The translations under genes and the position numbers were made by a program. DNA of 64,000 nucleotides from Candidatus Woesearchaeota archaeon (lineage in GTDB: Archaea; Nanobdellota; Nanobdellia; Woesearchaeales; UBA9642), in assembly GCA_003599145.1 (NCBI GenBank), contig QZIT01000005.1, positions 59,502 to 123,501 on the forward strand, written 5' to 3'. Shown here one piece after another: positions 1-64,000 of this stretch. The notes beneath the pieces were generated by a model. That model was not told where the DNA came from. It did not search any database and saw only the letters and a list, made by a program, of their open reading frames with translations. Each line of letters opens with the position of its first letter. The first letter of the stretch is position 1.

Positions 1-80
1 ATTATTTTAATTATCGGCTTTGTATGGCTGGTTGCAAGGATATTTAAGTATTATATGTAAAGCAGTTAGCGACCGTAAAC

Positions 81-88
81 TTTATATG
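81..88 (+). promoter_or_regulatory. TATA box (tttatatg) for the K+ channel gene; spacing suggests a leaderless mRNA
   Basis: gtaaac-tttatatg lies 29 nt upstream of ATG 110. The same (A-rich)-TTTATA(A/T)A motif recurs at about -28 to -31 of many ATGs in this window. Confidence 0.5.
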
Positions 89-109
89 TATCATTCTCTA
101 AAATAAGCT

Positions 110-1006
110 ATGCTCTTTGATGAAAAGCTGCGCTTTACAGAACTGCAGCACCGCTTTGACGAAAAAATTGTCAATATCATAACAGGCATTTCTATTCTTT
201 ATGTTTTCTTGCTGATCGTGGAATTGTATATTACTCCATCAGCAAAGACTGCTTCCTGGCTCATTATTATCGATACGGCAATTTGTTTCATTTTCTTGAT
301 TGAATTTTTTTACTTTCTATTCAAAGCAAAGAACAAGGCAAAGTATGCAGGCCATAATTTTATTGATTTGCTTTCCTCCATGCCCTTGCTTTTGCTTATC
401 GCCGTAACTCCTTACGCGCATTTATTCAACATATTTAAGCTCCTCAGAGGATTTAAAAGCATAATCAAAATTTATGAATATGTCGTTAAAAAAAGCATGT
501 CTGTATTTGCAAAGCTCGTCTTCTTTTTTTTGATTGCCGTAATCTTCTTTGCCATAGTCATCGTTACCGTTGAAAGGGATTACAATCAAAAAATAGTGCA
601 GTTTCATGATGGTTTATGGCTTGCCTTAAGCACTATTTCCACTGTAGGCTATGGAGATGTTATTCCGATAACGCCTGTAGGAAAGTTGATTGCGTCTGTA
701 TTGATGATTGTGGGCATAGGATTAACCTCTGCCATTGGAGCCATGCTGATGAGCTGGGCATTAAAGCCAGGGCAAAAGCGCATGTATGAAGAGGAAGTAA
801 AAATAGAGCAGCAGGAAGCGTTCATAGAGAAGCAGGAAAAAACTATAGAGCATAATGAAAAAGAAATCAGTAACGCAACGCAGGATATTGCTGGCAAAGA
901 ATCGCTCATTCTTAAAAAACTTGACCGCATGGAAAAGGAAATACAAGATATAAAAAAGCCAAGAAAAAAGACCAAAAAAAATGTTCAGAAAAGAAAAAAG
1001 AGATAA
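110..1006 (+). CDS. Six-TM voltage-gated-type K+ channel with coiled-coil/Lys-rich C-terminal tail
   Basis: K+ selectivity filter TVGYGD (STISTVGYGDVIP). S4-like segment FKLLRGFKSIIKIY with basic residues every third position. Six hydrophobic segments. TATA-like box about 29 nt upstream of the ATG. Confidence 0.85.
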   Translation: MLFDEKLRFTELQHRFDEKIVNIITGISILYVFLLIVELYITPSAKTASWLIIIDTAICFIFLIEFFYFLFKAKNKAKYAGHNFIDLLSSMPLLLLIAVTPYAHLFNIFKLLRGFKSIIKIYEYVVKKSMSVFAKLVFFFLIAVIFFAIVIVTVERDYNQKIVQFHDGLWLALSTISTVGYGDVIPITPVGKLIASVLMIVGIGLTSAIGAMLMSWALKPGQKRMYEEEVKIEQQEAFIEKQEKTIEHNEKEISNATQDIAGKESLILKKLDRMEKEIQDIKKPRKKTKKNVQKRKKR

Positions 1007-1009
1007 TTA

Positions 1010-1636
1010 CTATGCCCTCAGCACTGCATAAATGCAAATCCAATCAGGCTTTTTAGGCTCTGTCGAAGTTCCTGTTAATAAACCGTCAGAAACTTTTTCT
1101 CTGTGAACAACTTTAAAGCCTGCACGATCAACAACACTGGCAAGTTCGTCCATAGTATAAAAGCTGAAAAATCGTTCTCCTGCCTGATCTCTAACAACGC
1201 CTTCAGTGTCGCCTTCTTTTACTGAAATGAACAACAAACCACTTTTTTTCAAAAGCCTCTTAAATTCAGCCAAAGCAAAAGGCACATCTTTTTTTTCAAG
1301 ATTCAGGAGAGATGCGCAGGCCCAAATTCCGTCATAGGAGTTTTTAAGGAAACGCATATCTCTCATGTCGCCTTCAAAAAACTTTACCTTAGAAAATTGC
1401 TTTCTGCATCGAAGAATAGTCTTATGGGAATAATCAACTCCCTCAACCTCAACTCCTTTCTTTAAAAAGGATGCAATATCCCTTCCCCCACCACAGCCTA
1501 CATCTAAAATTCTTTTTCCAGAAATTTTTTTTAAAAACCGCTCAATCTGCTTGCTCCAGTCATACGACAAGCTTTTTTGAATATGCCAATCAACGCCTTT
1601 GTCATAATTTTCTTTTGTTTTCTGATAATCTCTCAT
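1010..1636 (-). CDS. Class I SAM-dependent methyltransferase
   Basis: Motif I ILDVGCGGGRD, then an acidic residue after beta2 (VEGVDYS) and a D/E-G-I-W motif. Typical ~200-aa Methyltransf_11/25-like layout. Confidence 0.8.
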   Translation of the reverse strand: MRDYQKTKENYDKGVDWHIQKSLSYDWSKQIERFLKKISGKRILDVGCGGGRDIASFLKKGVEVEGVDYSHKTILRCRKQFSKVKFFEGDMRDMRFLKNSYDGIWACASLLNLEKKDVPFALAEFKRLLKKSGLLFISVKEGDTEGVVRDQAGERFFSFYTMDELASVVDRAGFKVVHREKVSDGLLTGTSTEPKKPDWICIYAVLRA

Positions 1637-1654
1637 GCTTTATCACCTAAAACA

Positions 1655-2629
1655 TCAACATAACCCATAGCTGATATTTCCAAAGATGCCATACATTCCC
1701 GAGTTTACGGTTTCATTATCCAATTTGAAAAATCCTGGCAGATTCTGGAATGTGCAGTATTTTGCCGTATCTATGCTTCCGTTAAAATAAATGTAATCGA
1801 TAATGCTGTTGTTTTCATAATAATAGGTTGTAAATCCTGGTTTTGACAAGTCTTCTGTATTGACAAAGCTTTCTATACCATACGTGCTGTTAGATAAGTT
1901 GCCTGAAAATCGCATAACAAAGCTAGGAGCCCTAGCTGAAGCCATATAATACGATTCATTGAACATGGCATATAAGCCAGATGTATCATTTTGGTCAGAG
2001 GAATCATTCACAAAAAAATCACCTGAAAACGGCTTGACCGTAACGACCAGTCCTGACTTGACAGAGTAAAGCGGATCCTTCAAATCGATAATAGGTATCT
2101 GAGTGATAATTCTTTTTTGCGTCTCCCACTTTGCCAGCCCTTTTCTATCCTGAACAAAAATATCAAAGTCCATGGTAACATTGACATTCCAAGGGTCATT
2201 ATGCTCCATGGCAACGTGAGTAAGATTTGCTGAAAAGTCAACATCAAACGTGTTAGAAATAGCATTCACCCTGTCCTGATAACTTGAAAACGAAGAGTTT
2301 TCCATGATATCTATAGAATTTCCGTCGATAGTTCCGTTCATAAAACACTCAATAAAGGTAGCTTCAGGATCTGTCAGAAAAGCATGGCTGTCTTGTGAAA
2401 TATGCTCTTCCATTGCGATAAATGTTCTGTACCCTGAAATATATGCTGCTCGTTCAGCATCTCCATAGAAATCTTTTAAGAAGTCGTTCATAGTAACCAT
2501 TCTTATTTCAATGGCAGACTGCTTGTCTTTGAGGTTATAGCTCGCGCCTGAAAAATGAATAATGCTCATAACTGCCAGAAAAACAATAGCCACAATAATA
2601 AAGGCTATGCCTTTTTTATTCATTGCCAT
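1655..2629 (-). CDS. Membrane-anchored extracellular protein; last gene of the pilin-like operon
   Basis: N-terminus MAMNKKG-IAFIIVAIVFLAVMS (basic stretch plus hydrophobic helix, class III-like). Many N-X-S/T sequons. Start overlaps the stop of the upstream 1277-aa gene (2620-2629). Confidence 0.6.
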   Translation of the reverse strand: MAMNKKGIAFIIVAIVFLAVMSIIHFSGASYNLKDKQSAIEIRMVTMNDFLKDFYGDAERAAYISGYRTFIAMEEHISQDSHAFLTDPEATFIECFMNGTIDGNSIDIMENSSFSSYQDRVNAISNTFDVDFSANLTHVAMEHNDPWNVNVTMDFDIFVQDRKGLAKWETQKRIITQIPIIDLKDPLYSVKSGLVVTVKPFSGDFFVNDSSDQNDTSGLYAMFNESYYMASARAPSFVMRFSGNLSNSTYGIESFVNTEDLSKPGFTTYYYENNSIIDYIYFNGSIDTAKYCTFQNLPGFFKLDNETVNSGMYGIFGNISYGLC

Positions 2630-5600
2630 ATGTTTGCCTCAATCAGTGAAGGCCCCCACTGGTAGGGCAGCCCGGAAACTAAGATCAATTTTATTTCAAG
2701 ATCTTCCTGTTCAAGATTCATCAAAATTCTTCCATCGCTGTCAAAATCAAGTTGTTGGAACAGCTTATAGACGGCAACATCATAGGTACTATCAGGGTCG
2801 TAGGTTATCGACGCATTGGTATAGCTGCAGGTTTTTGTTCCATTGTAGGCAAGAGGAATGATATATGTGTTGTTGACCATGTCTTCAGATTCAACCGTCC
2901 AGTTGCATCCTTCTTTGCTTGGCAACAGGTCAGTTCTTCCTGTTGAAGAGTTCACCAGCATGGTGTAAATCAGAGAGTTATTGGTTGAACAGTTCGTATT
3001 CGTAATCCAGTCATCTCCTGTCTTCAAAGAAATATTGTTCAACATCCCTGAAACAAACAAATCAGATGGTATCTGCACGAGAAAAGGATCTCCCAATCTC
3101 AAATAAGAAGCATTGTCATACAGAGAGAGATTGAAAACCTGTTGGCCATTAAAAGCGGCATAATCTGTCCAGTGTTCTCCAGAATAGGAAATAACTTTTG
3201 CATCGATAACGCGTATTCCCGAAGGGATATCTATCGATGCATTGCAGCTGCTAAACTTATCGCTTTCAGCAACAATAGATATTTCATTTTTATCAGGAGT
3301 TTCAATCAATGGTTTATAAGAGTATTCTATATAGGAATCAGGATACAGATTGGAAACATCAAAGCCACCTCCTGAAGTTACAATAATCTGCGATTTAACT
3401 GATCCAAACCCTGTAAGGATGGAATCTGCAATATCTTGATAGAGATCTGCCAATCCACTAATATTATTTGAAGTATAGAAATGAGATGAATTGTCGCAAG
3501 CGGCACTGAGATTCAATGCTTTGGTTCCATTCTCGCTTATGCCAAGTCCAAAAGCGACCGTGAATACGGAAATATTGTGATAATCATTCAAATAGCATGA
3601 AAGGTTCACTACCTGTTCAAGAGCCCTTTCATCTCCGTCTGCAGAGCCTCCTAAAGTAGGAAGGTTAGGACATTGCTGATTGAAGCTTCCTGATGCATTT
3701 GGACAGCAGGCTCTACCACCACAATTATCGCAACCGCTATCTGCAGCAGTCCAATCTGCAATGCATCTATTTGCGTCTCCATCGCTCATGATGACCATCG
3801 CTTTTTGCCTATCAGTCATGTTTGCCCTAAGCTCCAAATCAAAATAAGAGCGTACATTATCATTATTAAAAACTCTTGCTGCAAGTACATTCTCTCCTTC
3901 ATTCAGAAAATTCATATCCACAGAGATTCCGTTGACGTTCCAATAAGCTGCTGCATGAGGCCCTGGATCGCTGCTGATAAGGTTGCCATTAAGATACACT
4001 TCCGCGCCATCATCAGAATAAACATACAATCTCATATCAGAAAGTCTTGATTTTCCTTGAATGTTAAACGTATTTCTGTAGGTTATATTTCCTGTTTTGT
4101 TGATGAAGACAACTTGAACATTATCAAAGTTAAATCTGCCATCTTCATCATTCTCATTGCGAAGAATTTTTCCGCCAAAATCAAGATAGTGCATGCCTGA
4201 CTGTGAAAAATAACCCGTAACATCTGTTGAAAAGGTAGATGCATAGTCTCCGTCAGGGTCATTATCAGTATACACTTCAAGATCTGCATCTGCGCCTTGA
4301 TGGCCTGCATCTAAGTTGCTTCCTAAATAATAAGAGCCTGATGCGTTAGTTATCCTTGCCTTTATCCACACTTGATCCGCTGTCTGGAAAGTACCCCTAT
4401 CGTCCCAGCGATAATCAAAAGAAACAACTGCCCTGCCTCCTGTTGCTAAGGTATCAATCATCTCCTGCGTTACATTAAACTCTATGCCATAGGCTCCAGC
4501 AGATGTTTGCAAGCTGCTTGTTCCATCAATAGTTATGCGCAGTTCATAATCTCCAAAGCCCATATTAACAAGGTTGTTTATAGTTACTAAACTGCTATTG
4601 CCTCCATAGATGTTTCCTGCCAAGGTATCCCATCCGTCATCTCCAGCACCCAGACCAAAAGTGTTTGCTGTTGTATTTAAAACACCTGAATTAAAATCCG
4701 CAGGCGTATCCGGATTATCATCATATCTTTGCCAAAGATTTGCAGCAACGCTAAACGACCCTGTGGTTGTAGATTCCAAACCACCAAACCCGGAAATAGT
4801 GTAGCCTTGCGACCAGTTGGCATCATCAAAGCCAAGATCGTTCCATCCTGAAGGAGGATCCAAAAATTGGTAATCTGTAGAATATTTCCATAAATCAGTG
4901 TGCAGTTGTGCCGGAGGAGGCGCTATGAGAAGATTATATGAATCAGCTATGCCACAAGAAATACACGTAGCAGAAAGAGGATTATAGGTATCAATCTCTG
5001 TCGTTAAAAACTGCTCGGTGTTGGTAAGACTTAAAACGCTATCAGTAGTCGAGGTATAAGAAACTAAACCTATTCTATTAAGAGTCGTATTCTCTAGAAT
5101 GCTATCGACAAAAATTTTGTCAAGACATTTTGCAACACTCAGCCTTTGCGTCGATACGTTATACAGATCAGGAGAATCACATGCCCGCACCGTACCTGCA
5201 TTAGTATTATCAAACCTCCAATCCATACTTCCGCTGACATCTGTCGTTAAAGCAATATCTCCAAAGCCTTCTCCACCTGTCAATATCTGTTTAAAGGTGA
5301 CGTTTTCAAACCCTGCGCGTACAGGAACCGTTGACTTGTTAAATTTAGAATATTCAGAAAGCAGCGCTGAATAGTTTGATTCGTTCAAAGCAACGGTCAT
5401 GACAACCGTCGAGCTATTGTCTCTATAGACTGTAGTGTTGCCGATAGTCAAATAAAACGTGTTATTGCTAAGGGTATGATTTGCAAGATAATGAAGGTAA
5501 ATGCTGATGTTCTGCACTTCTCCAGGGACATAAAAAGAATCGTACAAATTGACAATGCCTAAGATGCCGGGAAAATAATAGCGGGATTTGTTTTCCCCAT

Positions 5601-6453
5601 AATCCAATTCTTGAAATTCATCAGTCTGATAGCTTACCTTTACATAACCACCGCCAATATATCCTGTATTGACATTGTCAAACAGGAAAGTGAAGTTGTT
5701 GTTTCCACTTATCAAAGAACTATTGCAGTCTGCAGTAATATCCCAATAATCAGAGGTCATATTTGCAGTCACAGGGACAAAGTAAGTTCCTCCAGTTGCA
5801 TTATTGCATACGTCGCCATTTATCTTTAACTGAAATGAGGATTCAACATCCAGTTCAAGAGCCAATTTTGTAACCTGGCTGATAGGCGGAATAAACAAAT
5901 TTCCAGTAATGTTTCCCTGTCCTACAAACCCTCCAAAATACAAATACACAGACGAGGGTTTATCTCTAATCCGTTTCAGAAACGCATCTGAAGAAGAGCC
6001 TACAATGGGCTTTCCAAGTTCTATGCCTGAAATCATCCTTCTTGAGTTTATTTTTTCTTTAAAGTCTGTTTTTGGTTTGTAGAAAATCGTATCTCCTCCC
6101 ATAGACAGGTTAAAGCCGTATCTATCAGGCACGACGTCTTTTAAAACTGAATCTGCAAGCTGCTTTGCCTTATCTAGTTTATACGTTGCCCAATATTCTC
6201 CTATCTGTGAAATGATAGTGTTATTGAAATTCGTAATATTGCCATTGCCAATTTCTGACTGGACAAAGGCATTGCTATCTTTTATCTCATAAATTCTCAG
6301 GACTGAAAGCGACTGCAAAACATCTCTCGCAATAAAATCGATGTTTTCACTTCCGCTTTTTTGAACGCTCAGATTGGAGATGAGAAAAAATCCTCCCACT
6401 AACAACACAGAAGCCAAAAAAGCGTCAAGCGTGAAGATAAATGCCTTTTTCAT
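2620..6453 (-). CDS. Giant (1277 aa) pilin-like-anchored vWA-domain surface protein / putative adhesin
   Basis: N-terminus MKKAFIFTLDAFLASVLLVGG (short basic, then hydrophobic). MIDAS DxSxS = DVSGS at nt 5227-5241, followed by RIGLVSYTS, TCISCGI and, far downstream, AMVIMSDGDAN (vWA strands). Beta-sandwich lectin-like signatures lie between them. Very high N-X-S/T density. Confidence 0.8.
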   Translation of the reverse strand: MKKAFIFTLDAFLASVLLVGGFFLISNLSVQKSGSENIDFIARDVLQSLSVLRIYEIKDSNAFVQSEIGNGNITNFNNTIISQIGEYWATYKLDKAKQLADSVLKDVVPDRYGFNLSMGGDTIFYKPKTDFKEKINSRRMISGIELGKPIVGSSSDAFLKRIRDKPSSVYLYFGGFVGQGNITGNLFIPPISQVTKLALELDVESSFQLKINGDVCNNATGGTYFVPVTANMTSDYWDITADCNSSLISGNNNFTFLFDNVNTGYIGGGYVKVSYQTDEFQELDYGENKSRYYFPGILGIVNLYDSFYVPGEVQNISIYLHYLANHTLSNNTFYLTIGNTTVYRDNSSTVVMTVALNESNYSALLSEYSKFNKSTVPVRAGFENVTFKQILTGGEGFGDIALTTDVSGSMDWRFDNTNAGTVRACDSPDLYNVSTQRLSVAKCLDKIFVDSILENTTLNRIGLVSYTSTTDSVLSLTNTEQFLTTEIDTYNPLSATCISCGIADSYNLLIAPPPAQLHTDLWKYSTDYQFLDPPSGWNDLGFDDANWSQGYTISGFGGLESTTTGSFSVAANLWQRYDDNPDTPADFNSGVLNTTANTFGLGAGDDGWDTLAGNIYGGNSSLVTINNLVNMGFGDYELRITIDGTSSLQTSAGAYGIEFNVTQEMIDTLATGGRAVVSFDYRWDDRGTFQTADQVWIKARITNASGSYYLGSNLDAGHQGADADLEVYTDNDPDGDYASTFSTDVTGYFSQSGMHYLDFGGKILRNENDEDGRFNFDNVQVVFINKTGNITYRNTFNIQGKSRLSDMRLYVYSDDGAEVYLNGNLISSDPGPHAAAYWNVNGISVDMNFLNEGENVLAARVFNNDNVRSYFDLELRANMTDRQKAMVIMSDGDANRCIADWTAADSGCDNCGGRACCPNASGSFNQQCPNLPTLGGSADGDERALEQVVNLSCYLNDYHNISVFTVAFGLGISENGTKALNLSAACDNSSHFYTSNNISGLADLYQDIADSILTGFGSVKSQIIVTSGGGFDVSNLYPDSYIEYSYKPLIETPDKNEISIVAESDKFSSCNASIDIPSGIRVIDAKVISYSGEHWTDYAAFNGQQVFNLSLYDNASYLRLGDPFLVQIPSDLFVSGMLNNISLKTGDDWITNTNCSTNNSLIYTMLVNSSTGRTDLLPSKEGCNWTVESEDMVNNTYIIPLAYNGTKTCSYTNASITYDPDSTYDVAVYKLFQQLDFDSDGRILMNLEQEDLEIKLILVSGLPYQWGPSLIEANIWQ

Positions 6454-7577
6454 GTTTGCCTCCAGGCTAGGATAACCATGCGAATCAATCTTGCATCATA
6501 GGGCATTATTCTCGTTATGCTGACGAGATTTTTATAATGCAGAGAACTTACGTTCACTGCGCCGCAGGTTGTTGAAATTCTTGGACCTAGCGATTCGCTA
6601 ATCCACGAAGTGATATTCATATTGCCATTGAAAGGAGCGGTAAGCACAAGATCGCTTAAATAAAAAACTTCTCCGTTGCCGTACTCCCATCGTGCCATGG
6701 CGCTTTTGCCGTCGCTGTAATTTCCTATGAGGACATAGTCATCAGCGTTGATATTCTGAACCGTATCGAGCTGGGCGAAATACAATGCCTCTCCTAGAGT
6801 AAAGTTAAAATAAACATTATTGGTAATATTCACAGGATTGACTCCAGAAGGCAATCCTGACGAGAAGTTAACATTAAATGATTCATTGATGCCTGCTTGC
6901 TGGGTTATAAAAAGAGTATTTCCTTGAGCAACCCAGTTTTCCAGAAGAGTAACCGCTTCTGCCTCTGTATGCAGAGAAACAGATTCTGACAGGTGAGGGT
7001 TCTCCAGAAAAACAAGATGATAATTCTGCAAGGAATCCAAGAGTGCATCAAAATCGCCTATCGTTGTTATTCCTGCAATAGATTCCCCTGATTTTGCATA
7101 CATTGTTGCAGCATACCCCTCCATAGGATACGCCATGAACCCTTCGCTTGCATCAAAAAAATAATATGCCGCTTTATTTTCCGCAGGAAGCAAGGTCACA
7201 TCAGAATGCCCATAACCGCATAACCCTGAAATATTCAATGCTTGCCCGTATTCATTTTCGAAGTATATATAATATTCTGCAACCGTATTAAGATGCTGCT
7301 TTGTTTTTCCATAAGACATCACACTCAAGTTAAGATATTTGCTTACCTGAAATTTATTTTCTTTCAGTAAGCCTATTTTAACAACCGTATCATTGGTCCA
7401 ATTTATAGGATATCCCTCATCCATAAAAGACTCTGAAAGATACTTTGCCTCATCATATACTTCCTGAAAGGTATTTGGCTGAGTCGTATTTGCCAGTAAT
7501 TTAAACGAAAGTATTCCTGCAAGTAAAAAAATCAAAAGCCCTAATGAAAAGTCAACAGACCACGATTGCGCTTTCAT
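6450..7577 (-). CDS. Pilin-like-anchored extracellular protein (375 aa)
   Basis: N-terminus MKAQSWSVDFSLGLLIFLLAGIL resembles class III signal peptides. 4-nt overlaps with both neighbouring genes. Confidence 0.6.
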   Translation of the reverse strand: MKAQSWSVDFSLGLLIFLLAGILSFKLLANTTQPNTFQEVYDEAKYLSESFMDEGYPINWTNDTVVKIGLLKENKFQVSKYLNLSVMSYGKTKQHLNTVAEYYIYFENEYGQALNISGLCGYGHSDVTLLPAENKAAYYFFDASEGFMAYPMEGYAATMYAKSGESIAGITTIGDFDALLDSLQNYHLVFLENPHLSESVSLHTEAEAVTLLENWVAQGNTLFITQQAGINESFNVNFSSGLPSGVNPVNITNNVYFNFTLGEALYFAQLDTVQNINADDYVLIGNYSDGKSAMARWEYGNGEVFYLSDLVLTAPFNGNMNITSWISESLGPRISTTCGAVNVSSLHYKNLVSITRIMPYDARLIRMVILAWRQT

Positions 7578-7960
7578 TGCAAAATAATCCTCGATTGGTT
7601 TTTCACAAGCATATTGTTTCCTATGGATAAATTGCCTTCAATAAGGGGAATGGCAAAATTGATTCTTCTGTTTTGGGAGTAATCAATCCAAAAAGAAGTG
7701 TTCGTGTTGCCGAGAACAAAAGCGTAGCGGTCAACGCTAGTAGGGATAGTAAAATTTCTTTGGTATCCGCTTTCTGCTCTCGCAGCAAAAATAATTTCTG
7801 ATTGGATAGTTTGCCCTAAGTCTCTCATAGCCAAAAACTCCTGGTTTCTTGTGGTATCATTAAGTAGCTGGTTTGCCACCAATAAGAAAATGGCAGCAAA
7901 AATCATGCCAATGCCTAGCATGACGATAAACTCCAGTGAAAGCTGATTTTTTTTAGTCAT
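7574..7960 (-). CDS. Archaeal type IV pilin-like protein (DUF361-type class III signal peptide)
   Basis: MTKKNQLSLEFIVMLGIGMIFAAIFLL: a basic residue, then Q-x-S-x-E-F and a hydrophobic helix, as in EppA/PibD substrates. Small size (128 aa). Confidence 0.7.
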   Translation of the reverse strand: MTKKNQLSLEFIVMLGIGMIFAAIFLLVANQLLNDTTRNQEFLAMRDLGQTIQSEIIFAARAESGYQRNFTIPTSVDRYAFVLGNTNTSFWIDYSQNRRINFAIPLIEGNLSIGNNMLVKNQSRIILQ

Positions 7961-8366
7961 GGACGCTTACATTAAACTCATTTGCGGTTATCGTGATAAC
8001 ATGAATGCCCTCATACGTCTTCAGAGAAACATCGATAGGCGCAGAAGGCCAGCGTGGAACATCATAGTCCCCAAAAGCAGATTCCATGACAAACCAAAAA
8101 GAAGTGTTCGTTGACATGACGGCATTAATGCCCTGGGGAAAATAAAGAGTGACGGTTTTGGTTGAAGGCGGCCCAAGATAGTACACGGCGTTAATTGCTG
8201 CATTGATTTCATCGGCAACTCTGATGATTTGGGCATCGCTGATGCCTTGGTTCATATCCCTTGACTGCGTATTGAAAATTAAAAGCAGGGGAATGGTCAA
8301 AAGAAAAGCAAATCCTACAATTAAAATATACTCTACGCTAACTTGTGCATATTTCCCTCTACCCAT
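7953..8366 (-). CDS. Archaeal type IV pilin-like protein (DUF361-type class III signal peptide)
   Basis: MGRGKYAQVSVEYILIVGFAFLLTIPLLLIF: the Q-V-S-x-E-Y motif followed by a hydrophobic helix. First gene of the overlapping five-gene operon. Confidence 0.7.
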   Translation of the reverse strand: MGRGKYAQVSVEYILIVGFAFLLTIPLLLIFNTQSRDMNQGISDAQIIRVADEINAAINAVYYLGPPSTKTVTLYFPQGINAVMSTNTSFWFVMESAFGDYDVPRWPSAPIDVSLKTYEGIHVITITANEFNVSVHD

Positions 8367-8448
8367 GCACCCATTTAAAAGGTTAATCTATATAAATTTG
8401 TTGTAACTATGTATGAGAGAGAACGAAAAAATAGCTTAGTCTCGATAC

Positions 8449-9213
8449 TTAGCCTATATAATTTACTTCCTGCTGGAACTTTGGCTGGAATTTGCTGGGT
8501 TTGGCTTTTTTAGGAACGCCTTTCATCTGGCTGTCCATCATCTTTATTTCCTCATCGAGTTCTTTAAAAGAAAGGTTGAATTTAAATTTGCTGTCCAGTC
8601 TTGTTAATATTTCCCTTGCGCCTTTTAAGCCTAAATACACAGGATGTCCGAAGGTTTCTGCCAACAAGCTCACTGCGGGAATGTTTTTCTTCTTTGCTAT
8701 GCCCAATAACAATCCAGATATGCCCATAATAGGCCCTACAACGCCATAGATTTTAGTTTCAAGGTTTAATTTTTTAAACTCATCGATTAACGATTTTGAG
8801 TTGCCTGTTATATAGACTAAAGGTTTTTGAGGTATATCATTCAAGCCAATACCCCCAAGGGTAACAATGTACTTGCATTTATATTTCTGAAGGATGGCAA
8901 TCACCTCATCGCAGAATTCATAGGAAGCCTCTTCGCTTACCGGTTGCACGTCTCCTGTCAAGAATAAAAAGTCTGTATTGTTTATTTTTTTATGATACAG
9001 TTCTATTTTAGGTAAGTCTATTAAATTATCCTGGGTAACAAAAACAGAATTCGGCATGCCGTAGGAAAAAAATTCCATTATTTTGACTGCTTTGGTTTTT
9101 TCAACCAGCAAGTCCATGACGATTTTGCCCACGTTGCCTATTCCTGGAAGGCCTTCAATCAAAATAGGATCCTTTAAAGGAGGAATTTTTAGCGTCTTGA
9201 TTTCCCAAGTCAT
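8449..9213 (-). CDS. PAC2-family proteasome assembly chaperone-like protein
   Basis: N-terminal PILIEGLPGIGNVGKIV motif typical of archaeal PAC2/COG1938 proteins. Located downstream of aIF2alpha-Nop10 as in many archaea. Confidence 0.7.
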   Translation of the reverse strand: MTWEIKTLKIPPLKDPILIEGLPGIGNVGKIVMDLLVEKTKAVKIMEFFSYGMPNSVFVTQDNLIDLPKIELYHKKINNTDFLFLTGDVQPVSEEASYEFCDEVIAILQKYKCKYIVTLGGIGLNDIPQKPLVYITGNSKSLIDEFKKLNLETKIYGVVGPIMGISGLLLGIAKKKNIPAVSLLAETFGHPVYLGLKGAREILTRLDSKFKFNLSFKELDEEIKMMDSQMKGVPKKAKPSKFQPKFQQEVNYIG

Positions 9214-9251
9214 AGTAGAGAAAAATGCTGGAGGTATATAAATGCTTGGTT

Positions 9252-9401
9252 TTAACCGTACTTTATTTTTCTTCTATATTCCCCATATTTATCTTCAGGA
9301 CTGTATTTTGGAGGTGTAGGAGAAACTCTTTTTCCGCCGCAAGAACAAGGCTCTGTTAAACCGTAGCTTTTGCACTGTCCGCATTTGAGTATTTTACTCA
9401 T
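9252..9401 (-). CDS. nop10: H/ACA RNP protein Nop10 (49 aa; below the ORF-track size cutoff)
   Basis: Manual translation: MSKILKCGQCKSYGLTEPCSCGGKRVSPTPPKYSPEDKYGEYRRKIKYG. It has the Zn ribbon CxxC...CxC and the P-P-K-Y-S-P-E-D-x-Y-G-E-Y-R-R signature. Its ATG overlaps the aIF2alpha stop (ATGA). Confidence 0.9.
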   Translation of the reverse strand: MSKILKCGQCKSYGLTEPCSCGGKRVSPTPPKYSPEDKYGEYRRKIKYG

Positions 9402-10174
9402 TTTTTTTCAAGCCTGTCAAAAGCAAACGTGCCTTTTGCTCCTTCAATGCCTTTTTGAATGCCATCTAATTTTTCTTTAAGCGTCTTTTCTGCAGTCTTA
9501 TATTCTTTTGCAGTAACCAAGACCCTATAGCGTCCTCTGCCTTCGTAAGAAATTGCTGTTTGCGCGTCTTCTGCAGCGTGCAAAACGTTTTGCAAGGTTT
9601 CAACACCGTTAGGCGTATACAGCACCAGGTGCAGGGAGCCTTCAATAATCACCGACTTAGGTTTAACTTTTTCTATGATGATTTTATCGAGCTTTTCCGC
9701 AATCTCCTGCGGAACGCCAAAGCTTGCAAGGGAAACATTTCTTTCAACCACCTCTTGAAATGCAGAGTGCACGTAATCAAACTGCTTTAAAATGGGAGTT
9801 GCTATTTTGGGATATAAGTCAACGATAGGCTTTTTTAATTCTATGGAAAAGTTTTCAAGAATTTTTTCTGCTTTCTGCTCTTGCTTTATTCTTTCAAGCT
9901 TTTTCTTTTTCTCCATTTCATTGACTCTTCTTAAAGATAAATCAATGTATCCTCTTTCTTTATTGACGTTAAGAACAACACAAACAACGATTTTTCCCTC
10001 GATCACATAATCCCTGATGTTTCTAATCCTTCCAGGGCTTATTTCGCTGATATGGATTAATCCAGTTCTCCCATATTCGTTCAATTTTACAAAAACAGAA
10101 TTGTATTGGATGTTGTTTACTGTACAAAGAACAAATTCTCCTTCCTCAGGAAACCCTTCTCTTTTCAGAAGCAT
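9398..10174 (-). CDS. eif2a: Translation initiation factor aIF2 alpha subunit
   Basis: N-terminal S1/OB domain (GEFVLCTVNNIQYNSVFVKLNEY...GLIHISEISPGRIRNIRDY). Size and genomic context (S27e upstream, Nop10 downstream) fit. Confidence 0.9.
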   Translation of the reverse strand: MLLKREGFPEEGEFVLCTVNNIQYNSVFVKLNEYGRTGLIHISEISPGRIRNIRDYVIEGKIVVCVVLNVNKERGYIDLSLRRVNEMEKKKKLERIKQEQKAEKILENFSIELKKPIVDLYPKIATPILKQFDYVHSAFQEVVERNVSLASFGVPQEIAEKLDKIIIEKVKPKSVIIEGSLHLVLYTPNGVETLQNVLHAAEDAQTAISYEGRGRYRVLVTAKEYKTAEKTLKEKLDGIQKGIEGAKGTFAFDRLEKK

Positions 10175-10175
10175 G

Positions 10176-10358
10176 TTATTCTAAAACTTCCAAGATTCTT
10201 GCTTTGATTCTTGCTTTGCCGCCTGTTGGCTCTGCAAGAACTTTGTTGCAGACTAAGCAATTAATGGATGATGCTGATTTTCCAAATGCGATTTGCTCAT
10301 TTTTGCATTTAGGGCATCGCAGTTTGATGAATTTGCTTGCTGGTTCTCTTATTTTCAT
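10176..10358 (-). CDS. rps27e: Ribosomal protein S27e
   Basis: C4 zinc ribbon CPKCKNEQ...CLVCNKVLAEPTGGKA; 60 aa; overlaps the L44e stop. Confidence 0.9.
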   Translation of the reverse strand: MKIREPASKFIKLRCPKCKNEQIAFGKSASSINCLVCNKVLAEPTGGKARIKARILEVLE

Positions 10359-10672
10359 ATTAATTCAACCTTTTTTGCACGTTTTCCGTAATGCTGCACG
10401 TGCTGTTTTTTGCAGACAGAGCATTCATACCTAAAGTCTGTTTTTTTCGTCAGTTTTTTTCCTGTCCTTTTCCATTTGGTCAATGCTGGTTTTGAACCTC
10501 TTGTACCAAGATTTCCAAATCCCTTGCCAAATCCCCTTCTCTTTTTAGAGCCGTGAGAGAGCGGATGCGCACTTCCCGGAGTTTTCTTTTTTGCAATGCT
10601 GACCTTGTGTTCGGTGTGTTTTTTGCAGAAAGGACAATGTCTTCTGACTGATTTTGCTCGTTTCATAACCAC
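10355..10672 (-). CDS. rpl44e: Ribosomal protein L44e
   Basis: CPFCKKHTEHKV ... CSVCKKQH four-Cys pattern, highly basic, ~100 aa. Heads the L44e-S27e-aIF2alpha cluster. Confidence 0.85.
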   Translation of the reverse strand: MVMKRAKSVRRHCPFCKKHTEHKVSIAKKKTPGSAHPLSHGSKKRRGFGKGFGNLGTRGSKPALTKWKRTGKKLTKKTDFRYECSVCKKQHVQHYGKRAKKVELI

Positions 10673-10767
10673 AAGGAAAAGGCAGGGCTTTAAATAGGTT
10701 ACTGTTTTTGCGTTTAGTTAGTTTTATGCTGATTTTGAAAATTTTATTATAGTTTAGAATTTGACAT

Positions 10768-11238
10768 CTATAGATGAGCAAGAGCTTTGGGAACAACAAG
10801 GCCTACATATCTAAAGCCGCATTCTCTGTATTCTGGAAACTGGCTTGTTATTTGTCTCAGCCAGGACTCGTCTTCAACAGTAAATCTTTTTGGCTTTTGA
10901 TGTTGGTGGCAATATGCACGTATCATTTCAAATTGTCTTTGCACTTCTGCTGAAACAGAAATATCTCTCAGGACATAGATTAATGGACCACCCTGATTAT
11001 CATCAAAGATACTCTCTGGATGAGAATTTTCTGACCGCAACACAAGGCGTTCACCTTTGCCAATAACAGCGTCTATGCCTCTCTGAAAAACATCAGGAGC
11101 CATCATTCCCGTAATGTCACTAGTTGCCTGCCCAAACATAGGTTGATTGTATTCATAGGCTATTGAAATTCCTGTTTCTGTATGCAGCAACTGTGCATCT
11201 TGCAATCCAGAAGGAAAATTAGTATGAAATATTTTCAT
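10768..11238 (-). CDS. Hypothetical protein (157 aa from ATG 11238)
   Basis: Long ORF with no recognisable motif. The track ORF extends to 11340, but the first ATG (MKIFHTNF) is at 11238. Confidence 0.5.
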   Translation of the reverse strand: MKIFHTNFPSGLQDAQLLHTETGISIAYEYNQPMFGQATSDITGMMAPDVFQRGIDAVIGKGERLVLRSENSHPESIFDDNQGGPLIYVLRDISVSAEVQRQFEMIRAYCHQHQKPKRFTVEDESWLRQITSQFPEYRECGFRYVGLVVPKALAHL

Positions 11239-11366
11239 AACCGCAGAATTGTTTTTGCATTTAAAAATCTTATTAAAAACCTTTATAAATAACCCCCATT
11301 TCCTCAAACTGCGATGTGGGCATTGGCTTGCCTGAAGCAAAAAATCAATAATAATGGAGGCCTATC

Positions 11367-11954
11367 ATGGGATTATACCAAAAAATAAGGGAGCTCTGGA
11401 AAAATCCGTCTGAGCAATTGGGCGCGATATACCGTGAGCGATTGGCAGAATGGCGAAAGCAGCCAGTGACGATAAGAATTCAGTATCCAACAAGGATTGA
11501 CAGAGCACGTTCTTTAGGTTTTAAGGCAAAGCAGGGATTTCTCATAGTGAGACAGAGAGTTTCTAAGGGTGGAAGAATGAGATTAAAGAGACGAAAAGCC
11601 CGAAGAAGCAAGGCTCAGAGAAGAATGAAAATTCTGTCTATGAATTACCAGCAGGTTGCAGAGCAGAGAGCAAATAAAACCTTCAAGAACTGTGAAGTAT
11701 TGAACAGTTACTGGGTAGGAGAAGATGGAGTCAGCAAATGGTATGAAGTGATTTTGATTGACAGAAACCATCCAAACATTCTTGCAGATAATAATTTGAA
11801 ACATCTTGTCGAGAATAAGGGAAGGGTCTTCAGAGGATTAACGTCTGCTGGAAGAAAAGCCCGTGGTTTAAGAAACAAAGGAACGGGTGCTGAAAAGTTA
11901 AGGCCTAGCATCACTGCAAACTACAAGCAGAGAAAAGACCTGACGAGAAAGTAA
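11367..11954 (+). CDS. rpl15e: Ribosomal protein L15e
   Basis: MGLYQKIRELWKNP... N-terminus and basic composition typical of L15e. GGAGG 7 nt upstream of the ATG; ctttataaataacc box at about 11281. Confidence 0.9.
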   Translation: MGLYQKIRELWKNPSEQLGAIYRERLAEWRKQPVTIRIQYPTRIDRARSLGFKAKQGFLIVRQRVSKGGRMRLKRRKARRSKAQRRMKILSMNYQQVAEQRANKTFKNCEVLNSYWVGEDGVSKWYEVILIDRNHPNILADNNLKHLVENKGRVFRGLTSAGRKARGLRNKGTGAEKLRPSITANYKQRKDLTRK

Positions 11955-11955
11955 A

Positions 11956-11969
11956 TTTTTATTTTTTTT
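11956..11969 (+). terminator. Oligo-T tract downstream of rpl15e
   Basis: tttttatttttttt immediately after the stop codon. Archaeal RNAP terminates at T-runs. Confidence 0.4.
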
Positions 11970-12094
11970 AGTTTATTATTATGCTATTTATTTTATCAGT
12001 TTATTTTCTTTATTATTTTATTCTAACTTTATTTTTTAGCACCTATCTTAAGGTCTTAAAAAAAGAATAATCATCAAGAAAAAGTAAAAAAAAA

Positions 12095-12310
12095 TCAGAA
12101 CGCGCTTTCAACATCTCCTCTAGGATGTCCTAAAAGGTCTCCAGTAGAATGTCCTTCAAGTGTTAAATCTCCGTGTGGATGTCCTTCAAGTGTTAAACCG
12201 CCATTAGGATGTCCATCACTAGTAGGATGGCCAGCAAGCAAAGTTCCGTTAGGATGGTCAAACGCTACTGCTACAACTAGCACTATTGCTACAACAAAAA
12301 TCCATTTCAT
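12095..12310 (-). CDS. Small secreted His/Pro/Gly repeat protein (GHP repeats)
   Basis: Signal-like N-terminus MKWIFVVAIVLVVAVA, then DHPNG / GHPTSD / GHPNGGLTLE / GHPHGDLTLE / GHSTGDLL / GHPRGD. Confidence 0.6.
   Translation of the reverse strand: MKWIFVVAIVLVVAVAFDHPNGTLLAGHPTSDGHPNGGLTLEGHPHGDLTLEGHSTGDLLGHPRGDVESAF
12120..12262. repeat. Tandem coding repeats (30-nt period) inside the GHP-repeat gene
   Basis: atgtccttcaagtgttaaa occurs at 12149-12167 and again at 12179-12197. aggatg(t/g)cc recurs five times. Confidence 0.7.
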
Positions 12311-12370
12311 GAATCACCTCGTAGATTTTCTATAATTATTTATCCCCTATTTATATATTTTGCGCATATA

Positions 12371-12748
12371 CTATACATGAACCAAATTTGTATAATTACT
12401 GACAATGGGAATCTTCCACTGTTTTCCCTGCAATGCCTGAACAATGCAGTAAATAATCAATATCAAAAAGCACAGGGAAATCAAATAGTCGACCCAGACA
12501 AAGAACCATCCAAAGACAGGAAGGCTTTTCAAGATAAGCAGAATAATAAGAATGATGATTTCTGCAAAAAATAAAATCAATCCCTGCTTTACATGAAATT
12601 TAATAAAGTCATTTTTCTTCTGAATGGCAAATAAGGGAACCAAAACTAAAAAATGCAGATAGCTCAGCACAGCAGCCATTGTTTCTTCTCCTGTCAATTG
12701 GTTTTTGCTTTCAGCTTTTCTCGTCGGTTTAGCTTTTTTCTTTGCCAT
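12371..12748 (-). CDS. DUF4870-like small membrane protein
   Basis: Basic N-terminus, 3-4 TM segments, FHVKQGLILF motif characteristic of the DUF4870 family. Confidence 0.5.
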   Translation of the reverse strand: MAKKKAKPTRKAESKNQLTGEETMAAVLSYLHFLVLVPLFAIQKKNDFIKFHVKQGLILFFAEIIILIILLILKSLPVFGWFFVWVDYLISLCFLILIIYCIVQALQGKQWKIPIVSNYTNLVHV

Positions 12749-12749
12749 G

Positions 12750-13322
12750 TTAATGCTCCAAAAATAACAGATGTTTTTCTTTTCCTGAAAGCTCTTCCAT
12801 GATTCTTTTCACAATTGCTTTTTCAGGGTCAGGAATAAGCTTTACTCTTTTTCGTATGTCTGCAAAATCCTTGAATGGCTCTCCTCTTCTTTCCTCAATA
12901 ATCTGCCACATATGCTTTTTTCCAACGCCAGGAAGCAATTCGATAACGTGCATTCTGGTTGTTAAGGGCTGTGATTTATTGAAAAATTCAATGTAGGGCT
13001 GAGGGTTTGTTTTTACAATCTGATGCACAACATGCTCGACTTCATTTCTTGCTGTCGCTGTTAGTTTATCCAAGGAAAGCTTTCCATTAATATGATGAAT
13101 TTTATCTCTTTTGCCTTCTCCTATGTAAACCTCTTCATAGGGCTGAAGAAAGATATCTTTTTTAGGAACTAATTCTAACAAAGAAAAGTGCTGTTTGCCA
13201 ATAGCCTGCGCTATCGCTGTTTTTTTATGAAAGGGCCTTTTATCATCTGCATAGCCGTTTGGCAGGAAATCCAGAACAATAACCCATTCTTCCTTCGTCT
13301 GCCTGATAGTGTCTTCTTCCAT
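12750..13322 (-). CDS. DUF655/COG1491 OB-fold plus HhH nucleic-acid-binding protein
   Basis: EEWVIVLDFLPNGY N-terminal OB-like part and C-terminal ELLPGVGKKHMWQIIEERR helix-hairpin-helix. ~190 aa, as in archaeal DUF655 proteins. Confidence 0.65.
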   Translation of the reverse strand: MEEDTIRQTKEEWVIVLDFLPNGYADDKRPFHKKTAIAQAIGKQHFSLLELVPKKDIFLQPYEEVYIGEGKRDKIHHINGKLSLDKLTATARNEVEHVVHQIVKTNPQPYIEFFNKSQPLTTRMHVIELLPGVGKKHMWQIIEERRGEPFKDFADIRKRVKLIPDPEKAIVKRIMEELSGKEKHLLFLEH

Positions 13323-13412
13323 ATAACCCCCTCTACTTCAAATCAAAAAGGTGGATAGTGGAAAGTATATATAAACTTTTCTGCTATTTTCTATAAGAAT
13401 CAAGAAGCAATA

Positions 13413-14003
13413 TTAATGAAAAACTAATCCTTTAACTGCAGTTTCAACAGCAGGCCTTTGCGTGCTACCATAATAGGTTGTTATGCCGAAATATCTTAAT
13501 GACCTTGCAATCGTATTTCTTTTCTTATTTCTATAGACCTGCGCTTTATACGCATCAAAGCCCTGCTTTTCTGTAGGAACATAGGCAAGAAAATGTGCAG
13601 AAGGGTTTGCGCGAATAAACTCACCGACGTGAAAAGTTCCAATCAAAACCTGTCCTCGTTTATCTAAATGAAAACAGTCATATAAAACAACCGCTTTGTA
13701 ATGATTTTGGGGAATTGCTTCTTCAGGAGCAGAAAAATTCACTCCCTGCAAACTATCCGTTAAAGAAGCGTCACGAGTGATAACTAACACGCGATGTTCT
13801 TGATTATTATGTTGAGCAAGCAATGCAGCAAGATCAACAGGCTCGACAACTTTTTGTGAGGATACAGATGCATGCACTAAAGGAATATCTTCAACAGCAT
13901 AATCATCAGGAAGATAAGTATCAGATCCAACAGGCATAACATCAACAGCATCTTTTTGTCCTGAAACAATCCTTCTCGAGCGTATTTTCCGTTCTTTGAC
14001 CAT
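13413..14003 (-). CDS. Hypothetical protein (196 aa from ATG 14003)
   Basis: The track ORF starts at GTG 14021, but a TATA box (cttttataaa, 14025-14034 on the minus strand) sits about 31 nt upstream of ATG 14003. This favours a leaderless start there. Confidence 0.5.
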   Translation of the reverse strand: MVKERKIRSRRIVSGQKDAVDVMPVGSDTYLPDDYAVEDIPLVHASVSSQKVVEPVDLAALLAQHNNQEHRVLVITRDASLTDSLQGVNFSAPEEAIPQNHYKAVVLYDCFHLDKRGQVLIGTFHVGEFIRANPSAHFLAYVPTEKQGFDAYKAQVYRNKKRNTIARSLRYFGITTYYGSTQRPAVETAVKGLVFH

Positions 14004-14024
14004 GCAACGTGGACAAGACACTTG

Positions 14025-14034
14025 TTTATAAAAG
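14025..14034 (-). promoter_or_regulatory. TATA box for the 13413-14003 gene
   Basis: The minus strand reads cttttataaa; about 31 nt to ATG 14003. Confidence 0.45.
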
Positions 14035-14094
14035 TTTCGTTATGACAAAGTGACAAATAAAATAACCATCACAAAAGAGTAACAAATAGAAAGG

Positions 14095-14102
14095 TTTATA
14101 TA
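14095..14102 (+). promoter_or_regulatory. TATA box for the 14126 gene
   Basis: aaggtttatata lies 31 nt upstream of ATG 14126. Confidence 0.45.
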
Positions 14103-14125
14103 CCTGCAATCTCAGAAAAAAGAAG

Positions 14126-14383
14126 ATGAATATCAAGCAGAGAATTCTTCAGGATAAGACCCTTTCAAGGACAGAATTGGAAACGCCCATAGCAGAAATC
14201 GTGTACAAGAATAATCTATTGGAAGAGAAGGATGCAATCATCCAGCTTTGCTATAGACAAGGCGTTGTTTCTGGCATCATTGAATTAACCATGCAGGAAA
14301 TAGAAGCAATACGGCAAAAAATACGCGAAGAAAAGTCGTTAACCACAGAAAAAAAAGAAGAAGTTCTTGAAGTTCCAGAATAA
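14126..14383 (+). CDS. Hypothetical small protein (85 aa)
   Basis: ORF with a correctly spaced TATA box; acidic C-terminus; no recognisable motif. Confidence 0.45.
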   Translation: MNIKQRILQDKTLSRTELETPIAEIVYKNNLLEEKDAIIQLCYRQGVVSGIIELTMQEIEAIRQKIREEKSLTTEKKEEVLEVPE

Positions 14384-14458
14384 CTTTTTCTTCGCTTCAA
14401 TCTCTGAGGCAACAATTGGCTTAATGATAAAAACGTTTCTGCTGAAACTCTAAATATC

Positions 14459-15133
14459 CTATTGTCCCTTTAATGGTGGCTTCTGATAGGGATCATTGAT
14501 TGTTCCTAGAACAATACCTTTGAATAAATCTTGGAAAGTTTGCCATTTTGGCAGGTTTACTACTGAATCTCCTGTGCCGGAGTAGTATTGTGCCAATAAT
14601 TCATTTTGCAATCTTCCAAACAATGTAGTCATTCTATCAACACAATCATCAGGTAAACCTGGAGGATAGACGCTCTCAGGACTTCTTATTGGCGAAGCTA
14701 ACCCCTTCAGCTCATGGTAAATTCTGTTAGGTTGAAAATGATGAAGAAAAAATAAATCCACCACATCCGAGAGTGTTATCTGACCAGATTCTTTCTTGGA
14801 TAGTGCCTCAATGATGGCGATATATTGATGAACATATTTGCCTTCAACAGCATTGCTTTTTAAAATCGAGATTAGCCTATCGTTCTGCTCCGTATCAAGC
14901 TGACCAACTGTTGAAAGAAGAAATGCAAATTGTCTTTTAGCTCCATGTACTAAATAAGCATCGAGTCCAGTATCTGGAAGTAATCCTAACTCTATAGGAA
15001 GCATCAAACTTTCTGATCTAACTAAGACCTGCGGCCGATAATCTGGATCCTGTCTCCAAACTCTTCGTTGATACATATCTATTTCATTTGCAAGAATTGG
15101 ATTTTGCTCTTTTAATCTTGTTGATATGTCCAT
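14459..15133 (-). CDS. Hypothetical protein (224 aa)
   Basis: Long ORF with an ATG start and no recognisable motif. Confidence 0.5.
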   Translation of the reverse strand: MDISTRLKEQNPILANEIDMYQRRVWRQDPDYRPQVLVRSESLMLPIELGLLPDTGLDAYLVHGAKRQFAFLLSTVGQLDTEQNDRLISILKSNAVEGKYVHQYIAIIEALSKKESGQITLSDVVDLFFLHHFQPNRIYHELKGLASPIRSPESVYPPGLPDDCVDRMTTLFGRLQNELLAQYYSGTGDSVVNLPKWQTFQDLFKGIVLGTINDPYQKPPLKGQ

Positions 15134-15383
15134 AGAGCCAATGAACTATAAAGAGATTTATAAATCTTTCTATTTTGTAACCACTCATAAGTTAATAATT
15201 ACTGTGACACAAAAACCTCTCAATCTACTTGCAAAATGCAACTTTGTCAAATTCCTAGGTCAAAACATCTGCTACGTAACCTCTTTAGTTTTACCAATAC
15301 ACATAAAAAACGAAACATTTAAATACTAGTTTGTGCATATTTATTATCACTTTACAATAGTAAAAATTATCGTTGGGGACTTT

Positions 15384-16271
15384 ATGCAAAGAAAATCCAT
15401 ACTAAAACCATTGCTCTACCTTGCAATGCCTATCGTATTTGGCTGGGCAGGAAATGTCTATGTTAATCATGCCCTGACGCATAGAGCACCTATAACTCTA
15501 GAGCAAAAAACAGAAGAGACTGCAAAGAAAGATTATACTTCTGCACATCCTGCTCAATCTCCAACAGTTTCAATAACAGATAAAACTCCTGTAGACAAAC
15601 TCATACGTTCTTGGAGTGCTTCTGAAGATCCTGAAAAAAGAATTTTTGCAGGCAGATTATTAGATCAAAGAACAACGCTGACCCATAATTTACAGTATAT
15701 TGCAGATGTTGCTAACATTCCTCAGGAAATGCTCTTGGCTTTAGTCTATACTGAATCTCGAGGAAATATATATGCAGAAAGCGCAAAAAAAGCAAAAGGA
15801 CCGACGCAGATTACCAAAATAGCTTTACAAGATTTAGAAGAAAGATTACTTCCTCGATACAAATGGATGGTGAGTTATCAAACGCCCTCTGAGTTTAACT
15901 CTATTCAAACGTATCTTCAAGCAGATGATGCTTATTTCGTACGGGCATCCAACGGACTTCCTATTATCGAAAAGCTTATTGGAAAAAGAAATTTTGAACA
16001 TAAAAACGTAACTGATTTGGAATATTCTTTGCGCATGACAGGCGCTCTTTTAACTGCTTTCGGAATAGAAGTAAACAAGGGTTTGCCTTATTTAATAGAT
16101 TACAGCGATCCTTGCGCAGCAGAAAAGTCTCTTTCTTCTTATAATGGGGGAAATTTTGAAATATTAAAAAGTGCTGCAGGTATTCCTGATAGTTTGCCAT
16201 TTGAAATGAGAATGTATCCTGTAAAAGTAACCAACGCATTTCATGAAATAAATGCAGCAACAGGAAGTTAA
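15384..16271 (+). CDS. Membrane-anchored SLT-family lytic transglycosylase-like protein
   Basis: All three SLT (family 1 lytic transglycosylase) motifs are present in order: catalytic E-S (VYTESRGN), G-x-x-Q (GPTQITK) and [AS]-Y-N-x-G (SSYNGGN). N-terminal TM segment from ATG 15384 (MQRKSILKPLLYLAMPIVFGWAG); the track ORF starts at GTG 15333. Confidence 0.7.
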   Translation: MQRKSILKPLLYLAMPIVFGWAGNVYVNHALTHRAPITLEQKTEETAKKDYTSAHPAQSPTVSITDKTPVDKLIRSWSASEDPEKRIFAGRLLDQRTTLTHNLQYIADVANIPQEMLLALVYTESRGNIYAESAKKAKGPTQITKIALQDLEERLLPRYKWMVSYQTPSEFNSIQTYLQADDAYFVRASNGLPIIEKLIGKRNFEHKNVTDLEYSLRMTGALLTAFGIEVNKGLPYLIDYSDPCAAEKSLSSYNGGNFEILKSAAGIPDSLPFEMRMYPVKVTNAFHEINAATGS

Positions 16272-16304
16272 GTTTATAAAGAATCCAGAATACCTTATTC
16301 TTAT

Positions 16305-16388
16305 GCGGGGATGGCAGAGCGGTCAAATGCGGCAGGCTTAGGACCTGTTCCCTTAGTGGGTACGTGGGTTCAAATCCTACTCCCCGCA
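16305..16388 (+). tRNA. tRNA-Leu (anticodon TAG), intron-less, long variable arm
   Basis: Acceptor gcgggga/tccccgc, anticodon stem gcagg/cctgt with loop cTTAGGa, variable arm ccc-ttagt-ggg, T arm gtggg-ttcaaat-cctac. Confidence 0.9.
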
Positions 16389-16582
16389 TATTTTAACCAT
16401 TAAGTTCATGCGCTTATCCGAAAATTCTCCGGTTTATTTGCCCATAAATATAAATAGAAGAAGATCTTACAGACTTTTATGAAAATTGCAAAAGAATGGT
16501 TTACAGCTAAAAAGTTCATCTATATCTATAAAGAAGAAAAAGATTTTGATTGGCTTGATGATATTTTAAAAGGTGAAAACTG

Positions 16583-16771
16583 ATGTCTTCTGATAATAGA
16601 ATTGGAAGATTTGGCTTAGCAATAACTGCTTTTTATAATAATGGAAATTTTGAAGTTTTGGTACAAAGTGCCAACGAAGGAATACCTATAGAATTGGTTC
16701 TTATGCAACTTAAAGCGTTTCTAAGAAATCAGGAAAACAACTATTTTAATAATTTTGATAAGGCGTTCTAG
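16583..16771 (+). CDS. Hypothetical small protein (62 aa), possibly coupled to a 34-aa ORF at 16479-16584
   Basis: ATGA overlap with the upstream mini-ORF MKIAKEWFTAKKFIYIYKEEKDFDWLDDILKGEN. No recognisable motif. Confidence 0.3.
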   Translation: MSSDNRIGRFGLAITAFYNNGNFEVLVQSANEGIPIELVLMQLKAFLRNQENNYFNNFDKAF

Positions 16772-17493
16772 CCTATCAAATTCCAGCGTTTAATCAGCTT
16801 TGGCTTCTTAAACCTATCAACCAATTGGGCATAACGACTTTTCTTTTCTATATAATAGACCTTCTTTCCAAGCTTCTTTTCCAGCTTTTCAAGGGTTTTT
16901 TCATCTGCTTGCAACTGCTCTAAAGCATAGCCTGCAAGGCTATAAAGCTTTTTAAGCCTATAATTCTTAATATAATCAACCAGCTTTGACTGATTGACTG
17001 TAGCATCTTTGCCTATGGCAAGAAAATTATCAAGCCCCCCTAAAAGCTCTAAATGCAACAAGCAGTCTAAAAACGTCCTTTCCATATCGCTCACCTTAAC
17101 TTTTTGATTGCCTATAACTCTTTCCTCAACCCCAAAAAAGCTTTTTGTTTTGTATATATAATAATCCCTGTTGTAAATTCTGAGCTTTTTATTGACATCA
17201 GAAGCTATATAGATATTCTGGCTTTCAGCCAAGTCATGAATTTGCAGGGCAGTAACCAAAGAGAAATAGTACTTTTTTCTTAACCTAGAGGCAACCAGGA
17301 TGGGGTCAGGAACATACTGTTCATCTCCAAACGGCACAATATGATACAGCCCTTTATGGATGCGTTTAATGTAGTTTTTAGCCAACAGCCTTTGTATTGT
17401 ATTTTTGGCAACCTGATAGTTCTTTGTTATAGCCTTTACATCAGTAAGCGTAAAAACTCTTTGGTTATAGAGCAATTTATAGACTTTGAGCAT
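16768..17493 (-). CDS. Winged-helix regulator resembling the AbiEi-antitoxin/COG5340 N-terminal domain
   Basis: MLKVYKLLYNQRVFTLTDVKAI...AKNTIQRLLAKNYIKRIHKGLYHIV matches the AbiEi_4-type wHTH pattern. The track ORF begins at TTG 17535; the first ATG is 17493. No AbiEii nucleotidyltransferase partner lies adjacent. Confidence 0.45.
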   Translation of the reverse strand: MLKVYKLLYNQRVFTLTDVKAITKNYQVAKNTIQRLLAKNYIKRIHKGLYHIVPFGDEQYVPDPILVASRLRKKYYFSLVTALQIHDLAESQNIYIASDVNKKLRIYNRDYYIYKTKSFFGVEERVIGNQKVKVSDMERTFLDCLLHLELLGGLDNFLAIGKDATVNQSKLVDYIKNYRLKKLYSLAGYALEQLQADEKTLEKLEKKLGKKVYYIEKKSRYAQLVDRFKKPKLIKRWNLIG

Positions 17494-17705
17494 GTTTCTC
17501 TTCAATATTCCCTTTTTTATCGATAAAATAATCAAAAATGATTACCATTTTAACTAGGAAAGGCAAGGTTTCTTAAATTTCTTTCGATTTTCTAAATTTC
17601 CAATTGTATTCTCTGGTTGATGATGAAAGTCTAAAAATGCAGAATTCAACGGTTTGGGGAGTTTTAAATAAACACCCCCTCTTAGGACCGAGGCGTACAC
17701 CAAAA

Positions 17706-17717
17706 ACTTTATAAATA
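17706..17717 (+). promoter_or_regulatory. TATA box (ctttataaataa) for the S-layer gene, implying a ~115-nt 5' UTR
   Basis: Same ctttataaata box as upstream of rpl15e and rpl41e. GGAGGTG lies 8 nt before ATG 17860. The UTR contains the hairpin aaccgt...acggtt. Confidence 0.45.
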
Positions 17718-17859
17718 AACCTCAACATATCATTCTTACACGCATAGCTTTAAACATAAGAAGGCCTAATTAACCGTTGATAACCTTCACGGTTATAGCG
17801 CAAACTTCATATGTTTAAGGAAGTAATGCTAAACGAAAAAACACGGAGGTGTTTAGAAC

Positions 17860-20043
17860 ATGAAAGTAAAAAACGCAATAAAGCGCATAGTTGCCTTGGG
17901 TGCAGGAGCAACCATGATTGGAGCAACTATAACAGGTGCTTTAGCTGTAACAGACCTCAGCGAGTATCCAACGCCATTCGTCATGGATGGTATGTTTGAT
18001 GGACACGTTGTTGTAGGAGAAGCAGCAAGCACAGAAGATGTTTTAGGAGCAATAGATATTGCTGCAAGCTTGCAAAGAGCTGCATCAACCAAAGTTGCTT
18101 TATCAGGAACAGGAGTGAGCGTTTCTGACGGAGACACAGAGGAAGGCGCACTTGGCTCAAACATTGCAAACGGCGCATTAGACACAACCTATACAGATGA
18201 CGACTTATCTGTATTGCAGGATACATCCGTAGATATTAATGGAACAAATATTAATGTCCACGATGAAATTGTGTTGAGCTCTACAGCAAATGCATTGGAT
18301 GCAGAAACAAGCTTAACCAGCAATGAAGAAGACTATGTGACTGATGTTGTCCTTGAAGTGCAGAAGGATGCATTGCAGTACTGCTTCTATTTTGATGAAA
18401 GCATCAACCTGAAAACAGAAGTCAGCGATGATGAACCATTGGAAATAGAATTTTTAGGAGCAAACCTGAAAATAACAGACATCAGCGATGCAGACACCTT
18501 GACAGCAATTGCAGGTACTGAAGTATTCCTGAATGCAGGAGACAGTTTCGTTGCTGAAGGAAAAACAGTAACCTTGGACAGAACAGGAAGCACAGCAGCA
18601 GTCATTACTGTTGATGGAAAATCAGAAACAGTCAATGAAGGCTCAACCAAGACAATCAACGGAGTAAAAGTCAAAGTTGATACTATCTTCAACGATGATG
18701 GTATTGAATTTGATTCTGCAACCTTGATTATTGGTGCTGAAACTGAAGAAACCTACAATGATGGAGACGAATTCATCGGTCAAGATGAAGATGATCCCGA
18801 ATGGGTTTGGAACCTTGCAGGATTGAACGCAACAGGAACCTCTCAGACATTATGTATTGAGAACGACTTTGTCAAAGACGATGCAAAAGACAGCCCAGCA
18901 GGAGTTGGAGAATATTACTCATTCCCTAACAACTTTGTGGAAGTCGGTATTGCAAGCTTGACAGTCGCTGACGACAAATACATGGATTTAGATGTTGAGT
19001 ACGATGGTTCAGTTGACTTAAGCGATGCTGTCAGTGCATTTACCAGTGTTGCTGCAATTGTCGTAAGCTCAAACGTAGACGAATCTGTCCTTTTGGACTC
19101 TGCAGTTTTGACGGGCTTAGGCGCAGATGTAAAGACAAAAGTCTTTTACCTGCACGCAGTTGCCGACGATGTAGAGGTTTTCTATGAAGACCCTAACAAC
19201 AACAACGATGTAACCTTTGCAGGAAACTTAAGCGCAAACGGCACTGGAGAGAACTTTACCTTCGGTCAGATTGACTTTGGCAAAACAAAGTTAACCGATG
19301 TTCAGCTTAACCTGTTTGGTGATGTCGACAGCAACGATGGATTGTACATGGGACTTATTCCTTTGACTCCAACAGATGATGCAGTTTGGGTGCAGTTTGA
19401 ATCTGACGGAACCGACTTTGGTGGTACAGGAGCAACAGCAGACACTGAAGAAGCTGGTGAATTAGTCTATGGAAGCGACACAGACCCTACAGACACTGCA
19501 AGCGTAACCAATATTGGTACCAAAGAAGAAGACTTGAGAAACGGATACGGTATCTGGATTGATGAACCAAAGAGCACAGGTGCATCAGATAAGTACACCT
19601 TCCACATACCTAACGACCAGGTTAAAGCAAATGCAGTGATCAAGAGCGGAGCAGCAGCAATTGGCGGCGGAGATGCAGGTACTTCAACAGTGGTTAACCC
19701 AATCCCTGTTGGTATGGGTATCTTAGACACCGATGCAAACTTGGGCTCAGACAACTTAATCGTTGTAGGAGGACCATGCGCAAACACCATTGCAGCTGAC
19801 TTAATGGGCAACCCAGCAAACTGTGTTGAAGGATTTGCAGAAGGAAAAGCAAAAGTTAAGCTTTATGCAAGCCAGAATGCATTGTTAGTTGCAGGTTACT
19901 CTGCTAAGGACACACAGGGTGCAGCAAGAGTTGTTGCAAACTACGATGATTCAGATTACAGCAGCGGATTCGCAGCTGGCGTAACTGAATTTGAAGTCGT
20001 TGTTCCAACCTTGACAGACATCAGCATAAACACCGTGGGTTAA
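17860..20043 (+). CDS. S-layer protein
   Basis: Signal peptide MKVKNAIKRIVALGAGATMIGATITGALA. Acidic, Thr/Asp/Val-rich, Cys-poor 727-aa protein. C-terminal DNLIVVGGPCANTIAADLMG motif typical of euryarchaeal/DPANN S-layer proteins. Strong SD and promoter. Confidence 0.7.
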   Translation: MKVKNAIKRIVALGAGATMIGATITGALAVTDLSEYPTPFVMDGMFDGHVVVGEAASTEDVLGAIDIAASLQRAASTKVALSGTGVSVSDGDTEEGALGSNIANGALDTTYTDDDLSVLQDTSVDINGTNINVHDEIVLSSTANALDAETSLTSNEEDYVTDVVLEVQKDALQYCFYFDESINLKTEVSDDEPLEIEFLGANLKITDISDADTLTAIAGTEVFLNAGDSFVAEGKTVTLDRTGSTAAVITVDGKSETVNEGSTKTINGVKVKVDTIFNDDGIEFDSATLIIGAETEETYNDGDEFIGQDEDDPEWVWNLAGLNATGTSQTLCIENDFVKDDAKDSPAGVGEYYSFPNNFVEVGIASLTVADDKYMDLDVEYDGSVDLSDAVSAFTSVAAIVVSSNVDESVLLDSAVLTGLGADVKTKVFYLHAVADDVEVFYEDPNNNNDVTFAGNLSANGTGENFTFGQIDFGKTKLTDVQLNLFGDVDSNDGLYMGLIPLTPTDDAVWVQFESDGTDFGGTGATADTEEAGELVYGSDTDPTDTASVTNIGTKEEDLRNGYGIWIDEPKSTGASDKYTFHIPNDQVKANAVIKSGAAAIGGGDAGTSTVVNPIPVGMGILDTDANLGSDNLIVVGGPCANTIAADLMGNPANCVEGFAEGKAKVKLYASQNALLVAGYSAKDTQGAARVVANYDDSDYSSGFAAGVTEFEVVVPTLTDISINTVG

Positions 20044-20050
20044 ACCCACC

Positions 20051-20071
20051 TTTTTTATTTTTTTATTTTTT
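20051..20071 (+). terminator. Oligo-T terminator region after the S-layer gene
   Basis: ttttttatttttttatttttt begins 8 nt after the stop codon. Confidence 0.5.
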
Positions 20072-20174
20072 ATAAGCATTTTAGTTTCTATTTAAGTTTC
20101 CTATAGCCTAATTTTATTGGTTTTTTCATGCTTTTCCTTCCTTTTGCCTCCATTTATGCTTTTTTTGGTTAGTT

Positions 20175-21173
20175 TTACTTGCCAACTATCACACGATAAT
20201 CCCATGCCCAGCTACAAATGGTAAATACATCTTTGTCGAATTTACGTAATACTTCCTGATTAACTTTGTAATCTGCACCCATTTGTAGCACTAATTTGTA
20301 AAAAACATCATATAAGGATAAACCTTTCTTTATGTCCTCTTCTTTGATAAGGTCGGTTAACTTATAGGATATGTAGCCAAGAACCCTTACCTTGCTGATT
20401 TTATCAAAATCCCTGTAAAATGCTTCCATTACCCCTTTTGGAGTTAATCGTTTTATTTGAGATAAAGCATCTCCATAAGGAATTTTATTTGTTTTCTTCT
20501 CAGCGGTAAAATAGAGTTCCCTAAGAAGTTTACCTTGTTCACCCTCTAATTTTCTTATTTCTTGCTCATTTTTATCATAGTTTAAATTAAGCGAATCTAA
20601 CCTGTGTGTAAGTTCTTGTTGTTTCTTTTTAAGGTCTTTAATCTTCTGATTTTCAACTCCTTTAAACAACTCATCTTGCAATCGCCAGAATAAGGAAAAA
20701 ATGGCGGTCTTCTGTTCTTTTGAGATATGTCTACCTGCATCCATAGCTTTGTGGGTATTAACTAATTTGGTATCATTTCCTTTTCCTTTTGCCCAAGAAT
20801 CCAAATCTTCCTTCGTAATGTACTGTCTTTTGAATGTGTTTTCTATGCCCTCGCCGATATCCTTTGATAATTGGTCTTTACAAAACTGTAGAAACCCTTT
20901 AGTAAAATTATACTCGAACTCATCCTTATGAAATTTAAAAGAATGTTTTCCTCCTTCTGCTGAAGGATTATCATATTCTATTATCGCTAAGTCAATTAAT
21001 TTTTGTCGAAGAACACTTGACCATGTAATTAAGATAATGAATTTTTTAATATCGGCATAGACATAACTCTTCTGTTTTTTTAGATACATATACATCAACG
21101 CAGCACCATAATGCTTATTGGCAAAGAGATTGCGTTTCTTGTCCCCCTTTTGTTTATCTTTATTGTTAACCAT
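20175..21173 (-). CDS. Hypothetical element protein with a central coiled coil (332 aa from ATG 21173)
   Basis: Long ORF with coiled-coil stretch KIKDLKKKQQELTHRLDSLNLNYDKNEQEIRKLEGEQ. The track start 21182 is TTG. Confidence 0.5.
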   Translation of the reverse strand: MVNNKDKQKGDKKRNLFANKHYGAALMYMYLKKQKSYVYADIKKFIILITWSSVLRQKLIDLAIIEYDNPSAEGGKHSFKFHKDEFEYNFTKGFLQFCKDQLSKDIGEGIENTFKRQYITKEDLDSWAKGKGNDTKLVNTHKAMDAGRHISKEQKTAIFSLFWRLQDELFKGVENQKIKDLKKKQQELTHRLDSLNLNYDKNEQEIRKLEGEQGKLLRELYFTAEKKTNKIPYGDALSQIKRLTPKGVMEAFYRDFDKISKVRVLGYISYKLTDLIKEEDIKKGLSLYDVFYKLVLQMGADYKVNQEVLRKFDKDVFTICSWAWDYRVIVGK

Positions 21174-21345
21174 TTTTACCAACTATTATCTAATATTTAA
21201 TTAAATAATATTTAGGATATATTTAAATATTTTGGTTTTATCGTCGTAAATTATTAACGTATTAACTAAGACTTTGCGGTATAACTTAACTAACTTATAT
21301 CTTTACTGCTTAAAATATTTAAGGATTTACCCTTTTATTATAGGT

Positions 21346-21513
21346 ATGGGATTAAAAAAAATATCACTGGATATTGATTCTGAGCTATACGTTCGGATTA
21401 AACACGATGTGTTTGACAAAGAAACAACCATGTCGAATGCCATTAGAGAACTGCTATCTGCAAAATGGGGTATGAAAGAAAATGGAAACGATGGAACAGC
21501 AAAAAACGATTGA
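21346..21513 (+). CDS. Ribbon-helix-helix (CopG/Arc-like) small protein
   Basis: MGLKKISLDIDSELYVRIKHDVFDKETTMSNAIRELL fits a beta-strand/helix/helix pattern. The track ORF begins at TTG 21274; the ATG is at 21346. Confidence 0.5.
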   Translation: MGLKKISLDIDSELYVRIKHDVFDKETTMSNAIRELLSAKWGMKENGNDGTAKND

Positions 21514-21593
21514 TAACCTGCTGAAGCCATGGACGTTACATTGGCTCAAGAAAGGAGAAAAAATAGGAATATTTGGAGAGGAGGAGATTAAAA

Positions 21594-21938
21594 ATGAAAG
21601 AACAAAAAAATGAAGAAAATATTGAACTCTTAAACGAGTCTAAACAAAAAGAAGAAATAGCTAAATCAGCTTGTGCATACACACATTTATGCATGGATAG
21701 TATTGACCAACTACATACGTTAATTGTGCAAATATTGAAACAAATAGAAAATGAAAACATACCGACAGAAAGTAAGCGTCTAATATTTAATGCATTTCTA
21801 ATGGCGCTATACAGTGATTTGATTGGACACATTCTTACAACAGAGAGTGCCATTTCTATTTCTAAACTACTTTATGAGCATTTTGAGAGATTTAAAGTTT
21901 TGGAGGAATGTGAAGCTAAGAAGAAGATTTCAATATAA
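21594..21938 (+). CDS. Hypothetical element protein (114 aa)
   Basis: ATG 21594 is preceded by GGAGAGGAGGAG. The track start 21573 is TTG. Confidence 0.45.
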   Translation: MKEQKNEENIELLNESKQKEEIAKSACAYTHLCMDSIDQLHTLIVQILKQIENENIPTESKRLIFNAFLMALYSDLIGHILTTESAISISKLLYEHFERFKVLEECEAKKKISI

Positions 21939-21956
21939 GATTTAAGGTAAACGGAG

Positions 21957-22166
21957 ATGAGGGAGATGGAGAGAGAAGACCTAACTTATTTTGTAAACAA
22001 ATATTGTAACATTATCCTTGAAAATGGATTTACCTATACTGGGATTCTGAAGAAAATTAATGATAACACTATAGTATTTGATGACCGATTTCAAGGCTTA
22101 AAAATATTCGACCTAAGTATTATCACTGGCATCGGTGAGGCAGGTGAGAAAAATGACCGAAGATAA
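21957..22166 (+). CDS. Hypothetical small beta-rich protein (69 aa)
   Basis: Its ORF end overlaps the next gene's start. No secure motif. Confidence 0.4.
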   Translation: MREMEREDLTYFVNKYCNIILENGFTYTGILKKINDNTIVFDDRFQGLKIFDLSIITGIGEAGEKNDRR

Positions 22167-23442
22167 GGATAACTCACCTCAAATCACGAATGATAGATGG
22201 ATTGAACTAAAACAAATATGGTATCAATTATTTGAATTACGACAGATTGAGGCGTCCGACACAGTTAAAGATTGTTCATTATTAATGTGTTTAGGAGCAA
22301 TACTCAACAAACATTTTTTAACTTTTCACCTTAAAACTTCAAGAAAAATAGAAGACTTAAGACTTCATCTTGTTTGGATGATTGATTCAAGAGCAGGTAA
22401 GGGTGAAGTAACTGGCTTAATGCATGATGTGTGTTCAGGCTTCATTATAATAGCACTTCCAACAAGCATTTCAGATACTGCCCAAATTGGAGGGGCGGAT
22501 AGAAAAGGAAAAGAGGTAGAAGGCATATACAAAACAAATGACCTATGCATCCATGATGAATTTGAAAACTTCTTCAAAAACAAAGACTGGAATAGTGATG
22601 TATTTGGCAATATTCGAAAGAATTGCGATACGTATATGTCAGCAACAAACTATCTTCGAAATACCAAGATATCTACTGATAAAATAGAAGGATTCTATGG
22701 AAAATCAACCCTATTTTTATCTAGCTATCCTATATTGGAGTGTATACAACAAATAGTTGAAAGCGGTACATTTCAAAGATTCGTTTTTATATTCGAGAAA
22801 GTTGATATAGCAAAATCAAAAAGAATATTTGTAGCGTTAAAACAAAAACCTAAAGATGAAAAGATATTAACGGATAAATTACTAACTGAAAAGATGGCAT
22901 CATTTAGACAAATTATAACTGCCATTCTCAACGAATCATCATCAATAAGCCTTGGAGACGAAGCATATAATGAAACTGTTGACGAATTTATAGTTGAGAC
23001 GGAAAAACACTATAATAGTCAGTCAGAGGAGGTCGCGAGGCTTATTAGAAGTTATCAAGTCGGGTTATTGCTACAGATACAAAAGATTTCTGCAATAGTT
23101 GGGATAGTGCGGGGTAAACCTGTTGTTGAGGCTAAAGAAATCCAATATGCAAAAAATCTAGTGATGGAAAATTTCAATAGGTTAATACTCGAGACCAGTC
23201 TTTTCGGGGTAGAATACGAGAAGGTTAAACAATGGGTGGATGACGTCAGGACGGCTCTGAAAAATCAAGTTGAACCATTAAGTAAAATGGAAATCAATAA
23301 GTTAATGGGTGTTTACTGGGGGTTAAAATCTCCTAATAGCATAAATGACAGACTAAAGAAGGTAGTGCCATTTACTTTAGAATTATGTCGGAAAGAAGCT
23401 AATACTGAATATTGGAGACTGAAAAGCATTTATGGAGGTTAA
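22153..23442 (+). CDS. Divergent MCM-like AAA+ ATPase (putative element replicative helicase)
   Basis: Ordered matches to the MCM AAA+ core. Walker A region LHLVWMIDSRAGKGEV (compare IHILLVGDPGTAKSQ). Walker B DLCIHDEFENF (compare CCIDEFDKM). Sensor-1-like TLFLSSYP. Arg-finger-like GTFQRFVFIF (compare LLSRFDLIF). No N-terminal OB/Zn domain is evident. Confidence 0.5.
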   Translation: MTEDKDNSPQITNDRWIELKQIWYQLFELRQIEASDTVKDCSLLMCLGAILNKHFLTFHLKTSRKIEDLRLHLVWMIDSRAGKGEVTGLMHDVCSGFIIIALPTSISDTAQIGGADRKGKEVEGIYKTNDLCIHDEFENFFKNKDWNSDVFGNIRKNCDTYMSATNYLRNTKISTDKIEGFYGKSTLFLSSYPILECIQQIVESGTFQRFVFIFEKVDIAKSKRIFVALKQKPKDEKILTDKLLTEKMASFRQIITAILNESSSISLGDEAYNETVDEFIVETEKHYNSQSEEVARLIRSYQVGLLLQIQKISAIVGIVRGKPVVEAKEIQYAKNLVMENFNRLILETSLFGVEYEKVKQWVDDVRTALKNQVEPLSKMEINKLMGVYWGLKSPNSINDRLKKVVPFTLELCRKEANTEYWRLKSIYGG

Positions 23443-24081
23443 TAATAAATGTCAATAAATACCATATTTTGGAACGAACCATTTAAGGCATTTATTCTCA
23501 TTTATGATTTACAGAAAATACTTTGTTATTTGGTTTAGACCCCGAATTCAATAGTATAATCATTAAACTAAGACGATGAAAGAATCAATTATGGTAATTA
23601 TGGTGATTTTTTTATTAATTTCAATATCCGATAAAAATGATAGAAAACAAATATATTTTAAAAAATACAATAAATGCAATAAATACCTGTAAGGTAACAC
23701 GATGAGAACATGAACGAATTCTATCTGAGGTCATTACCCTCAGATTCGTGAACAGTCCGAGAACCACCCAGGATACCGAGGAATCTTCATTCATTAAACC
23801 ATTATTAGGGGGTAAGGTGACCTCAATAAATTGGGAAATACATAAGTGAATCAAATAGGAATTCCCCTGAGATAGACCCCTTCAAACAGGTAGTTTAGGG
23901 GATTTAGGTAATATAATTCATTAAAAGAAGGGATTGTTTTGGAATAAAATCACCCTCTATAACAGGAGACAATTTTCTTAATACATTTATATTAATGATA
24001 CCGATATCATCTGTTAAAACTAAAAGCAACAGGGTTAAACCCCATGCTAGAAGTGATATTATGGGGGTAATTTCCGCAAAC

Positions 24082-24089
24082 TATTTAAG
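24082..24089 (+). promoter_or_regulatory. Candidate TATA box for the RHH-hsdR transcription unit
   Basis: ctatttaaga lies about 30 nt upstream of ATG 24113. Confidence 0.35.
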
Positions 24090-24112
24090 AAGAAGCAGTT
24101 ATATGCGTTCAT

Positions 24113-24256
24113 ATGGGGCGTAAGACGGTAGCTTTAAGTGTAAATGCAGAAATTTATGACGAGTATAAGAAGTACTGTGAAGAAAATGCAATCATTCTTT
24201 CACGTAAGTTTGATGAGTTTATGAAGAAGGAATTAAAAAAGGCAGGTAGAATTTAA
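24113..24256 (+). CDS. Small RHH-like protein (47 aa; not in the ORF track) immediately upstream of hsdR
   Basis: Manual translation: MGRKTVALSVNAEIYDEYKKYCEENAIILSRKFDEFMKKELKKAGRI. Same strand-helix-helix pattern as the 21346 protein. Its stop TAA abuts the hsdR ATG. Confidence 0.5.
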   Translation: MGRKTVALSVNAEIYDEYKKYCEENAIILSRKFDEFMKKELKKAGRI

Positions 24257-26971
24257 ATGAATGAGAAACAGACTAGAGAGGAACTGATTGATAAGCAATT
24301 AAAGTCAGTCGGTTGGCTCAAAAGTTACATAAAAGAAGAAGTAAATTCAGTTAAATCTAAATTTAAAATTAAGGAATATGTTCTTTCTCAAGGTCAAGGA
24401 GACGATTCTGGCAGGTTTATTGACTATTTATTATTAGCAGAAGATAATTCTCCAATTGCGTTAATAGAAGCAAAGAAATTTTCCGAATCAGAAGATAAAG
24501 GAAGAGCTCAAGCTAGGACTTATATAAAAGATATTGAGAGTCAAACAGGAGAAAGAATTCCAGTTTTCTTAACCAACGGTCATAAATGGTTGCTAATTGA
24601 CCAAGACGGAGTTGAAAGACACGTTAGCGGTATATTTTCCCAATCCGATTTGAAACGAAGAATGGAATTATATAGAAAGAGGAGAGACCCAACAAAAATA
24701 AGCATTGACAGAATAGTTGACCGTCCAAGAAGTATACTTGTAGTGAAACAATTAATGGAACATATTCAAAAAGGGCACAGGTCAGCATTAATTTCTATGG
24801 CAACAGGGACGGGGAAGACAAGAGTTGCTATGTCAATGATTGATGTTCTGTTAAGGGCAAATGTTGTCAGAAATGTTCTCTTTATCGCAGATAGAATTGC
24901 ATTGACTAATCAAGCTAAATCAGCAGGATTTAAAGAATTTTTCTCCGAGGCAGTTATTGACTTAAGGGAAAATCCCAAAAGTTTTCCAAACGGGTTGTAT
25001 GTTACAACTGTACAAACATTAAGAAGCGGTAAGAATATTAAGTATTATGAAAGGTTCAGTCCGGGATTCTTTGATTTGATTATCTTTGACGAAGCACACA
25101 GGTCAATTTATGACCCTAATAGAGAAGTTCATAGGTATTTTGATGCGATAAGATTAGGACTTACAGCAACACCCTCGTCAGCAGAAAGCAAAAATACTTT
25201 TGAATTATTTGGTTGTGATGGGAACAAACCCACTGTAGAGTATTCTTATGATGAAGCTATAAGAGATGGAGTTCTTGTTCCATATAATGCGCAAATGATT
25301 GACACAAAAATATTATCTTTAGGTATTGAGGGAGCAACCCTTTCTAAGCCATTACAGCTTCAGCTTATGAAGCAAGAGGAAGACCCAAGATATATGATGC
25401 TTCCGGGTTCTGCTTTTGCCAAAGTTTTTATGGATGATAAAACAAATGAGTTAGTTGTTAGGGAATTTTTGAATAGATGCTATAAGTCTGATGAAGGGAA
25501 ACCTGCAAAAACAATCTTCTTTTGCGCAAATATAGCACATGCAAAACATATTAAAAAAATATTCAATAAATTAGACCCTAAACTAAGTAATGATGTTCAA
25601 ATAATTGTTTCTGAAATTTACAGGTATACCGATGAAATTGCAAGATTTAAATTGGATTCTGAACCAAGAATTGCCTTATCTGTTGGTGTACTTGATACTG
25701 GAGTAGATATTCCAGAAGTATGTAATCTAGTTTTTGCAAAGCCCGTATTCTCTGGAATAAGATTCTGGCAGATGCTTGGAAGAGGAACAAGAAATATTTA
25801 TGCATGCAAACATAAGGAATGGCTTCCAAATAGAGAGAAAAATGATTTTTTAATAATAGATTTCACGATTGGCGGACATTCAAATGTTAAGTATCATCAT
25901 CTAAAAGAAGCCAAAGAAGCAAAAGTTGGAGTAGATGCACTTACGAAGATTTTCCTAAATAGGGTTGAATTATTGAAGAAAAAATTAGATGATAAACAAA
26001 AGAAATTTGTTGAAAATAAGATAATAGAGGACGTTGATGCTCTGAATAAGGATTCTTTTATTGTTCGTGAGAAATTGCCAATCATTAAAAAAGTGGTTTC
26101 TCGTAAATTTGATTTAAAAGATTATGTTGAAGAATTGAAAAATGAGATTGCACCTCTTATTTCTCTTAATCCTGGAAAAAATCCATTGGTCACTGCTTTT
26201 ATTTTGCAGGTAGAAAAACTATTTGGTTACATCCTTGAAGAGAATATGAATAAGATTTACGAAGTGAAAGAGTATGTTAAGGAAAAAATGGAGAATATCT
26301 TGCAGAAAGACCATTTAGAGAGTGTGCAGGAGAAAAGAGAAGATATAATGAAAGTATTCCAAGACGCTTTCTGGGATGAATTAACTTTTGATGATGTTGA
26401 ATTTATGCTTAAGGAATTAGCTCCACTCATGATTTATTATGAGAAAAATCCAAAAAAGATGATTCAAGTAGATGCTCCCGATTTAATTTTAAGAGTTGAG
26501 GATTTTAAGAAAGAAGTTAAAGAGGATGAAGAACTTAAAAGATTCTTAGAAACAAATCCTCTGATTAAAAAGATAAAAGACGGTGAAGGAATAACCCCTG
26601 CTGAACTTCTTAAGCTTGAATCTCAATTGCGAGAGTTAAGACCTGAGATAACAATTGATAATGTCCAAAGGATACAAAAGATTGATTTCCTGCTGTTCTT
26701 AAGAAAAATACTAGGATTAAAGCAAGAGTATGACCCGCAGGTATTGATTGAAAGAGAATTTGATGCTCACATAATTGAGATGAATCATAATTATAATTCT
26801 GAGCAGATAAAGTTCTTGCAGGTCTTAAAAAAGGTGTTTGCAAGAACAAAACACATAGAATTAAAGGACTTTACAGTTCCTCCTCTTTCTAATGAAAGAC
26901 CTCTTGATAAATTCCAGACTTCTGAATTGCAAAAGATAGTTATTGAGTGTAATAAGATAAAAATGAAATAA
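24257..26971 (+). CDS. hsdR: Type I restriction enzyme R subunit (HsdR, COG4096/EcoEI-like)
   Basis: N-terminal PD-(D/E)xK nuclease (FIDYLLLAEDNSPIALIEAKK). SF2 helicase Walker A ATGTGKT, DEAH box IFDEAHRS, motif III TATP. Long helical C-terminal region. Confidence 0.85.
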   Translation: MNEKQTREELIDKQLKSVGWLKSYIKEEVNSVKSKFKIKEYVLSQGQGDDSGRFIDYLLLAEDNSPIALIEAKKFSESEDKGRAQARTYIKDIESQTGERIPVFLTNGHKWLLIDQDGVERHVSGIFSQSDLKRRMELYRKRRDPTKISIDRIVDRPRSILVVKQLMEHIQKGHRSALISMATGTGKTRVAMSMIDVLLRANVVRNVLFIADRIALTNQAKSAGFKEFFSEAVIDLRENPKSFPNGLYVTTVQTLRSGKNIKYYERFSPGFFDLIIFDEAHRSIYDPNREVHRYFDAIRLGLTATPSSAESKNTFELFGCDGNKPTVEYSYDEAIRDGVLVPYNAQMIDTKILSLGIEGATLSKPLQLQLMKQEEDPRYMMLPGSAFAKVFMDDKTNELVVREFLNRCYKSDEGKPAKTIFFCANIAHAKHIKKIFNKLDPKLSNDVQIIVSEIYRYTDEIARFKLDSEPRIALSVGVLDTGVDIPEVCNLVFAKPVFSGIRFWQMLGRGTRNIYACKHKEWLPNREKNDFLIIDFTIGGHSNVKYHHLKEAKEAKVGVDALTKIFLNRVELLKKKLDDKQKKFVENKIIEDVDALNKDSFIVREKLPIIKKVVSRKFDLKDYVEELKNEIAPLISLNPGKNPLVTAFILQVEKLFGYILEENMNKIYEVKEYVKEKMENILQKDHLESVQEKREDIMKVFQDAFWDELTFDDVEFMLKELAPLMIYYEKNPKKMIQVDAPDLILRVEDFKKEVKEDEELKRFLETNPLIKKIKDGEGITPAELLKLESQLRELRPEITIDNVQRIQKIDFLLFLRKILGLKQEYDPQVLIEREFDAHIIEMNHNYNSEQIKFLQVLKKVFARTKHIELKDFTVPPLSNERPLDKFQTSELQKIVIECNKIKMK

Positions 26972-26996
26972 TTAGGTTAACCTATGGTAAACCTAA
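26972..26996 (+). terminator. Hairpin between hsdR and the next transcription unit
   Basis: ttaggtt (26972-26978) pairs with aacctaa (26990-26996). Confidence 0.3.
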
Positions 26997-27005
26997 AATC
27001 GTAAT

Positions 27006-27015
27006 ATTTATATAT
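27006..27015 (+). promoter_or_regulatory. TATA box for the RHH132-X618-hsdS-hsdM unit
   Basis: atttatatat lies about 30 nt upstream of ATG 27037 (leaderless spacing). Confidence 0.45.
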
Positions 27016-27036
27016 GAAATCTGTTTTTCTGCTTGT

Positions 27037-27435
27037 ATGGTCAAAAAGCCAATAAGAGTTCAAGAGAATAAAGTCGTAATGGCAAAATTATCCAGAGAAG
27101 ATTTTATTAAATTGCAGAAGCATTGCACTATCAAAGATGAATCTGTTAATTCTGTCGTGAAAAAGGCTATAATGACCGAAGTTGACTCTCCTGTTCCGCA
27201 TATGCTTGCAGGAAAAAATCTTTTTGTTTACAACAAAAACAAAGATAACTTTAGCTGGAGAGTTATGCTTGATAATGGCTTGAGGGTGGATATTGAAGAA
27301 GATATATCTGCCGAATATGTATCACAATTATTTAATTCACTTAAAGAGGCAATTGATGAAAGAGAAACTTACATCAAGAAGGAAAGCACGGATGCTGTTG
27401 CCATACCTAGTAAATTAGTGAGGAAAGGATTATAA
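27037..27435 (+). CDS. RHH-domain protein (132 aa) with an extra C-terminal domain
   Basis: N-terminus VVMAKLSREDFIKLQKHCTIKDESVNSVVKKAIMTEV fits the ribbon-helix-helix pattern. Its stop TAA is directly followed by ATG 27436. Confidence 0.5.
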   Translation: MVKKPIRVQENKVVMAKLSREDFIKLQKHCTIKDESVNSVVKKAIMTEVDSPVPHMLAGKNLFVYNKNKDNFSWRVMLDNGLRVDIEEDISAEYVSQLFNSLKEAIDERETYIKKESTDAVAIPSKLVRKGL

Positions 27436-29292
27436 ATGGAAAAAAGTGAAATTATCAACAAGTATATTGGCAGTAAAGACGTTGGTAGTTTCTTCAATGA
27501 CAATAAATCAGAATTTGAGCAATTTCACATAATAGATAAAAGCAGAAATATAAAAAAAGGTAAATTAATTAAGCAAATAAAGGTGGATTTGAGGCACTTA
27601 TATGAAGATAGTAGAAATAATTTATTTCTATTTTGTAAACGAAAAGAAGAGACATCAGATAAAACTTTAAATCCTATTAAGTGTCTGGACAAACCCTATT
27701 TTATCTTTAAAATAGATAATGAGGAATTATTTTTATTCGGAAATTCTAGATTATTCTTTAAGAGTTTCAACAGATATCAAAAAAATGTATTAAAACAAAA
27801 AAACCTATACGTTTTTGAGCAACAAGAAAAACATATTAAAGAAAGCTTCAATGCTACCAAGTTCATAGAAACACTACTTAAACTGAATAAGGAACAAGGA
27901 ATTCAAGTTTATGAAATATTATTAAATTCTTTGGAGCTGTTCAGTAAAAAAATCAGATGCCAATTTTCATCAGAATTAAAGAAAGATGATATTTTAGAGT
28001 TATTAGCTAAAGAAGAATTAAAAAATTTGTTTCTAAAAGAATTAAAAATAGAATTGATTAATTCTATAAGTTTCAAAGACAATAAAGGAAATCAAGAAAC
28101 CTTAAAAATAAGGGAGATAGAATTTGGCAAAATTGAGTTTATCTGGAAAAAGAAAAAGTTTTCAGAATTACGAAAGACATTGAGCACTTTATTTAATATT
28201 TATGAAAATAAAACAGTTCTATATATTTCCAATGGAGACTTAGATTCGCTCTTTAGAGAAATAGAAGTTACAGCTTACAAGAGAGATAAGATATATATTA
28301 AAACGATTGAAAAATATGCAGATTATGTTGAAATATATAGAGGTAAAGCCAGAATAAGGTTAAAGAATACAATTAAATCATTTAAAGATGGCTTAAGGGA
28401 TAAATACATTATTGAGGAAGTCACATATTCTAAATCAAACAACTTATTATTTCCTTCAGTAAGGTCAAGGAGAAGAAATAAGGAATTACTAAGAATTAAA
28501 GATAAAACAAATAAAAAGATATTAGCATACCTGTATCTAAATGAAAATGCATTGTATGATGATAAGGAAAAGTTTTTGAGAGATTTTTTTATATTTATGC
28601 CTTGCTTAATTATTGATTTTAGAAGAAAAGATAATGATAAGTACTATGTTTCTTGTAGTGAATTTTTGAAAAAATTAAAAGAAAATGATACAAACTACTT
28701 TGAAAAAATTATCACAGAGAATAAAAAAAATCTAATTGAAGATATAGAATCTACTTCTTTTAAGGATTTATTTGCTGTAGTTACAGGTAAAATATTATCT
28801 AATTTCAACAATTACAATAAGAAATTAAAACCACAGAGAAAGGGAGAGTTTTATGAGAAACTGGTTTTTATTTTATTTTCAATTCTCTTTAAAGTGGAAA
28901 GGTTGGGTGGACCCAATAAACATGATGGAAACGTCTTCATAGATAATAGCACTTTCATAGGATATGATACAAAAAATCTGACAAAAAACAATCTTGAAAG
29001 TTTTTTGAATAAAAAAACAAAAAAGTTCAAGGATAAGATATACATCAAAAAGAACAATATAAAACATTACTTCTTCATATTTGAGAATATCAATGAAGTC
29101 TTCTTTAAAGCATTAGTTACAAAGATAAAAGAAGATGTATCTGGGGAAGTATATATTAAAGCGTTTGATATTCATTTTATAAAGAATTTATTTGATAAGA
29201 TAAATCAAAAAGGTATTGCCAATTATAGCAGAACTGATAAACAAAACCTCATAAATCAATTATTGGAAAAAAAGGACGAGATAATAAAATGA
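27436..29292 (+). CDS. 618-aa protein: unknown N-terminal ~465 aa plus C-terminal FokI-cleavage-domain-like PD-(D/E)xK nuclease
   Basis: aa 470-585 align motif by motif with the FokI catalytic domain. EFYEKLVFILFSILFKVERLGGPNKHDGNVF matches ILEMKVMEFFMKVYGYRGKHLGGSRKPDGAIY. FIGYDTKNL matches GVIVDTKAY (D497, D511, K513; K513 codon at nt 28972-28974). HYFFIFENI matches KFLFVSGHF. ATGA overlap with hsdS. Confidence 0.6.
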   Translation: MEKSEIINKYIGSKDVGSFFNDNKSEFEQFHIIDKSRNIKKGKLIKQIKVDLRHLYEDSRNNLFLFCKRKEETSDKTLNPIKCLDKPYFIFKIDNEELFLFGNSRLFFKSFNRYQKNVLKQKNLYVFEQQEKHIKESFNATKFIETLLKLNKEQGIQVYEILLNSLELFSKKIRCQFSSELKKDDILELLAKEELKNLFLKELKIELINSISFKDNKGNQETLKIREIEFGKIEFIWKKKKFSELRKTLSTLFNIYENKTVLYISNGDLDSLFREIEVTAYKRDKIYIKTIEKYADYVEIYRGKARIRLKNTIKSFKDGLRDKYIIEEVTYSKSNNLLFPSVRSRRRNKELLRIKDKTNKKILAYLYLNENALYDDKEKFLRDFFIFMPCLIIDFRRKDNDKYYVSCSEFLKKLKENDTNYFEKIITENKKNLIEDIESTSFKDLFAVVTGKILSNFNNYNKKLKPQRKGEFYEKLVFILFSILFKVERLGGPNKHDGNVFIDNSTFIGYDTKNLTKNNLESFLNKKTKKFKDKIYIKKNNIKHYFFIFENINEVFFKALVTKIKEDVSGEVYIKAFDIHFIKNLFDKINQKGIANYSRTDKQNLINQLLEKKDEIIK

Positions 29293-30422
29293 AGAATACA
29301 TTGCCCGAAGGATGGAAGGAAGTTGAGCTTGGAGATATTTTTAACTTTCAAAAGAAATCAAATATAAAAGCGGGTGATAACCAAAAAGAAGGGAAATATA
29401 AATTCTTTACATCAAGTGATATTCAAAGCAAATTCATAGACAATGCGGTTTTTGATGGAGAATATTTAATATTTAGTACTGGTGGAAGTGCTGGAGTTCA
29501 TTATTGTAATGAAAAATTTTCAACTTCAACAGATTGCTTTGTTGTGAAAGTTGACAATAGATTGATTGCAAAATACGTTTACTACTATCTTTTCACAAAC
29601 ATTCACATTTTAGAAGCAGGGTTTAAAGGAGCAGGATTAAGACATATCTCAAAAGAATATATTAAAAGAATAAAAATTGTTTTCCCTGAAAAAAAAGAGA
29701 CCCAGCAAAAAATAGTCTCAATATTGGAAAAAGCGGAAAAAGCAAAAGAAATGCGAAAAGAAGCAGATGAATTGACAAAATATTTCCTGAAAAGCATTTT
29801 TATGGAGATGTTTGGAGATACTGAAAATAATGCAAAAAAAATAGAAATTAAGAAAATAGCAGATATATGTGAAGTCAAGACTGGAGGAACACCAGATAGA
29901 GCAAAATCATCTTACTGGGATGATGGAACTATTCCTTGGGTAAAAACTACCGAAATCAAAGAAAATACTATCTATAATGTAGATGAATTCATAACTTCCG
30001 AAGGATTGAAGAATAGTAATGCTACCATTTTCCCAAAAGGCACTATTTTAATAGCCATGTATGGTCAAGGAATAACTCGTGGAAAAGTTGCGAAACTGGG
30101 AATTGATGCTGCAACAAACCAAGCATGTGCAGCTCTTTTACCCTCAAAAAAATACAATACAGATTATCTATTATTTTGTTTAAAAATTTCTTATAATCGT
30201 CTAAGGGAATTAGGTAGGGGCGGAAACCAACCGAATCTAAATTTAAGTATTATAAAGTCTTTCAATATTATCTTACCATCATTAGAACTTCAAAATAAAT
30301 TTGCTTCAATCGTCAATGAAGTTCAGCAAATGAAAGACCAACAGAAGCATTCAAAAGAGCATCTTGATAATTTATTTAATGCTTTAAAGCAAAAAGCATT
30401 CAAGGGGGGACTAACATGTTAG
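29289..30422 (+). CDS. hsdS: Type I R-M specificity subunit (HsdS), two target-recognition domains
   Basis: LPEGWKEVELGDIF start of TRD1. Central conserved helix (QQKIVSILEKAEKAKEMRKEADELTKYFLKSIFMEMFG). TRD2 plus C-terminal helix (LQNKFASIVNEVQQMKDQQ...LFNALKQKAF). Confidence 0.85.
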   Translation: MKNTLPEGWKEVELGDIFNFQKKSNIKAGDNQKEGKYKFFTSSDIQSKFIDNAVFDGEYLIFSTGGSAGVHYCNEKFSTSTDCFVVKVDNRLIAKYVYYYLFTNIHILEAGFKGAGLRHISKEYIKRIKIVFPEKKETQQKIVSILEKAEKAKEMRKEADELTKYFLKSIFMEMFGDTENNAKKIEIKKIADICEVKTGGTPDRAKSSYWDDGTIPWVKTTEIKENTIYNVDEFITSEGLKNSNATIFPKGTILIAMYGQGITRGKVAKLGIDAATNQACAALLPSKKYNTDYLLFCLKISYNRLRELGRGGNQPNLNLSIIKSFNIILPSLELQNKFASIVNEVQQMKDQQKHSKEHLDNLFNALKQKAFKGGLTC

Positions 30423-31885
30423 ATTCAGAACTAAAATCAAAAATAAACTTACTGTGGAATAAATTTTGGAGTGGAGGTATCAGTAATCCTCTCCAAGCAA
30501 TTGAACAAATGTCTTATCTTATTTTCATGAAAAGATTAGAAGATGAGGATGTTTCTAGAGCACAAAATGCTAAGCTATTGGGAAGTAATCATAATTCAAT
30601 CTTTAAAGGAAATGAAGACTGTAAATGGTCTAAATGGACAGAAATGCCTGCTGAACAGATGCTAGAGCACGTTAGAGATACTGTATTCCCATTCCTGAGA
30701 AAGTTAAATGGAGGAGAGAATTCAGTTTATAGTAAATATATGAAAAATGCTTCTTTCTCCATACCTACCGCTTCCCTATTAGCAGAAGCTGTAAAAATAA
30801 TCAATGATATGCACATTAAAGAGCAAAATAGAGACACGAAAGGAGATTTATACGAATATCTTCTAGGACAACTGCAAACAGCAGGAAAAAATGGACAATT
30901 CAGGACTCCAAGACATATAATCAAAATGATGGTAGAAATCCTCAATCCTAAATATGGGGACAAAATCTGCGACCCTGCTTGTGGAACAGCTGGTTTCTTG
31001 GTTAGTTCATTTGAACATATTTTAAAAAATAATACATCTGCAGATTTAGTCAAGGAAGGAAACTTTGCTGGAGATAAGTTAAATGAAAATCAATGGAGAA
31101 TATTAAGAGAAGAAACCCTTTATGGATATGACTTTGATGATGTGATGCTGAAAATATCATTAATGAACTTGATGATGCATGGTATAAATAATCCGAATGT
31201 GGAACAAAAAAATACCTTATCAAAAAGATTTGATGAATCAAACTGCTATGATATAATATTAGCTAATCCGCCATTTAAAGGAAGCATTGATGAGTCAGAA
31301 ATAGGAGAAAATTTTAGAACACAAACTAAAAAGACAGAACTATTATTCTTGGAATTGATGTTTAATCTTCTTACAAATAGCGGAAGATGCGCAGTTATTG
31401 TTCCAGATGGAGTTTTATTCGGGAATTCAAAAGCCCACAAGAAGATAAAAGAACTATTGATTGAGAAATGCAGATTAGATGCAGTTATATCTATGCCTTC
31501 AGGAGTATTCAAGCCATACGCAGGCGTTTCTACTGCGGTTCTTTACTTTACCAAAGGAGAGCCAACAAAGGAAGTCTTTTTTTATGATATGGAAGCAGAT
31601 GGATTCAGCTTAGATGATAAAAGAGTAATAATCGAGCAGAATGACATACCAGATATTATTGAGCGATTCAAAAATAGACAGAAAGAAAAGCCGACAGACA
31701 GAAAGAAAAAATGCTTTTTTGTTCCTATTGCAGAAATTAAAGCCAACAACTATGATTTAAGTATCTCAAAGTATAAATTGATTGAATACGAAGAAGTTGA
31801 ATATGAAAAGCCAGAAGTAATCAAGAAAAAGATTTTAGAATTAGAAAGTAAGATTATTGAGAAATTAAAGGAAATAAATATTTAG
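30416..31885 (+). CDS. hsdM: Type I R-M N6-adenine DNA methyltransferase subunit (HsdM)
   Basis: HsdM_N-like N-terminus (LWNKFWSGGISNPLQAIEQMSYLIFMKRLED). AdoMet motif I DPACGTAGFL. Catalytic motif IV NPPF (ILANPPFKGS). 7-nt overlap with hsdS. Confidence 0.9.
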   Translation: MLDSELKSKINLLWNKFWSGGISNPLQAIEQMSYLIFMKRLEDEDVSRAQNAKLLGSNHNSIFKGNEDCKWSKWTEMPAEQMLEHVRDTVFPFLRKLNGGENSVYSKYMKNASFSIPTASLLAEAVKIINDMHIKEQNRDTKGDLYEYLLGQLQTAGKNGQFRTPRHIIKMMVEILNPKYGDKICDPACGTAGFLVSSFEHILKNNTSADLVKEGNFAGDKLNENQWRILREETLYGYDFDDVMLKISLMNLMMHGINNPNVEQKNTLSKRFDESNCYDIILANPPFKGSIDESEIGENFRTQTKKTELLFLELMFNLLTNSGRCAVIVPDGVLFGNSKAHKKIKELLIEKCRLDAVISMPSGVFKPYAGVSTAVLYFTKGEPTKEVFFYDMEADGFSLDDKRVIIEQNDIPDIIERFKNRQKEKPTDRKKKCFFVPIAEIKANNYDLSISKYKLIEYEEVEYEKPEVIKKKILELESKIIEKLKEINI

Positions 31886-31982
31886 CCGTAGTTGCGGGAT
31901 TCCTCTGTGTCCACTGAGCACTGGACATTCTCGCACAAGCTATTTAAGTTAAAATGTATTCTGTCTGATTTGGGGGATTAAA

Positions 31983-33341
31983 TTGTATCAGGTCTCAAAA
32001 ATAACCATAATTGTAATGATTGTTCTAGTTATAATTCCCTATGTTCTAGCAGCTTCAGCTGGGGATTACCTGAACGAATTCAATAACGAAGGGGAAATTT
32101 GTCAAGTAGTGGATGCTTTTAATTACCAAATACCTGCCCCAATATTTTTTGACAGCAATAACTATGCTTCAACTGTACCTGTATTCTATTACTGCAAAGC
32201 CAATAATTCAGAGATTATAATTGTGTTTGATATTTACAATCAAAAATTCTATGATGATAACACATTATCAGAAGCGATAGACTTAGGATTTATTCGGTAT
32301 AACTTGAACACAGGAACGCTAAAGAACACAGATTTTATACATAGTGGAGCAGATGTATGTAGCGATATTTTTGGAAGTGAAGAATTAAATCAACAATCGG
32401 TAAACCTGGCAGCAGAAACCGCAATAGCCACCAAGCCATTATTGAATCCACAAACGGCAAAAGATGTAGTTACAGTAATAAAATTAGGTAAAGTAGCAGG
32501 TAAAATTGGCGAATTTAATCCGACATCCTTTATAGTAAGCATAGGGTGTAGTTATAATAATAAAAATCTCAAACAAGCCACTGAAGCCCTTGCACTATGC
32601 AATGGGTATCTTACAAACATAGGTAATGGACTGACAAGATACGGCTATGTGAGTGAGTTATCATCTTGCATACTGTCTGCAAAAACCACACTTAAAGGAT
32701 ATATTGATTCACCGCTATCTCAAGCAAGAGAAGTAGCAGATACACTTTATGCGCCTATAAAAGCACTCGTAATCAAACCATTATCGGATGCCATACAAGG
32801 AAAAACACCAGATATTGCAAATATAAAGATTGAAGAATCCGAAATGAGTATAGCGAGAAGAATCTACAACGACTTGGGAAGCAATGAAGCTAATCTTAAT
32901 CATCCACAAAAAAATACCATGATTATTCAAGAAAAAAGAAGGATATCAGAAAAACAAACGACCTTTTCTCAAGCTTTGCTAATTACGCAAAATAGCTATG
33001 AAAGCACAAAGAAAATACAACCAAGCACAATTAATATTTGGATAACAAGTATGTTTATGACGCCAAATTATAACATATCAACTGGAATAGAATTCATAAA
33101 CAATGCAAGTAACAAAATAAATAATGCTCAAAAACTTGATAATCAATACAGATTCAACACCGCAGTAGAATATCTAAAATTGGCAGACACTGATATCAAT
33201 TCATCTAGTGAGATATTCGCCAGAGAAAATGCAATAGATAGAAGAACAAATTGGACAAGCATTATAGTCTCCATTCTTTTGGTGATAGTTGTATTTTTTA
33301 TTATCAAGAAAATTGTACTGGATAATCAAGATAGATATTAG
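31983..33341 (+). CDS. Element-encoded surface/membrane protein (N-terminal signal/TM, C-terminal TM anchor)
   Basis: Hydrophobic N-terminus ITIIVMIVLVIIPYVLAASA and C-terminal IIVSILLVIVVFFIIKKI. The track start is TTG; the first in-frame ATG is at 32016. Confidence 0.5.
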   Translation: MYQVSKITIIVMIVLVIIPYVLAASAGDYLNEFNNEGEICQVVDAFNYQIPAPIFFDSNNYASTVPVFYYCKANNSEIIIVFDIYNQKFYDDNTLSEAIDLGFIRYNLNTGTLKNTDFIHSGADVCSDIFGSEELNQQSVNLAAETAIATKPLLNPQTAKDVVTVIKLGKVAGKIGEFNPTSFIVSIGCSYNNKNLKQATEALALCNGYLTNIGNGLTRYGYVSELSSCILSAKTTLKGYIDSPLSQAREVADTLYAPIKALVIKPLSDAIQGKTPDIANIKIEESEMSIARRIYNDLGSNEANLNHPQKNTMIIQEKRRISEKQTTFSQALLITQNSYESTKKIQPSTINIWITSMFMTPNYNISTGIEFINNASNKINNAQKLDNQYRFNTAVEYLKLADTDINSSSEIFARENAIDRRTNWTSIIVSILLVIVVFFIIKKIVLDNQDRY

Positions 33342-33453
33342 AAGCTGTTCTATTTATGAATAATCCAGGTAAATAATCTTTTAATTAATTTACTATTTAT
33401 TTAACATGGTTTTATTTATAAATAAACCCATGATTTCTGGGAGGGGGTATTTT

Positions 33454-34944
33454 TTAAAGAGTATTAAGATGACTAAATCCTATAAACTTTACTTCTTTAT
33501 ATTCTTGAATTGTTGGATGGCTTTTTGTTATTACGACTCCCTTGATTGTGGTTATCATCTTAGCATCCTTACAGATTTGAGAAAGGTTATCTTGCACATG
33601 TTTTATTTTATCCAATAGACTCACTATATCAGTAACTGTCTCAGACCCTTTAAGATATGTGTACTTTTTCCCATCAACTACACCTTTTAAATCACGTTCT
33701 CGGTGATAATGTATTCTGCGATGTTCAAAATAAGGCTTTATATCCCAAACCTTGGTTTCAATAACATACAAAGTATTGCCTTTCCATGCTATATTGTCAA
33801 TTTCTAAAGATGCTTGTTTTTTATCCGTATAATTTTGAATTAGGGTAAATCCTTGTTCACGAAGTTTTTCTGGAACCATTGTCTTTTCAAAAATCATAGA
33901 ATGCTTATCAATTTCTTTTTTGAATTCTGAATCATAATACATGGGATAATAGAATAAACCCATTAACCTTATGAAATTGTGTGTAATAAGTAGATGATTG
34001 TCAACATTAAGAAAAAAAGGAAATACCTGTTTATTATCTTTGGAAAAGACTAAGTTATCGTATACAATATTTTTATCTAACTCTTTAAAATAGACTCTAA
34101 CAGCTCTCTTAAATTCATGGGAATTTGTTTGTGTCATTAACCCTGTTTGCTGTCCAAATTTCTTAATAAAGGATAAAATAAACTGAGGAGATATTTTTAC
34201 ATCTTTCAGGTATTGAAGGTTAAATGTTTCTGCATACAATTTATTTTTAGTTAATGCCCCATAAAAAGCCAAAAGAGTAGGAAACAAAATTTGTATTGTC
34301 TCTTCTGGAGTTCTTTCAGTAGGAACTGGTTTAGATTTATTTATACGTTCATATTCGGCTTTGTGAACCTCAAAAAAAGCTTTTGCAGAGTCCTCATTCA
34401 TAATTAAATTATCTTCAAATGATTCTAATATGGGGACATAATCCTCGTTGATTCTAAAACTAAAATTAGACATTAATCTATCTTTATCTATTGATTTCAG
34501 GTCGAATGAACTTTTTGATATGTAATGCCCTAAATCTTCTTCAATGAGAAATTTACGTTCGGCAATTCTTACAAATCCAGCAAATAAGTCTATCAGTTCA
34601 GGGGTATTTTTCTCATTAGCCTCATCATCGCCATCAACATCATAATCTTCCATCACTCTTTTTATTAAAAGGTTTACCGCAATAAATTTACTTAATTCAA
34701 TAGATGGTTTTTCTGTGAAGAAGGTTGAAGCAATTTTTTCCCTATAGCCGAAAAGCCAAACAAGTAAACGTCGTTTAATGAACTTACCCAATACCTGTTT
34801 AAATCCGTTATCAAACCAATTTATTTGAGCCTGTGCAACACTAAGCGCAACATCTTTTGGTAAGAATTCTATACCATTACATTTTGGGCAGATTAATTCA
34901 TTCTCTTGAAGTATTTGCCGTGTAGCACATTTTTGACAAGTCAT
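33454..34944 (-). CDS. Zn-ribbon protein with a C-terminal PD-(D/E)xK (restriction-endonuclease-fold) motif
   Basis: N-terminal CxxC-x13-CxxC (MTCQKCATRQILQENELICPKCNG). C-terminal E353 (IFEKTMV), D383 (LEIDNIAW) and E396-T-K398 (LYVIETKVWD) in canonical order, at about nt 33745-33900. Confidence 0.45.
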   Translation of the reverse strand: MTCQKCATRQILQENELICPKCNGIEFLPKDVALSVAQAQINWFDNGFKQVLGKFIKRRLLVWLFGYREKIASTFFTEKPSIELSKFIAVNLLIKRVMEDYDVDGDDEANEKNTPELIDLFAGFVRIAERKFLIEEDLGHYISKSSFDLKSIDKDRLMSNFSFRINEDYVPILESFEDNLIMNEDSAKAFFEVHKAEYERINKSKPVPTERTPEETIQILFPTLLAFYGALTKNKLYAETFNLQYLKDVKISPQFILSFIKKFGQQTGLMTQTNSHEFKRAVRVYFKELDKNIVYDNLVFSKDNKQVFPFFLNVDNHLLITHNFIRLMGLFYYPMYYDSEFKKEIDKHSMIFEKTMVPEKLREQGFTLIQNYTDKKQASLEIDNIAWKGNTLYVIETKVWDIKPYFEHRRIHYHRERDLKGVVDGKKYTYLKGSETVTDIVSLLDKIKHVQDNLSQICKDAKMITTIKGVVITKSHPTIQEYKEVKFIGFSHLNTL

Positions 34945-34976
34945 AATTAATGTAGAACCTATCGAAGTTAAATATT

Positions 34977-35540
34977 TTACTTCATTCTCAAGAGATTATA
35001 CACAGTTCCATAACTACACCCTACCTCGTCGCCTATCTGCTCTAAGGTCTTGCCTTCCTCACGTAGTCTATGTACTTCGTGACGGTTAATCTGTAAGGGT
35101 TTCCGACCCTGCTTAATAACACTCTTTCTTTTCCCTGCTAATACCCTTTCCCTTATGATATCCCTTTCGAATTCGGCAAATGACCCTATTATATTAAATA
35201 AAAGTTTGCCTGTAGAATCCATTGTATTTAGGTTCTGGCTATATGATATGAAGTCGATATTCTTCGTCTTTAGTTCTTCCATAATTTGTAACAGATGAAG
35301 TAAACTCCTTCCCATGCGGTCAAGTTTCCATACGAGGACGGCATCAAATAACCGCTTACGCATATCCTCCATAAACAAATTGAATTGTGGTCTTGAAGTC
35401 TTAGCTCCACTCTCTCCAATATCAGTATACTCTCTGTAGATGTCATACTTCATACGCTGGCAGTAATCCCTCAGCTCTTTCAGTTGCATATCGGGGCTTT
35501 GCTCATACGTTGAAACCCTTACATAAAGTGCTACTTTCAA
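34977..35540 (-). CDS. Serine recombinase (resolvase/invertase family) with C-terminal HTH
   Basis: MKVALYVRVSTYEQ catalytic-Ser motif, then DRMGRSLLHLLQIM, FAEFERDIIRERV, and HTH TLEQIGDEVGCSYGTVYNLL. TTG start preceded by GGAGGT. Confidence 0.85.
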   Translation of the reverse strand: MKVALYVRVSTYEQSPDMQLKELRDYCQRMKYDIYREYTDIGESGAKTSRPQFNLFMEDMRKRLFDAVLVWKLDRMGRSLLHLLQIMEELKTKNIDFISYSQNLNTMDSTGKLLFNIIGSFAEFERDIIRERVLAGKRKSVIKQGRKPLQINRHEVHRLREEGKTLEQIGDEVGCSYGTVYNLLRMK

Positions 35541-35598
35541 TTTAACTACCTCCCCCCTCCGTGTCTAATTAGGGACGTGGGGTGTTCTAATAATCCTC

Positions 35599-35781
35599 CT
35601 ATATACCCGATTCAAAAAAAGGAAAGAGTTTTTCCTCTTTTATCATGGTTCGTCCCTTCTTGCTATTGAATGGGATAAATTCAATTGGTTCAATTGGTCG
35701 TGCATTGCTTCTGAATTCTTGTAATCGTTCATCGATGAAATAATCTACTCCATGATACGTGATTATTGGCAGTCTTCTCAT
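35599..35781 (-). CDS. Hypothetical small protein (60 aa)
   Basis: ATG ORF directly downstream of the 120-aa gene. No secure motif. Confidence 0.35.
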   Translation of the reverse strand: MRRLPIITYHGVDYFIDERLQEFRSNARPIEPIEFIPFNSKKGRTMIKEEKLFPFFESGI

Positions 35782-35784
35782 GTT

Positions 35785-36147
35785 CTATCTGTCCTCCGGA
35801 AGCATTATTGTAAACTTGTCAGTTTCGTTTTGTTCCAGGTATACTGTTTTTCTGTCGCCATTAGGAAATTCTACTTTTCCTGAAAAGAAAGAATCTGGTT
35901 CTGTGAAGTTTTTGCTCTTTTTCTTGACGATAAACAGGCATTGATTGAGCAGGTCTAGTAAGTTTGGAAAGCTTATCTTTCCGTCTTTAACATAACCCTC
36001 TGACAATAAACTCAAAGTTACGTAATTGAATATTCCTTTCTCCCAATCCTTGTTTATTTTGGTTATATCGACCAGTATTCCGTCTTCCTCAGCTTGTTTG
36101 GATGAGTAGCCATATATTTCATCGCCAAAATCATCGTCTTTGTTCAT
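35785..36147 (-). CDS. Small acidic MGE-associated protein (resembles DUF6573-type proteins)
   Basis: IYGYSSKQAEEDGILVDITK resembles the Y-(S/T)-R-x-Q-A-x-x-D-G-V-L-V-D-V motif recalled from small plasmid/ICE proteins. ATGA overlap with the integrase stop. Family assignment is from memory only. Confidence 0.35.
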   Translation of the reverse strand: MNKDDDFGDEIYGYSSKQAEEDGILVDITKINKDWEKGIFNYVTLSLLSEGYVKDGKISFPNLLDLLNQCLFIVKKKSKNFTEPDSFFSGKVEFPNGDRKTVYLEQNETDKFTIMLPEDR

Positions 36148-37910
36148 CTTTGCACCTCCTTTTTGATAATGTAAATTTCACGTAATTTCTTGACCAATTC
36201 AGGGTCGGCAAGTATTATTTCAAACATCAAATCCTTAATGTCTATACTCGAAGAATTGGCAGGAACGTCTTTTGCGAATACTGCTTTTTCTAATGCCTCT
36301 TCCCTTTCTTTGATTTTACCAATGGCTAATGCCGTCTTAAGATTCAAAGGATAGCCACATTTGATACAGAATTGCGCATCGAATGGATTTGTGTATGAAC
36401 AGACGCTATTGTGACATATCTGGACGTCTAATAGTCCTTTCTTTTCTTGTTCCTCTTTGGTAACCAGACCGTATGAAGTAAGAATCTTGTCGGCTACGTC
36501 TTTAGCGTTAAGGTGGACGTATGTTAGAGCCATTGGAGAATTAGGTTCCCACCCTGCATGGATTTTCAATTCAGATTCAGATAATACTCTTGCCATTCGT
36601 GTAAGATTTGTATGACGGAATAGGTGAGGATGAATATGTCGTGTTATTCCAGCTTGGCTTGCAACTTTTTGAAGGATATAGAACACAGCTGTAGGTGTCA
36701 TTCTATGACCGAAATGTGAGCCTGAAGTTGAGACAAACAATGGTCTTTTAGGGTCATCTCTAAATGGATGATTCTTGAGCCAAAGACGTAAATGAGAAAC
36801 AGAAATGAAAAGCTGATTGGTTCTTTCCCCTGTTTTTCCTCTTAGAATTATGGTTGCAACTTGGTGTCCATAATTTGTTCCATCGACTTTTATCTCACGT
36901 ATTTTTAGGTCTTCAATATTGCAATTCATTAATTCGCTAATCCTTGCAGAAGAATCATATAAAACCGAAAGTATCGCCCTATCTCTTTCGTCAGGGCATT
37001 TCTCAATCATCGCCTTTACTTCATTGTCAGGGATTATTTCTTTTGGAATAACATCATCTTTCTCACTTTTACGTCGGGTGTTTAGCCATTCAACAACTTT
37101 AGGATATTGTCGAGGATGTTCCTCCCCAAACATTTTATAGATGAACCTGTAAAAATCAAGGATATTGCCAATGTACATCTGATTCATCTTTGGCTTATCG
37201 CTTGGCTTTTTCTTGGATAACCTCGCTTGAACCATAGTCAGATAATCTTGTATGTCCTTTCGTTTTGCTTGACGATATGTCTTATTTCTATCTTTGAGAA
37301 ATACACCCAATCGCTTTATGTAATACAATCTACCGCAAATACTTGAGTTTGAGCAAACTTTTCCAGAAGTCATCTTATATTCGTAGAAGTCCTTTAAGGT
37401 TTTCAGGTTCTTAACATCTAATACTTCCTGAGGAAACTTCTTTCGGAGTTGGGCTTGAGTTAATTGTCGGGAATCTTTGCGTTTACAAACCATTATTTCG
37501 TTAGTTAATAATGCCTCTACTCTCCTCTTATTCTGTGATTCAAAAGTAGGTCTATCGGGTGTGTAGGCTTGGGGGTTTACATACGCTAATGCTATGTTTA
37601 TGGGGAAGTTCGTATGCCTTTTGACATATTGATAGAAGTGGGTAATATGCGAGCGGTAATTCTTAGCTGATTGGTTTGTTAACTGCTTTTCAGCCAAGAA
37701 GGCATCAATATCCTTTGGGTCGGCAAGTTCGTAAGGCTTACTTAAGAATGCACCAAAAGCCAGTAATATCTTTGTCTTCTGATAAATGGCGTCCTCTTCA
37801 TTGTAGCACCTGACATGATTAACCCATTTAAGTAAGAGTTCCTTCTGCTCATGGATGGTAATTTCATTGCCAAATAACTCTTCAATCCTTTCCTTGCTAA
37901 TAAGTTCCAT
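36144..37910 (-). CDS. Large tyrosine recombinase/integrase (588 aa) with a C-terminal zinc ribbon
   Basis: Catalytic residues in order: R (DSSARISEL), H-x-x-R (HPHLFRHT), W/H (IHAGWEP), Y (ALTYVHL). Two SAM-like core-binding-type segments (KNYRSHITHFYQYV and GNILDFYRFIYKMF). C-terminal CHNSVC...CIKCG. Confidence 0.85.
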   Translation of the reverse strand: MELISKERIEELFGNEITIHEQKELLLKWVNHVRCYNEEDAIYQKTKILLAFGAFLSKPYELADPKDIDAFLAEKQLTNQSAKNYRSHITHFYQYVKRHTNFPINIALAYVNPQAYTPDRPTFESQNKRRVEALLTNEIMVCKRKDSRQLTQAQLRKKFPQEVLDVKNLKTLKDFYEYKMTSGKVCSNSSICGRLYYIKRLGVFLKDRNKTYRQAKRKDIQDYLTMVQARLSKKKPSDKPKMNQMYIGNILDFYRFIYKMFGEEHPRQYPKVVEWLNTRRKSEKDDVIPKEIIPDNEVKAMIEKCPDERDRAILSVLYDSSARISELMNCNIEDLKIREIKVDGTNYGHQVATIILRGKTGERTNQLFISVSHLRLWLKNHPFRDDPKRPLFVSTSGSHFGHRMTPTAVFYILQKVASQAGITRHIHPHLFRHTNLTRMARVLSESELKIHAGWEPNSPMALTYVHLNAKDVADKILTSYGLVTKEEQEKKGLLDVQICHNSVCSYTNPFDAQFCIKCGYPLNLKTALAIGKIKEREEALEKAVFAKDVPANSSSIDIKDLMFEIILADPELVKKLREIYIIKKEVQR

Positions 37911-38061
37911 GTCATCTTAAGGAAGGAAATTTTGGCTTATATACCTCAACCACGAACGATATAAGTTAGGGTATTTTACCGACCAATTAATTTAAGATAT
38001 AGGATTCTTAACTTGAAACATTAAATTTATAAGAACTTCTCAAAGTTTTAAAAACAAAAGA

Positions 38062-38070
38062 TTTATAAAA
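38062..38070 (+). promoter_or_regulatory. TATA box for the 38091 gene
   Basis: gatttataaaa lies 29 nt upstream of ATG 38091. Confidence 0.45.
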
Positions 38071-38090
38071 AATGCAGTTAAAAGTACAGT

Positions 38091-39935
38091 ATGAAATCGC
38101 TCTATTTTCTGCTCTTCATTATCCTCATTATTCCTTCTGTTTCAGCAACGGTGCTTCTTGATGAATGGAAATACAATTATGACACCTTCACGATAGATGA
38201 AGATATTTACAGCATTTACGCCTATGACAATTACTCTAAAATAAGGGTTAGGGTCAACGGGCTCGAAAATTACGTCGTGGATTTTGGAAAATGCACCAGA
38301 AACGGCTTAAAAGAATACTGTTTTAATGGAACAGATTGGGATGAACGCCTAGGAATAAACAAGTATGACCAAGTTGAACCAGCCTTGCACTTAAAATTTA
38401 ATGAACTTGAACCTGACATTACCATAACAAGAGCATTTTCTGTAGCGCCTATGGAATTCGGAGAAACCAGTGTTGTTACGGTTACGATTGCCAATAAAGG
38501 GACAAAAGAAGCAGGCAACGTTTCCTATACGGACTTGGTCCCTTCAAACATGCAAATCATAACTGCATCGGAAAATGTCATCATTTACGGCAATAAAATC
38601 ATGTGGAGCTTTGGAAGAATCACTCCAGGAAATGAAAAAACGTTCACCTATACGGTAAAAGCCATAGAATACAAAGACAAAGAGAACACTGCATTGGCAA
38701 CGTACACCTATGAAGGCATTGCCAGCAACACCACCTCGTCAAAAGCACTCTTTGATGTCAAAACTCCTTACGATTTAACAACAGCTGCAAGCACAACAAC
38801 ACCAAACATCAACACTGTTTTTACCTACACTATAACCTATAAAAACAACGAACTTGAAAAGGACATTGAAAATTATTTTGTTATTCAGATACCAGAAGAA
38901 CTTGCTATACTCACAGCGCCTTTGGGACTGCGAAAAGAAGGAAAAAAGTATTTCTATGAAGAGCCATTGCCTGCACAGCAGGAAAAGACCATGACCTTCC
39001 GTCTGCAGGGCCCCTATACGGGAACATACAATGTAACAACCACGGCAAACATCAACGTTAATGAAAAACAATTCTTTGAAAAAATAAACACAGGAGTAAA
39101 AATTCAAACCAGCAAGATAAGCCCTGAAATTTTATTTGACGTAGAGAACATTCGTGCAGGAGAGCCGTTCAAAGTATTCGTCAATTTATACAATAACGAC
39201 GATAAAAATTCTTATGTAGCTATTCAAGCAAGCCTGGTATCTGAATTATTTAACGAAGCCATTTCGATAGACAGCATCGCTCCAGGAAACAGCTACAGCC
39301 TCAACAAAAGATACTATACTCCTTTAAGCGACACAGAAAAATCGATTGTCGTCAACATTACCGGAACGTTTAAAAGTTTAAATGGGGAAACATTCAGCTT
39401 GCACACACAAAAAACCCTCAGAATAGCGCCTATTAACCAGTCACTAAGCATCGAACAATCTGTTTCAAAAACAGAAGTGAAAAAGGGAGAAAACATCACG
39501 GTGTCGGTAACCGTAACCAACCATAAAGACGACTCTCTCTTCAATGTTCAAGTGGATGATTATTTTCCTCAAGAACTGGTACTCATCCAGGGAAAGCCAT
39601 CTGTTTTAATAAGTTCTCTTCGTGGCAACGAAAAAAAAGAAGCGTACGTGTACAAGCTGCAAATTCCTGAACAGTATTCTTCTGATAAAGTAACCATCAT
39701 AAGCAAATTTTCATCCATTCTCCAGGGACAGGAATATTCCAAAACTATAGAAACGGTTATTGCCGTAGCGAATGCAACTCTTGCTGAGGGGAATACAACA
39801 GAAAATCAGACGCAAAACCAGACTGCGCAGGAAAATGCCGAGAACAATACAGGCATTCCTGAGAATAAGAAAGATGGATTTTTCACCACCTTCTGGAATG
39901 ACATCAAGTCATTTTTTAGCGATCTTTTCGGCTGA
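38091..39935 (+). CDS. Secreted cell-surface protein with DUF11/CARDB-like repeat domains
   Basis: Signal peptide MKSLYFLLFIILIIPSVSA. Repeated beta-sandwich modules with the pattern GE-x-V-x-V-T-V-x-N-x-G/K...(V/Y)-x-D-x-(V/F)P (ETSVVTVTIANKGTKEAGNVSYTDLVP; ENITVSVTVTNHKDDSLFNVQVDDYFP). Confidence 0.6.
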   Translation: MKSLYFLLFIILIIPSVSATVLLDEWKYNYDTFTIDEDIYSIYAYDNYSKIRVRVNGLENYVVDFGKCTRNGLKEYCFNGTDWDERLGINKYDQVEPALHLKFNELEPDITITRAFSVAPMEFGETSVVTVTIANKGTKEAGNVSYTDLVPSNMQIITASENVIIYGNKIMWSFGRITPGNEKTFTYTVKAIEYKDKENTALATYTYEGIASNTTSSKALFDVKTPYDLTTAASTTTPNINTVFTYTITYKNNELEKDIENYFVIQIPEELAILTAPLGLRKEGKKYFYEEPLPAQQEKTMTFRLQGPYTGTYNVTTTANINVNEKQFFEKINTGVKIQTSKISPEILFDVENIRAGEPFKVFVNLYNNDDKNSYVAIQASLVSELFNEAISIDSIAPGNSYSLNKRYYTPLSDTEKSIVVNITGTFKSLNGETFSLHTQKTLRIAPINQSLSIEQSVSKTEVKKGENITVSVTVTNHKDDSLFNVQVDDYFPQELVLIQGKPSVLISSLRGNEKKEAYVYKLQIPEQYSSDKVTIISKFSSILQGQEYSKTIETVIAVANATLAEGNTTENQTQNQTAQENAENNTGIPENKKDGFFTTFWNDIKSFFSDLFG

Positions 39936-39972
39936 GAGTAAACTTTATAAGCCAAAATAAATTCATCGCTCT

Positions 39973-40611
39973 ATGGCAAATGAAATAGTCATTACGTATG
40001 AAGTGCTTTTTGACCTTTTGCGCAGAGAAAAAAATAGAGAAGAATTGCAAGAATTAGTGCCTGATTTCTATGAGCAAGTGCTTGCCTACCTTGAAGAGAA
40101 GCAAAAAATGGTAACGCACGATTCAGAGGTATTCGGCAATGAAAAAGCAAAAATACAAATTGCGAACATTAAAAAAATCGTGAAAGAATTATATGAACGA
40201 AGAGAGAGAAAAATCATAAACCTTGCGCTGTATAAATCAAGAGTGAAAAGCAACCTTATCGACACAAGAGCATTGCTCCATCAGGAAAAAGACTTTTTCA
40301 ACGACCTGACTTTGCTGTTGAATCAAACAAGGGAAACCATGCTTGATACTGTTCTCTTGATGAAAAAAATAGAAGCCCATACACCTCACAGCACTGCAGA
40401 AGAAGCTACCGCGCGAGAACAGCCAACAAGTTCAGATGAAGAAAAACAAGATGAAACCAAGCTCATCAGATTTACCCATGCAGTTCCAAAATTTCTAGGG
40501 ACCGCAATGGAAATATACGGACCTTTTGAAGAGGAAGATATTGCGAACTTACCTTCAAAAATTGCACAAGTGCTTATTGAAAAAGGACGCGCAGAAGAAA
40601 TCGCAAAGTAG
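39973..40611 (+). CDS. GINS subunit Gins51 (Gins15 family)
   Basis: N-terminus YEVLFDLLRREKNREELQELVPDFYEQV and C-terminus IRFTHAVPKFLGTAMEIYGPFEEEDIANLPSKIAQVLIEKGRAEEI parallel archaeal Gins51 (compare LRRLLERELSSEELTKIEEEFY ... REYGPFRAGDLVVLPKSIGRVLVERDAAEKV). Confidence 0.7.
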   Translation: MANEIVITYEVLFDLLRREKNREELQELVPDFYEQVLAYLEEKQKMVTHDSEVFGNEKAKIQIANIKKIVKELYERRERKIINLALYKSRVKSNLIDTRALLHQEKDFFNDLTLLLNQTRETMLDTVLLMKKIEAHTPHSTAEEATAREQPTSSDEEKQDETKLIRFTHAVPKFLGTAMEIYGPFEEEDIANLPSKIAQVLIEKGRAEEIAK

Positions 40612-40634
40612 CGCATAAGAGAAAAATAAAAAAA

Positions 40635-40937
40635 TTATTTGGTTACCGCATCCAATAATCGTTTTAGAACAGCATCAAGAGCTATAAAGAAGTTAGAATC
40701 GACTTCTTCTGCAGCATGAATTTTTCCATTGTCGACAACTTTTGCATGCAGTTCATACTTCTGGCTGTCTCCTTGTTTATGAACATCTTTTTTTGTCAGG
40801 GTCAGCCGTTCAAATTTTTCGCACCGCTCGCTTATTTTTTTTGCATAATTTCCTACAATTTTCTTGACGACAATAAGCTCGCCGCTGTCCATCTCGCGAA
40901 AGCCAACTAATGCAATATTGCCTCCTAATTCCATCAT
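40635..40937 (-). CDS. HPF/YfiA (S30AE-family) ribosome-hibernation-factor-like protein
   Basis: ~100 aa from ATG 40937. NIALVGFREMD...AKVVDNGKIHAAEEVDSNFFIALDAVLKRLLDAVTK parallels bacterial HPF (LHVNGGEIHASAEGQDMYAAIDGLIDKLARQLTK). Confidence 0.5.
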   Translation of the reverse strand: MMELGGNIALVGFREMDSGELIVVKKIVGNYAKKISERCEKFERLTLTKKDVHKQGDSQKYELHAKVVDNGKIHAAEEVDSNFFIALDAVLKRLLDAVTK

Positions 40938-40956
40938 GCTATCACCTTTCGTTCCT

Positions 40957-41661
40957 TTAAGCAGTAGGAAGATCCTGTGCATTTGCAGGTGCAACGAATA
41001 ATGCAGCGTCTGCAGTTAAGGAATAGCTTGTTGCTGTCATCTCAGACTGCACGCCGCTGTTTTCCATTCTCGTATACAGAGGAACTCCCTCTGGAGAATA
41101 GCAGTACAGTGCAGTAACATCCTGAGAGGTTACGGAGAAGCATTCGGCAGTGACTCCTGCAATCACTTTTGAAGGCGCTTTCACGACAGCATATTCTGAA
41201 GGGTTGCTTTCAATATTTGCGCTTTCGCTTTCCTGAATTGCCCCTTTATAGCACATGTCTTGTCCGTTAATCACCGTGCAAGAATAGAACATATCGTCAA
41301 GTACAAGCGAAAAAGTTTGCATGCCCTGCGTTTCAGTTTCTGTTCTCACTTTAGAAGGGCCTTGCATAGCCAGCGTCATCGTCGTATCGGTTGTTCGTGA
41401 CTGCGCAGTTGTTTTCACATCATACTCGACAGTAAATGTAAGCGCATTCTTTTTCTGGATAAAACTTGAAAAGATTCCTGCATCTGCTGATGCATCTTCT
41501 TCAGGCTGGCCTTCGTCCATGGATTCCTGCTCATTATCTTGCGCAGCATCAGAGCTGTCATCAGCAGTATCATCTTGCATTTCTGCTGCCTGTTGAGGAG
41601 TACACCCCAAAACAAGGAAGACCATAAAGAACACACTCATCACCAACATCATTTTTTTCAT
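40957..41661 (-). CDS. Acidic secreted lipoprotein-like protein
   Basis: MKKMMLVMSVFFMVFLVLGC lipobox-like signal from ATG 41661, followed by a D/E/Q-rich linker. Confidence 0.55.
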   Translation of the reverse strand: MKKMMLVMSVFFMVFLVLGCTPQQAAEMQDDTADDSSDAAQDNEQESMDEGQPEEDASADAGIFSSFIQKKNALTFTVEYDVKTTAQSRTTDTTMTLAMQGPSKVRTETETQGMQTFSLVLDDMFYSCTVINGQDMCYKGAIQESESANIESNPSEYAVVKAPSKVIAGVTAECFSVTSQDVTALYCYSPEGVPLYTRMENSGVQSEMTATSYSLTADAALFVAPANAQDLPTA

Positions 41662-41757
41662 ACAATCACCCAGCAAAACATCTTGATCAAAACTATATAA
41701 ACTTTTCTATTTTTTTGAGCAAAAAAAAGCAACAACAACGATAAAAAATTCCACAAT

Positions 41758-41768
41758 CTTTATAAATA
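41758..41768 (+). promoter_or_regulatory. TATA box (ctttataaata) for rpl41e
   Basis: About 29 nt upstream of ATG 41789; identical core to the rpl15e and S-layer boxes. Confidence 0.5.
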
Positions 41769-41788
41769 ACCTCTGAATTGTAGACACT

Positions 41789-41890
41789 ATGAAGAGAAGT
41801 TCTCGTCGATGGAAGAAAAAAGGCCAGATGCGCTGGAAGTGGCAGAGAAAGAGAATGAAAAAGGAAAAGCGCAAACGAGTTAAGAAGTAA
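41789..41890 (+). CDS. rpl41e: Ribosomal protein L41e (33 aa; not in the ORF track)
   Basis: Manual translation: MKRSSRRWKKKGQMRWKWQRKRMKKEKRKRVKK. The R-W-K-K-K-G-x-M-R-W-K-W pattern is characteristic of archaeal L41e. Confidence 0.8.
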   Translation: MKRSSRRWKKKGQMRWKWQRKRMKKEKRKRVKK

Positions 41891-41992
41891 AATAAGAAGT
41901 ACCATTGTTCATGTTAGAATTTTCTAATTATTTTTTTTGATGCAAAGATGTTTTCAGTCGAAATAATAAAAAATAACATTAAAAAAAACCAC

Positions 41993-42006
41993 AAAGCTTA
42001 AATATA
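41993..42006 (+). promoter_or_regulatory. Candidate rRNA operon promoter (aaagcttaaatata)
   Basis: BRE/TATA-like element about 170 nt upstream of the mature 16S 5' end and upstream of the processing-stem arm. Confidence 0.35.
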
Positions 42007-42117
42007 ACCCCCCATTCCTTTAGAAAACATCAACACCACTGTCGCTATTCTACACAAATGGACCATCCATTTGGAGACAGCCATTTGCAATATTTATGCT
42101 TGAAAAACATTTCAAGT

Positions 42118-42130
42118 ATATGTAGGAAAA
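42118..42130 (+). other. 16S pre-rRNA processing stem, 5' arm (pairs with 43734-43746)
   Basis: atatgtaggaaaa is the exact reverse complement of ttttcctacatat at 43734-43746, bracketing the 16S. Confidence 0.65.
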
Positions 42131-42173
42131 TAGGCAACAATTCTTTTAAGTATCAAAATAATTTCTTGCAACA

Positions 42174-43734
<1,561 letters not shown>

Positions 43735-43760
43735 TTTCCTACATATCATTTTCACTATAG

Positions 43761-43872
43761 GGGCCCGTAGCTCAGCGGTAGAGCGCCGCCCTTGCATGCC
43801 TTCAAAGAAAGGCGGAGGCCTCGGGTTCAAATATTGGGTCCTCAGGACTCACTGAAAGTCCCGACGGGTCCA
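43761..43872 (+). tRNA. tRNA-Ala (TGC) in the 16S-23S spacer, with two introns
   Basis: Exons assemble to gggcccgtagctcagcggtagagcgccgcccTTGCAaggcggaggcctcgggttcaaatcccgacgggtcca, with the G3:U70 Ala identity pair. Intron 1 is ~13 nt after position 37 (43797-43809). Intron 2 is ~27 nt at the T-loop/T-stem junction (43833-43859). Confidence 0.85.
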
Positions 43873-43961
43873 TTTCATATTCATCAATTCATTACAGCTT
43901 TCAATAACTAACGAATATTGGAGGCTTGGTTGATAACAGATATCCCATATCATGTTAAGTG

Positions 43962-43978
43962 AAACCGTACATAATTCA
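43962..43978 (+). other. 23S pre-rRNA processing stem, 5' arm (pairs with 46839-46855)
   Basis: aaaccgtacataattca is the exact reverse complement of tgaattatgtacggttt at 46839-46855 (17 bp). Confidence 0.7.
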
Positions 43979-43984
43979 CATAAA

Positions 43985-46835
<2,851 letters not shown>

Positions 46836-47049
46836 TAATGAATTATGTACGGTTTTCTCTTTTATTTTAGATTTTCTCGTTCATACTATTTTTTGCTAGT
46901 CATAGCAATATTTAAATAACAAAAATCGCATGTTAAAAGATTCAGAGTTTAATCTTAGGAATAATGCGATTTTTGGAATAAAAAATTGCATACTAAATTA
47001 GGATATTTAAAACCGTTAATTTTTTATAACTGAAATTATTTCTCCAAGC

Positions 47050-47841
47050 ATGGGTCTGGTAAAAGATTATTATGAGGGAGTTACTTTTTCAGATGAACCC
47101 GTAAGTGCATTGGATGTTCTCAGATGGTCTCCTCTTCATAATCCTTTAAGAGAGGCGTTAAAAAAATATGATGCGCAACTTCCTGTATATGCAAAGACTT
47201 CACACGGAGATACTTCTTGTCATTCAAATGTGAAAGCATGGGGTTTGCCTGATGATATACATGCAACAGCAACATCGAGAACACTCGTAGACGTACATGA
47301 TAAAACATTAGAAGTTACTCTTGTTGCAGACTTCCGCAGGTTTCTCGATGGCAAATATACGTATCCTGGAATCGCATATTTCTTTATTGATAAATGGTAT
47401 GATAAGTTTCAAAATGAAAGAAATGAGCGAGAGCAATCAAAAGATAAAATCGTTGTTTGCCCTCATGTTCCTAGTTTAGCAAATCTCCTTATTTTTAAGC
47501 TTAGTTTAGGTCATGATACACAGGGAATTTATGAGCTTACTACTATTAACATAAGCGATGTATGGACACCAGAAAGTTATCGAAAACGCCCAAATGATTT
47601 TACTGATAAATTGGAAAAAGTTATCGGAGATACGTTAATGGAACAGAGTTTCCGTCCCTCTGCTGTTCAACCAGCAGATATTGATAGAATGTTTTTTCTC
47701 TATGAGCGTTCCCAAGATGGAGGCACTTTGAAGCTACCTTATCCTATTATCACTCCCATAAGAGTTGATTTGGCATTGACGCTTGCTGCGAATCTGGCTA
47801 AAAAGATAGAGACGCTTGCAGAATTTCCTGCTGCTCACTAA
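47050..47841 (+). CDS. Hypothetical protein (263 aa)
   Basis: Long ATG ORF with no recognisable motif. Confidence 0.5.
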   Translation: MGLVKDYYEGVTFSDEPVSALDVLRWSPLHNPLREALKKYDAQLPVYAKTSHGDTSCHSNVKAWGLPDDIHATATSRTLVDVHDKTLEVTLVADFRRFLDGKYTYPGIAYFFIDKWYDKFQNERNEREQSKDKIVVCPHVPSLANLLIFKLSLGHDTQGIYELTTINISDVWTPESYRKRPNDFTDKLEKVIGDTLMEQSFRPSAVQPADIDRMFFLYERSQDGGTLKLPYPIITPIRVDLALTLAANLAKKIETLAEFPAAH

Positions 47842-47885
47842 GCTTCTTCATAAAGTATATAAAAGAGCATGATGGATAGGTAACA

Positions 47886-48176
47886 ATGAACAATGCCATA
47901 ACAGAAGAAAAACTGAACAAGTATCTTGATTTAACCAAAAAAGCCCTTGCCCTAGTAAAAAAAGCAGAGAAAGATGACAAACGCATGAAGGAAGTGGAAG
48001 ATTTAATTGACCTGTCTGAAAGGTATTACAGCGATGCATTACATTTCAAAGAGAAGGGGGATTATGTTCTTGCGTTTTCAGCAGTGAATTATGCACACGC
48101 TTTTTTAGATGCAGGCGCAAGATTAAAGCTGTTTAAGGTTTCTGATTCTTCGTTATTTATGGTTGATGAAGAGTAG
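47886..48176 (+). CDS. DUF357-family small archaeal protein
   Basis: ERYYSDALHFKEKGDYVLAFSAVNYAHAFLDAGARL matches the DUF357 signature (Y-x-x-DA...GD...A...Y-A-x-G/A-x-LDAG). Confidence 0.5.
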   Translation: MNNAITEEKLNKYLDLTKKALALVKKAEKDDKRMKEVEDLIDLSERYYSDALHFKEKGDYVLAFSAVNYAHAFLDAGARLKLFKVSDSSLFMVDEE

Positions 48177-48223
48177 AACTGCGTGTTCATAGTAACCACT
48201 TAAAAGTAATAAAAATAGAAAGA

Positions 48224-48231
48224 TTTATAAA
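48224..48231 (+). promoter_or_regulatory. TATA box for the 48254 gene
   Basis: agatttataaag lies 30 nt upstream of ATG 48254. Confidence 0.45.
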
Positions 48232-48253
48232 GTAGCATACACTACAAAAAATA

Positions 48254-48859
48254 ATGGGAAAAAAAGAAACCCAAGCAATGCGCTCATTTGTGCAAGGCGT
48301 TTTAGAACAGTCTCCTAGAGTAAAAATACAAAGCACCCTTGACGATAAAATTTTTCTTACAGACTTGCAAACAGGAAACCCTGTTGAAGTGTATCTTCAT
48401 GGCGGTCCAACAAAACAAAGCGACTTTCATATCGAACAGCGATCAGCATACGATGGCAGCAGAGGAGTTATTCATGTTTTCTTCAAAGATGGAGAACACT
48501 ATTTTTTAAAGCTTGCAGATAGAGAATCCTTAAGAGCTGATAAAAGCCTCAAGGTATATACAGTATCCCAAATAAAGCAAATGGTAAGTTTACGCACAAT
48601 TGAAAAATTGGCATTGCGGTTAACAGACACCTTAACCTATTATAGGCCTGAAGAGGAAAACAGGGCGCAAGCAATAGAAGTTTTTCAGATGCTGCCCGTA
48701 ACATTAGACTACAGCCATTTACAGGGAACAAACGAGTTTGCCAGAGGTCAGCGTATTTCCGTTGACTATAAGCTTCCTGATTTATTAAAAAGTATTTTTG
48801 ACGGCACAACTTTGCAAATTGGCTATCATGGAAACAAACTGCTTCCGAAATTTGTATAA
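48254..48859 (+). CDS. Hypothetical protein (201 aa)
   Basis: Long ATG ORF with a correctly spaced TATA box. No motif recognised. Confidence 0.5.
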   Translation: MGKKETQAMRSFVQGVLEQSPRVKIQSTLDDKIFLTDLQTGNPVEVYLHGGPTKQSDFHIEQRSAYDGSRGVIHVFFKDGEHYFLKLADRESLRADKSLKVYTVSQIKQMVSLRTIEKLALRLTDTLTYYRPEEENRAQAIEVFQMLPVTLDYSHLQGTNEFARGQRISVDYKLPDLLKSIFDGTTLQIGYHGNKLLPKFV

Positions 48860-48898
48860 AAAGAAAATTATATAAATTCTTAAGAAAATAAAGAGTGC

Positions 48899-49225
48899 AT
48901 GAAGATTATTTTTATGGCAATAGTGCTGCTTTTTCTTACTGCCTGTTCTTTGGCTCCTAAAAACAGCCCAGAACCCACAGGAAATACAGTTATAGATAAC
49001 AGCTGCGTGTTAAACAGCGATTGTTATGCAACCGGCTGCAACAGAGAAATTTGCTCAACGCAGGAAACAGCATGGTCTGATTGCGAATGGAAACAGGAAT
49101 ACAGCTGTTTATTGAGAACATCCTGCAGCTGCCTCAACCAAACCTGTCAATGGGATACGGCAAACGAGCAATACCAATTCTGCATGAAAGGCGTAGAAGG
49201 CGCAAAGAAATTACAGAAAAATTAA
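48899..49225 (+). CDS. Cys-rich secreted lipoprotein-like protein
   Basis: MKIIFMAIVLLFLTAC lipobox-like signal, then 10 further Cys in CxxxxDCxxxGCxxEIC-type spacing. Confidence 0.5.
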   Translation: MKIIFMAIVLLFLTACSLAPKNSPEPTGNTVIDNSCVLNSDCYATGCNREICSTQETAWSDCEWKQEYSCLLRTSCSCLNQTCQWDTANEQYQFCMKGVEGAKKLQKN

Positions 49226-49662
49226 TACAAAGCAACAATCAGCCCTATAATCATTCCCAGAACACTGCCTACAGCCAGATCAATAATAAAATGCTTCTTG
49301 AGATAATATCTTGAATAGATAATCAACACGGTGAGTATCAATAACAGAACGAATAGACCAGTGCTCAAAGTCAGCCCGACAATAAGTGCAAAAATGATTG
49401 AATTTGGCGCATGCAAGCTCGGAAAGGATGAGGCATTTAACCTGTGCAAAAACTTTTTTGGCTTTTCTTTATCCAATGGCCTATATTTAAAGTAAAAAAA
49501 ACGTATGGTTGCAACAATAACCGTAGATATGCCTAAAGCAATCAGAAGCTTCAAAAAAAGAGTAAAGTCAATAAAGAGTAAAAAGACAAGCGCTATGCCA
49601 TGAAAAATCATGCTTCCTAGCGCAGTGAGATTTTCAAAAAACTCTCTGACAAGATTCATCAT
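49222..49662 (-). CDS. PAP2-family phosphatase (undecaprenyl/dolichyl-diphosphatase-like)
   Basis: Three PAP2 motifs in order: K-Y-R-P (FYFKYRPLD), P-S-x-H (FPSLHA), S-R-x5-H-x3-D (SRYYLKKHFIIDLAVG). Multi-TM protein. Confidence 0.65.
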   Translation of the reverse strand: MMNLVREFFENLTALGSMIFHGIALVFLLFIDFTLFLKLLIALGISTVIVATIRFFYFKYRPLDKEKPKKFLHRLNASSFPSLHAPNSIIFALIVGLTLSTGLFVLLLILTVLIIYSRYYLKKHFIIDLAVGSVLGMIIGLIVALY

Positions 49663-49690
49663 ATGATGAGAAATAAGGGGTTATATAAAG

Positions 49691-50200
49691 TTATGGGTTC
49701 ATTTGGTGCATGCGCCAGACATTTTTTGACCAATCAATTGTTTCTGATAACGCAAGAACTTGAGGCATGTTTGTGATATATTCATTTATGCTTTTTGTAG
49801 TTTTTCTGTACTCTGCCTCTTTGCCTAGCATGAGCAAGGTGTCTTCAGGGATCTGCACCATGGAGCGTTTCATTCCTTGAAGTGTCCATTTCAATGGCAT
49901 TGCAACAGCAGCTCCAGGCCAGTCTCCTACTTGGTAATAGCCGAAAAAATCAACAAAGGGTATGCCGTCTGGATGGGCTCCAAAACTGCCTAAAACAAAT
50001 GTGTAAGGACCTAATTCTTCATGTTTTTTAAAAATGTCTTCAAGGAAATCTTGTACTCCGGATGTTTCAAAAACATCAGGTTTAAAATCTACATCAGATG
50101 AAGAAATTCGTTCATGCCTCAAATAGTCAATTGCAGAATGAGCAACATAAATTCTCACAGGAGGCTTGTTCAAGGGAAAATTAACCGCGGCTGCATACAT
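49691..50200 (-). CDS. Hypothetical protein (169 aa)
   Basis: ATG ORF with no recognisable motif. Confidence 0.45.
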   Translation of the reverse strand: MYAAAVNFPLNKPPVRIYVAHSAIDYLRHERISSSDVDFKPDVFETSGVQDFLEDIFKKHEELGPYTFVLGSFGAHPDGIPFVDFFGYYQVGDWPGAAVAMPLKWTLQGMKRSMVQIPEDTLLMLGKEAEYRKTTKSINEYITNMPQVLALSETIDWSKNVWRMHQMNP

Positions 50201-50256
50201 GTTGTGGAGAACTCTTTTAGAGTTTATAAACGTTTAGAAAAAAAAGAGAAAAAAAA

Positions 50257-50427
50257 TTACTTCATCTTCTTTGCTGCATCCTTGCTTACTACTCTCCAGC
50301 ATTCATGCGTACCAGGTGCTGGCGCTTTTGCAACGACGAAGAATCGTCCTTTTTTCTCAACAAGCTTATATTTATCGGTTTTAAACTTTTTTTTGCTTTT
50401 GACATCAAAAAACTCCATTGTTTCCAT
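50257..50427 (-). CDS. Small basic beta-rich protein (56 aa; not in the ORF track), possible nucleic-acid-binding protein
   Basis: Manual translation: METMEFFDVKSKKKFKTDKYKLVEKKGRFFVVAKAPAPGTHECWRVVSKDAAKKMK. Preceded by AGGGTGAT and a TATA box (aaagtatataaatgg on the minus strand, about 50460-50475). Confidence 0.5.
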   Translation of the reverse strand: METMEFFDVKSKKKFKTDKYKLVEKKGRFFVVAKAPAPGTHECWRVVSKDAAKKMK

Positions 50428-50651
50428 AATATCACCCTACTGCAATAAAACACCATCCCATTTATATACTTTGTGGTGGTCCTATTCAGAAAATGCGCAA
50501 TATTGTTAGCATCAAAAAATAGTAAAAGCAGAAAAAATTCATAAAAAAAAGAAAAAAGTAAGAAGAAACACCCAGAGAAAAAACCACAAGCTTTTTAAAT
50601 AACGTGCATTTCCTTGAAATACAAAAAGGAGTGTACGAGGAGGGTTTAACT

Positions 50652-51938
50652 ATGGCTAAAACTAAAGAACATATAAACATCGTGTTTGTCGGACACGTTG
50701 ATCACGGTAAAAGCACTACGGTAGGTAGATTAATGTACGATTCTGGAAATGTTGATGAACAAGCAATGAGAAAATTAAAGGATAAGGCAAAAGAGCTTGG
50801 AAAAGCAGGATTTGAATTTGCCTTTGTCATGGACAACTTAAAGGAAGAACAGGAAAGAGGAGTGACCATTGATTTGGCTCACAAGAAATTTGAAACTCCA
50901 AAATATTACTTTACGGTTATCGATGCACCAGGCCACAGAGACTTTATCAAGAACATGATTACAGGAGCATCGCAGGCAGATGCAGGCGTTTTAGTTGTTT
51001 CTGCAAATCCAGGAGATGGAGTGCAGGCTCAGACAAAAGAGCATGTCTTTTTGGCAAAAACCTTTGGTGTTCAGCAGATTATTATAGCAATCAACAAAAT
51101 GGACATGGCAAAGTACGATGAAAAAAGATTCAACGATGTTAAAGAGGAAGTTACCAAGCTATTAAAGAGCGTTGGCTATAAAACCGATGACGTGCAGTTT
51201 CTTGCAATAGCTTCCTTCCCGGGAGACAACGTTGCAAAGAAATCTGAAAACATGCCATGGTACAAAGGACCTACCTTGTTGGAGGCTTTGGACAACTTAA
51301 AAATTCCTGAGAAACCAATCAATTTGCCATTACGATTGCCTATTCAGGATGTCTATAACATTACCGGTATAGGCGTTGTTCCTGTAGGAAAAGTGCTTAC
51401 AGGCAAAGTAAAAGTAGGCGATAAAATCGTTGCTGTTCCTGGAAGAGAAGGAAAAGGCGTTCATGGAGAAATGAAGAGCATGGAAATGCACCATGAAAAC
51501 ATGACTGAAGCCCTTCCTGGAGACAACATTGGATTTAACGTTAGAGGATTCAACAAGAAGGATATAGCAAGAGGCGACGTTATTGGACATGAAGACAATG
51601 TGCCAACAGTTGTAAGCGAATTTACAGCACAGATTGTTGTTTTAAATCACCCAAGCGTCATCACCATTGGCTATACTCCTGTATTCCACATCCATACTGC
51701 ACAGGTAGCCTGTCAGTTTACAGAAATAGTCAAAAAGCTAAATCCGGCAACAGGAGAAACCTTGCAGGAAAAGCCAGACTTCATTAAAAATGGAGATGTA
51801 GCCATTGTTAAAGTCAAACCAACGTCACCATTAGTAATTGAGACATTGAAAGAAATACCTCACATGTCCAGATTTGCTGTAAGAGATTCCGGTAACACGG
51901 TCGCAGCAGGCATGTGCATCGAACTCGTGAAAAAATAA
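50652..51938 (+). CDS. tuf: Translation elongation factor EF-1 alpha
   Basis: GHVDHGKST (G1), DAPGHRDF (G3), NKMD (G4); full-length archaeal EF-1alpha. ATG 50652 ([12 protein letters not shown]); the track start 50604 is GTG. Confidence 0.95.
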
Positions 51939-51991
51939 AAAAAATTTTTATCTTTTCATGGTGAACGTAGGTTTATCATGGGGAAAACCAA

Positions 51992-52303
51992 ATGCAAAAA
52001 GCCAGAATCAAACTAGCCAGCACGGATATTGACAAAATCAATGAAGTGTCTGAGTACATAAAGAATATTGCAGAGAAGACAGGTGTAGTGATGAAAGGCC
52101 CCATACCTTTGCCTACCAAAAAGCTTAGAATTACCACAAGAAAAAGTCCCTGCGGCAATGGAAAAGCATCCTGGGAAAGATATGAAATGAGGGTGCATAA
52201 GCGTTTGATTGATTTGGGCATTGATGAACGCGCATTGCGTTTGGTTATGCGAGTGCAAATTCCTGAAGGACTCAATATCGAAATTGAGATGATTGATGAA
52301 TAA
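51992..52303 (+). CDS. rps10: Ribosomal protein S10
   Basis: [23 protein letters not shown]...[40 protein letters not shown]; the tuf-rps10 pair is conserved. Confidence 0.9.
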
Positions 52304-52763
52304 TTCTGAACTTGTTCAAGAATTCAAAGAAAAATATCTTGTTCTGGCAAAAAAGCATGGCTTGCCTTCATTTGAAGAGTTGAATACGGAATTTCTTCTT
52401 GAAGATTTTATTCAATTCAAAGGATATGTTCCACAGCTTGTTTTAAGAGCAGTGAGAAATATCTTGGTTGATCATTTTTACCAATGGGTTAATTTTCTGC
52501 ATAACTTTGTCTTTCCCAATCAGCAGTCCTTGATTTATATGAGCGAGCACAACTATCTTACTGAAGAAGATAAAGCACATATTGAAACCATCATCAACAG
52601 GCTCATGTTGGTGAATAGGTATAATATCAAGCTGGATATTGACAAAAATGAGGAAAAGGATGCGTTGTTCATAAAAGAAAAGTATGCAGAATGGCTTCAG
52701 TGGAAATCAGAATTAATTGTTATCACCGATAAGCTTGAAGATTTTTGGAAGAAAAAGAATTAG
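52296..52763 (+). CDS. Hypothetical protein (155 aa) overlapping the rps10 stop
   Basis: ATG 52296 lies 8 nt before the rps10 stop. No motif recognised. Confidence 0.45.
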
Positions 52764-52975
52764 CGTTTCACAACCTGAAAGCGTTTATTTCTTTTGACTG
52801 ATTTTAACGCATAATCCGCAATATTCTGTTTTTTTGCCCAAGCATGCGCAGATGCTTCTGTAGAAAACGTTTTAGGTCCGTGTTTTTTTTCAGCAGGATG
52901 AAAAATAGTATAATGCTTATGGGCGCTTCCCAATCCTCTCAAGCGTTTAACTCTGGTGTGAATCTTTTTTGCCAT
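52760..52975 (-). CDS. Small basic hypothetical protein (71 aa)
   Basis: MAKKIHTRVKRLRGLGSAHKHY... from ATG 52975. The longer track ORF (to 53149) would run through the tRNA-Ser gene. Confidence 0.4.
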   Translation of the reverse strand: MAKKIHTRVKRLRGLGSAHKHYTIFHPAEKKHGPKTFSTEASAHAWAKKQNIADYALKSVKRNKRFQVVKR

Positions 52976-53049
52976 GGTGTTTGATTTTTGCAGGGATATA
53001 TAAATGTTTCTAAATTTTTGCAAGAGAAAAAATATTTTAAAAAAAAAAA

Positions 53050-53178
53050 CGCCGTGGCCCGGATTTGAACCGGGATATCCTTGCGGAAACCAGCTCTCAA
53101 GGCTAGCGCAGTACCAGGTTGCACCCAACCAGGGTTGCGGTGCTAGCAAAACCCTGTTTTGCGTTGTGCCACCACGGC
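53050..53178 (-). tRNA. tRNA-Ser (TGA) with a ~45-nt intron in the D-loop
   Basis: Minus strand: gccgtgg-tg-gcacaac[45-nt insert]ctggtactgc-g-ctagc-cTTGAGa-gctgg, then variable arm tttccgcaaggatat, T arm cccgg-ttcaaat-ccggg, acceptor ccacggc, discriminator g. The insert (about 53118-53162) has a 7-bp internal stem cagggtt/aaccctg. No intron in the anticodon loop. Confidence 0.75.
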
Positions 53179-53232
53179 ATATCTATAAAGAAAAAGTAAT
53201 TGTTTTTAAAGGTTGTTAAAAAAAGAAAAAAA

Positions 53233-53670
53233 TTAAAGTTTAGTTTCACTGCTATTTTGATTCTTCAGCTCATCCAAAAACCTTGCATAAGCTACTTGTG
53301 CAGAATCAAAGACAGGGCCTTTGGTATAGTTATAAACAGAAGAAGGACTATACACTTTCAACGTATCAAGCTGCCCATACGGTCTTGCACTGTCAACATA
53401 CTCTTTTTTTCCATTGCTTTCTTGAACTTCAAGAGTAAAAATATGGTCTGCAAAGCCATGGATATTATCGGTAAAATGCCATTGAGCATTTTTTCCCTCG
53501 AGCGTTGTTGTATGTTGAACCATTTCTGCAACAGGCGCTATTTCTTTGTAAAATGCGTCATAGGCATTCCATGTTTGTACAGAGTTATACATTGAATACC
53601 CGACAGTGCCTGCTAAAACCAATACAGCTGTTGCACCTATGACTTTTGGAATTAAAGTATCTAAATCCAT
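53233..53670 (-). CDS. Membrane-anchored hypothetical protein (145 aa from ATG 53670)
   Basis: N-terminal TM segment LIPKVIGATAVLVLAGTVGYSMY. The track ORF extension would overlap the upstream gene. Confidence 0.45.
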   Translation of the reverse strand: MDLDTLIPKVIGATAVLVLAGTVGYSMYNSVQTWNAYDAFYKEIAPVAEMVQHTTTLEGKNAQWHFTDNIHGFADHIFTLEVQESNGKKEYVDSARPYGQLDTLKVYSPSSVYNYTKGPVFDSAQVAYARFLDELKNQNSSETKL

Positions 53671-53674
53671 TTTT

Positions 53675-54541
53675 TCACCTCGTATATGTTTCAAAACCTT
53701 TTTGCAATTCAAACAAAAAATCCATTGCTTTTCTTTGATATTCTCGAGCAAATTGCTCTGAAAGAGCCAATGCGCGGTTTCTCAAGTGCCTTTTATCCAA
53801 GTATGCCTGTCTTGGAATACCGCTATGCGTCATGATAGAAAAATGCTGCTCAAAGTGATGAGTCATTTTCATTCCAATACCAATAGTATTATCGTCTGTA
53901 ACGTATCGCAAAGCATTGCTTGCTGAACGCAAGATTGCATAAAAATAAAGTTCCAATTGTTCACTTGGTTCTGTAAAGTTCAGATCAAATAAGGTATTGC
54001 GCATAATTGAGCTATTCTGAATGGTTTTCCAGCCTAGATAACATCCACGATTCATATCGACAAGATTTCTAAGATTAGCAATTCCTAATTCCCCATAGAG
54101 AAGTTCTACATTATCGACATCTGGAATTTTTTGTATATCGCCTAAAGGCTTTCCTAAATAAGGCATTGCATCTTGCCAGGATCGTTTGACTAATAAAAGA
54201 GGAGAGCGTTTATAGGATTCTTCAGTATGCAAAATGAAATGAATAAAAATCTCATTTTCTTTTTCAGATGCCGGTTTAAAAGGACCGTCTGCAATAGCGT
54301 AAAGAACGTCTGTTTCTTGAGTCTGATTATGTTTAAGCTCTTCAAGAATGCTTTGTAAAGTTGCATATTTATCTTTGGTCATAGGTCCTTGGACAATCAC
54401 AACATTATCAAGGTCATTGATTTTCTCTAGTACTCTCGTTTCAACAGGTTCTCCTATTAAGGTTGCAGATACGATAAAATCAAGCTCCTGCAGTCTTTGT
54501 TGAAGCTGTTTTTGAACCTGAAGAGCTATTTGTTTTGGCAT
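53675..54541 (-). CDS. Hypothetical protein, possibly a Pol-beta-type nucleotidyltransferase fold
   Basis: ATLIGEPVETRVLEKINDLDNVVIV weakly resembles the G-x-x...D-x-D NTase motif. ATG 54541 (the track start 54550 is GTG). Confidence 0.3.
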   Translation of the reverse strand: MPKQIALQVQKQLQQRLQELDFIVSATLIGEPVETRVLEKINDLDNVVIVQGPMTKDKYATLQSILEELKHNQTQETDVLYAIADGPFKPASEKENEIFIHFILHTEESYKRSPLLLVKRSWQDAMPYLGKPLGDIQKIPDVDNVELLYGELGIANLRNLVDMNRGCYLGWKTIQNSSIMRNTLFDLNFTEPSEQLELYFYAILRSASNALRYVTDDNTIGIGMKMTHHFEQHFSIMTHSGIPRQAYLDKRHLRNRALALSEQFAREYQRKAMDFLFELQKGFETYTR

Positions 54542-54645
54542 TTTAATCACTATCTAATAGTATCAAAACACCTATATCAATATATGCCACACCTATAGGT
54601 GTTGCAAATCGAAATTTTTATAAAGAAAGAACGCTATGAAGCTGT

Positions 54646-55353
54646 ATGGACCTTTCAGAACTTGGTTTAAGCGATTATGAACAGAAAGTGTACAGTTCAT
54701 TAGTGCAATTAGGGTTAAGCGCAGCAGGAGAAATAGCCTCGCATTCAGGAGTATCCTATGGAAGAATCTATGAAGTGCTTTACGCATTGCAAAGAAAAGG
54801 ACTTGTAGAAATTGTACCTGAAAAAACAAAGAAGTTTATCGCAAGCAATCCCAAAAACCTTCTGCAATTAATAGAAAAAAAGGAAAAACACCTTGAACAT
54901 ATTAAAAATAATCTGCATCAACTAAAAAAATTCTATGATGAATCAAAAGAACATCCAGTAACCATGGTCATAGGAAAAAAGAACTTCTATAAAGTTACCC
55001 AAGAACAGCCAAAGCAAAAGCAGTATTCCTATACGGTAAGATACATAACTGATCCCCATCCTATGTGGATGAGAGAGCATAAGGAAAATGTAGCGCAAGG
55101 ATTAAAGGTAAAAAGCCTTGTAAGGTATGATAAGGAAACCAAAAAAAACGTTGATAAGTTTATCAAAATGCATCCTGAAGTAAGAAAAATACCCAATGAA
55201 GGCATCGCCATGCACTTACAGGATGATGACTACATGTTTATCGCCATGATTAAATCAAACGTAACCTTAGTTATCAGGGATAAGCCATTTATCAAGCTGA
55301 TGAAGCATTTATTTGAACAAACCTATACAAATGCAGAAACTATCGATACCTAG
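54646..55353 (+). CDS. TrmB-family transcriptional regulator
   Basis: N-terminal wHTH LSELGLSDYEQKVYSSLVQLGLSAAGEIASHSGVSYGRIYEVLYALQRKGLVEIV. TATA box at about -28. Confidence 0.75.
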   Translation: MDLSELGLSDYEQKVYSSLVQLGLSAAGEIASHSGVSYGRIYEVLYALQRKGLVEIVPEKTKKFIASNPKNLLQLIEKKEKHLEHIKNNLHQLKKFYDESKEHPVTMVIGKKNFYKVTQEQPKQKQYSYTVRYITDPHPMWMREHKENVAQGLKVKSLVRYDKETKKNVDKFIKMHPEVRKIPNEGIAMHLQDDDYMFIAMIKSNVTLVIRDKPFIKLMKHLFEQTYTNAETIDT

Positions 55354-55837
55354 CCATATTCAAGTAGCTTTTAATCTCTATTTCCAGTTCGTCTGCGTGC
55401 TGTCTCAGCATCTGTTCGTTTCTGTAGACATAGCCTTTAAACACGTATTTGTCAAAGACCGTCCTTAAAAAATAGTAAAAGGGCTTGCTGTCCCATCGTC
55501 CTTCATAATCAGTTTCCAGAAATGCATCCATGACTATAGTAATATTGCATGACTGCAAGGGCTCAGTGCTTCCTTCTACCTGAACGTCTTTCAAATGGGC
55601 AAAAAGCATATTAAGCTTTATTTTTAGCTGGGTATAGTCGCTGATTTTCTTATACGGAATAATCTCGATAATAATCTGGCGTTCATTTTCACGTACTTCC
55701 TCAAAGTTTTTCAGTTCATTTTTATCATAGCCTCTTTGCCTGAAAAAGTCATCAATCATCTTATAGAAAGCTGCAATATTCACCAATCCAGTATAGCGGA
55801 TTGTTTTATCCCTGAAAACCGTTCTGTTCTCTACCAT
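55340..55837 (-). CDS. Hypothetical protein, paralog B of a tandem pair
   Basis: Aligns with the upstream 171-aa protein (IRYTG...FYKMIDDFFRQRGYD / FLETDYEGRW / SYLNM). Its start overlaps the upstream stop (TGATG). Confidence 0.5.
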   Translation of the reverse strand: MVENRTVFRDKTIRYTGLVNIAAFYKMIDDFFRQRGYDKNELKNFEEVRENERQIIIEIIPYKKISDYTQLKIKLNMLFAHLKDVQVEGSTEPLQSCNITIVMDAFLETDYEGRWDSKPFYYFLRTVFDKYVFKGYVYRNEQMLRQHADELEIEIKSYLNMARYR

Positions 55838-56352
55838 CAGTATGCTCCTTTATCAGTGCTCATATTTAAAAATGTTTTTACTTGCTCTCCTAATCCATAC
55901 ACGCGATAATACAAATCATCGCCATACTTCAAAATCCACTCCCATTTGAGTATTTTTTTCATGAGGAGCTCTCCAAATAGTTTAGATATTTTTCCTTTAA
56001 ACCTGTTTTGCCAGTCAAGCTCCAAAAAGCAAGAAAGTCGAATTTCCAATCTTGCTTTCGTCATGGTCTTTTTAACGCCATTAACAACCACTTCTACTTC
56101 AACAGCATCTCTTGTATGAAAATAGAAGAAAAGGTGCTGTTTTATGTATTCTGTTTCTTTTCTATCGCACTCCCACTCTATTTCTGCTTCGCTTCCGCCA
56201 TGAGTGTCTGGTTTATCCTTATACCTTTTTTCATGAAAATCATACCCTTCTCGAATAATCCAATCATACATAAAGCGGTAAACTCCGTCAAAGTCGAAAA
56301 TGCCATTATAGAGTATGCGTATCGGCTCATTCAGAGGAATCTTTTCACCCAT
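55837..56352 (-). CDS. Hypothetical protein, paralog A of a tandem pair
   Basis: IRILYNG...VYRFMYDWIIREGYD / FLELDWQNRF / TFLNM parallel the downstream paralog. Confidence 0.5.
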   Translation of the reverse strand: MGEKIPLNEPIRILYNGIFDFDGVYRFMYDWIIREGYDFHEKRYKDKPDTHGGSEAEIEWECDRKETEYIKQHLFFYFHTRDAVEVEVVVNGVKKTMTKARLEIRLSCFLELDWQNRFKGKISKLFGELLMKKILKWEWILKYGDDLYYRVYGLGEQVKTFLNMSTDKGAY

Positions 56353-56647
56353 GCTCTATCAGAGAAATTGTCCTATTTAAAGCTTTAGGTTTTAGATAAG
56401 AAACATAAGAGAACGAAAATAGGAGTCATCAATTTTTCTGAAATCTGCATCTATTAATTCTTCTTTTAGAAATTAAGAAGTTTTTATTAAACTGTTTAAC
56501 AGAATTACTTCCTGAGTGCAACCAGTTTCTTGCAAGCACGACACTCTCCATAGTATCATGAAAATCAGTATCCCGCTGCGTAACATTCTTCCAAAAAAAA
56601 CAAGCTTTAAATAGGAATAAATCTCTTTAAACCTCTTGAGGGGGTAT

Positions 56648-56902
56648 ATGAAAAAAACTTTTTTGTGCAGTATAGGTATTCATGCGTGGAATAAACCTGT
56701 TTTTCTTGACTCTGGCATTCATTCAAGTGTAAGGGATTATAGGCAAGTTTGTAAGAAATGTGGGAAGAGAGTTACCTGGGTTCAACCAAAAAACCTTGAT
56801 GTAAGATTTTATCCTAAATACTGGGGGCATAGATTAAACTGGTTGTCTATACTATTGATTTTACTTGCAATTGTTATTATTATCGTGCTAATAAAAGGTT
56901 GA
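56648..56902 (+). CDS. Small Zn-ribbon membrane protein (84 aa)
   Basis: ATG 56648 preceded by GAGGGGGT. CKKCGK motif and C-terminal TM segment LSILLILLAIVIIIVLI. Confidence 0.4.
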   Translation: MKKTFLCSIGIHAWNKPVFLDSGIHSSVRDYRQVCKKCGKRVTWVQPKNLDVRFYPKYWGHRLNWLSILLILLAIVIIIVLIKG

Positions 56903-56907
56903 ATGAT

Positions 56908-57186
56908 ATGAAATATTTTACAAAGTGTGGTGTTTGTGGAATTCATATTGAATTAGATGATTTGCCACAAAACCCAGTCCCTATCATTAATATTTATTTG
57001 GGTAGAAGATTAGTCAATACTTACTGTTCTTTAGAATGTCTTAAAAAAAAGTTTAAACAGGTAACTGTGCCTGTTATTAATCATATTTGGTTTTTTAAGT
57101 ATAAAACAAAAATGCATGTTTGGATTAATCGAAAAAAACCTAAAGTTCATTATAAAGTAATATTTACAAGTATTCAATACGGGTAA
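56908..57186 (+). CDS. Small Cys-containing hypothetical protein (92 aa)
   Basis: MKYFTKCGVCG...CSLEC; first in-frame ATG at 56908 (the track start 56899 is TTG). Confidence 0.35.
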   Translation: MKYFTKCGVCGIHIELDDLPQNPVPIINIYLGRRLVNTYCSLECLKKKFKQVTVPVINHIWFFKYKTKMHVWINRKKPKVHYKVIFTSIQYG

Positions 57187-57248
57187 TTTTTTTGTTCGTA
57201 TAAGAAAATAACAAGATTTAAAAAAATCGCTTATGTATAAAGAACGGT

Positions 57249-57698
57249 ATGGCTAAATGCGTTAAATGTGGTGGTTATGCGAAGCGTAAAGGCTGGAAAT
57301 GCTCTGCTTGCTATACTGCTGAAAACAAACCCGCAGAACCAGTACAGGTGATGACTAAGAAAGAAGCAAAGGCCAGAAACAAAGCAACATCACGAGCAAT
57401 AAAGCTAAATGATGCGTTAAGAAAAAAAGGCATAGGAACCATGTTAGAATGCCCTGATGGACACAAACGCGTCGATATCCGAATATGGAAGTACAAGCTT
57501 GATTTAGAAGTTGATGGCGTACAACACAACACGAGCGATGTTCAAGCATTAAAAGACTTACAAAGAACTTGCGGCTCATTAGAAAAAGGGTTTGTTACGG
57601 TGAGAGTGCCTAATGTCTTGGTGGATAAACAACTTGACAAGTGCATAGACATAATACTCAAAATAATAGAAACAAGACAAAAAGAAAGAAAAACGTAG
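57249..57698 (+). CDS. Zn-ribbon plus DUF559/Vsr-like endonuclease-fold protein
   Basis: N-terminal CVKCGG...CSAC. C-terminal RVDIRIWKYKLDLEVDGVQHN...DLQRTCGSLEKGFVTVRVPNVLV matches the DUF559 pattern (D...E-x-DG-x-x-H...D-x-x-R...G-x-x-V-x-R). Confidence 0.55.
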   Translation: MAKCVKCGGYAKRKGWKCSACYTAENKPAEPVQVMTKKEAKARNKATSRAIKLNDALRKKGIGTMLECPDGHKRVDIRIWKYKLDLEVDGVQHNTSDVQALKDLQRTCGSLEKGFVTVRVPNVLVDKQLDKCIDIILKIIETRQKERKT

Positions 57699-57735
57699 AA
57701 AGATTTTCGCTCATACAGTGGATATTCAGACATCT

Positions 57736-58137
57736 TTAAAGTTTAAACCTTGGAATCTTTATAGGCCGTATTTTGATTGGTTTGATTCCAAAAGGATTTG
57801 AAGGTTTTCTTTTTTTCTTTGTCACTCTTTTTCGAGTTTTTGTCTTGATTCCTAATGTCTTTTGAATTTTACGCAAACCTCCGCTTCCTTTCAATCTATT
57901 ACATTCTTTATGAGCTAAAGCCAGTGTCTTTCCTCCTTTTGAATATGCTTTTGTGTGGTCTAACTCTAAATCGGACAGTTTAGCAATTTTAGAACGGCAT
58001 ATGCTACAGGTTCTCCCATAAGTTTTGGGTCGTTCCCAAATGTATATTCTTCTTGCAGGTGTTAGTGTTTCTCTCTTCTTTTTCGCAGGTCCGAGACCGA
58101 AATTCACGGGTTTAATACCGAACGGGTTTTGTGCCAT
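57736..58137 (-). CDS. HNH endonuclease with NPFGIKP motifs at both termini
   Basis: CSICRSKIAKLSDLELDHTKAYSKGGKTLALAHKECNRLKG (HNH/beta-beta-alpha-Me). N-terminus MAQNPFGIKPVNF and C-terminus KPSNPFGIKPIKIRPIKIP. Confidence 0.7.
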   Translation of the reverse strand: MAQNPFGIKPVNFGLGPAKKKRETLTPARRIYIWERPKTYGRTCSICRSKIAKLSDLELDHTKAYSKGGKTLALAHKECNRLKGSGGLRKIQKTLGIKTKTRKRVTKKKRKPSNPFGIKPIKIRPIKIPRFKL

Positions 58138-58321
58138 AATAAGTTCACCTCAATACGTAATTCTGACATTAATAATATTTAAATCTATTGAAAAATTAAA
58201 TTATTTTTTCGTATTCCTCTTCTTTAACTATTTTAAGTTTATTTGAAACGTATCTATCTTTTTCTTATTTATTTTCTCGTTGATAAAACATAGAAAAAAC
58301 TTCAGTAGTAATCCAATAACC

Positions 58322-59056
58322 CTAAACTGCTTTAGCAAGTTGTATTTCTATTTCTCCAAAATGCTCTTGCTGCAATAAATCTATTTTTCTCTGCGTGTCT
58401 AAATGCAATAAGGGAATAAAGGTCATGACTTTGTCTTTTGGTTTATCACTTGGTATCAATTGGTCAAAAGTCAATTTCATGGTTGTTTTTTTGGAGAAAA
58501 ATGAAGTAATTTTGCTATAGACTGTTTTCATGACCTGCTGCATATCGACGGTTCGTTCAGGAACCGTTACTTTCTGGCTTTCTTTTACTACAGGAACTCT
58601 TCTGTTTTCTACTTCAAGCGCTTTTTCCAGTGCATTAACCAAATCGTAAACAGAAACTTTTCTTTTTCGTGGCTGTGGTGTTCGTGGGAATAATTTAGGC
58701 AATGCATCTCGTTCAACAGTTTCTTCTGCTGTTTCCAGTAAATCAACTTCTTCTGTTCCTGCAATCAATTGATCTAAAGCAGCAATGTCCTCGTCAATGA
58801 ATCTATTTGATTTTATTCTCAGCAAAATTGCAGCTGCAAGAACCATTTTTCCCGAAATTCTAAAATCAAGGTTTTTCAGTTTGGTAAGCATTTCAAGAAA
58901 TTTTTGAGAAAGCAATGAAACATTAATATCCCACGGGTTCATCTGTTCTTTTGCAACCAAATCGTAAATAATGGTCTGCCAAGTAATCTCATCCTCCTTG
59001 AAGAGAATGTTAAAAATAGTGTCTTGGTGATTTTTGCTCAGGGTGATTGCTTCCAT
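58322..59056 (-). CDS. scpA: Segregation and condensation protein A (ScpA kleisin)
   Basis: TWQTIIYDLVAKEQMNPWDINVSLLSQKFLEMLTKLKNLDFRISGKMVLAAAILLRIKS plus a C-terminal winged-helix region (LIPLLHLDTQRKIDLLQ). Confidence 0.7.
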   Translation of the reverse strand: MEAITLSKNHQDTIFNILFKEDEITWQTIIYDLVAKEQMNPWDINVSLLSQKFLEMLTKLKNLDFRISGKMVLAAAILLRIKSNRFIDEDIAALDQLIAGTEEVDLLETAEETVERDALPKLFPRTPQPRKRKVSVYDLVNALEKALEVENRRVPVVKESQKVTVPERTVDMQQVMKTVYSKITSFFSKKTTMKLTFDQLIPSDKPKDKVMTFIPLLHLDTQRKIDLLQQEHFGEIEIQLAKAV

Positions 59057-59232
59057 GTTACCTAAAATGTATACTCGTATACTAAGAGTATCGCTATTGT
59101 GTTAATATGTAATAAACTAGCTTGCTTAAATACTTTGTGGTGTCGTGTCCAGTACACATTATTTTCCATATAGAAAAAATATGAAAAACAATAAGTTTAT
59201 AAAGGGGTATATCTAAGGAATCAGATATTCAA

Positions 59233-59424
59233 ATGGCAAAGAAAGACGAGCCACGTTATCACACGTGTTATTCTGGGGGCAAATCAGTTGGCATAGTATT
59301 CATTATTCTTGGCATTTTAATGCTACTGCAAAATTTGGGCGTTATCAGCTTTTTCAAAGTAAGCGGATGGACAATTATTTTATTGGTCATAGGCGCATGG
59401 CTGGTATCTAAAAAAGAATGCTGA
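59233..59424 (+). CDS. Small two-TM membrane protein (63 aa)
   Basis: Two hydrophobic segments (GIVFIILGILMLLQNLGVISF; WTIILLVIGAWLV). TATA box at about 59196. Confidence 0.45.
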   Translation: MAKKDEPRYHTCYSGGKSVGIVFIILGILMLLQNLGVISFFKVSGWTIILLVIGAWLVSKKEC

Positions 59425-59493
59425 TTTTTCTCTTAAAAAAGAAAAAAATAAAACAATAAACTATATAAAAGAATAGCTTGTTCTTTGGAGAGA

Positions 59494-59594
59494 GGGCCTG
59501 TGGTCTAGTGGTTAAGAAAATCCACAAATGACGTCACCTTTACACGGTGAAGGTCGCCAGTTCAAACTACGCTATGAAAATCTGGCCAGGCCCA
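59494..59594 (+). tRNA. tRNA-Val (TAC) with two non-canonical introns
   Basis: Exons: gggcctg-tg-gtct-agtggtta-aga[14 nt]c-g-tcacc-tTTACAc-ggtga-aggtc-gccag-ttcaaa[14 nt]t-ctggc-caggccc-a. Inserts lie at about 59518-59531 (D-stem 3' strand) and 59567-59580 (T-loop). Confidence 0.75.
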
Positions 59595-59595
59595 C

Positions 59596-59666
59596 GCGGC
59601 AGTGGTTCAATGGTAGAATACGAGCTTGCCAAGCTTGTGACCCGAGTCCGATTCTCGGCTGCCGCA
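59596..59666 (+). tRNA. tRNA-Gly (GCC), intron-less, 1 nt downstream of tRNA-Val
   Basis: gcggcag-tg-gttc-aatggta-gaat-a-cgagc-tTGCCAa-gcttg-tgac-ccgag-tccgatt-ctcgg-ctgccgc-a. Confidence 0.85.
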
Positions 59667-59698
59667 TTTTAAGGTGTTTTTATGGATCATAATCTTGA

Positions 59699-59911
59699 AG
59701 AATTAATGAATTTTCAAAAAACAGTTATAGAGATATTTTAGAAGACCATAAGAGAGAAGAAGAAAACTATTTTCCGACTCAACTGGAAAAAACACTACAG
59801 CAAGTATATCAAAAATCTGCAAGGGAAATTCACGACGCCATTAAACAGGATATTCTTTCATATGGAAAACAGGAAGACGATATTACGTTTGTGGTGATAA
59901 AGAAATCATAG
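59699..59911 (+). pseudogene. Start-less ORF fragment resembling the C-terminal end of a PP2C/SpoIIE-type phosphatase
   Basis: The frame open from 59699 has no ATG and reads ...SAREIHDAIKQDILSYGKQEDDITFVVIKKS*. The ...Q-x-DD-I-T-x-V-V-I-K ending is typical of SpoIIE-domain C-termini. Confidence 0.3.
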
Positions 59912-59961
59912 CGTTCTTTTTCCGTAACTTATTTAAATAAAGTTCTGGTTCTTAGAAGCAT

Positions 59962-60083
59962 GTGCCCATAGCTCAGCCTGGTTAGACCATTCGGGCAGAA
60001 AGCGCCGGTCTTATATGACACGTTTTCGAAGAGAGCCGGAGGTCCGGAGTTCAAAGGCAATACTGAAAATCTCCGTGGGCACA
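59962..60083 (+). tRNA. tRNA-Ile (anticodon TAT) with three introns
   Basis: Exons: gtgccca-ta-gctc-agcctggtta-ga[15 nt]gc-g-ccggt-cTTATa[18 nt]a-gccgg-aggtc-cggag-ttcaaa[14 nt]t-ctccg-tgggcac-a. Inserts lie at about 59987-60001 (D-stem), 60016-60033 (canonical 37/38) and 60056-60069 (T-loop). Confidence 0.7.
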
Positions 60084-60148
60084 TTTTATTTACTTTTTAG
60101 TGGTGAAAAAACGCAATCTTTTTAAATATCTAGAAAGTTTTCAAGAGC

Positions 60149-61066
60149 ATGACGCTTGAGGATATGTTTACAGCAATCAAAAAAAGAATTTCTAGAAATA
60201 ATAGCAGTCCAGCAAAATATGATGTTGAGAGGGCAATAAGCTGGGAATGCTGGAAGCATTATAGAAACAGATGGAAACAGTATGCTGCAATGTGGAATGC
60301 GAATCATAAAATGTACACGGTTACAGGAGGCTTGGCATATTCTGAATCAGACTTTCCAAAAGTTTCTGTCGATGCACGAGGCAATGGGCACTTAGAAAAA
60401 TCGTTTTTCTATCAATGGAAAAATGCAGCAATCACGCTGAGAGTAACAAAAGACGGACCTGGCATTGTTCAAACAATTTTTGAAGATGGCGTTTTTGAAA
60501 GAGACTTCGGACCATATCACATGAGTCCATTGCAAAAGCTGGGAGCATATTTGATTTGGTATGGCTTGCAAAACCCAGAAACAAAACAGCAGATAGGCAA
60601 CATGATGCAAGCAAACCTTGAAAAACCTCATACCGAAATAGGGGGTTATGTAAGATTACAGGCGTTAGAAGGAAAAGTTGCGGTAGTTTTCTTAGAAAGG
60701 CCTAATTTGTCTCAAGGCCACAGTTTTGGTTTTAGCGTTCGTGAATTAACCTATCTTGAAAATTTTGCATCGTTTCATTTGCATGCAGTCCAGGAAGACT
60801 GTTCAAAATGGCTAGGCCCTAGCGGCTTTGATGAAAACCCTGTAGAAAGATACTGGGAAAATTCAGACGTTGCGTTTGCTTATAGGCATGCAAAAGAATT
60901 TACCGAATGCAGAGCTGTTGTTGTTACAAAGCTTCCTGGAAAAAAGTTTGCAGCGCATTATTTTTGCACTGACTCAACGCCGTTTAATGAGTCTCGCACA
61001 ATGCTTGGAGCAAAGCTTATCAATGGTCTCGACTCAATACCATTAGGAGTCTATTCTTACGAATAA
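60149..61066 (+). CDS. Hypothetical protein (305 aa)
   Basis: Long ATG ORF with no secure motif (see rejected JAB/MPN idea). Confidence 0.5.
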   Translation: MTLEDMFTAIKKRISRNNSSPAKYDVERAISWECWKHYRNRWKQYAAMWNANHKMYTVTGGLAYSESDFPKVSVDARGNGHLEKSFFYQWKNAAITLRVTKDGPGIVQTIFEDGVFERDFGPYHMSPLQKLGAYLIWYGLQNPETKQQIGNMMQANLEKPHTEIGGYVRLQALEGKVAVVFLERPNLSQGHSFGFSVRELTYLENFASFHLHAVQEDCSKWLGPSGFDENPVERYWENSDVAFAYRHAKEFTECRAVVVTKLPGKKFAAHYFCTDSTPFNESRTMLGAKLINGLDSIPLGVYSYE

Positions 61067-61109
61067 TTATAGCAACATTTAAAAATACCCTGTTTTTCCA
61101 TTGAAGTAA

Positions 61110-61286
61110 GCTCCGGTGGTGTAGTCCGGCCAATCATCTCGGATTTTCGAGTTACTGAGAGTTTCTCAGAGCAAAAACATCCGAGGACACGGGTTCGAAA
61201 GAGATTTTCGCAGAAAATCTCGCTAAAGGCAGGCGACATTCGCTTCGCGAAGTCCCCTAAAGCAAACGAAAATCCCGTCCGGAGCA
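61110..61286 (+). tRNA. tRNA-Glu (TTC) with two introns, one ~73 nt in the T-loop
   Basis: Exons: gctccgg-tg-gtgtagtccggccaatcat-c-tcgga-tTTTCGa[~29 nt]tccga-ggac-acggg-ttcgaa[~73 nt]t-cccgt-ccggagc-a. The 5' half is identical to typical archaeal tRNA-Glu. Inserts lie at about 61151-61179 and 61200-61272. Confidence 0.75.
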
Positions 61287-61295
61287 CTTTTTACT

Positions 61296-62390
61296 ATGAA
61301 AAAAAACATTTTTTTTCTTATTGCATTTGTTCTTCTGTTCGTGGGTTATGATACCCTGCAGCAATATTTTGCCGCTTTTTTTCATACGCAAAACATAACC
61401 ACCATTTCATTCATTGCCATAGGCATCATCTATTTCTTTTTCGGAGCATTCAGCATGCTTGCTCCAACGATATGTGAAAAAATAGGAATAAAGAAAGCGT
61501 TATTTTTCTCATCGCTGCTTTATCCTTTGTTCATTCTTGCGGTTATGACTAAAAAACCCGTATTTGTTTTTATTGCTTCTGGACTGCTAGGAATAGCAGC
61601 CGCAATACTGTGGACAGCAAACGGACTGTTTATAACAAAAACAACAACAGAGAAAAACAGAGGTTCATACACTGGTTTATTATTCTCTTTAATGCCTTTG
61701 GGAACAACCATCATGACTTTTATTATCAGCTTTTTTATTGAAAAAGTGAATTTTATTTTAATAAGCGCAGGGTTATTTATAGTATCTCTTGCAGGTTCTC
61801 TTGTCTTTTTGTTTATCAAAGACATAAAAACAGAGCATGTTAATCTCAAGCTTAACAAAAAAATCATCAGAAAAATGATGTATTTTTTTCCTTATGTTTT
61901 TGCAACTGCATTTATCTTTGGAACCATCATAACAAAAATTCCTGTAAGGATAACTGATTTATTTGGATTGCAAAGCGTCGGGTTATTATTAAGCGTTTAT
62001 ATCTTTTCAACAGTGATTTTTCCTTTTTTGCTTGGAAAAGCAGTTGACAAATTTAATAAAAAAATCTGTCTTATCTTGGGAACAATAGCAGGCATTGCGG
62101 GATTCATACTCTTTCTGTTTCCCTTGTGGATAACCTTTGCCTTTGGTTTGTTGTTTATGGGCATCAGCTATGCCCTGCTCGTCGTTATCAGCTATCCTAT
62201 GATTATGGAGCTTTTTCCAAAACATGCATCTTCAGGCATCGCCTTGCGATGGGTAATGCAGAGCTTTGCAGTGATTTTTGCAGTTATTCTTGCAATTACT
62301 GTTTCCTTTCAGATAATGATTTACATAGGAATAATCTTATTGATTATCAGCCTGTTAACCTTAAGAATTTTTAAAAACAACATCCAGTAA
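61296..62390 (+). CDS. MFS-type transporter (polytopic membrane protein)
   Basis: About 11-12 predicted hydrophobic helices in 364 aa with short basic loops. No substrate call possible. Confidence 0.55.
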   Translation: MKKNIFFLIAFVLLFVGYDTLQQYFAAFFHTQNITTISFIAIGIIYFFFGAFSMLAPTICEKIGIKKALFFSSLLYPLFILAVMTKKPVFVFIASGLLGIAAAILWTANGLFITKTTTEKNRGSYTGLLFSLMPLGTTIMTFIISFFIEKVNFILISAGLFIVSLAGSLVFLFIKDIKTEHVNLKLNKKIIRKMMYFFPYVFATAFIFGTIITKIPVRITDLFGLQSVGLLLSVYIFSTVIFPFLLGKAVDKFNKKICLILGTIAGIAGFILFLFPLWITFAFGLLFMGISYALLVVISYPMIMELFPKHASSGIALRWVMQSFAVIFAVILAITVSFQIMIYIGIILLIISLLTLRIFKNNIQ

Positions 62391-63617
62391 GCACATATAG
62401 GCCCTGCTTTCAGGAGAAAGGTCTGCCATGGTTTCTGTTATGTTTACCTGTCTTTCAACAGCATCAACAACATTGAGAACTTCTGCAATCCTGTTTCTAT
62501 CTCCGCCAATAGCAACAGCTTTGGGAAGTACCTTTCCTTCAACGAGTTTGTCAAGCCTGACAGCAACGCCATGTTCAGGGTCTTTTGCGTAAGCAGCTTG
62601 TGCACTGTACAAATCAGATATACTTGCCCATACTGCAGCTCGTCTATGATAAGGCGAACGTGCTTCTAAATCTAGTGTTTTTAGTCTGTCTGCAACACTA
62701 TGAGGATCTTTATCGAATCTCCACTTTTGTTTTGGTCTTACCGCAACATCCAAAACAGGATAGTTGAGTATTCTTTTCTGAAAGAAAGCTACTATAGCAC
62801 TAGAAGTTTTTCTATCAAAACCTGATAATCTTAATTCCTCTTTATGTTTTCCAAGCTCTGCAATAAACGCTTCAAAAATAGGCATGGCGTCATTAAGCTG
62901 TACTGCTTCCAAATCTACTAAAAAAGGCATAACAGGACTTGGTTGTTTTCCATCAAGCGTTTTTCCTGCATACTCAGACTCTTTTGCAAGCGCCTGAACC
63001 ATGTCATAAGGAGTTGCAAATCCTCGCAACATCGCAAGATATGTTTTTCTTAATTCATCGCCTTGGGTTACTATTCCTGCAATTCTATTTCCTAATGCAT
63101 CTTGAACCATTCCCAAAGGGTGTTTTGATTTCACTTTGGAACCATAATCTTCTCTGTGTTCATAAGAGCTATTGACTCCTGCCTGTAATAAAACGCAATC
63201 ACATCTTGCAGAGTGCAGTAAAGCGATTTGGCCATGCGCAAAATCAAATTCTGGCAACATGACAATAGGCGCAGGTTTAATTCCTGCCTTCACCATGCTT
63301 TCTAAACCATAGTTAAGTTGTCTATCAAGATTTTCAGGATGCATAGATGGCAATGCATGGCTATACATGCCTGCAGTAAATGAAAATAAAGGGTCATTTG
63401 CTATAGCTCTGACAAAAGAAGGATTTACCAGGTTCCAAATATCAAAATCCAATCCCTGCGCAGATAAAACAACAGGCGTTTGTGCTTCTTTGACTGCACC
63501 TATCATGGTATCATAATCATTGCCTCTCTGAATACTTCTCAGTTGAGTAGCTCTTGGAACATCAGAATGGTCTGTATTAGCATACAGAATAAAGACTGTC
63601 TTTGCAGGTTCTGCCAT
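62361..63617 (-). CDS. Hypothetical enzyme, weakly GH57-like
   Basis: FTAGMYSHALPSM resembles the GH57 (T/G)-P-Y-x-H-x-I-L-P-L region. The N-terminal beta-strand VFILYANTDHSD is only loosely like the GH57 HQP motif. Confidence 0.3.
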   Translation of the reverse strand: MAEPAKTVFILYANTDHSDVPRATQLRSIQRGNDYDTMIGAVKEAQTPVVLSAQGLDFDIWNLVNPSFVRAIANDPLFSFTAGMYSHALPSMHPENLDRQLNYGLESMVKAGIKPAPIVMLPEFDFAHGQIALLHSARCDCVLLQAGVNSSYEHREDYGSKVKSKHPLGMVQDALGNRIAGIVTQGDELRKTYLAMLRGFATPYDMVQALAKESEYAGKTLDGKQPSPVMPFLVDLEAVQLNDAMPIFEAFIAELGKHKEELRLSGFDRKTSSAIVAFFQKRILNYPVLDVAVRPKQKWRFDKDPHSVADRLKTLDLEARSPYHRRAAVWASISDLYSAQAAYAKDPEHGVAVRLDKLVEGKVLPKAVAIGGDRNRIAEVLNVVDAVERQVNITETMADLSPESRAYMCLLDVVFKNS

Positions 63618-63792
63618 AATTTATGAAACAGCAACTCATTTATAAAGTTTACTAATTTCACTACTAACAAGGAATGATTGTATTTCCGATTCAGAATACC
63701 AAAGCTTTATAAACCACTGCCTCTTTCTCTACAACAGAATAACATAGCAAAAATTTTAAGTTTTTGTGTGTGTTATAGAGGAGGAAAATAGA

Positions 63793-64000
63793 ATGGATGA
63801 AGAAAGACGCGGTGGTGGCGGATTTAGAAGCAGACCACGAGAATTTAACAAAGGCGGAAGTGGCGGCGGCGGATTTAGAAGAGATTTCGGCCCAAGAGAA
63901 ATGCACAAGGCAACGTGTTCTGAATGCGGACAGGAATGTGAAGTTCCTTTTAAGCCAGCAGAAGGAAAACCAGTCTTTTGCAAAGATTGCTATAGAAATA
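63793..64000 (+). CDS. RGG-rich CxxC-x17-CxxC zinc-ribbon protein (3' end runs off the window)
   Basis: Manual translation: MDEERRGGGGFRSRPREFNKGGSGGGGFRRDFGPREMHKATCSECGQECEVPFKPAEGKPVFCKDCYRN... This is the archaeal/bacterial CxxC_CxxC_SSSS-type motif preceded by RGG repeats. Confidence 0.65.
   Translation, partial: MDEERRGGGGFRSRPREFNKGGSGGGGFRRDFGPREMHKATCSECGQECEVPFKPAEGKPVFCKDCYRN

Follow-up and report, generated by a model that had tools for sequence, protein, structure and literature searches.

A predicted PD-(D/E)xK nuclease embedded in a type I restriction-modification operon is a candidate defense protein of DPANN archaea

What does a 618-amino acid (aa) protein do between the subunit genes of a type I restriction-modification (R-M) system? 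The question is raised by a locus in the window, i.e., the whole 64,000-nt stretch of DNA analyzed here, where five genes lie in order on one (+) strand: hsdR (24257-26971; 904 aa), a 132-aa leader gene (27037-27435), the gene of the 618-aa protein, X618 (27436-29292), hsdS (29289-30422), and hsdM (30416-31885). The coordinates given in an earlier note on this DNA all hold, and so do the junctions that it described: the 132-aa gene ends directly before the ATG of X618 (TAAATG), the X618 stop overlaps the hsdS start codon (ATGA), and hsdS overlaps hsdM by 7 nt. Because the ATGA junction between X618 and hsdS recurs in all seven embedded loci of the close subfamily of X618 homologs (see below), this layout is not a product of chance. 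The operon sits on an integrated low-GC island that also carries a resolvase and a tyrosine integrase.

Profile searches indicate that the host operon is a type I R-M system with all three subunits present. HsdR, a restriction subunit of the type IB (EcoAI/EcoEI-like) kind, combines an SF2 helicase and an EcoEI_R_C domain with an N-terminal nuclease motif that is intact (D56 ... E71-A-K73); it matched ResIII (E = 2.9e-33), EcoEI_R_C (E = 1.5e-09), and HSDR_N in Pfam and REase_I in PADLOC (E = 1.2e-95). The motif FIDYLLL...ALIEAKK is kept in six loci, and in every embedded locus HsdR is complete, with its nuclease motif conserved. The specificity subunit HsdS contains two target-recognition domains (Pfam Methylase_S, E = 1.9e-52 in two stretches; PADLOC Specificity_I, E = 1.3e-57), and HsdM is an N6-adenine methyltransferase subunit (Pfam N6_Mtase, E = 3e-66, and HsdM_N, E = 1.2e-14; PADLOC MTase_I, E = 3.5e-180). 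The assignment to family IB is approximate, since the match of HsdR to the NCBIfam EcoAI family (E = 2.5e-72) lies under the equivalog cut-off of that model.

The C-terminal part of X618 (aa 436-618; 28741-29292, + strand) is predicted to be an endonuclease domain with a FokI-like catalytic core. In its AF2 model (pLDDT 91, pTM 0.85), a helix and three strands are followed by an alpha/beta region. When this domain was compared to the PDB using Foldseek, the 12 best matches were all PD-(D/E)xK nucleases, among them PspGI (E = 0.024), EcoT38I, Avs4, Hjc, MUS81, and EcoRV; each match was weak, and none had E <= 0.001. Seven residues, E474, D497, G498, Y510, D511, K513, and N514, do not vary among 19 relatives that are about 25% identical. 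The catalytic codons are located at 28855-28857 (E474), 28924-28926 (D497), 28966-28968 (D511), and 28972-28974 (K513) of the + strand. The order of core elements in the model and the invariant motif residues place the domain in the PD-(D/E)xK superfamily; X618 is predicted to be a Mg-dependent nuclease acting on DNA.

The earlier note had called this domain FokI-type and had proposed that its fold and profile be checked against the FokI family. Full-length X618 had no Pfam match, and FokI_cleav_dom (PF09254) was not hit at E <= 1. Full-length relatives matched the latter at E = 0.0022-0.035, and 5 of 18 isolated domains matched (best E = 9.3e-05), making it the only recurrent Pfam family; the curated gathering threshold of 25 bits was reached by no member. 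Alignment of profiles with hhalign gave P = 7.7e-4 against the single FokI sequence and, against a 16-sequence FokI family alignment, a score of 37.9 (P = 1.2e-4) over 47 columns. As controls, reversed alignments scored 15.6-17.1, 30 column shuffles at most 19.4, and the HsdR nuclease domain 13.5. The register pairs E474, D497, D511, and K513 of X618 with E425, D450, D467, and K469 of FokI. These alignments point to a specific similarity of the X618 catalytic core, over about 47 columns, to the FokI cleavage domain. Thus, the PD-(D/E)xK fold, the core profile match, and the register of the proposed catalytic residues D497, D511, and K513 stand; the label FokI-type is good for the aligned core columns only. 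The Pfam threshold is missed, and FokI (1FOK/2FOK) is absent among the best 50 Foldseek matches. FokI makes double-strand cuts by dimerizing through helices alpha4/alpha5 (D483, R487). The hhalign alignment did not extend beyond the D-T-K motif and did not include these helices; we predict that X618 dimerizes for double-strand cutting, as FokI does. Both proteins join a C-terminal PD-(D/E)xK domain to a large N-terminal region, their core helix and three strands align, and the (H/R)LGG-x-x-K-x-DG and D-T-K motifs are common to both. In contrast to FokI, X618 has an N terminus unlike the FokI recognition domains and lacks a dedicated methyltransferase; its family is almost only archaeal, and its gene is embedded in type I R-M. 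X618 was rejected as a type IIS R-M enzyme: sequence and fold searches with its N terminus matched no recognition domain, and no methyltransferase is conserved beside stand-alone relatives.

The N-terminal region (aa 1-435; 27436-28740, + strand) is modeled by AF2 as mixed alpha/beta domains, the whole protein reaching a pLDDT of 78. Its most conserved segment, aa 166-197, is nonetheless modeled at low confidence, and a mid-domain motif, P389/D394/R396, is invariant. Searches against Pfam, PADLOC, and NCBIfam returned nothing below E = 0.1, those against PDB sequences no match, and those against PHROG a single chance-level match (E = 0.058), in agreement with the earlier failure to assign this part to any family. 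Weak fold matches were obtained to CENP-N (E = 0.089), to Chl4-containing complexes (E = 0.09-0.15), to phage RdgC (E = 0.038 and 0.11), and to RexA (E = 0.17-0.31); they vanish when only aa 436-618 are searched. The RdgC/RexA/IML3-CHL4 fold is a two-domain beta-sheet fold that forms DNA-encircling dimers. CENP-N/Chl4, RexA, and RdgC have one DNA-binding fold in common (PMC11077077). Judging from the model, the X618 N terminus is possibly an RdgC/RexA-like module for nonspecific DNA binding or sensing. Sequence and fold searches revealed no recognizable sequence-specific DNA-binding or recognition domain in it. No modified-base-binding fold (SRA, PUA, or YTH) was detected, and the X618 sequence shows no evident P-loop.

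X618 belongs to a previously undescribed small protein family. A word-indexed search of 5.8 billion cluster sequences returned 8 family proteins, and an exhaustive profile search of 1.84 billion cluster representatives returned 13; overall, the family amounts to about 20 proteins among 1.8 billion cluster representatives. Fragments excepted, members are alike in length (about 610-660 aa). They fall into two diverged subfamilies, close and distant, at an identity of about 25%, and are nearly restricted to DPANN archaea (Nanoarchaeia, Pacearchaeota, Micrarchaeota, and Nanoarchaeota being the sources named). Judged by curated cut-offs or by significance, the family matches nothing in Pfam, PADLOC, NCBIfam, or PHROG, and no member matches any PADLOC v2 model; the earlier remark that such a system is not known to have been described in DPANN archaea is supported. 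The genomic situation of X618, and the logic by which it was found, are those of the PADLOC "guilt-by-embedding" PDC candidates from type I R-M, BREX, and DISARM; one of these, PDC-S39, is co-embedded in locus L001. Capture from RefSeq would have missed the family, whose members are too few and too restricted to uncultured DPANN archaea.

To what extent is the gene bound to R-M loci? Of the distinct loci, which number 17, a single type IB operon lineage houses 9, and 8 stand alone. The X gene adjoins hsdS in all nine embedded loci, coupled through ATGA or a spacing of 1-2 nt. In the close subfamily, it lies immediately upstream of hsdS with the ATGA overlap (7 of 8 loci); in the two loci of the distant subfamily, which belong to the same operon lineage, it has hsdS on one side and hsdM on the other. 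Across loci, the identity of X618 tracks that of HsdR and HsdM. The earlier view that X618 is embedded in and apparently co-expressed with hsdS-hsdM is thus supported by homologs, in which both the placement and the ATGA overlap hold. The gene does not always adjoin hsdS or hsdM, a question that the earlier note had raised: 8 of the 17 loci stand alone. These share the architecture of embedded members and have no conserved neighbor, partner, or methyltransferase; one of them, P0004, shares 66% identity with X618, more than several embedded members do. "Stand-alone" is judged by neighbors, and the genomes concerned may hold type I systems elsewhere. Five of the eight lie beside defense or R-M genes (GmrSD, type II or type III-like R-M, AbiE, and AbiJ). 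The operon slots that house X618 also hold DUF3800, EMARD_N (PADLOC PDC-S39), DUF4145, Mrr_cat-like, and OLD-like TOPRIM genes, i.e., they are hotspots of defense cargo. Several homologous loci are flanked by integrases.

The close link to hsdS could mean that X618 docks on HsdM2S1 in place of or besides HsdR, giving a nontranslocating type IIS/IIB-like enzyme whose dimerized FokI-like domains cut near the recognition site. FokI-like domains are nonspecific cleavage modules that require a separate targeting module. HsdS could supply it, given that the X618 N terminus contains no recognizable sequence-specific DNA-binding domain and that the gene is coupled to hsdS and apparently co-transcribed with hsdS and hsdM rather than with hsdR. 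However, a complete HsdR with its nuclease motif is present in every embedded locus, stand-alone relatives have neither HsdM nor HsdS nearby, and X618 is not similar to the C-terminal (EcoEI_R_C) assembly domain of HsdR. In addition, the distant-subfamily gene occupies a different slot, and unrelated cargo is found in the same slots. We therefore consider an alternative restriction subunit quite improbable: the eight stand-alone loci and the intact HsdR nuclease motif tilt the evidence toward an autonomous module.

A different explanation is that the X618 nuclease has no part in defense but serves the mobile island, in recombination, replication, or homing, or else DNA repair, and that it owes its place in the operon solely to the tolerance of R-M loci for insertions. 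The low-GC island with its resolvase and tyrosine integrase, the integrases flanking several homologous loci, and the weak N-terminal fold matches to recombination-associated RdgC are consistent with this idea. Yet the coupled same-strand position between R-M genes is kept over HsdR divergence down to about 51% identity, and the stand-alone genes in five of eight loci neighbor defense or R-M genes, not replication or recombination modules. Genes embedded in type I R-M are, moreover, mostly not mobility genes (10.1101/2024.01.29.577857). We consider this explanation improbable.

The region upstream of the 132-aa gene contains a likely control element. An operator-like palindrome, TAGGTTAACCTA (26973-26984), is accompanied by a repeated half-site, GGTAAACCTA (26986-26995); the combined element (26973-26996) is located just upstream of a TATA-like box, ATTTATATAT (27006-27015, + strand; core TTTATATA at 27008-27015). 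The box, which the earlier note had placed at this position, is present there, 21-22 nt before the ATG, and a TTTAWATA box at the same distance recurs in four orthologous loci (L001, L005, L006, and L007). Such spacing suggests that transcription begins at the RHH gene and yields an RNA with no leader or almost none, with the box as putative promoter. Comparable palindromes, with GGT(A/T)(A/T)ACC or GTAAAC half-sites, precede the RHH genes of L001, L006, and L007, and an imperfect one that of L005; we infer that the palindrome and half-site form a putative binding site of the RHH leader protein. The N terminus of this protein (residues about 12-50) is RHH-like: RHH_7 matched the full-length sequence at E = 0.015 (16.1 bits) and the N-terminal 70 aa at E = 0.005 (17.5 bits), both below the cut-off of 27 bits, and DUF6290 matched one homolog (E = 8.5e-05). 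A PDB search with the 132-aa protein gave no RHH match. Its conservation pattern is compatible with RHH, the profile matches themselves being below cut-off. It is probably a transcriptional regulator of the RHH-X618-hsdS-hsdM unit, which would then be under RHH-mediated control.

Antitoxins with an RHH fold are commonly encoded upstream of their toxins, and the note had considered the RHH protein as a dedicated controller of X618. Under this scheme, the two genes would form a toxin-antitoxin-like pair, or X618 would be a stand-alone type IIS enzyme under C-protein control. The RHH-like N terminus (RHH_7, E = 0.005-0.015) and the RHH stop codon abutting the X ATG in the window, L006, and L010 agree with it, but gene order in other loci does not. 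The RHH homolog is the first gene after hsdR in L001/L002, L005, L007, and L023, and comes after DUF3800 in L006; three other genes separate it from the X gene in L001/L002, and in the distant-subfamily operon L023, it lies after hsdR and upstream of hsdS, heading an operon whose X gene is beyond hsdS. No RHH gene adjoins X in L009, L004, or the other stand-alone loci, and HsdM is the only cognate methyltransferase candidate. Synteny thus largely refutes a dedicated antitoxin or controller, which we regard as very improbable. Instead, the gene of the RHH-like protein leads the entire hsdS/hsdM unit and is preceded by the conserved palindrome and the TATA box.

Taken together, we favor, with about even confidence, the view that X618 is an autonomous accessory defense nuclease whose gene lies inside a type I R-M operon and is expressed along with it. 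The protein would consist of an N-terminal region of ~435 aa joined to a C-terminal Mg-dependent PD-(D/E)xK DNA endonuclease. RHH, X618, hsdS, and hsdM would be transcribed together from the conserved promoter with its palindromic operator and TATA box, and X618 would be translationally coupled to hsdS. Embedding would cause X618 to be co-regulated and co-transferred with the R-M system, to which it would add a second, complementary means of destroying invading DNA. Discrimination of self from nonself would be achieved most simply, for a single protein, by a modification-dependent (type IV-like) mode; this is a guess, because no SRA, PUA, or YTH fold was detected. X618 would presumably act independently of HsdM and HsdS and in defense. 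Genes embedded in type I R-M are often defense genes (10.1101/2024.01.29.577857), and TgvAB is a type IV system within a type I cluster that is found outside such clusters too (PMC11411939). A defense nuclease inside a type I operon is therefore interesting but not unprecedented. TgvAB and BrxU (type IV, GmrSD family; in type I R-M or BREX) are, as proposed for X618, nested self-contained DNA nucleases that also occur outside the clusters, and their logic is complementary, with DNA that escapes the host system being targeted; X618 differs from them in having no DUF262, DUF1524, or GmrSD domains.

The invariable ATGA coupling to hsdS in one subfamily and the recurrence of the other subfamily beyond hsdS would likewise agree with X618 being a physical partner of HsdS/HsdM. 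X618 may act as a guard or back-up effector of the PrrC/Ronin type, bound in inactive form by HsdM2S1 or R2M2S1. A viral DNA mimic of the Ocr/ArdA kind would disable the type I enzyme, this anti-restriction protein would release active X618, and abortive infection or destruction of viral DNA would follow. We give this guard model well below even confidence. PrrC combines an N-terminal ABC-ATPase with a C-terminal tRNA anticodon nuclease. PrrC is masked by EcoprrI, and RonA is suppressed by HsdMS, with anti-restriction proteins as the trigger (10.1101/2023.04.06.535777; 10.1101/2024.01.29.577857). Beyond these precedents, X adjoins hsdS with translational coupling in nine of nine embedded loci, which favors stoichiometric co-synthesis, and two subfamilies at 25% identity are both tied to one type IB lineage. 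With HsdR intact, a second nuclease makes sense as a back-up; a nonspecific FokI-like domain requires a silencing mechanism; and the low-confidence model of conserved aa 166-197 is expected if this segment folds upon contact with a partner. On the other hand, the X gene adjoins neither hsdM nor hsdS in 8 of 17 loci, whose proteins do not differ in domains from embedded members; X618 shows no similarity to PrrC, RloC, or RonA; and anti-restriction proteins are not known from DPANN viruses.

Comparison with the known systems shows how far the parallel goes. PrrC (and RloC), embedded in type I R-M (EcoprrI), resembles X618 in that the gene of an accessory nuclease, in X618 a predicted one, lies between hsd genes that share its strand, and in that the product is a candidate for a back-up effector linked to the R-M complex. 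X618, by contrast, carries a DNA-type PD-(D/E)xK domain, and its relatives occur away from type I loci too. Having no Pfam, PADLOC, or NCBIfam match to PrrC/RloC and no P-loop, X618 was rejected as an anticodon nuclease of this kind. In Ronin of E. coli ECOR55, RonA is a 61-aa membrane toxin encoded with HsdM-HsdS, HsdR being absent (10.1101/2023.04.06.535777). The X618 locus resembles it in the tight linkage of an effector gene to hsdS and hsdM, and the Ronin logic of HsdMS suppression and anti-restriction release would fit the X618 coupling. The locus is not Ronin, since it retains an intact hsdR and its candidate effector is a predicted soluble, 618-aa nuclease-domain protein rather than the small RonA. 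An archaeal guard effector made of a FokI-like nuclease and an RdgC/RexA-like sensor, restrained by HsdM2S1 and freed when a virus disables restriction, is a reading we hold as doubtful; in a related version, X618 may be a second, nontranslocating cleavage subunit targeted via HsdS.

DPANN archaea are reported to be poor in known defense systems (PMC12988326), and X618 provides a concrete, testable candidate immune gene for them. The absence of its family from Pfam, PADLOC, NCBIfam, and PHROGs suggests that much type I R-M cargo in uncultured lineages is undescribed. Since two diverged subfamilies consistently adjoin hsdS in one operon lineage, the family lends itself to testing whether embedded genes are passengers or, following the logic of PrrC and Ronin, functional partners of the R-M complex. 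The compact, divergent FokI-like domain with a possibly DNA-clamping N-terminal module could interest enzyme engineers, and the palindrome and TATA box conserved upstream of the RHH gene constitute a simple archaeal regulatory element to examine. If the guard reading is true, X618 would be the first described example from archaea, and more specifically from DPANN symbionts, of a DNA-cutting back-up immunity in the PrrC/Ronin style.

The gene map that the earlier note had drawn for the operon was reproduced exactly by a six-frame ORF list: hsdR (24257–26971, 904 aa), the RHH-like gene (27037–27435, 132 aa), the X618 gene (27436–29292, 618 aa), hsdS (29289–30422, 377 aa), and hsdM (30416–31885, 489 aa), all on the + strand. 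The stop codon of the 132-aa gene directly abuts the X618 ATG (TAAATG), the X618 stop overlaps the beginning of hsdS in an ATGA, and hsdS overlaps hsdM by 7 nt. As judged from profile matches, hsdR, hsdS, and hsdM are bona fide type I genes. HsdR matched ResIII (E = 2.9e-33), EcoEI_R_C, and PADLOC REase_I (E = 1.2e-95), and its nearest NCBIfam model was EcoAI/FtnUII (type IB), with a score under the equivalog cut-off. HsdS matched Methylase_S in two domains (E = 1.9e-52), while HsdM matched N6_Mtase (E = 3e-66) and PADLOC MTase_I (E = 3.5e-180). The nuclease motif of HsdR is intact, which argues against X618 being an alternative restriction subunit; the existence of stand-alone relatives (see below) points the same way, and we consider this role very improbable.

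No match to X618 below E = 0.1 was found in Pfam, PADLOC, or NCBIfam, and PHROGs gave a chance-level match alone (E = 0.058). PDB sequence searches with X618, the family profile, or the domain profile returned no match. A word-indexed search covering 5.8 billion cluster sequences found seven full-length homologues with 46 to 74% identity; those with a named source are from Nanoarchaeia or Pacearchaeota. When 1.84 billion cluster representatives were searched exhaustively with the family profile HMM, 13 proteins were recovered in all. This search added a second, distant subfamily (P0010–P0019; 625 to 650 aa, ~25% identical), whose named members come from Micrarchaeota and Nanoarchaeota MAGs, and, as a fragment, a third type of 657 aa (P0020/P0028). 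A second word-indexed protein search with the family alignment recovered the close subfamily (X618 and its nearest relatives) alone, a scan of viral sequences yielded zero relatives, and a DNA scan with a locally validated pattern revealed seven loci. To judge from these searches, the family is extremely rare in public data and found almost only in DPANN archaea, the source of every source-named member apart from L014. The latter, a distant-subfamily member (positions 313–2250 of the 7.4-kb contig CAZPPL010000023.1), was binned as “uncultured Gammaproteobacteria” and adjoins genes encoding an N6_N4 methyltransferase and a ResIII helicase. It was probably mis-binned, horizontal transfer being the alternative.

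The C-terminal part of X618 had been described as a FokI-type cleavage domain, with D497, D511, and K513 as predicted catalytic residues. All three are invariant in 19 sequences, as are E474, G498, Y510, and N514, and the E...(P/H)D...D-x-K signature is complete in the family. The AlphaFold2 model of aa 436–618 (18 sequences; pLDDT 91, pTM 0.85) has helices followed by three strands and an alpha/beta part. Its best 12 Foldseek matches in the PDB, Hjc and MUS81 among them, were all PD-(D/E)xK nucleases, each individually weak (none with E ≤ 0.001). E values were 0.024 for PspGI, 0.053 for EcoT38I, and 0.079 for the Avs4 nuclease domain; EcoRV, I-Ssp6803I, and EcoO109I ranked lower. Since the top matches are all PD-(D/E)xK nucleases and FokI is absent from the best 50, the predicted structure supports the fold class without pointing to FokI as a specific structural relative.

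Pfam FokI_cleav_dom (PF09254) was the sole family matched by more than two family members. It matched 5 of 18 isolated domains (best E = 9.3e-5), with all matches confined to the catalytic-core part of the model and below the 25-bit threshold. The FokI cleavage-domain query was checked against 1FOK/2FOK (437 bits), and 21 PF09254 proteins were collected, 15 of which were aligned with the FokI domain. When the X618-domain profile was compared by hhalign to the single FokI sequence, a P value of 7.7e-4 was obtained; with the FokI family alignment, it was 1.2e-4 (probability 55%, 47 columns). The register places E474 on E425, LGG on LGG, D497 on D450, D511 on D467, and K513 on K469 of FokI, so that the predicted catalytic residues coincide with those of FokI. 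The score of this alignment was 37.9, compared to 15.6 to 17.1 for reversed alignments, at most 19.4 for 30 column-shuffled FokI alignments (smallest P = 0.059), and 13.5 for the N-terminal PD-(D/E)xK domain of HsdR from the same operons. These controls exclude a generic PD-(D/E)xK resemblance or a compositional artefact as the source of the FokI likeness. Overall, the earlier assignment stands for the catalytic core, the one part that aligns, which on profile evidence is specifically FokI-like, but it does not extend to formal membership in the FokI family. The PD-(D/E)xK domain is conserved and apparently catalytically competent.

The N-terminal 435 residues, which the earlier note could not assign, matched no family in sequence searches of X618, although this long region is conserved among the relatives. 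The full-length model (pLDDT 78) had no significant match in the PDB (best E = 0.089, none ≤ 0.001). The weak matches were to CENP-N, kinetochore complexes containing Chl4, and lambda RexA in the PDB and, in a viral library, to two phage RdgC proteins that ranked fourth and fifth (E = 0.038 and 0.11). The sole BFVD match below 0.001 had a probability of 0.28 and a TM of 0.08 and was taken as noise. RexA, RdgC, IML3, and CHL4 have one fold in common, with which they bind DNA non-specifically in the form of dimers shaped like a ring or a horseshoe (PMC11077077). Because the RexA/RdgC/CENP-N-type matches vanish when aa 436–618 is the query alone, the N-terminal part must be involved. We treat the mutual coherence of these weak model-based matches, all of the RexA/RdgC/Chl4-type fold, as a lead rather than a finding. 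Within the close subfamily, conservation is highest at aa 166–197 (27931–28026), a segment that contains 11 invariant positions in KKIRCQFSSELKKDDILELLAKEELK and is the least confident part of the AlphaFold2 model (pLDDT 39 to 50); its folding may depend on a partner or on DNA. Outside the nuclease domain, P389-x4-D394-x-R396 (FIFMPCLIIDFR, 28600–28623) is invariant across both subfamilies at ~25% identity. A second, degenerate nuclease domain near P389/D394/R396 found no support; no canonical motif is present there.

To the extent that short contigs allow (contexts on these are incomplete), we compared 17 distinct loci. The association with hsdS/hsdM holds in part: Embedded loci adjoin hsdS, but 8 of the 17 are stand-alone. 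In the close subfamily, the X618 homologue (X) lies directly upstream of hsdS with an identical ATGA overlap in seven of eight loci (the window, L001-3, L005, L006, L007/8, L009, and L010), and where contigs extend far enough, hsdR is followed by variable genes, X, hsdS, further variable genes, and hsdM. Identities to the window are 82% for HsdR, 74% for X618, and 85% for HsdM in L006 and 51, 52, and 66%, respectively, in L001. X618 identity thus parallels that of HsdR and HsdM, implying long co-inheritance; HsdS proteins are 27 to 34% identical between loci, as expected for specificity subunits. The distant-subfamily loci L013/L017 and L023 belong to the same type IB (EcoAI/EcoEI-like) lineage (HsdR 53% and HsdM 63 to 66% identical to the window) and carry X in the other slot, between hsdS and hsdM, with neighboring genes overlapping by 1 nt or lying 1 nt apart.

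Such strict hsdS adjacency in two subfamilies, like the need to silence a non-specific nuclease, favors the main rival reading, a PrrC/Ronin-type guard, in which X618 would be silenced by HsdM2S1 and freed by viral anti-restriction proteins (10.1101/2023.04.06.535777). The eight stand-alone loci argue against such a guard, which we regard as possible though unlikely. The one in the close subfamily, L004, encodes P0004 (66% identical to X618) between TFIIB-like genes and beside GmrSD and an NgoPII-type R-M system. The two TFIIB-like genes (9284–9913, −, and 11949–12512, +) are paralogous (29% identical, E = 4e-19). The seven in the distant subfamily neighbor an integrase and an N6_N4 methyltransferase + MjaV pair (L018); AbiEii, MazG-like, PDDEXK_1, and GmrSD genes (L022); a ResIII + N6_N4 methyltransferase pair (L014/16); AbiJ and AAA_14-DUF4143 (L015); weak HEPN-like genes (L020); or no recognizable gene in the vicinity (L011 and L012). 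Stand-alone relatives share the X618 architecture, and five of the eight adjoin defence or R-M genes. Stand-alone homologues occur in the MAGs GCA_041653515.1 and GCA_027327865.1 and in the assemblies to which contigs JAPLWX010000015.1 and JBAZYD010000001.1 belong.

The two inter-hsd slots of the lineage also hold DUF3800 and EMARD_N (the PADLOC PDC-S39 match), DUF4145/HEPN-like proteins with an Rx4H motif, an Mrr_cat-like protein, and an OLD-like TOPRIM protein. In DPANN archaea, this operon lineage is by its gene content a hotspot at which candidate defence genes are embedded. Where several cargo genes are present, in L001, the hsdS-adjacent one is always X. An Ea47-like protein is also among the cargo, which maps to 7687–10000 in L001, 2922–3581 and 7176–7715 in L006, 8857–9984 in L007, 172–1338 in L009, and 5664–6812 in L023.

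The N-terminus of RHH132, the 132-aa leader protein, matched RHH_7 below threshold (E = 0.015 and 0.005), one homologue matched DUF6290 (E = 8.5e-5), and the conservation pattern fits beta-alpha-alpha; an RHH profile searched against the PDB gave chance matches alone. The TATA box claimed at 27006–27015 is present (ATTTATATAT). Upstream of the leader gene, five orthologous type IB operons share a palindrome followed by a TTTAWATA box 21 to 22 nt before the ATG (window 26973–27015; L001 6950–7000; L005 9105–9145; L006 3695–3740; L007 4962–5012). The half-sites are GGT(A/T)(A/T)ACC or GTAAAC, and the palindrome reads TAGGTTAACCTA plus half-site GGTAAACCTA in the window, TGGTATACCA in L001, GTAAACCT-tt-AGGTTTAC in L007, and TTGTAAACT-ca-AGTTTACAA in L006. 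This conservation suggests a putative RHH operator. The box-ATG distance is the usual archaeal spacing and implies a leaderless transcript from the leader gene, supporting the proposal that X618 would be expressed with hsdS-hsdM rather than with hsdR.

The earlier note had also envisaged the RHH protein as a controller specific to X618. In L001/L002, an RHH homologue (33% identity over 115 aa) comes first after hsdR, with three genes between it and X. In L005, L007, and L023, the first gene after hsdR encodes a longer protein that shares this N-terminus, and in L023, the leader directly follows hsdR while X lies beyond hsdS. This synteny argues against RHH132 as a dedicated partner and largely refutes an RHH-X618 toxin-antitoxin or controller pair, which is most improbable. 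The RHH protein is best read as a putative regulator of the whole leader-cargo-hsdS-hsdM unit, like an R-M controller protein, and not as an X618-specific antitoxin or controller.

The operon lies in a low-GC stretch (27 to 34% versus 36 to 40%; 16304–37910) that is probably an integrated defence island. It is bordered by tRNA-Leu (16304–16389) on one side and by genes for a serine resolvase (34977–35540, −) and a tyrosine integrase (36144–37910, −) on the other, with archaeal core genes such as Gins51 (39973–40611) beyond the integrase. No direct repeat of at least 14 nt was found between tRNA-Leu and the integrase end in an att search. An AbiEi-like regulator adjoining tRNA-Leu (16768–17535, −; Pfam AbiEi_4, E = 1.4e-4) and a 435-aa protein encoded upstream of hsdR (22135–23442, +), which has no Pfam match and a weak PHROG “DNA primase” match (E = 0.0014), may belong to the mobile element’s own machinery. 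A 496-aa protein (33454–34944, −) with a CxxC...CxxC zinc-ribbon-like N-terminus and a weakly NERD/Hjc-like (PD-(D/E)xK) C-terminus (Pfam NERD, E = 0.0026) is possibly another defence nuclease. Its gene lies ~1.6 kb past the hsdM end, with one gene between. X618 could itself be a non-defence nuclease serving the mobile element; this fits the genomic contexts less well and is improbable.

We infer function here from sequence, models, and synteny, and put at about even the chance that X618 is an autonomous single-protein DNA nuclease providing a second defence layer. As such a nuclease, it would bind or sense DNA through its N-terminal module and cut upon dimerization of its FokI-like domains; through embedding, it would share regulation from the RHH-controlled promoter with the R-M system and be transferred along with it. 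Modification dependence would be the simplest guess for how host DNA is spared; no modified-base reader fold was detected in X618. Embedding in type I R-M loci is common, and the embedded genes are mostly defence genes (10.1101/2024.01.29.577857). TgvAB, a type IV enzyme that occurs both within a type I cluster and outside such clusters (PMC11411939), offers a precedent for X618 as a nested accessory nuclease. It is doubtful that X618 is a guard that protects the type I complex of an archaeon by cutting DNA, or a second cleavage subunit with targeting through HsdS.

X618 most resembles the accessory nucleases already known to be embedded in type I R-M loci and belongs to none of them: It scores below the Pfam threshold for FokI, lacks the ATPase domain of PrrC/RloC, a RonA-like peptide as in Ronin, and GmrSD domains, and matches no PADLOC system model. 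Defence genes embedded in type I R-M loci have been described before, as have FokI-like cleavage modules joined to another region. What is new is the protein family itself and its N-terminal region, as well as the fact that it is nearly confined to DPANN archaea and has a fixed coupling to hsdS.
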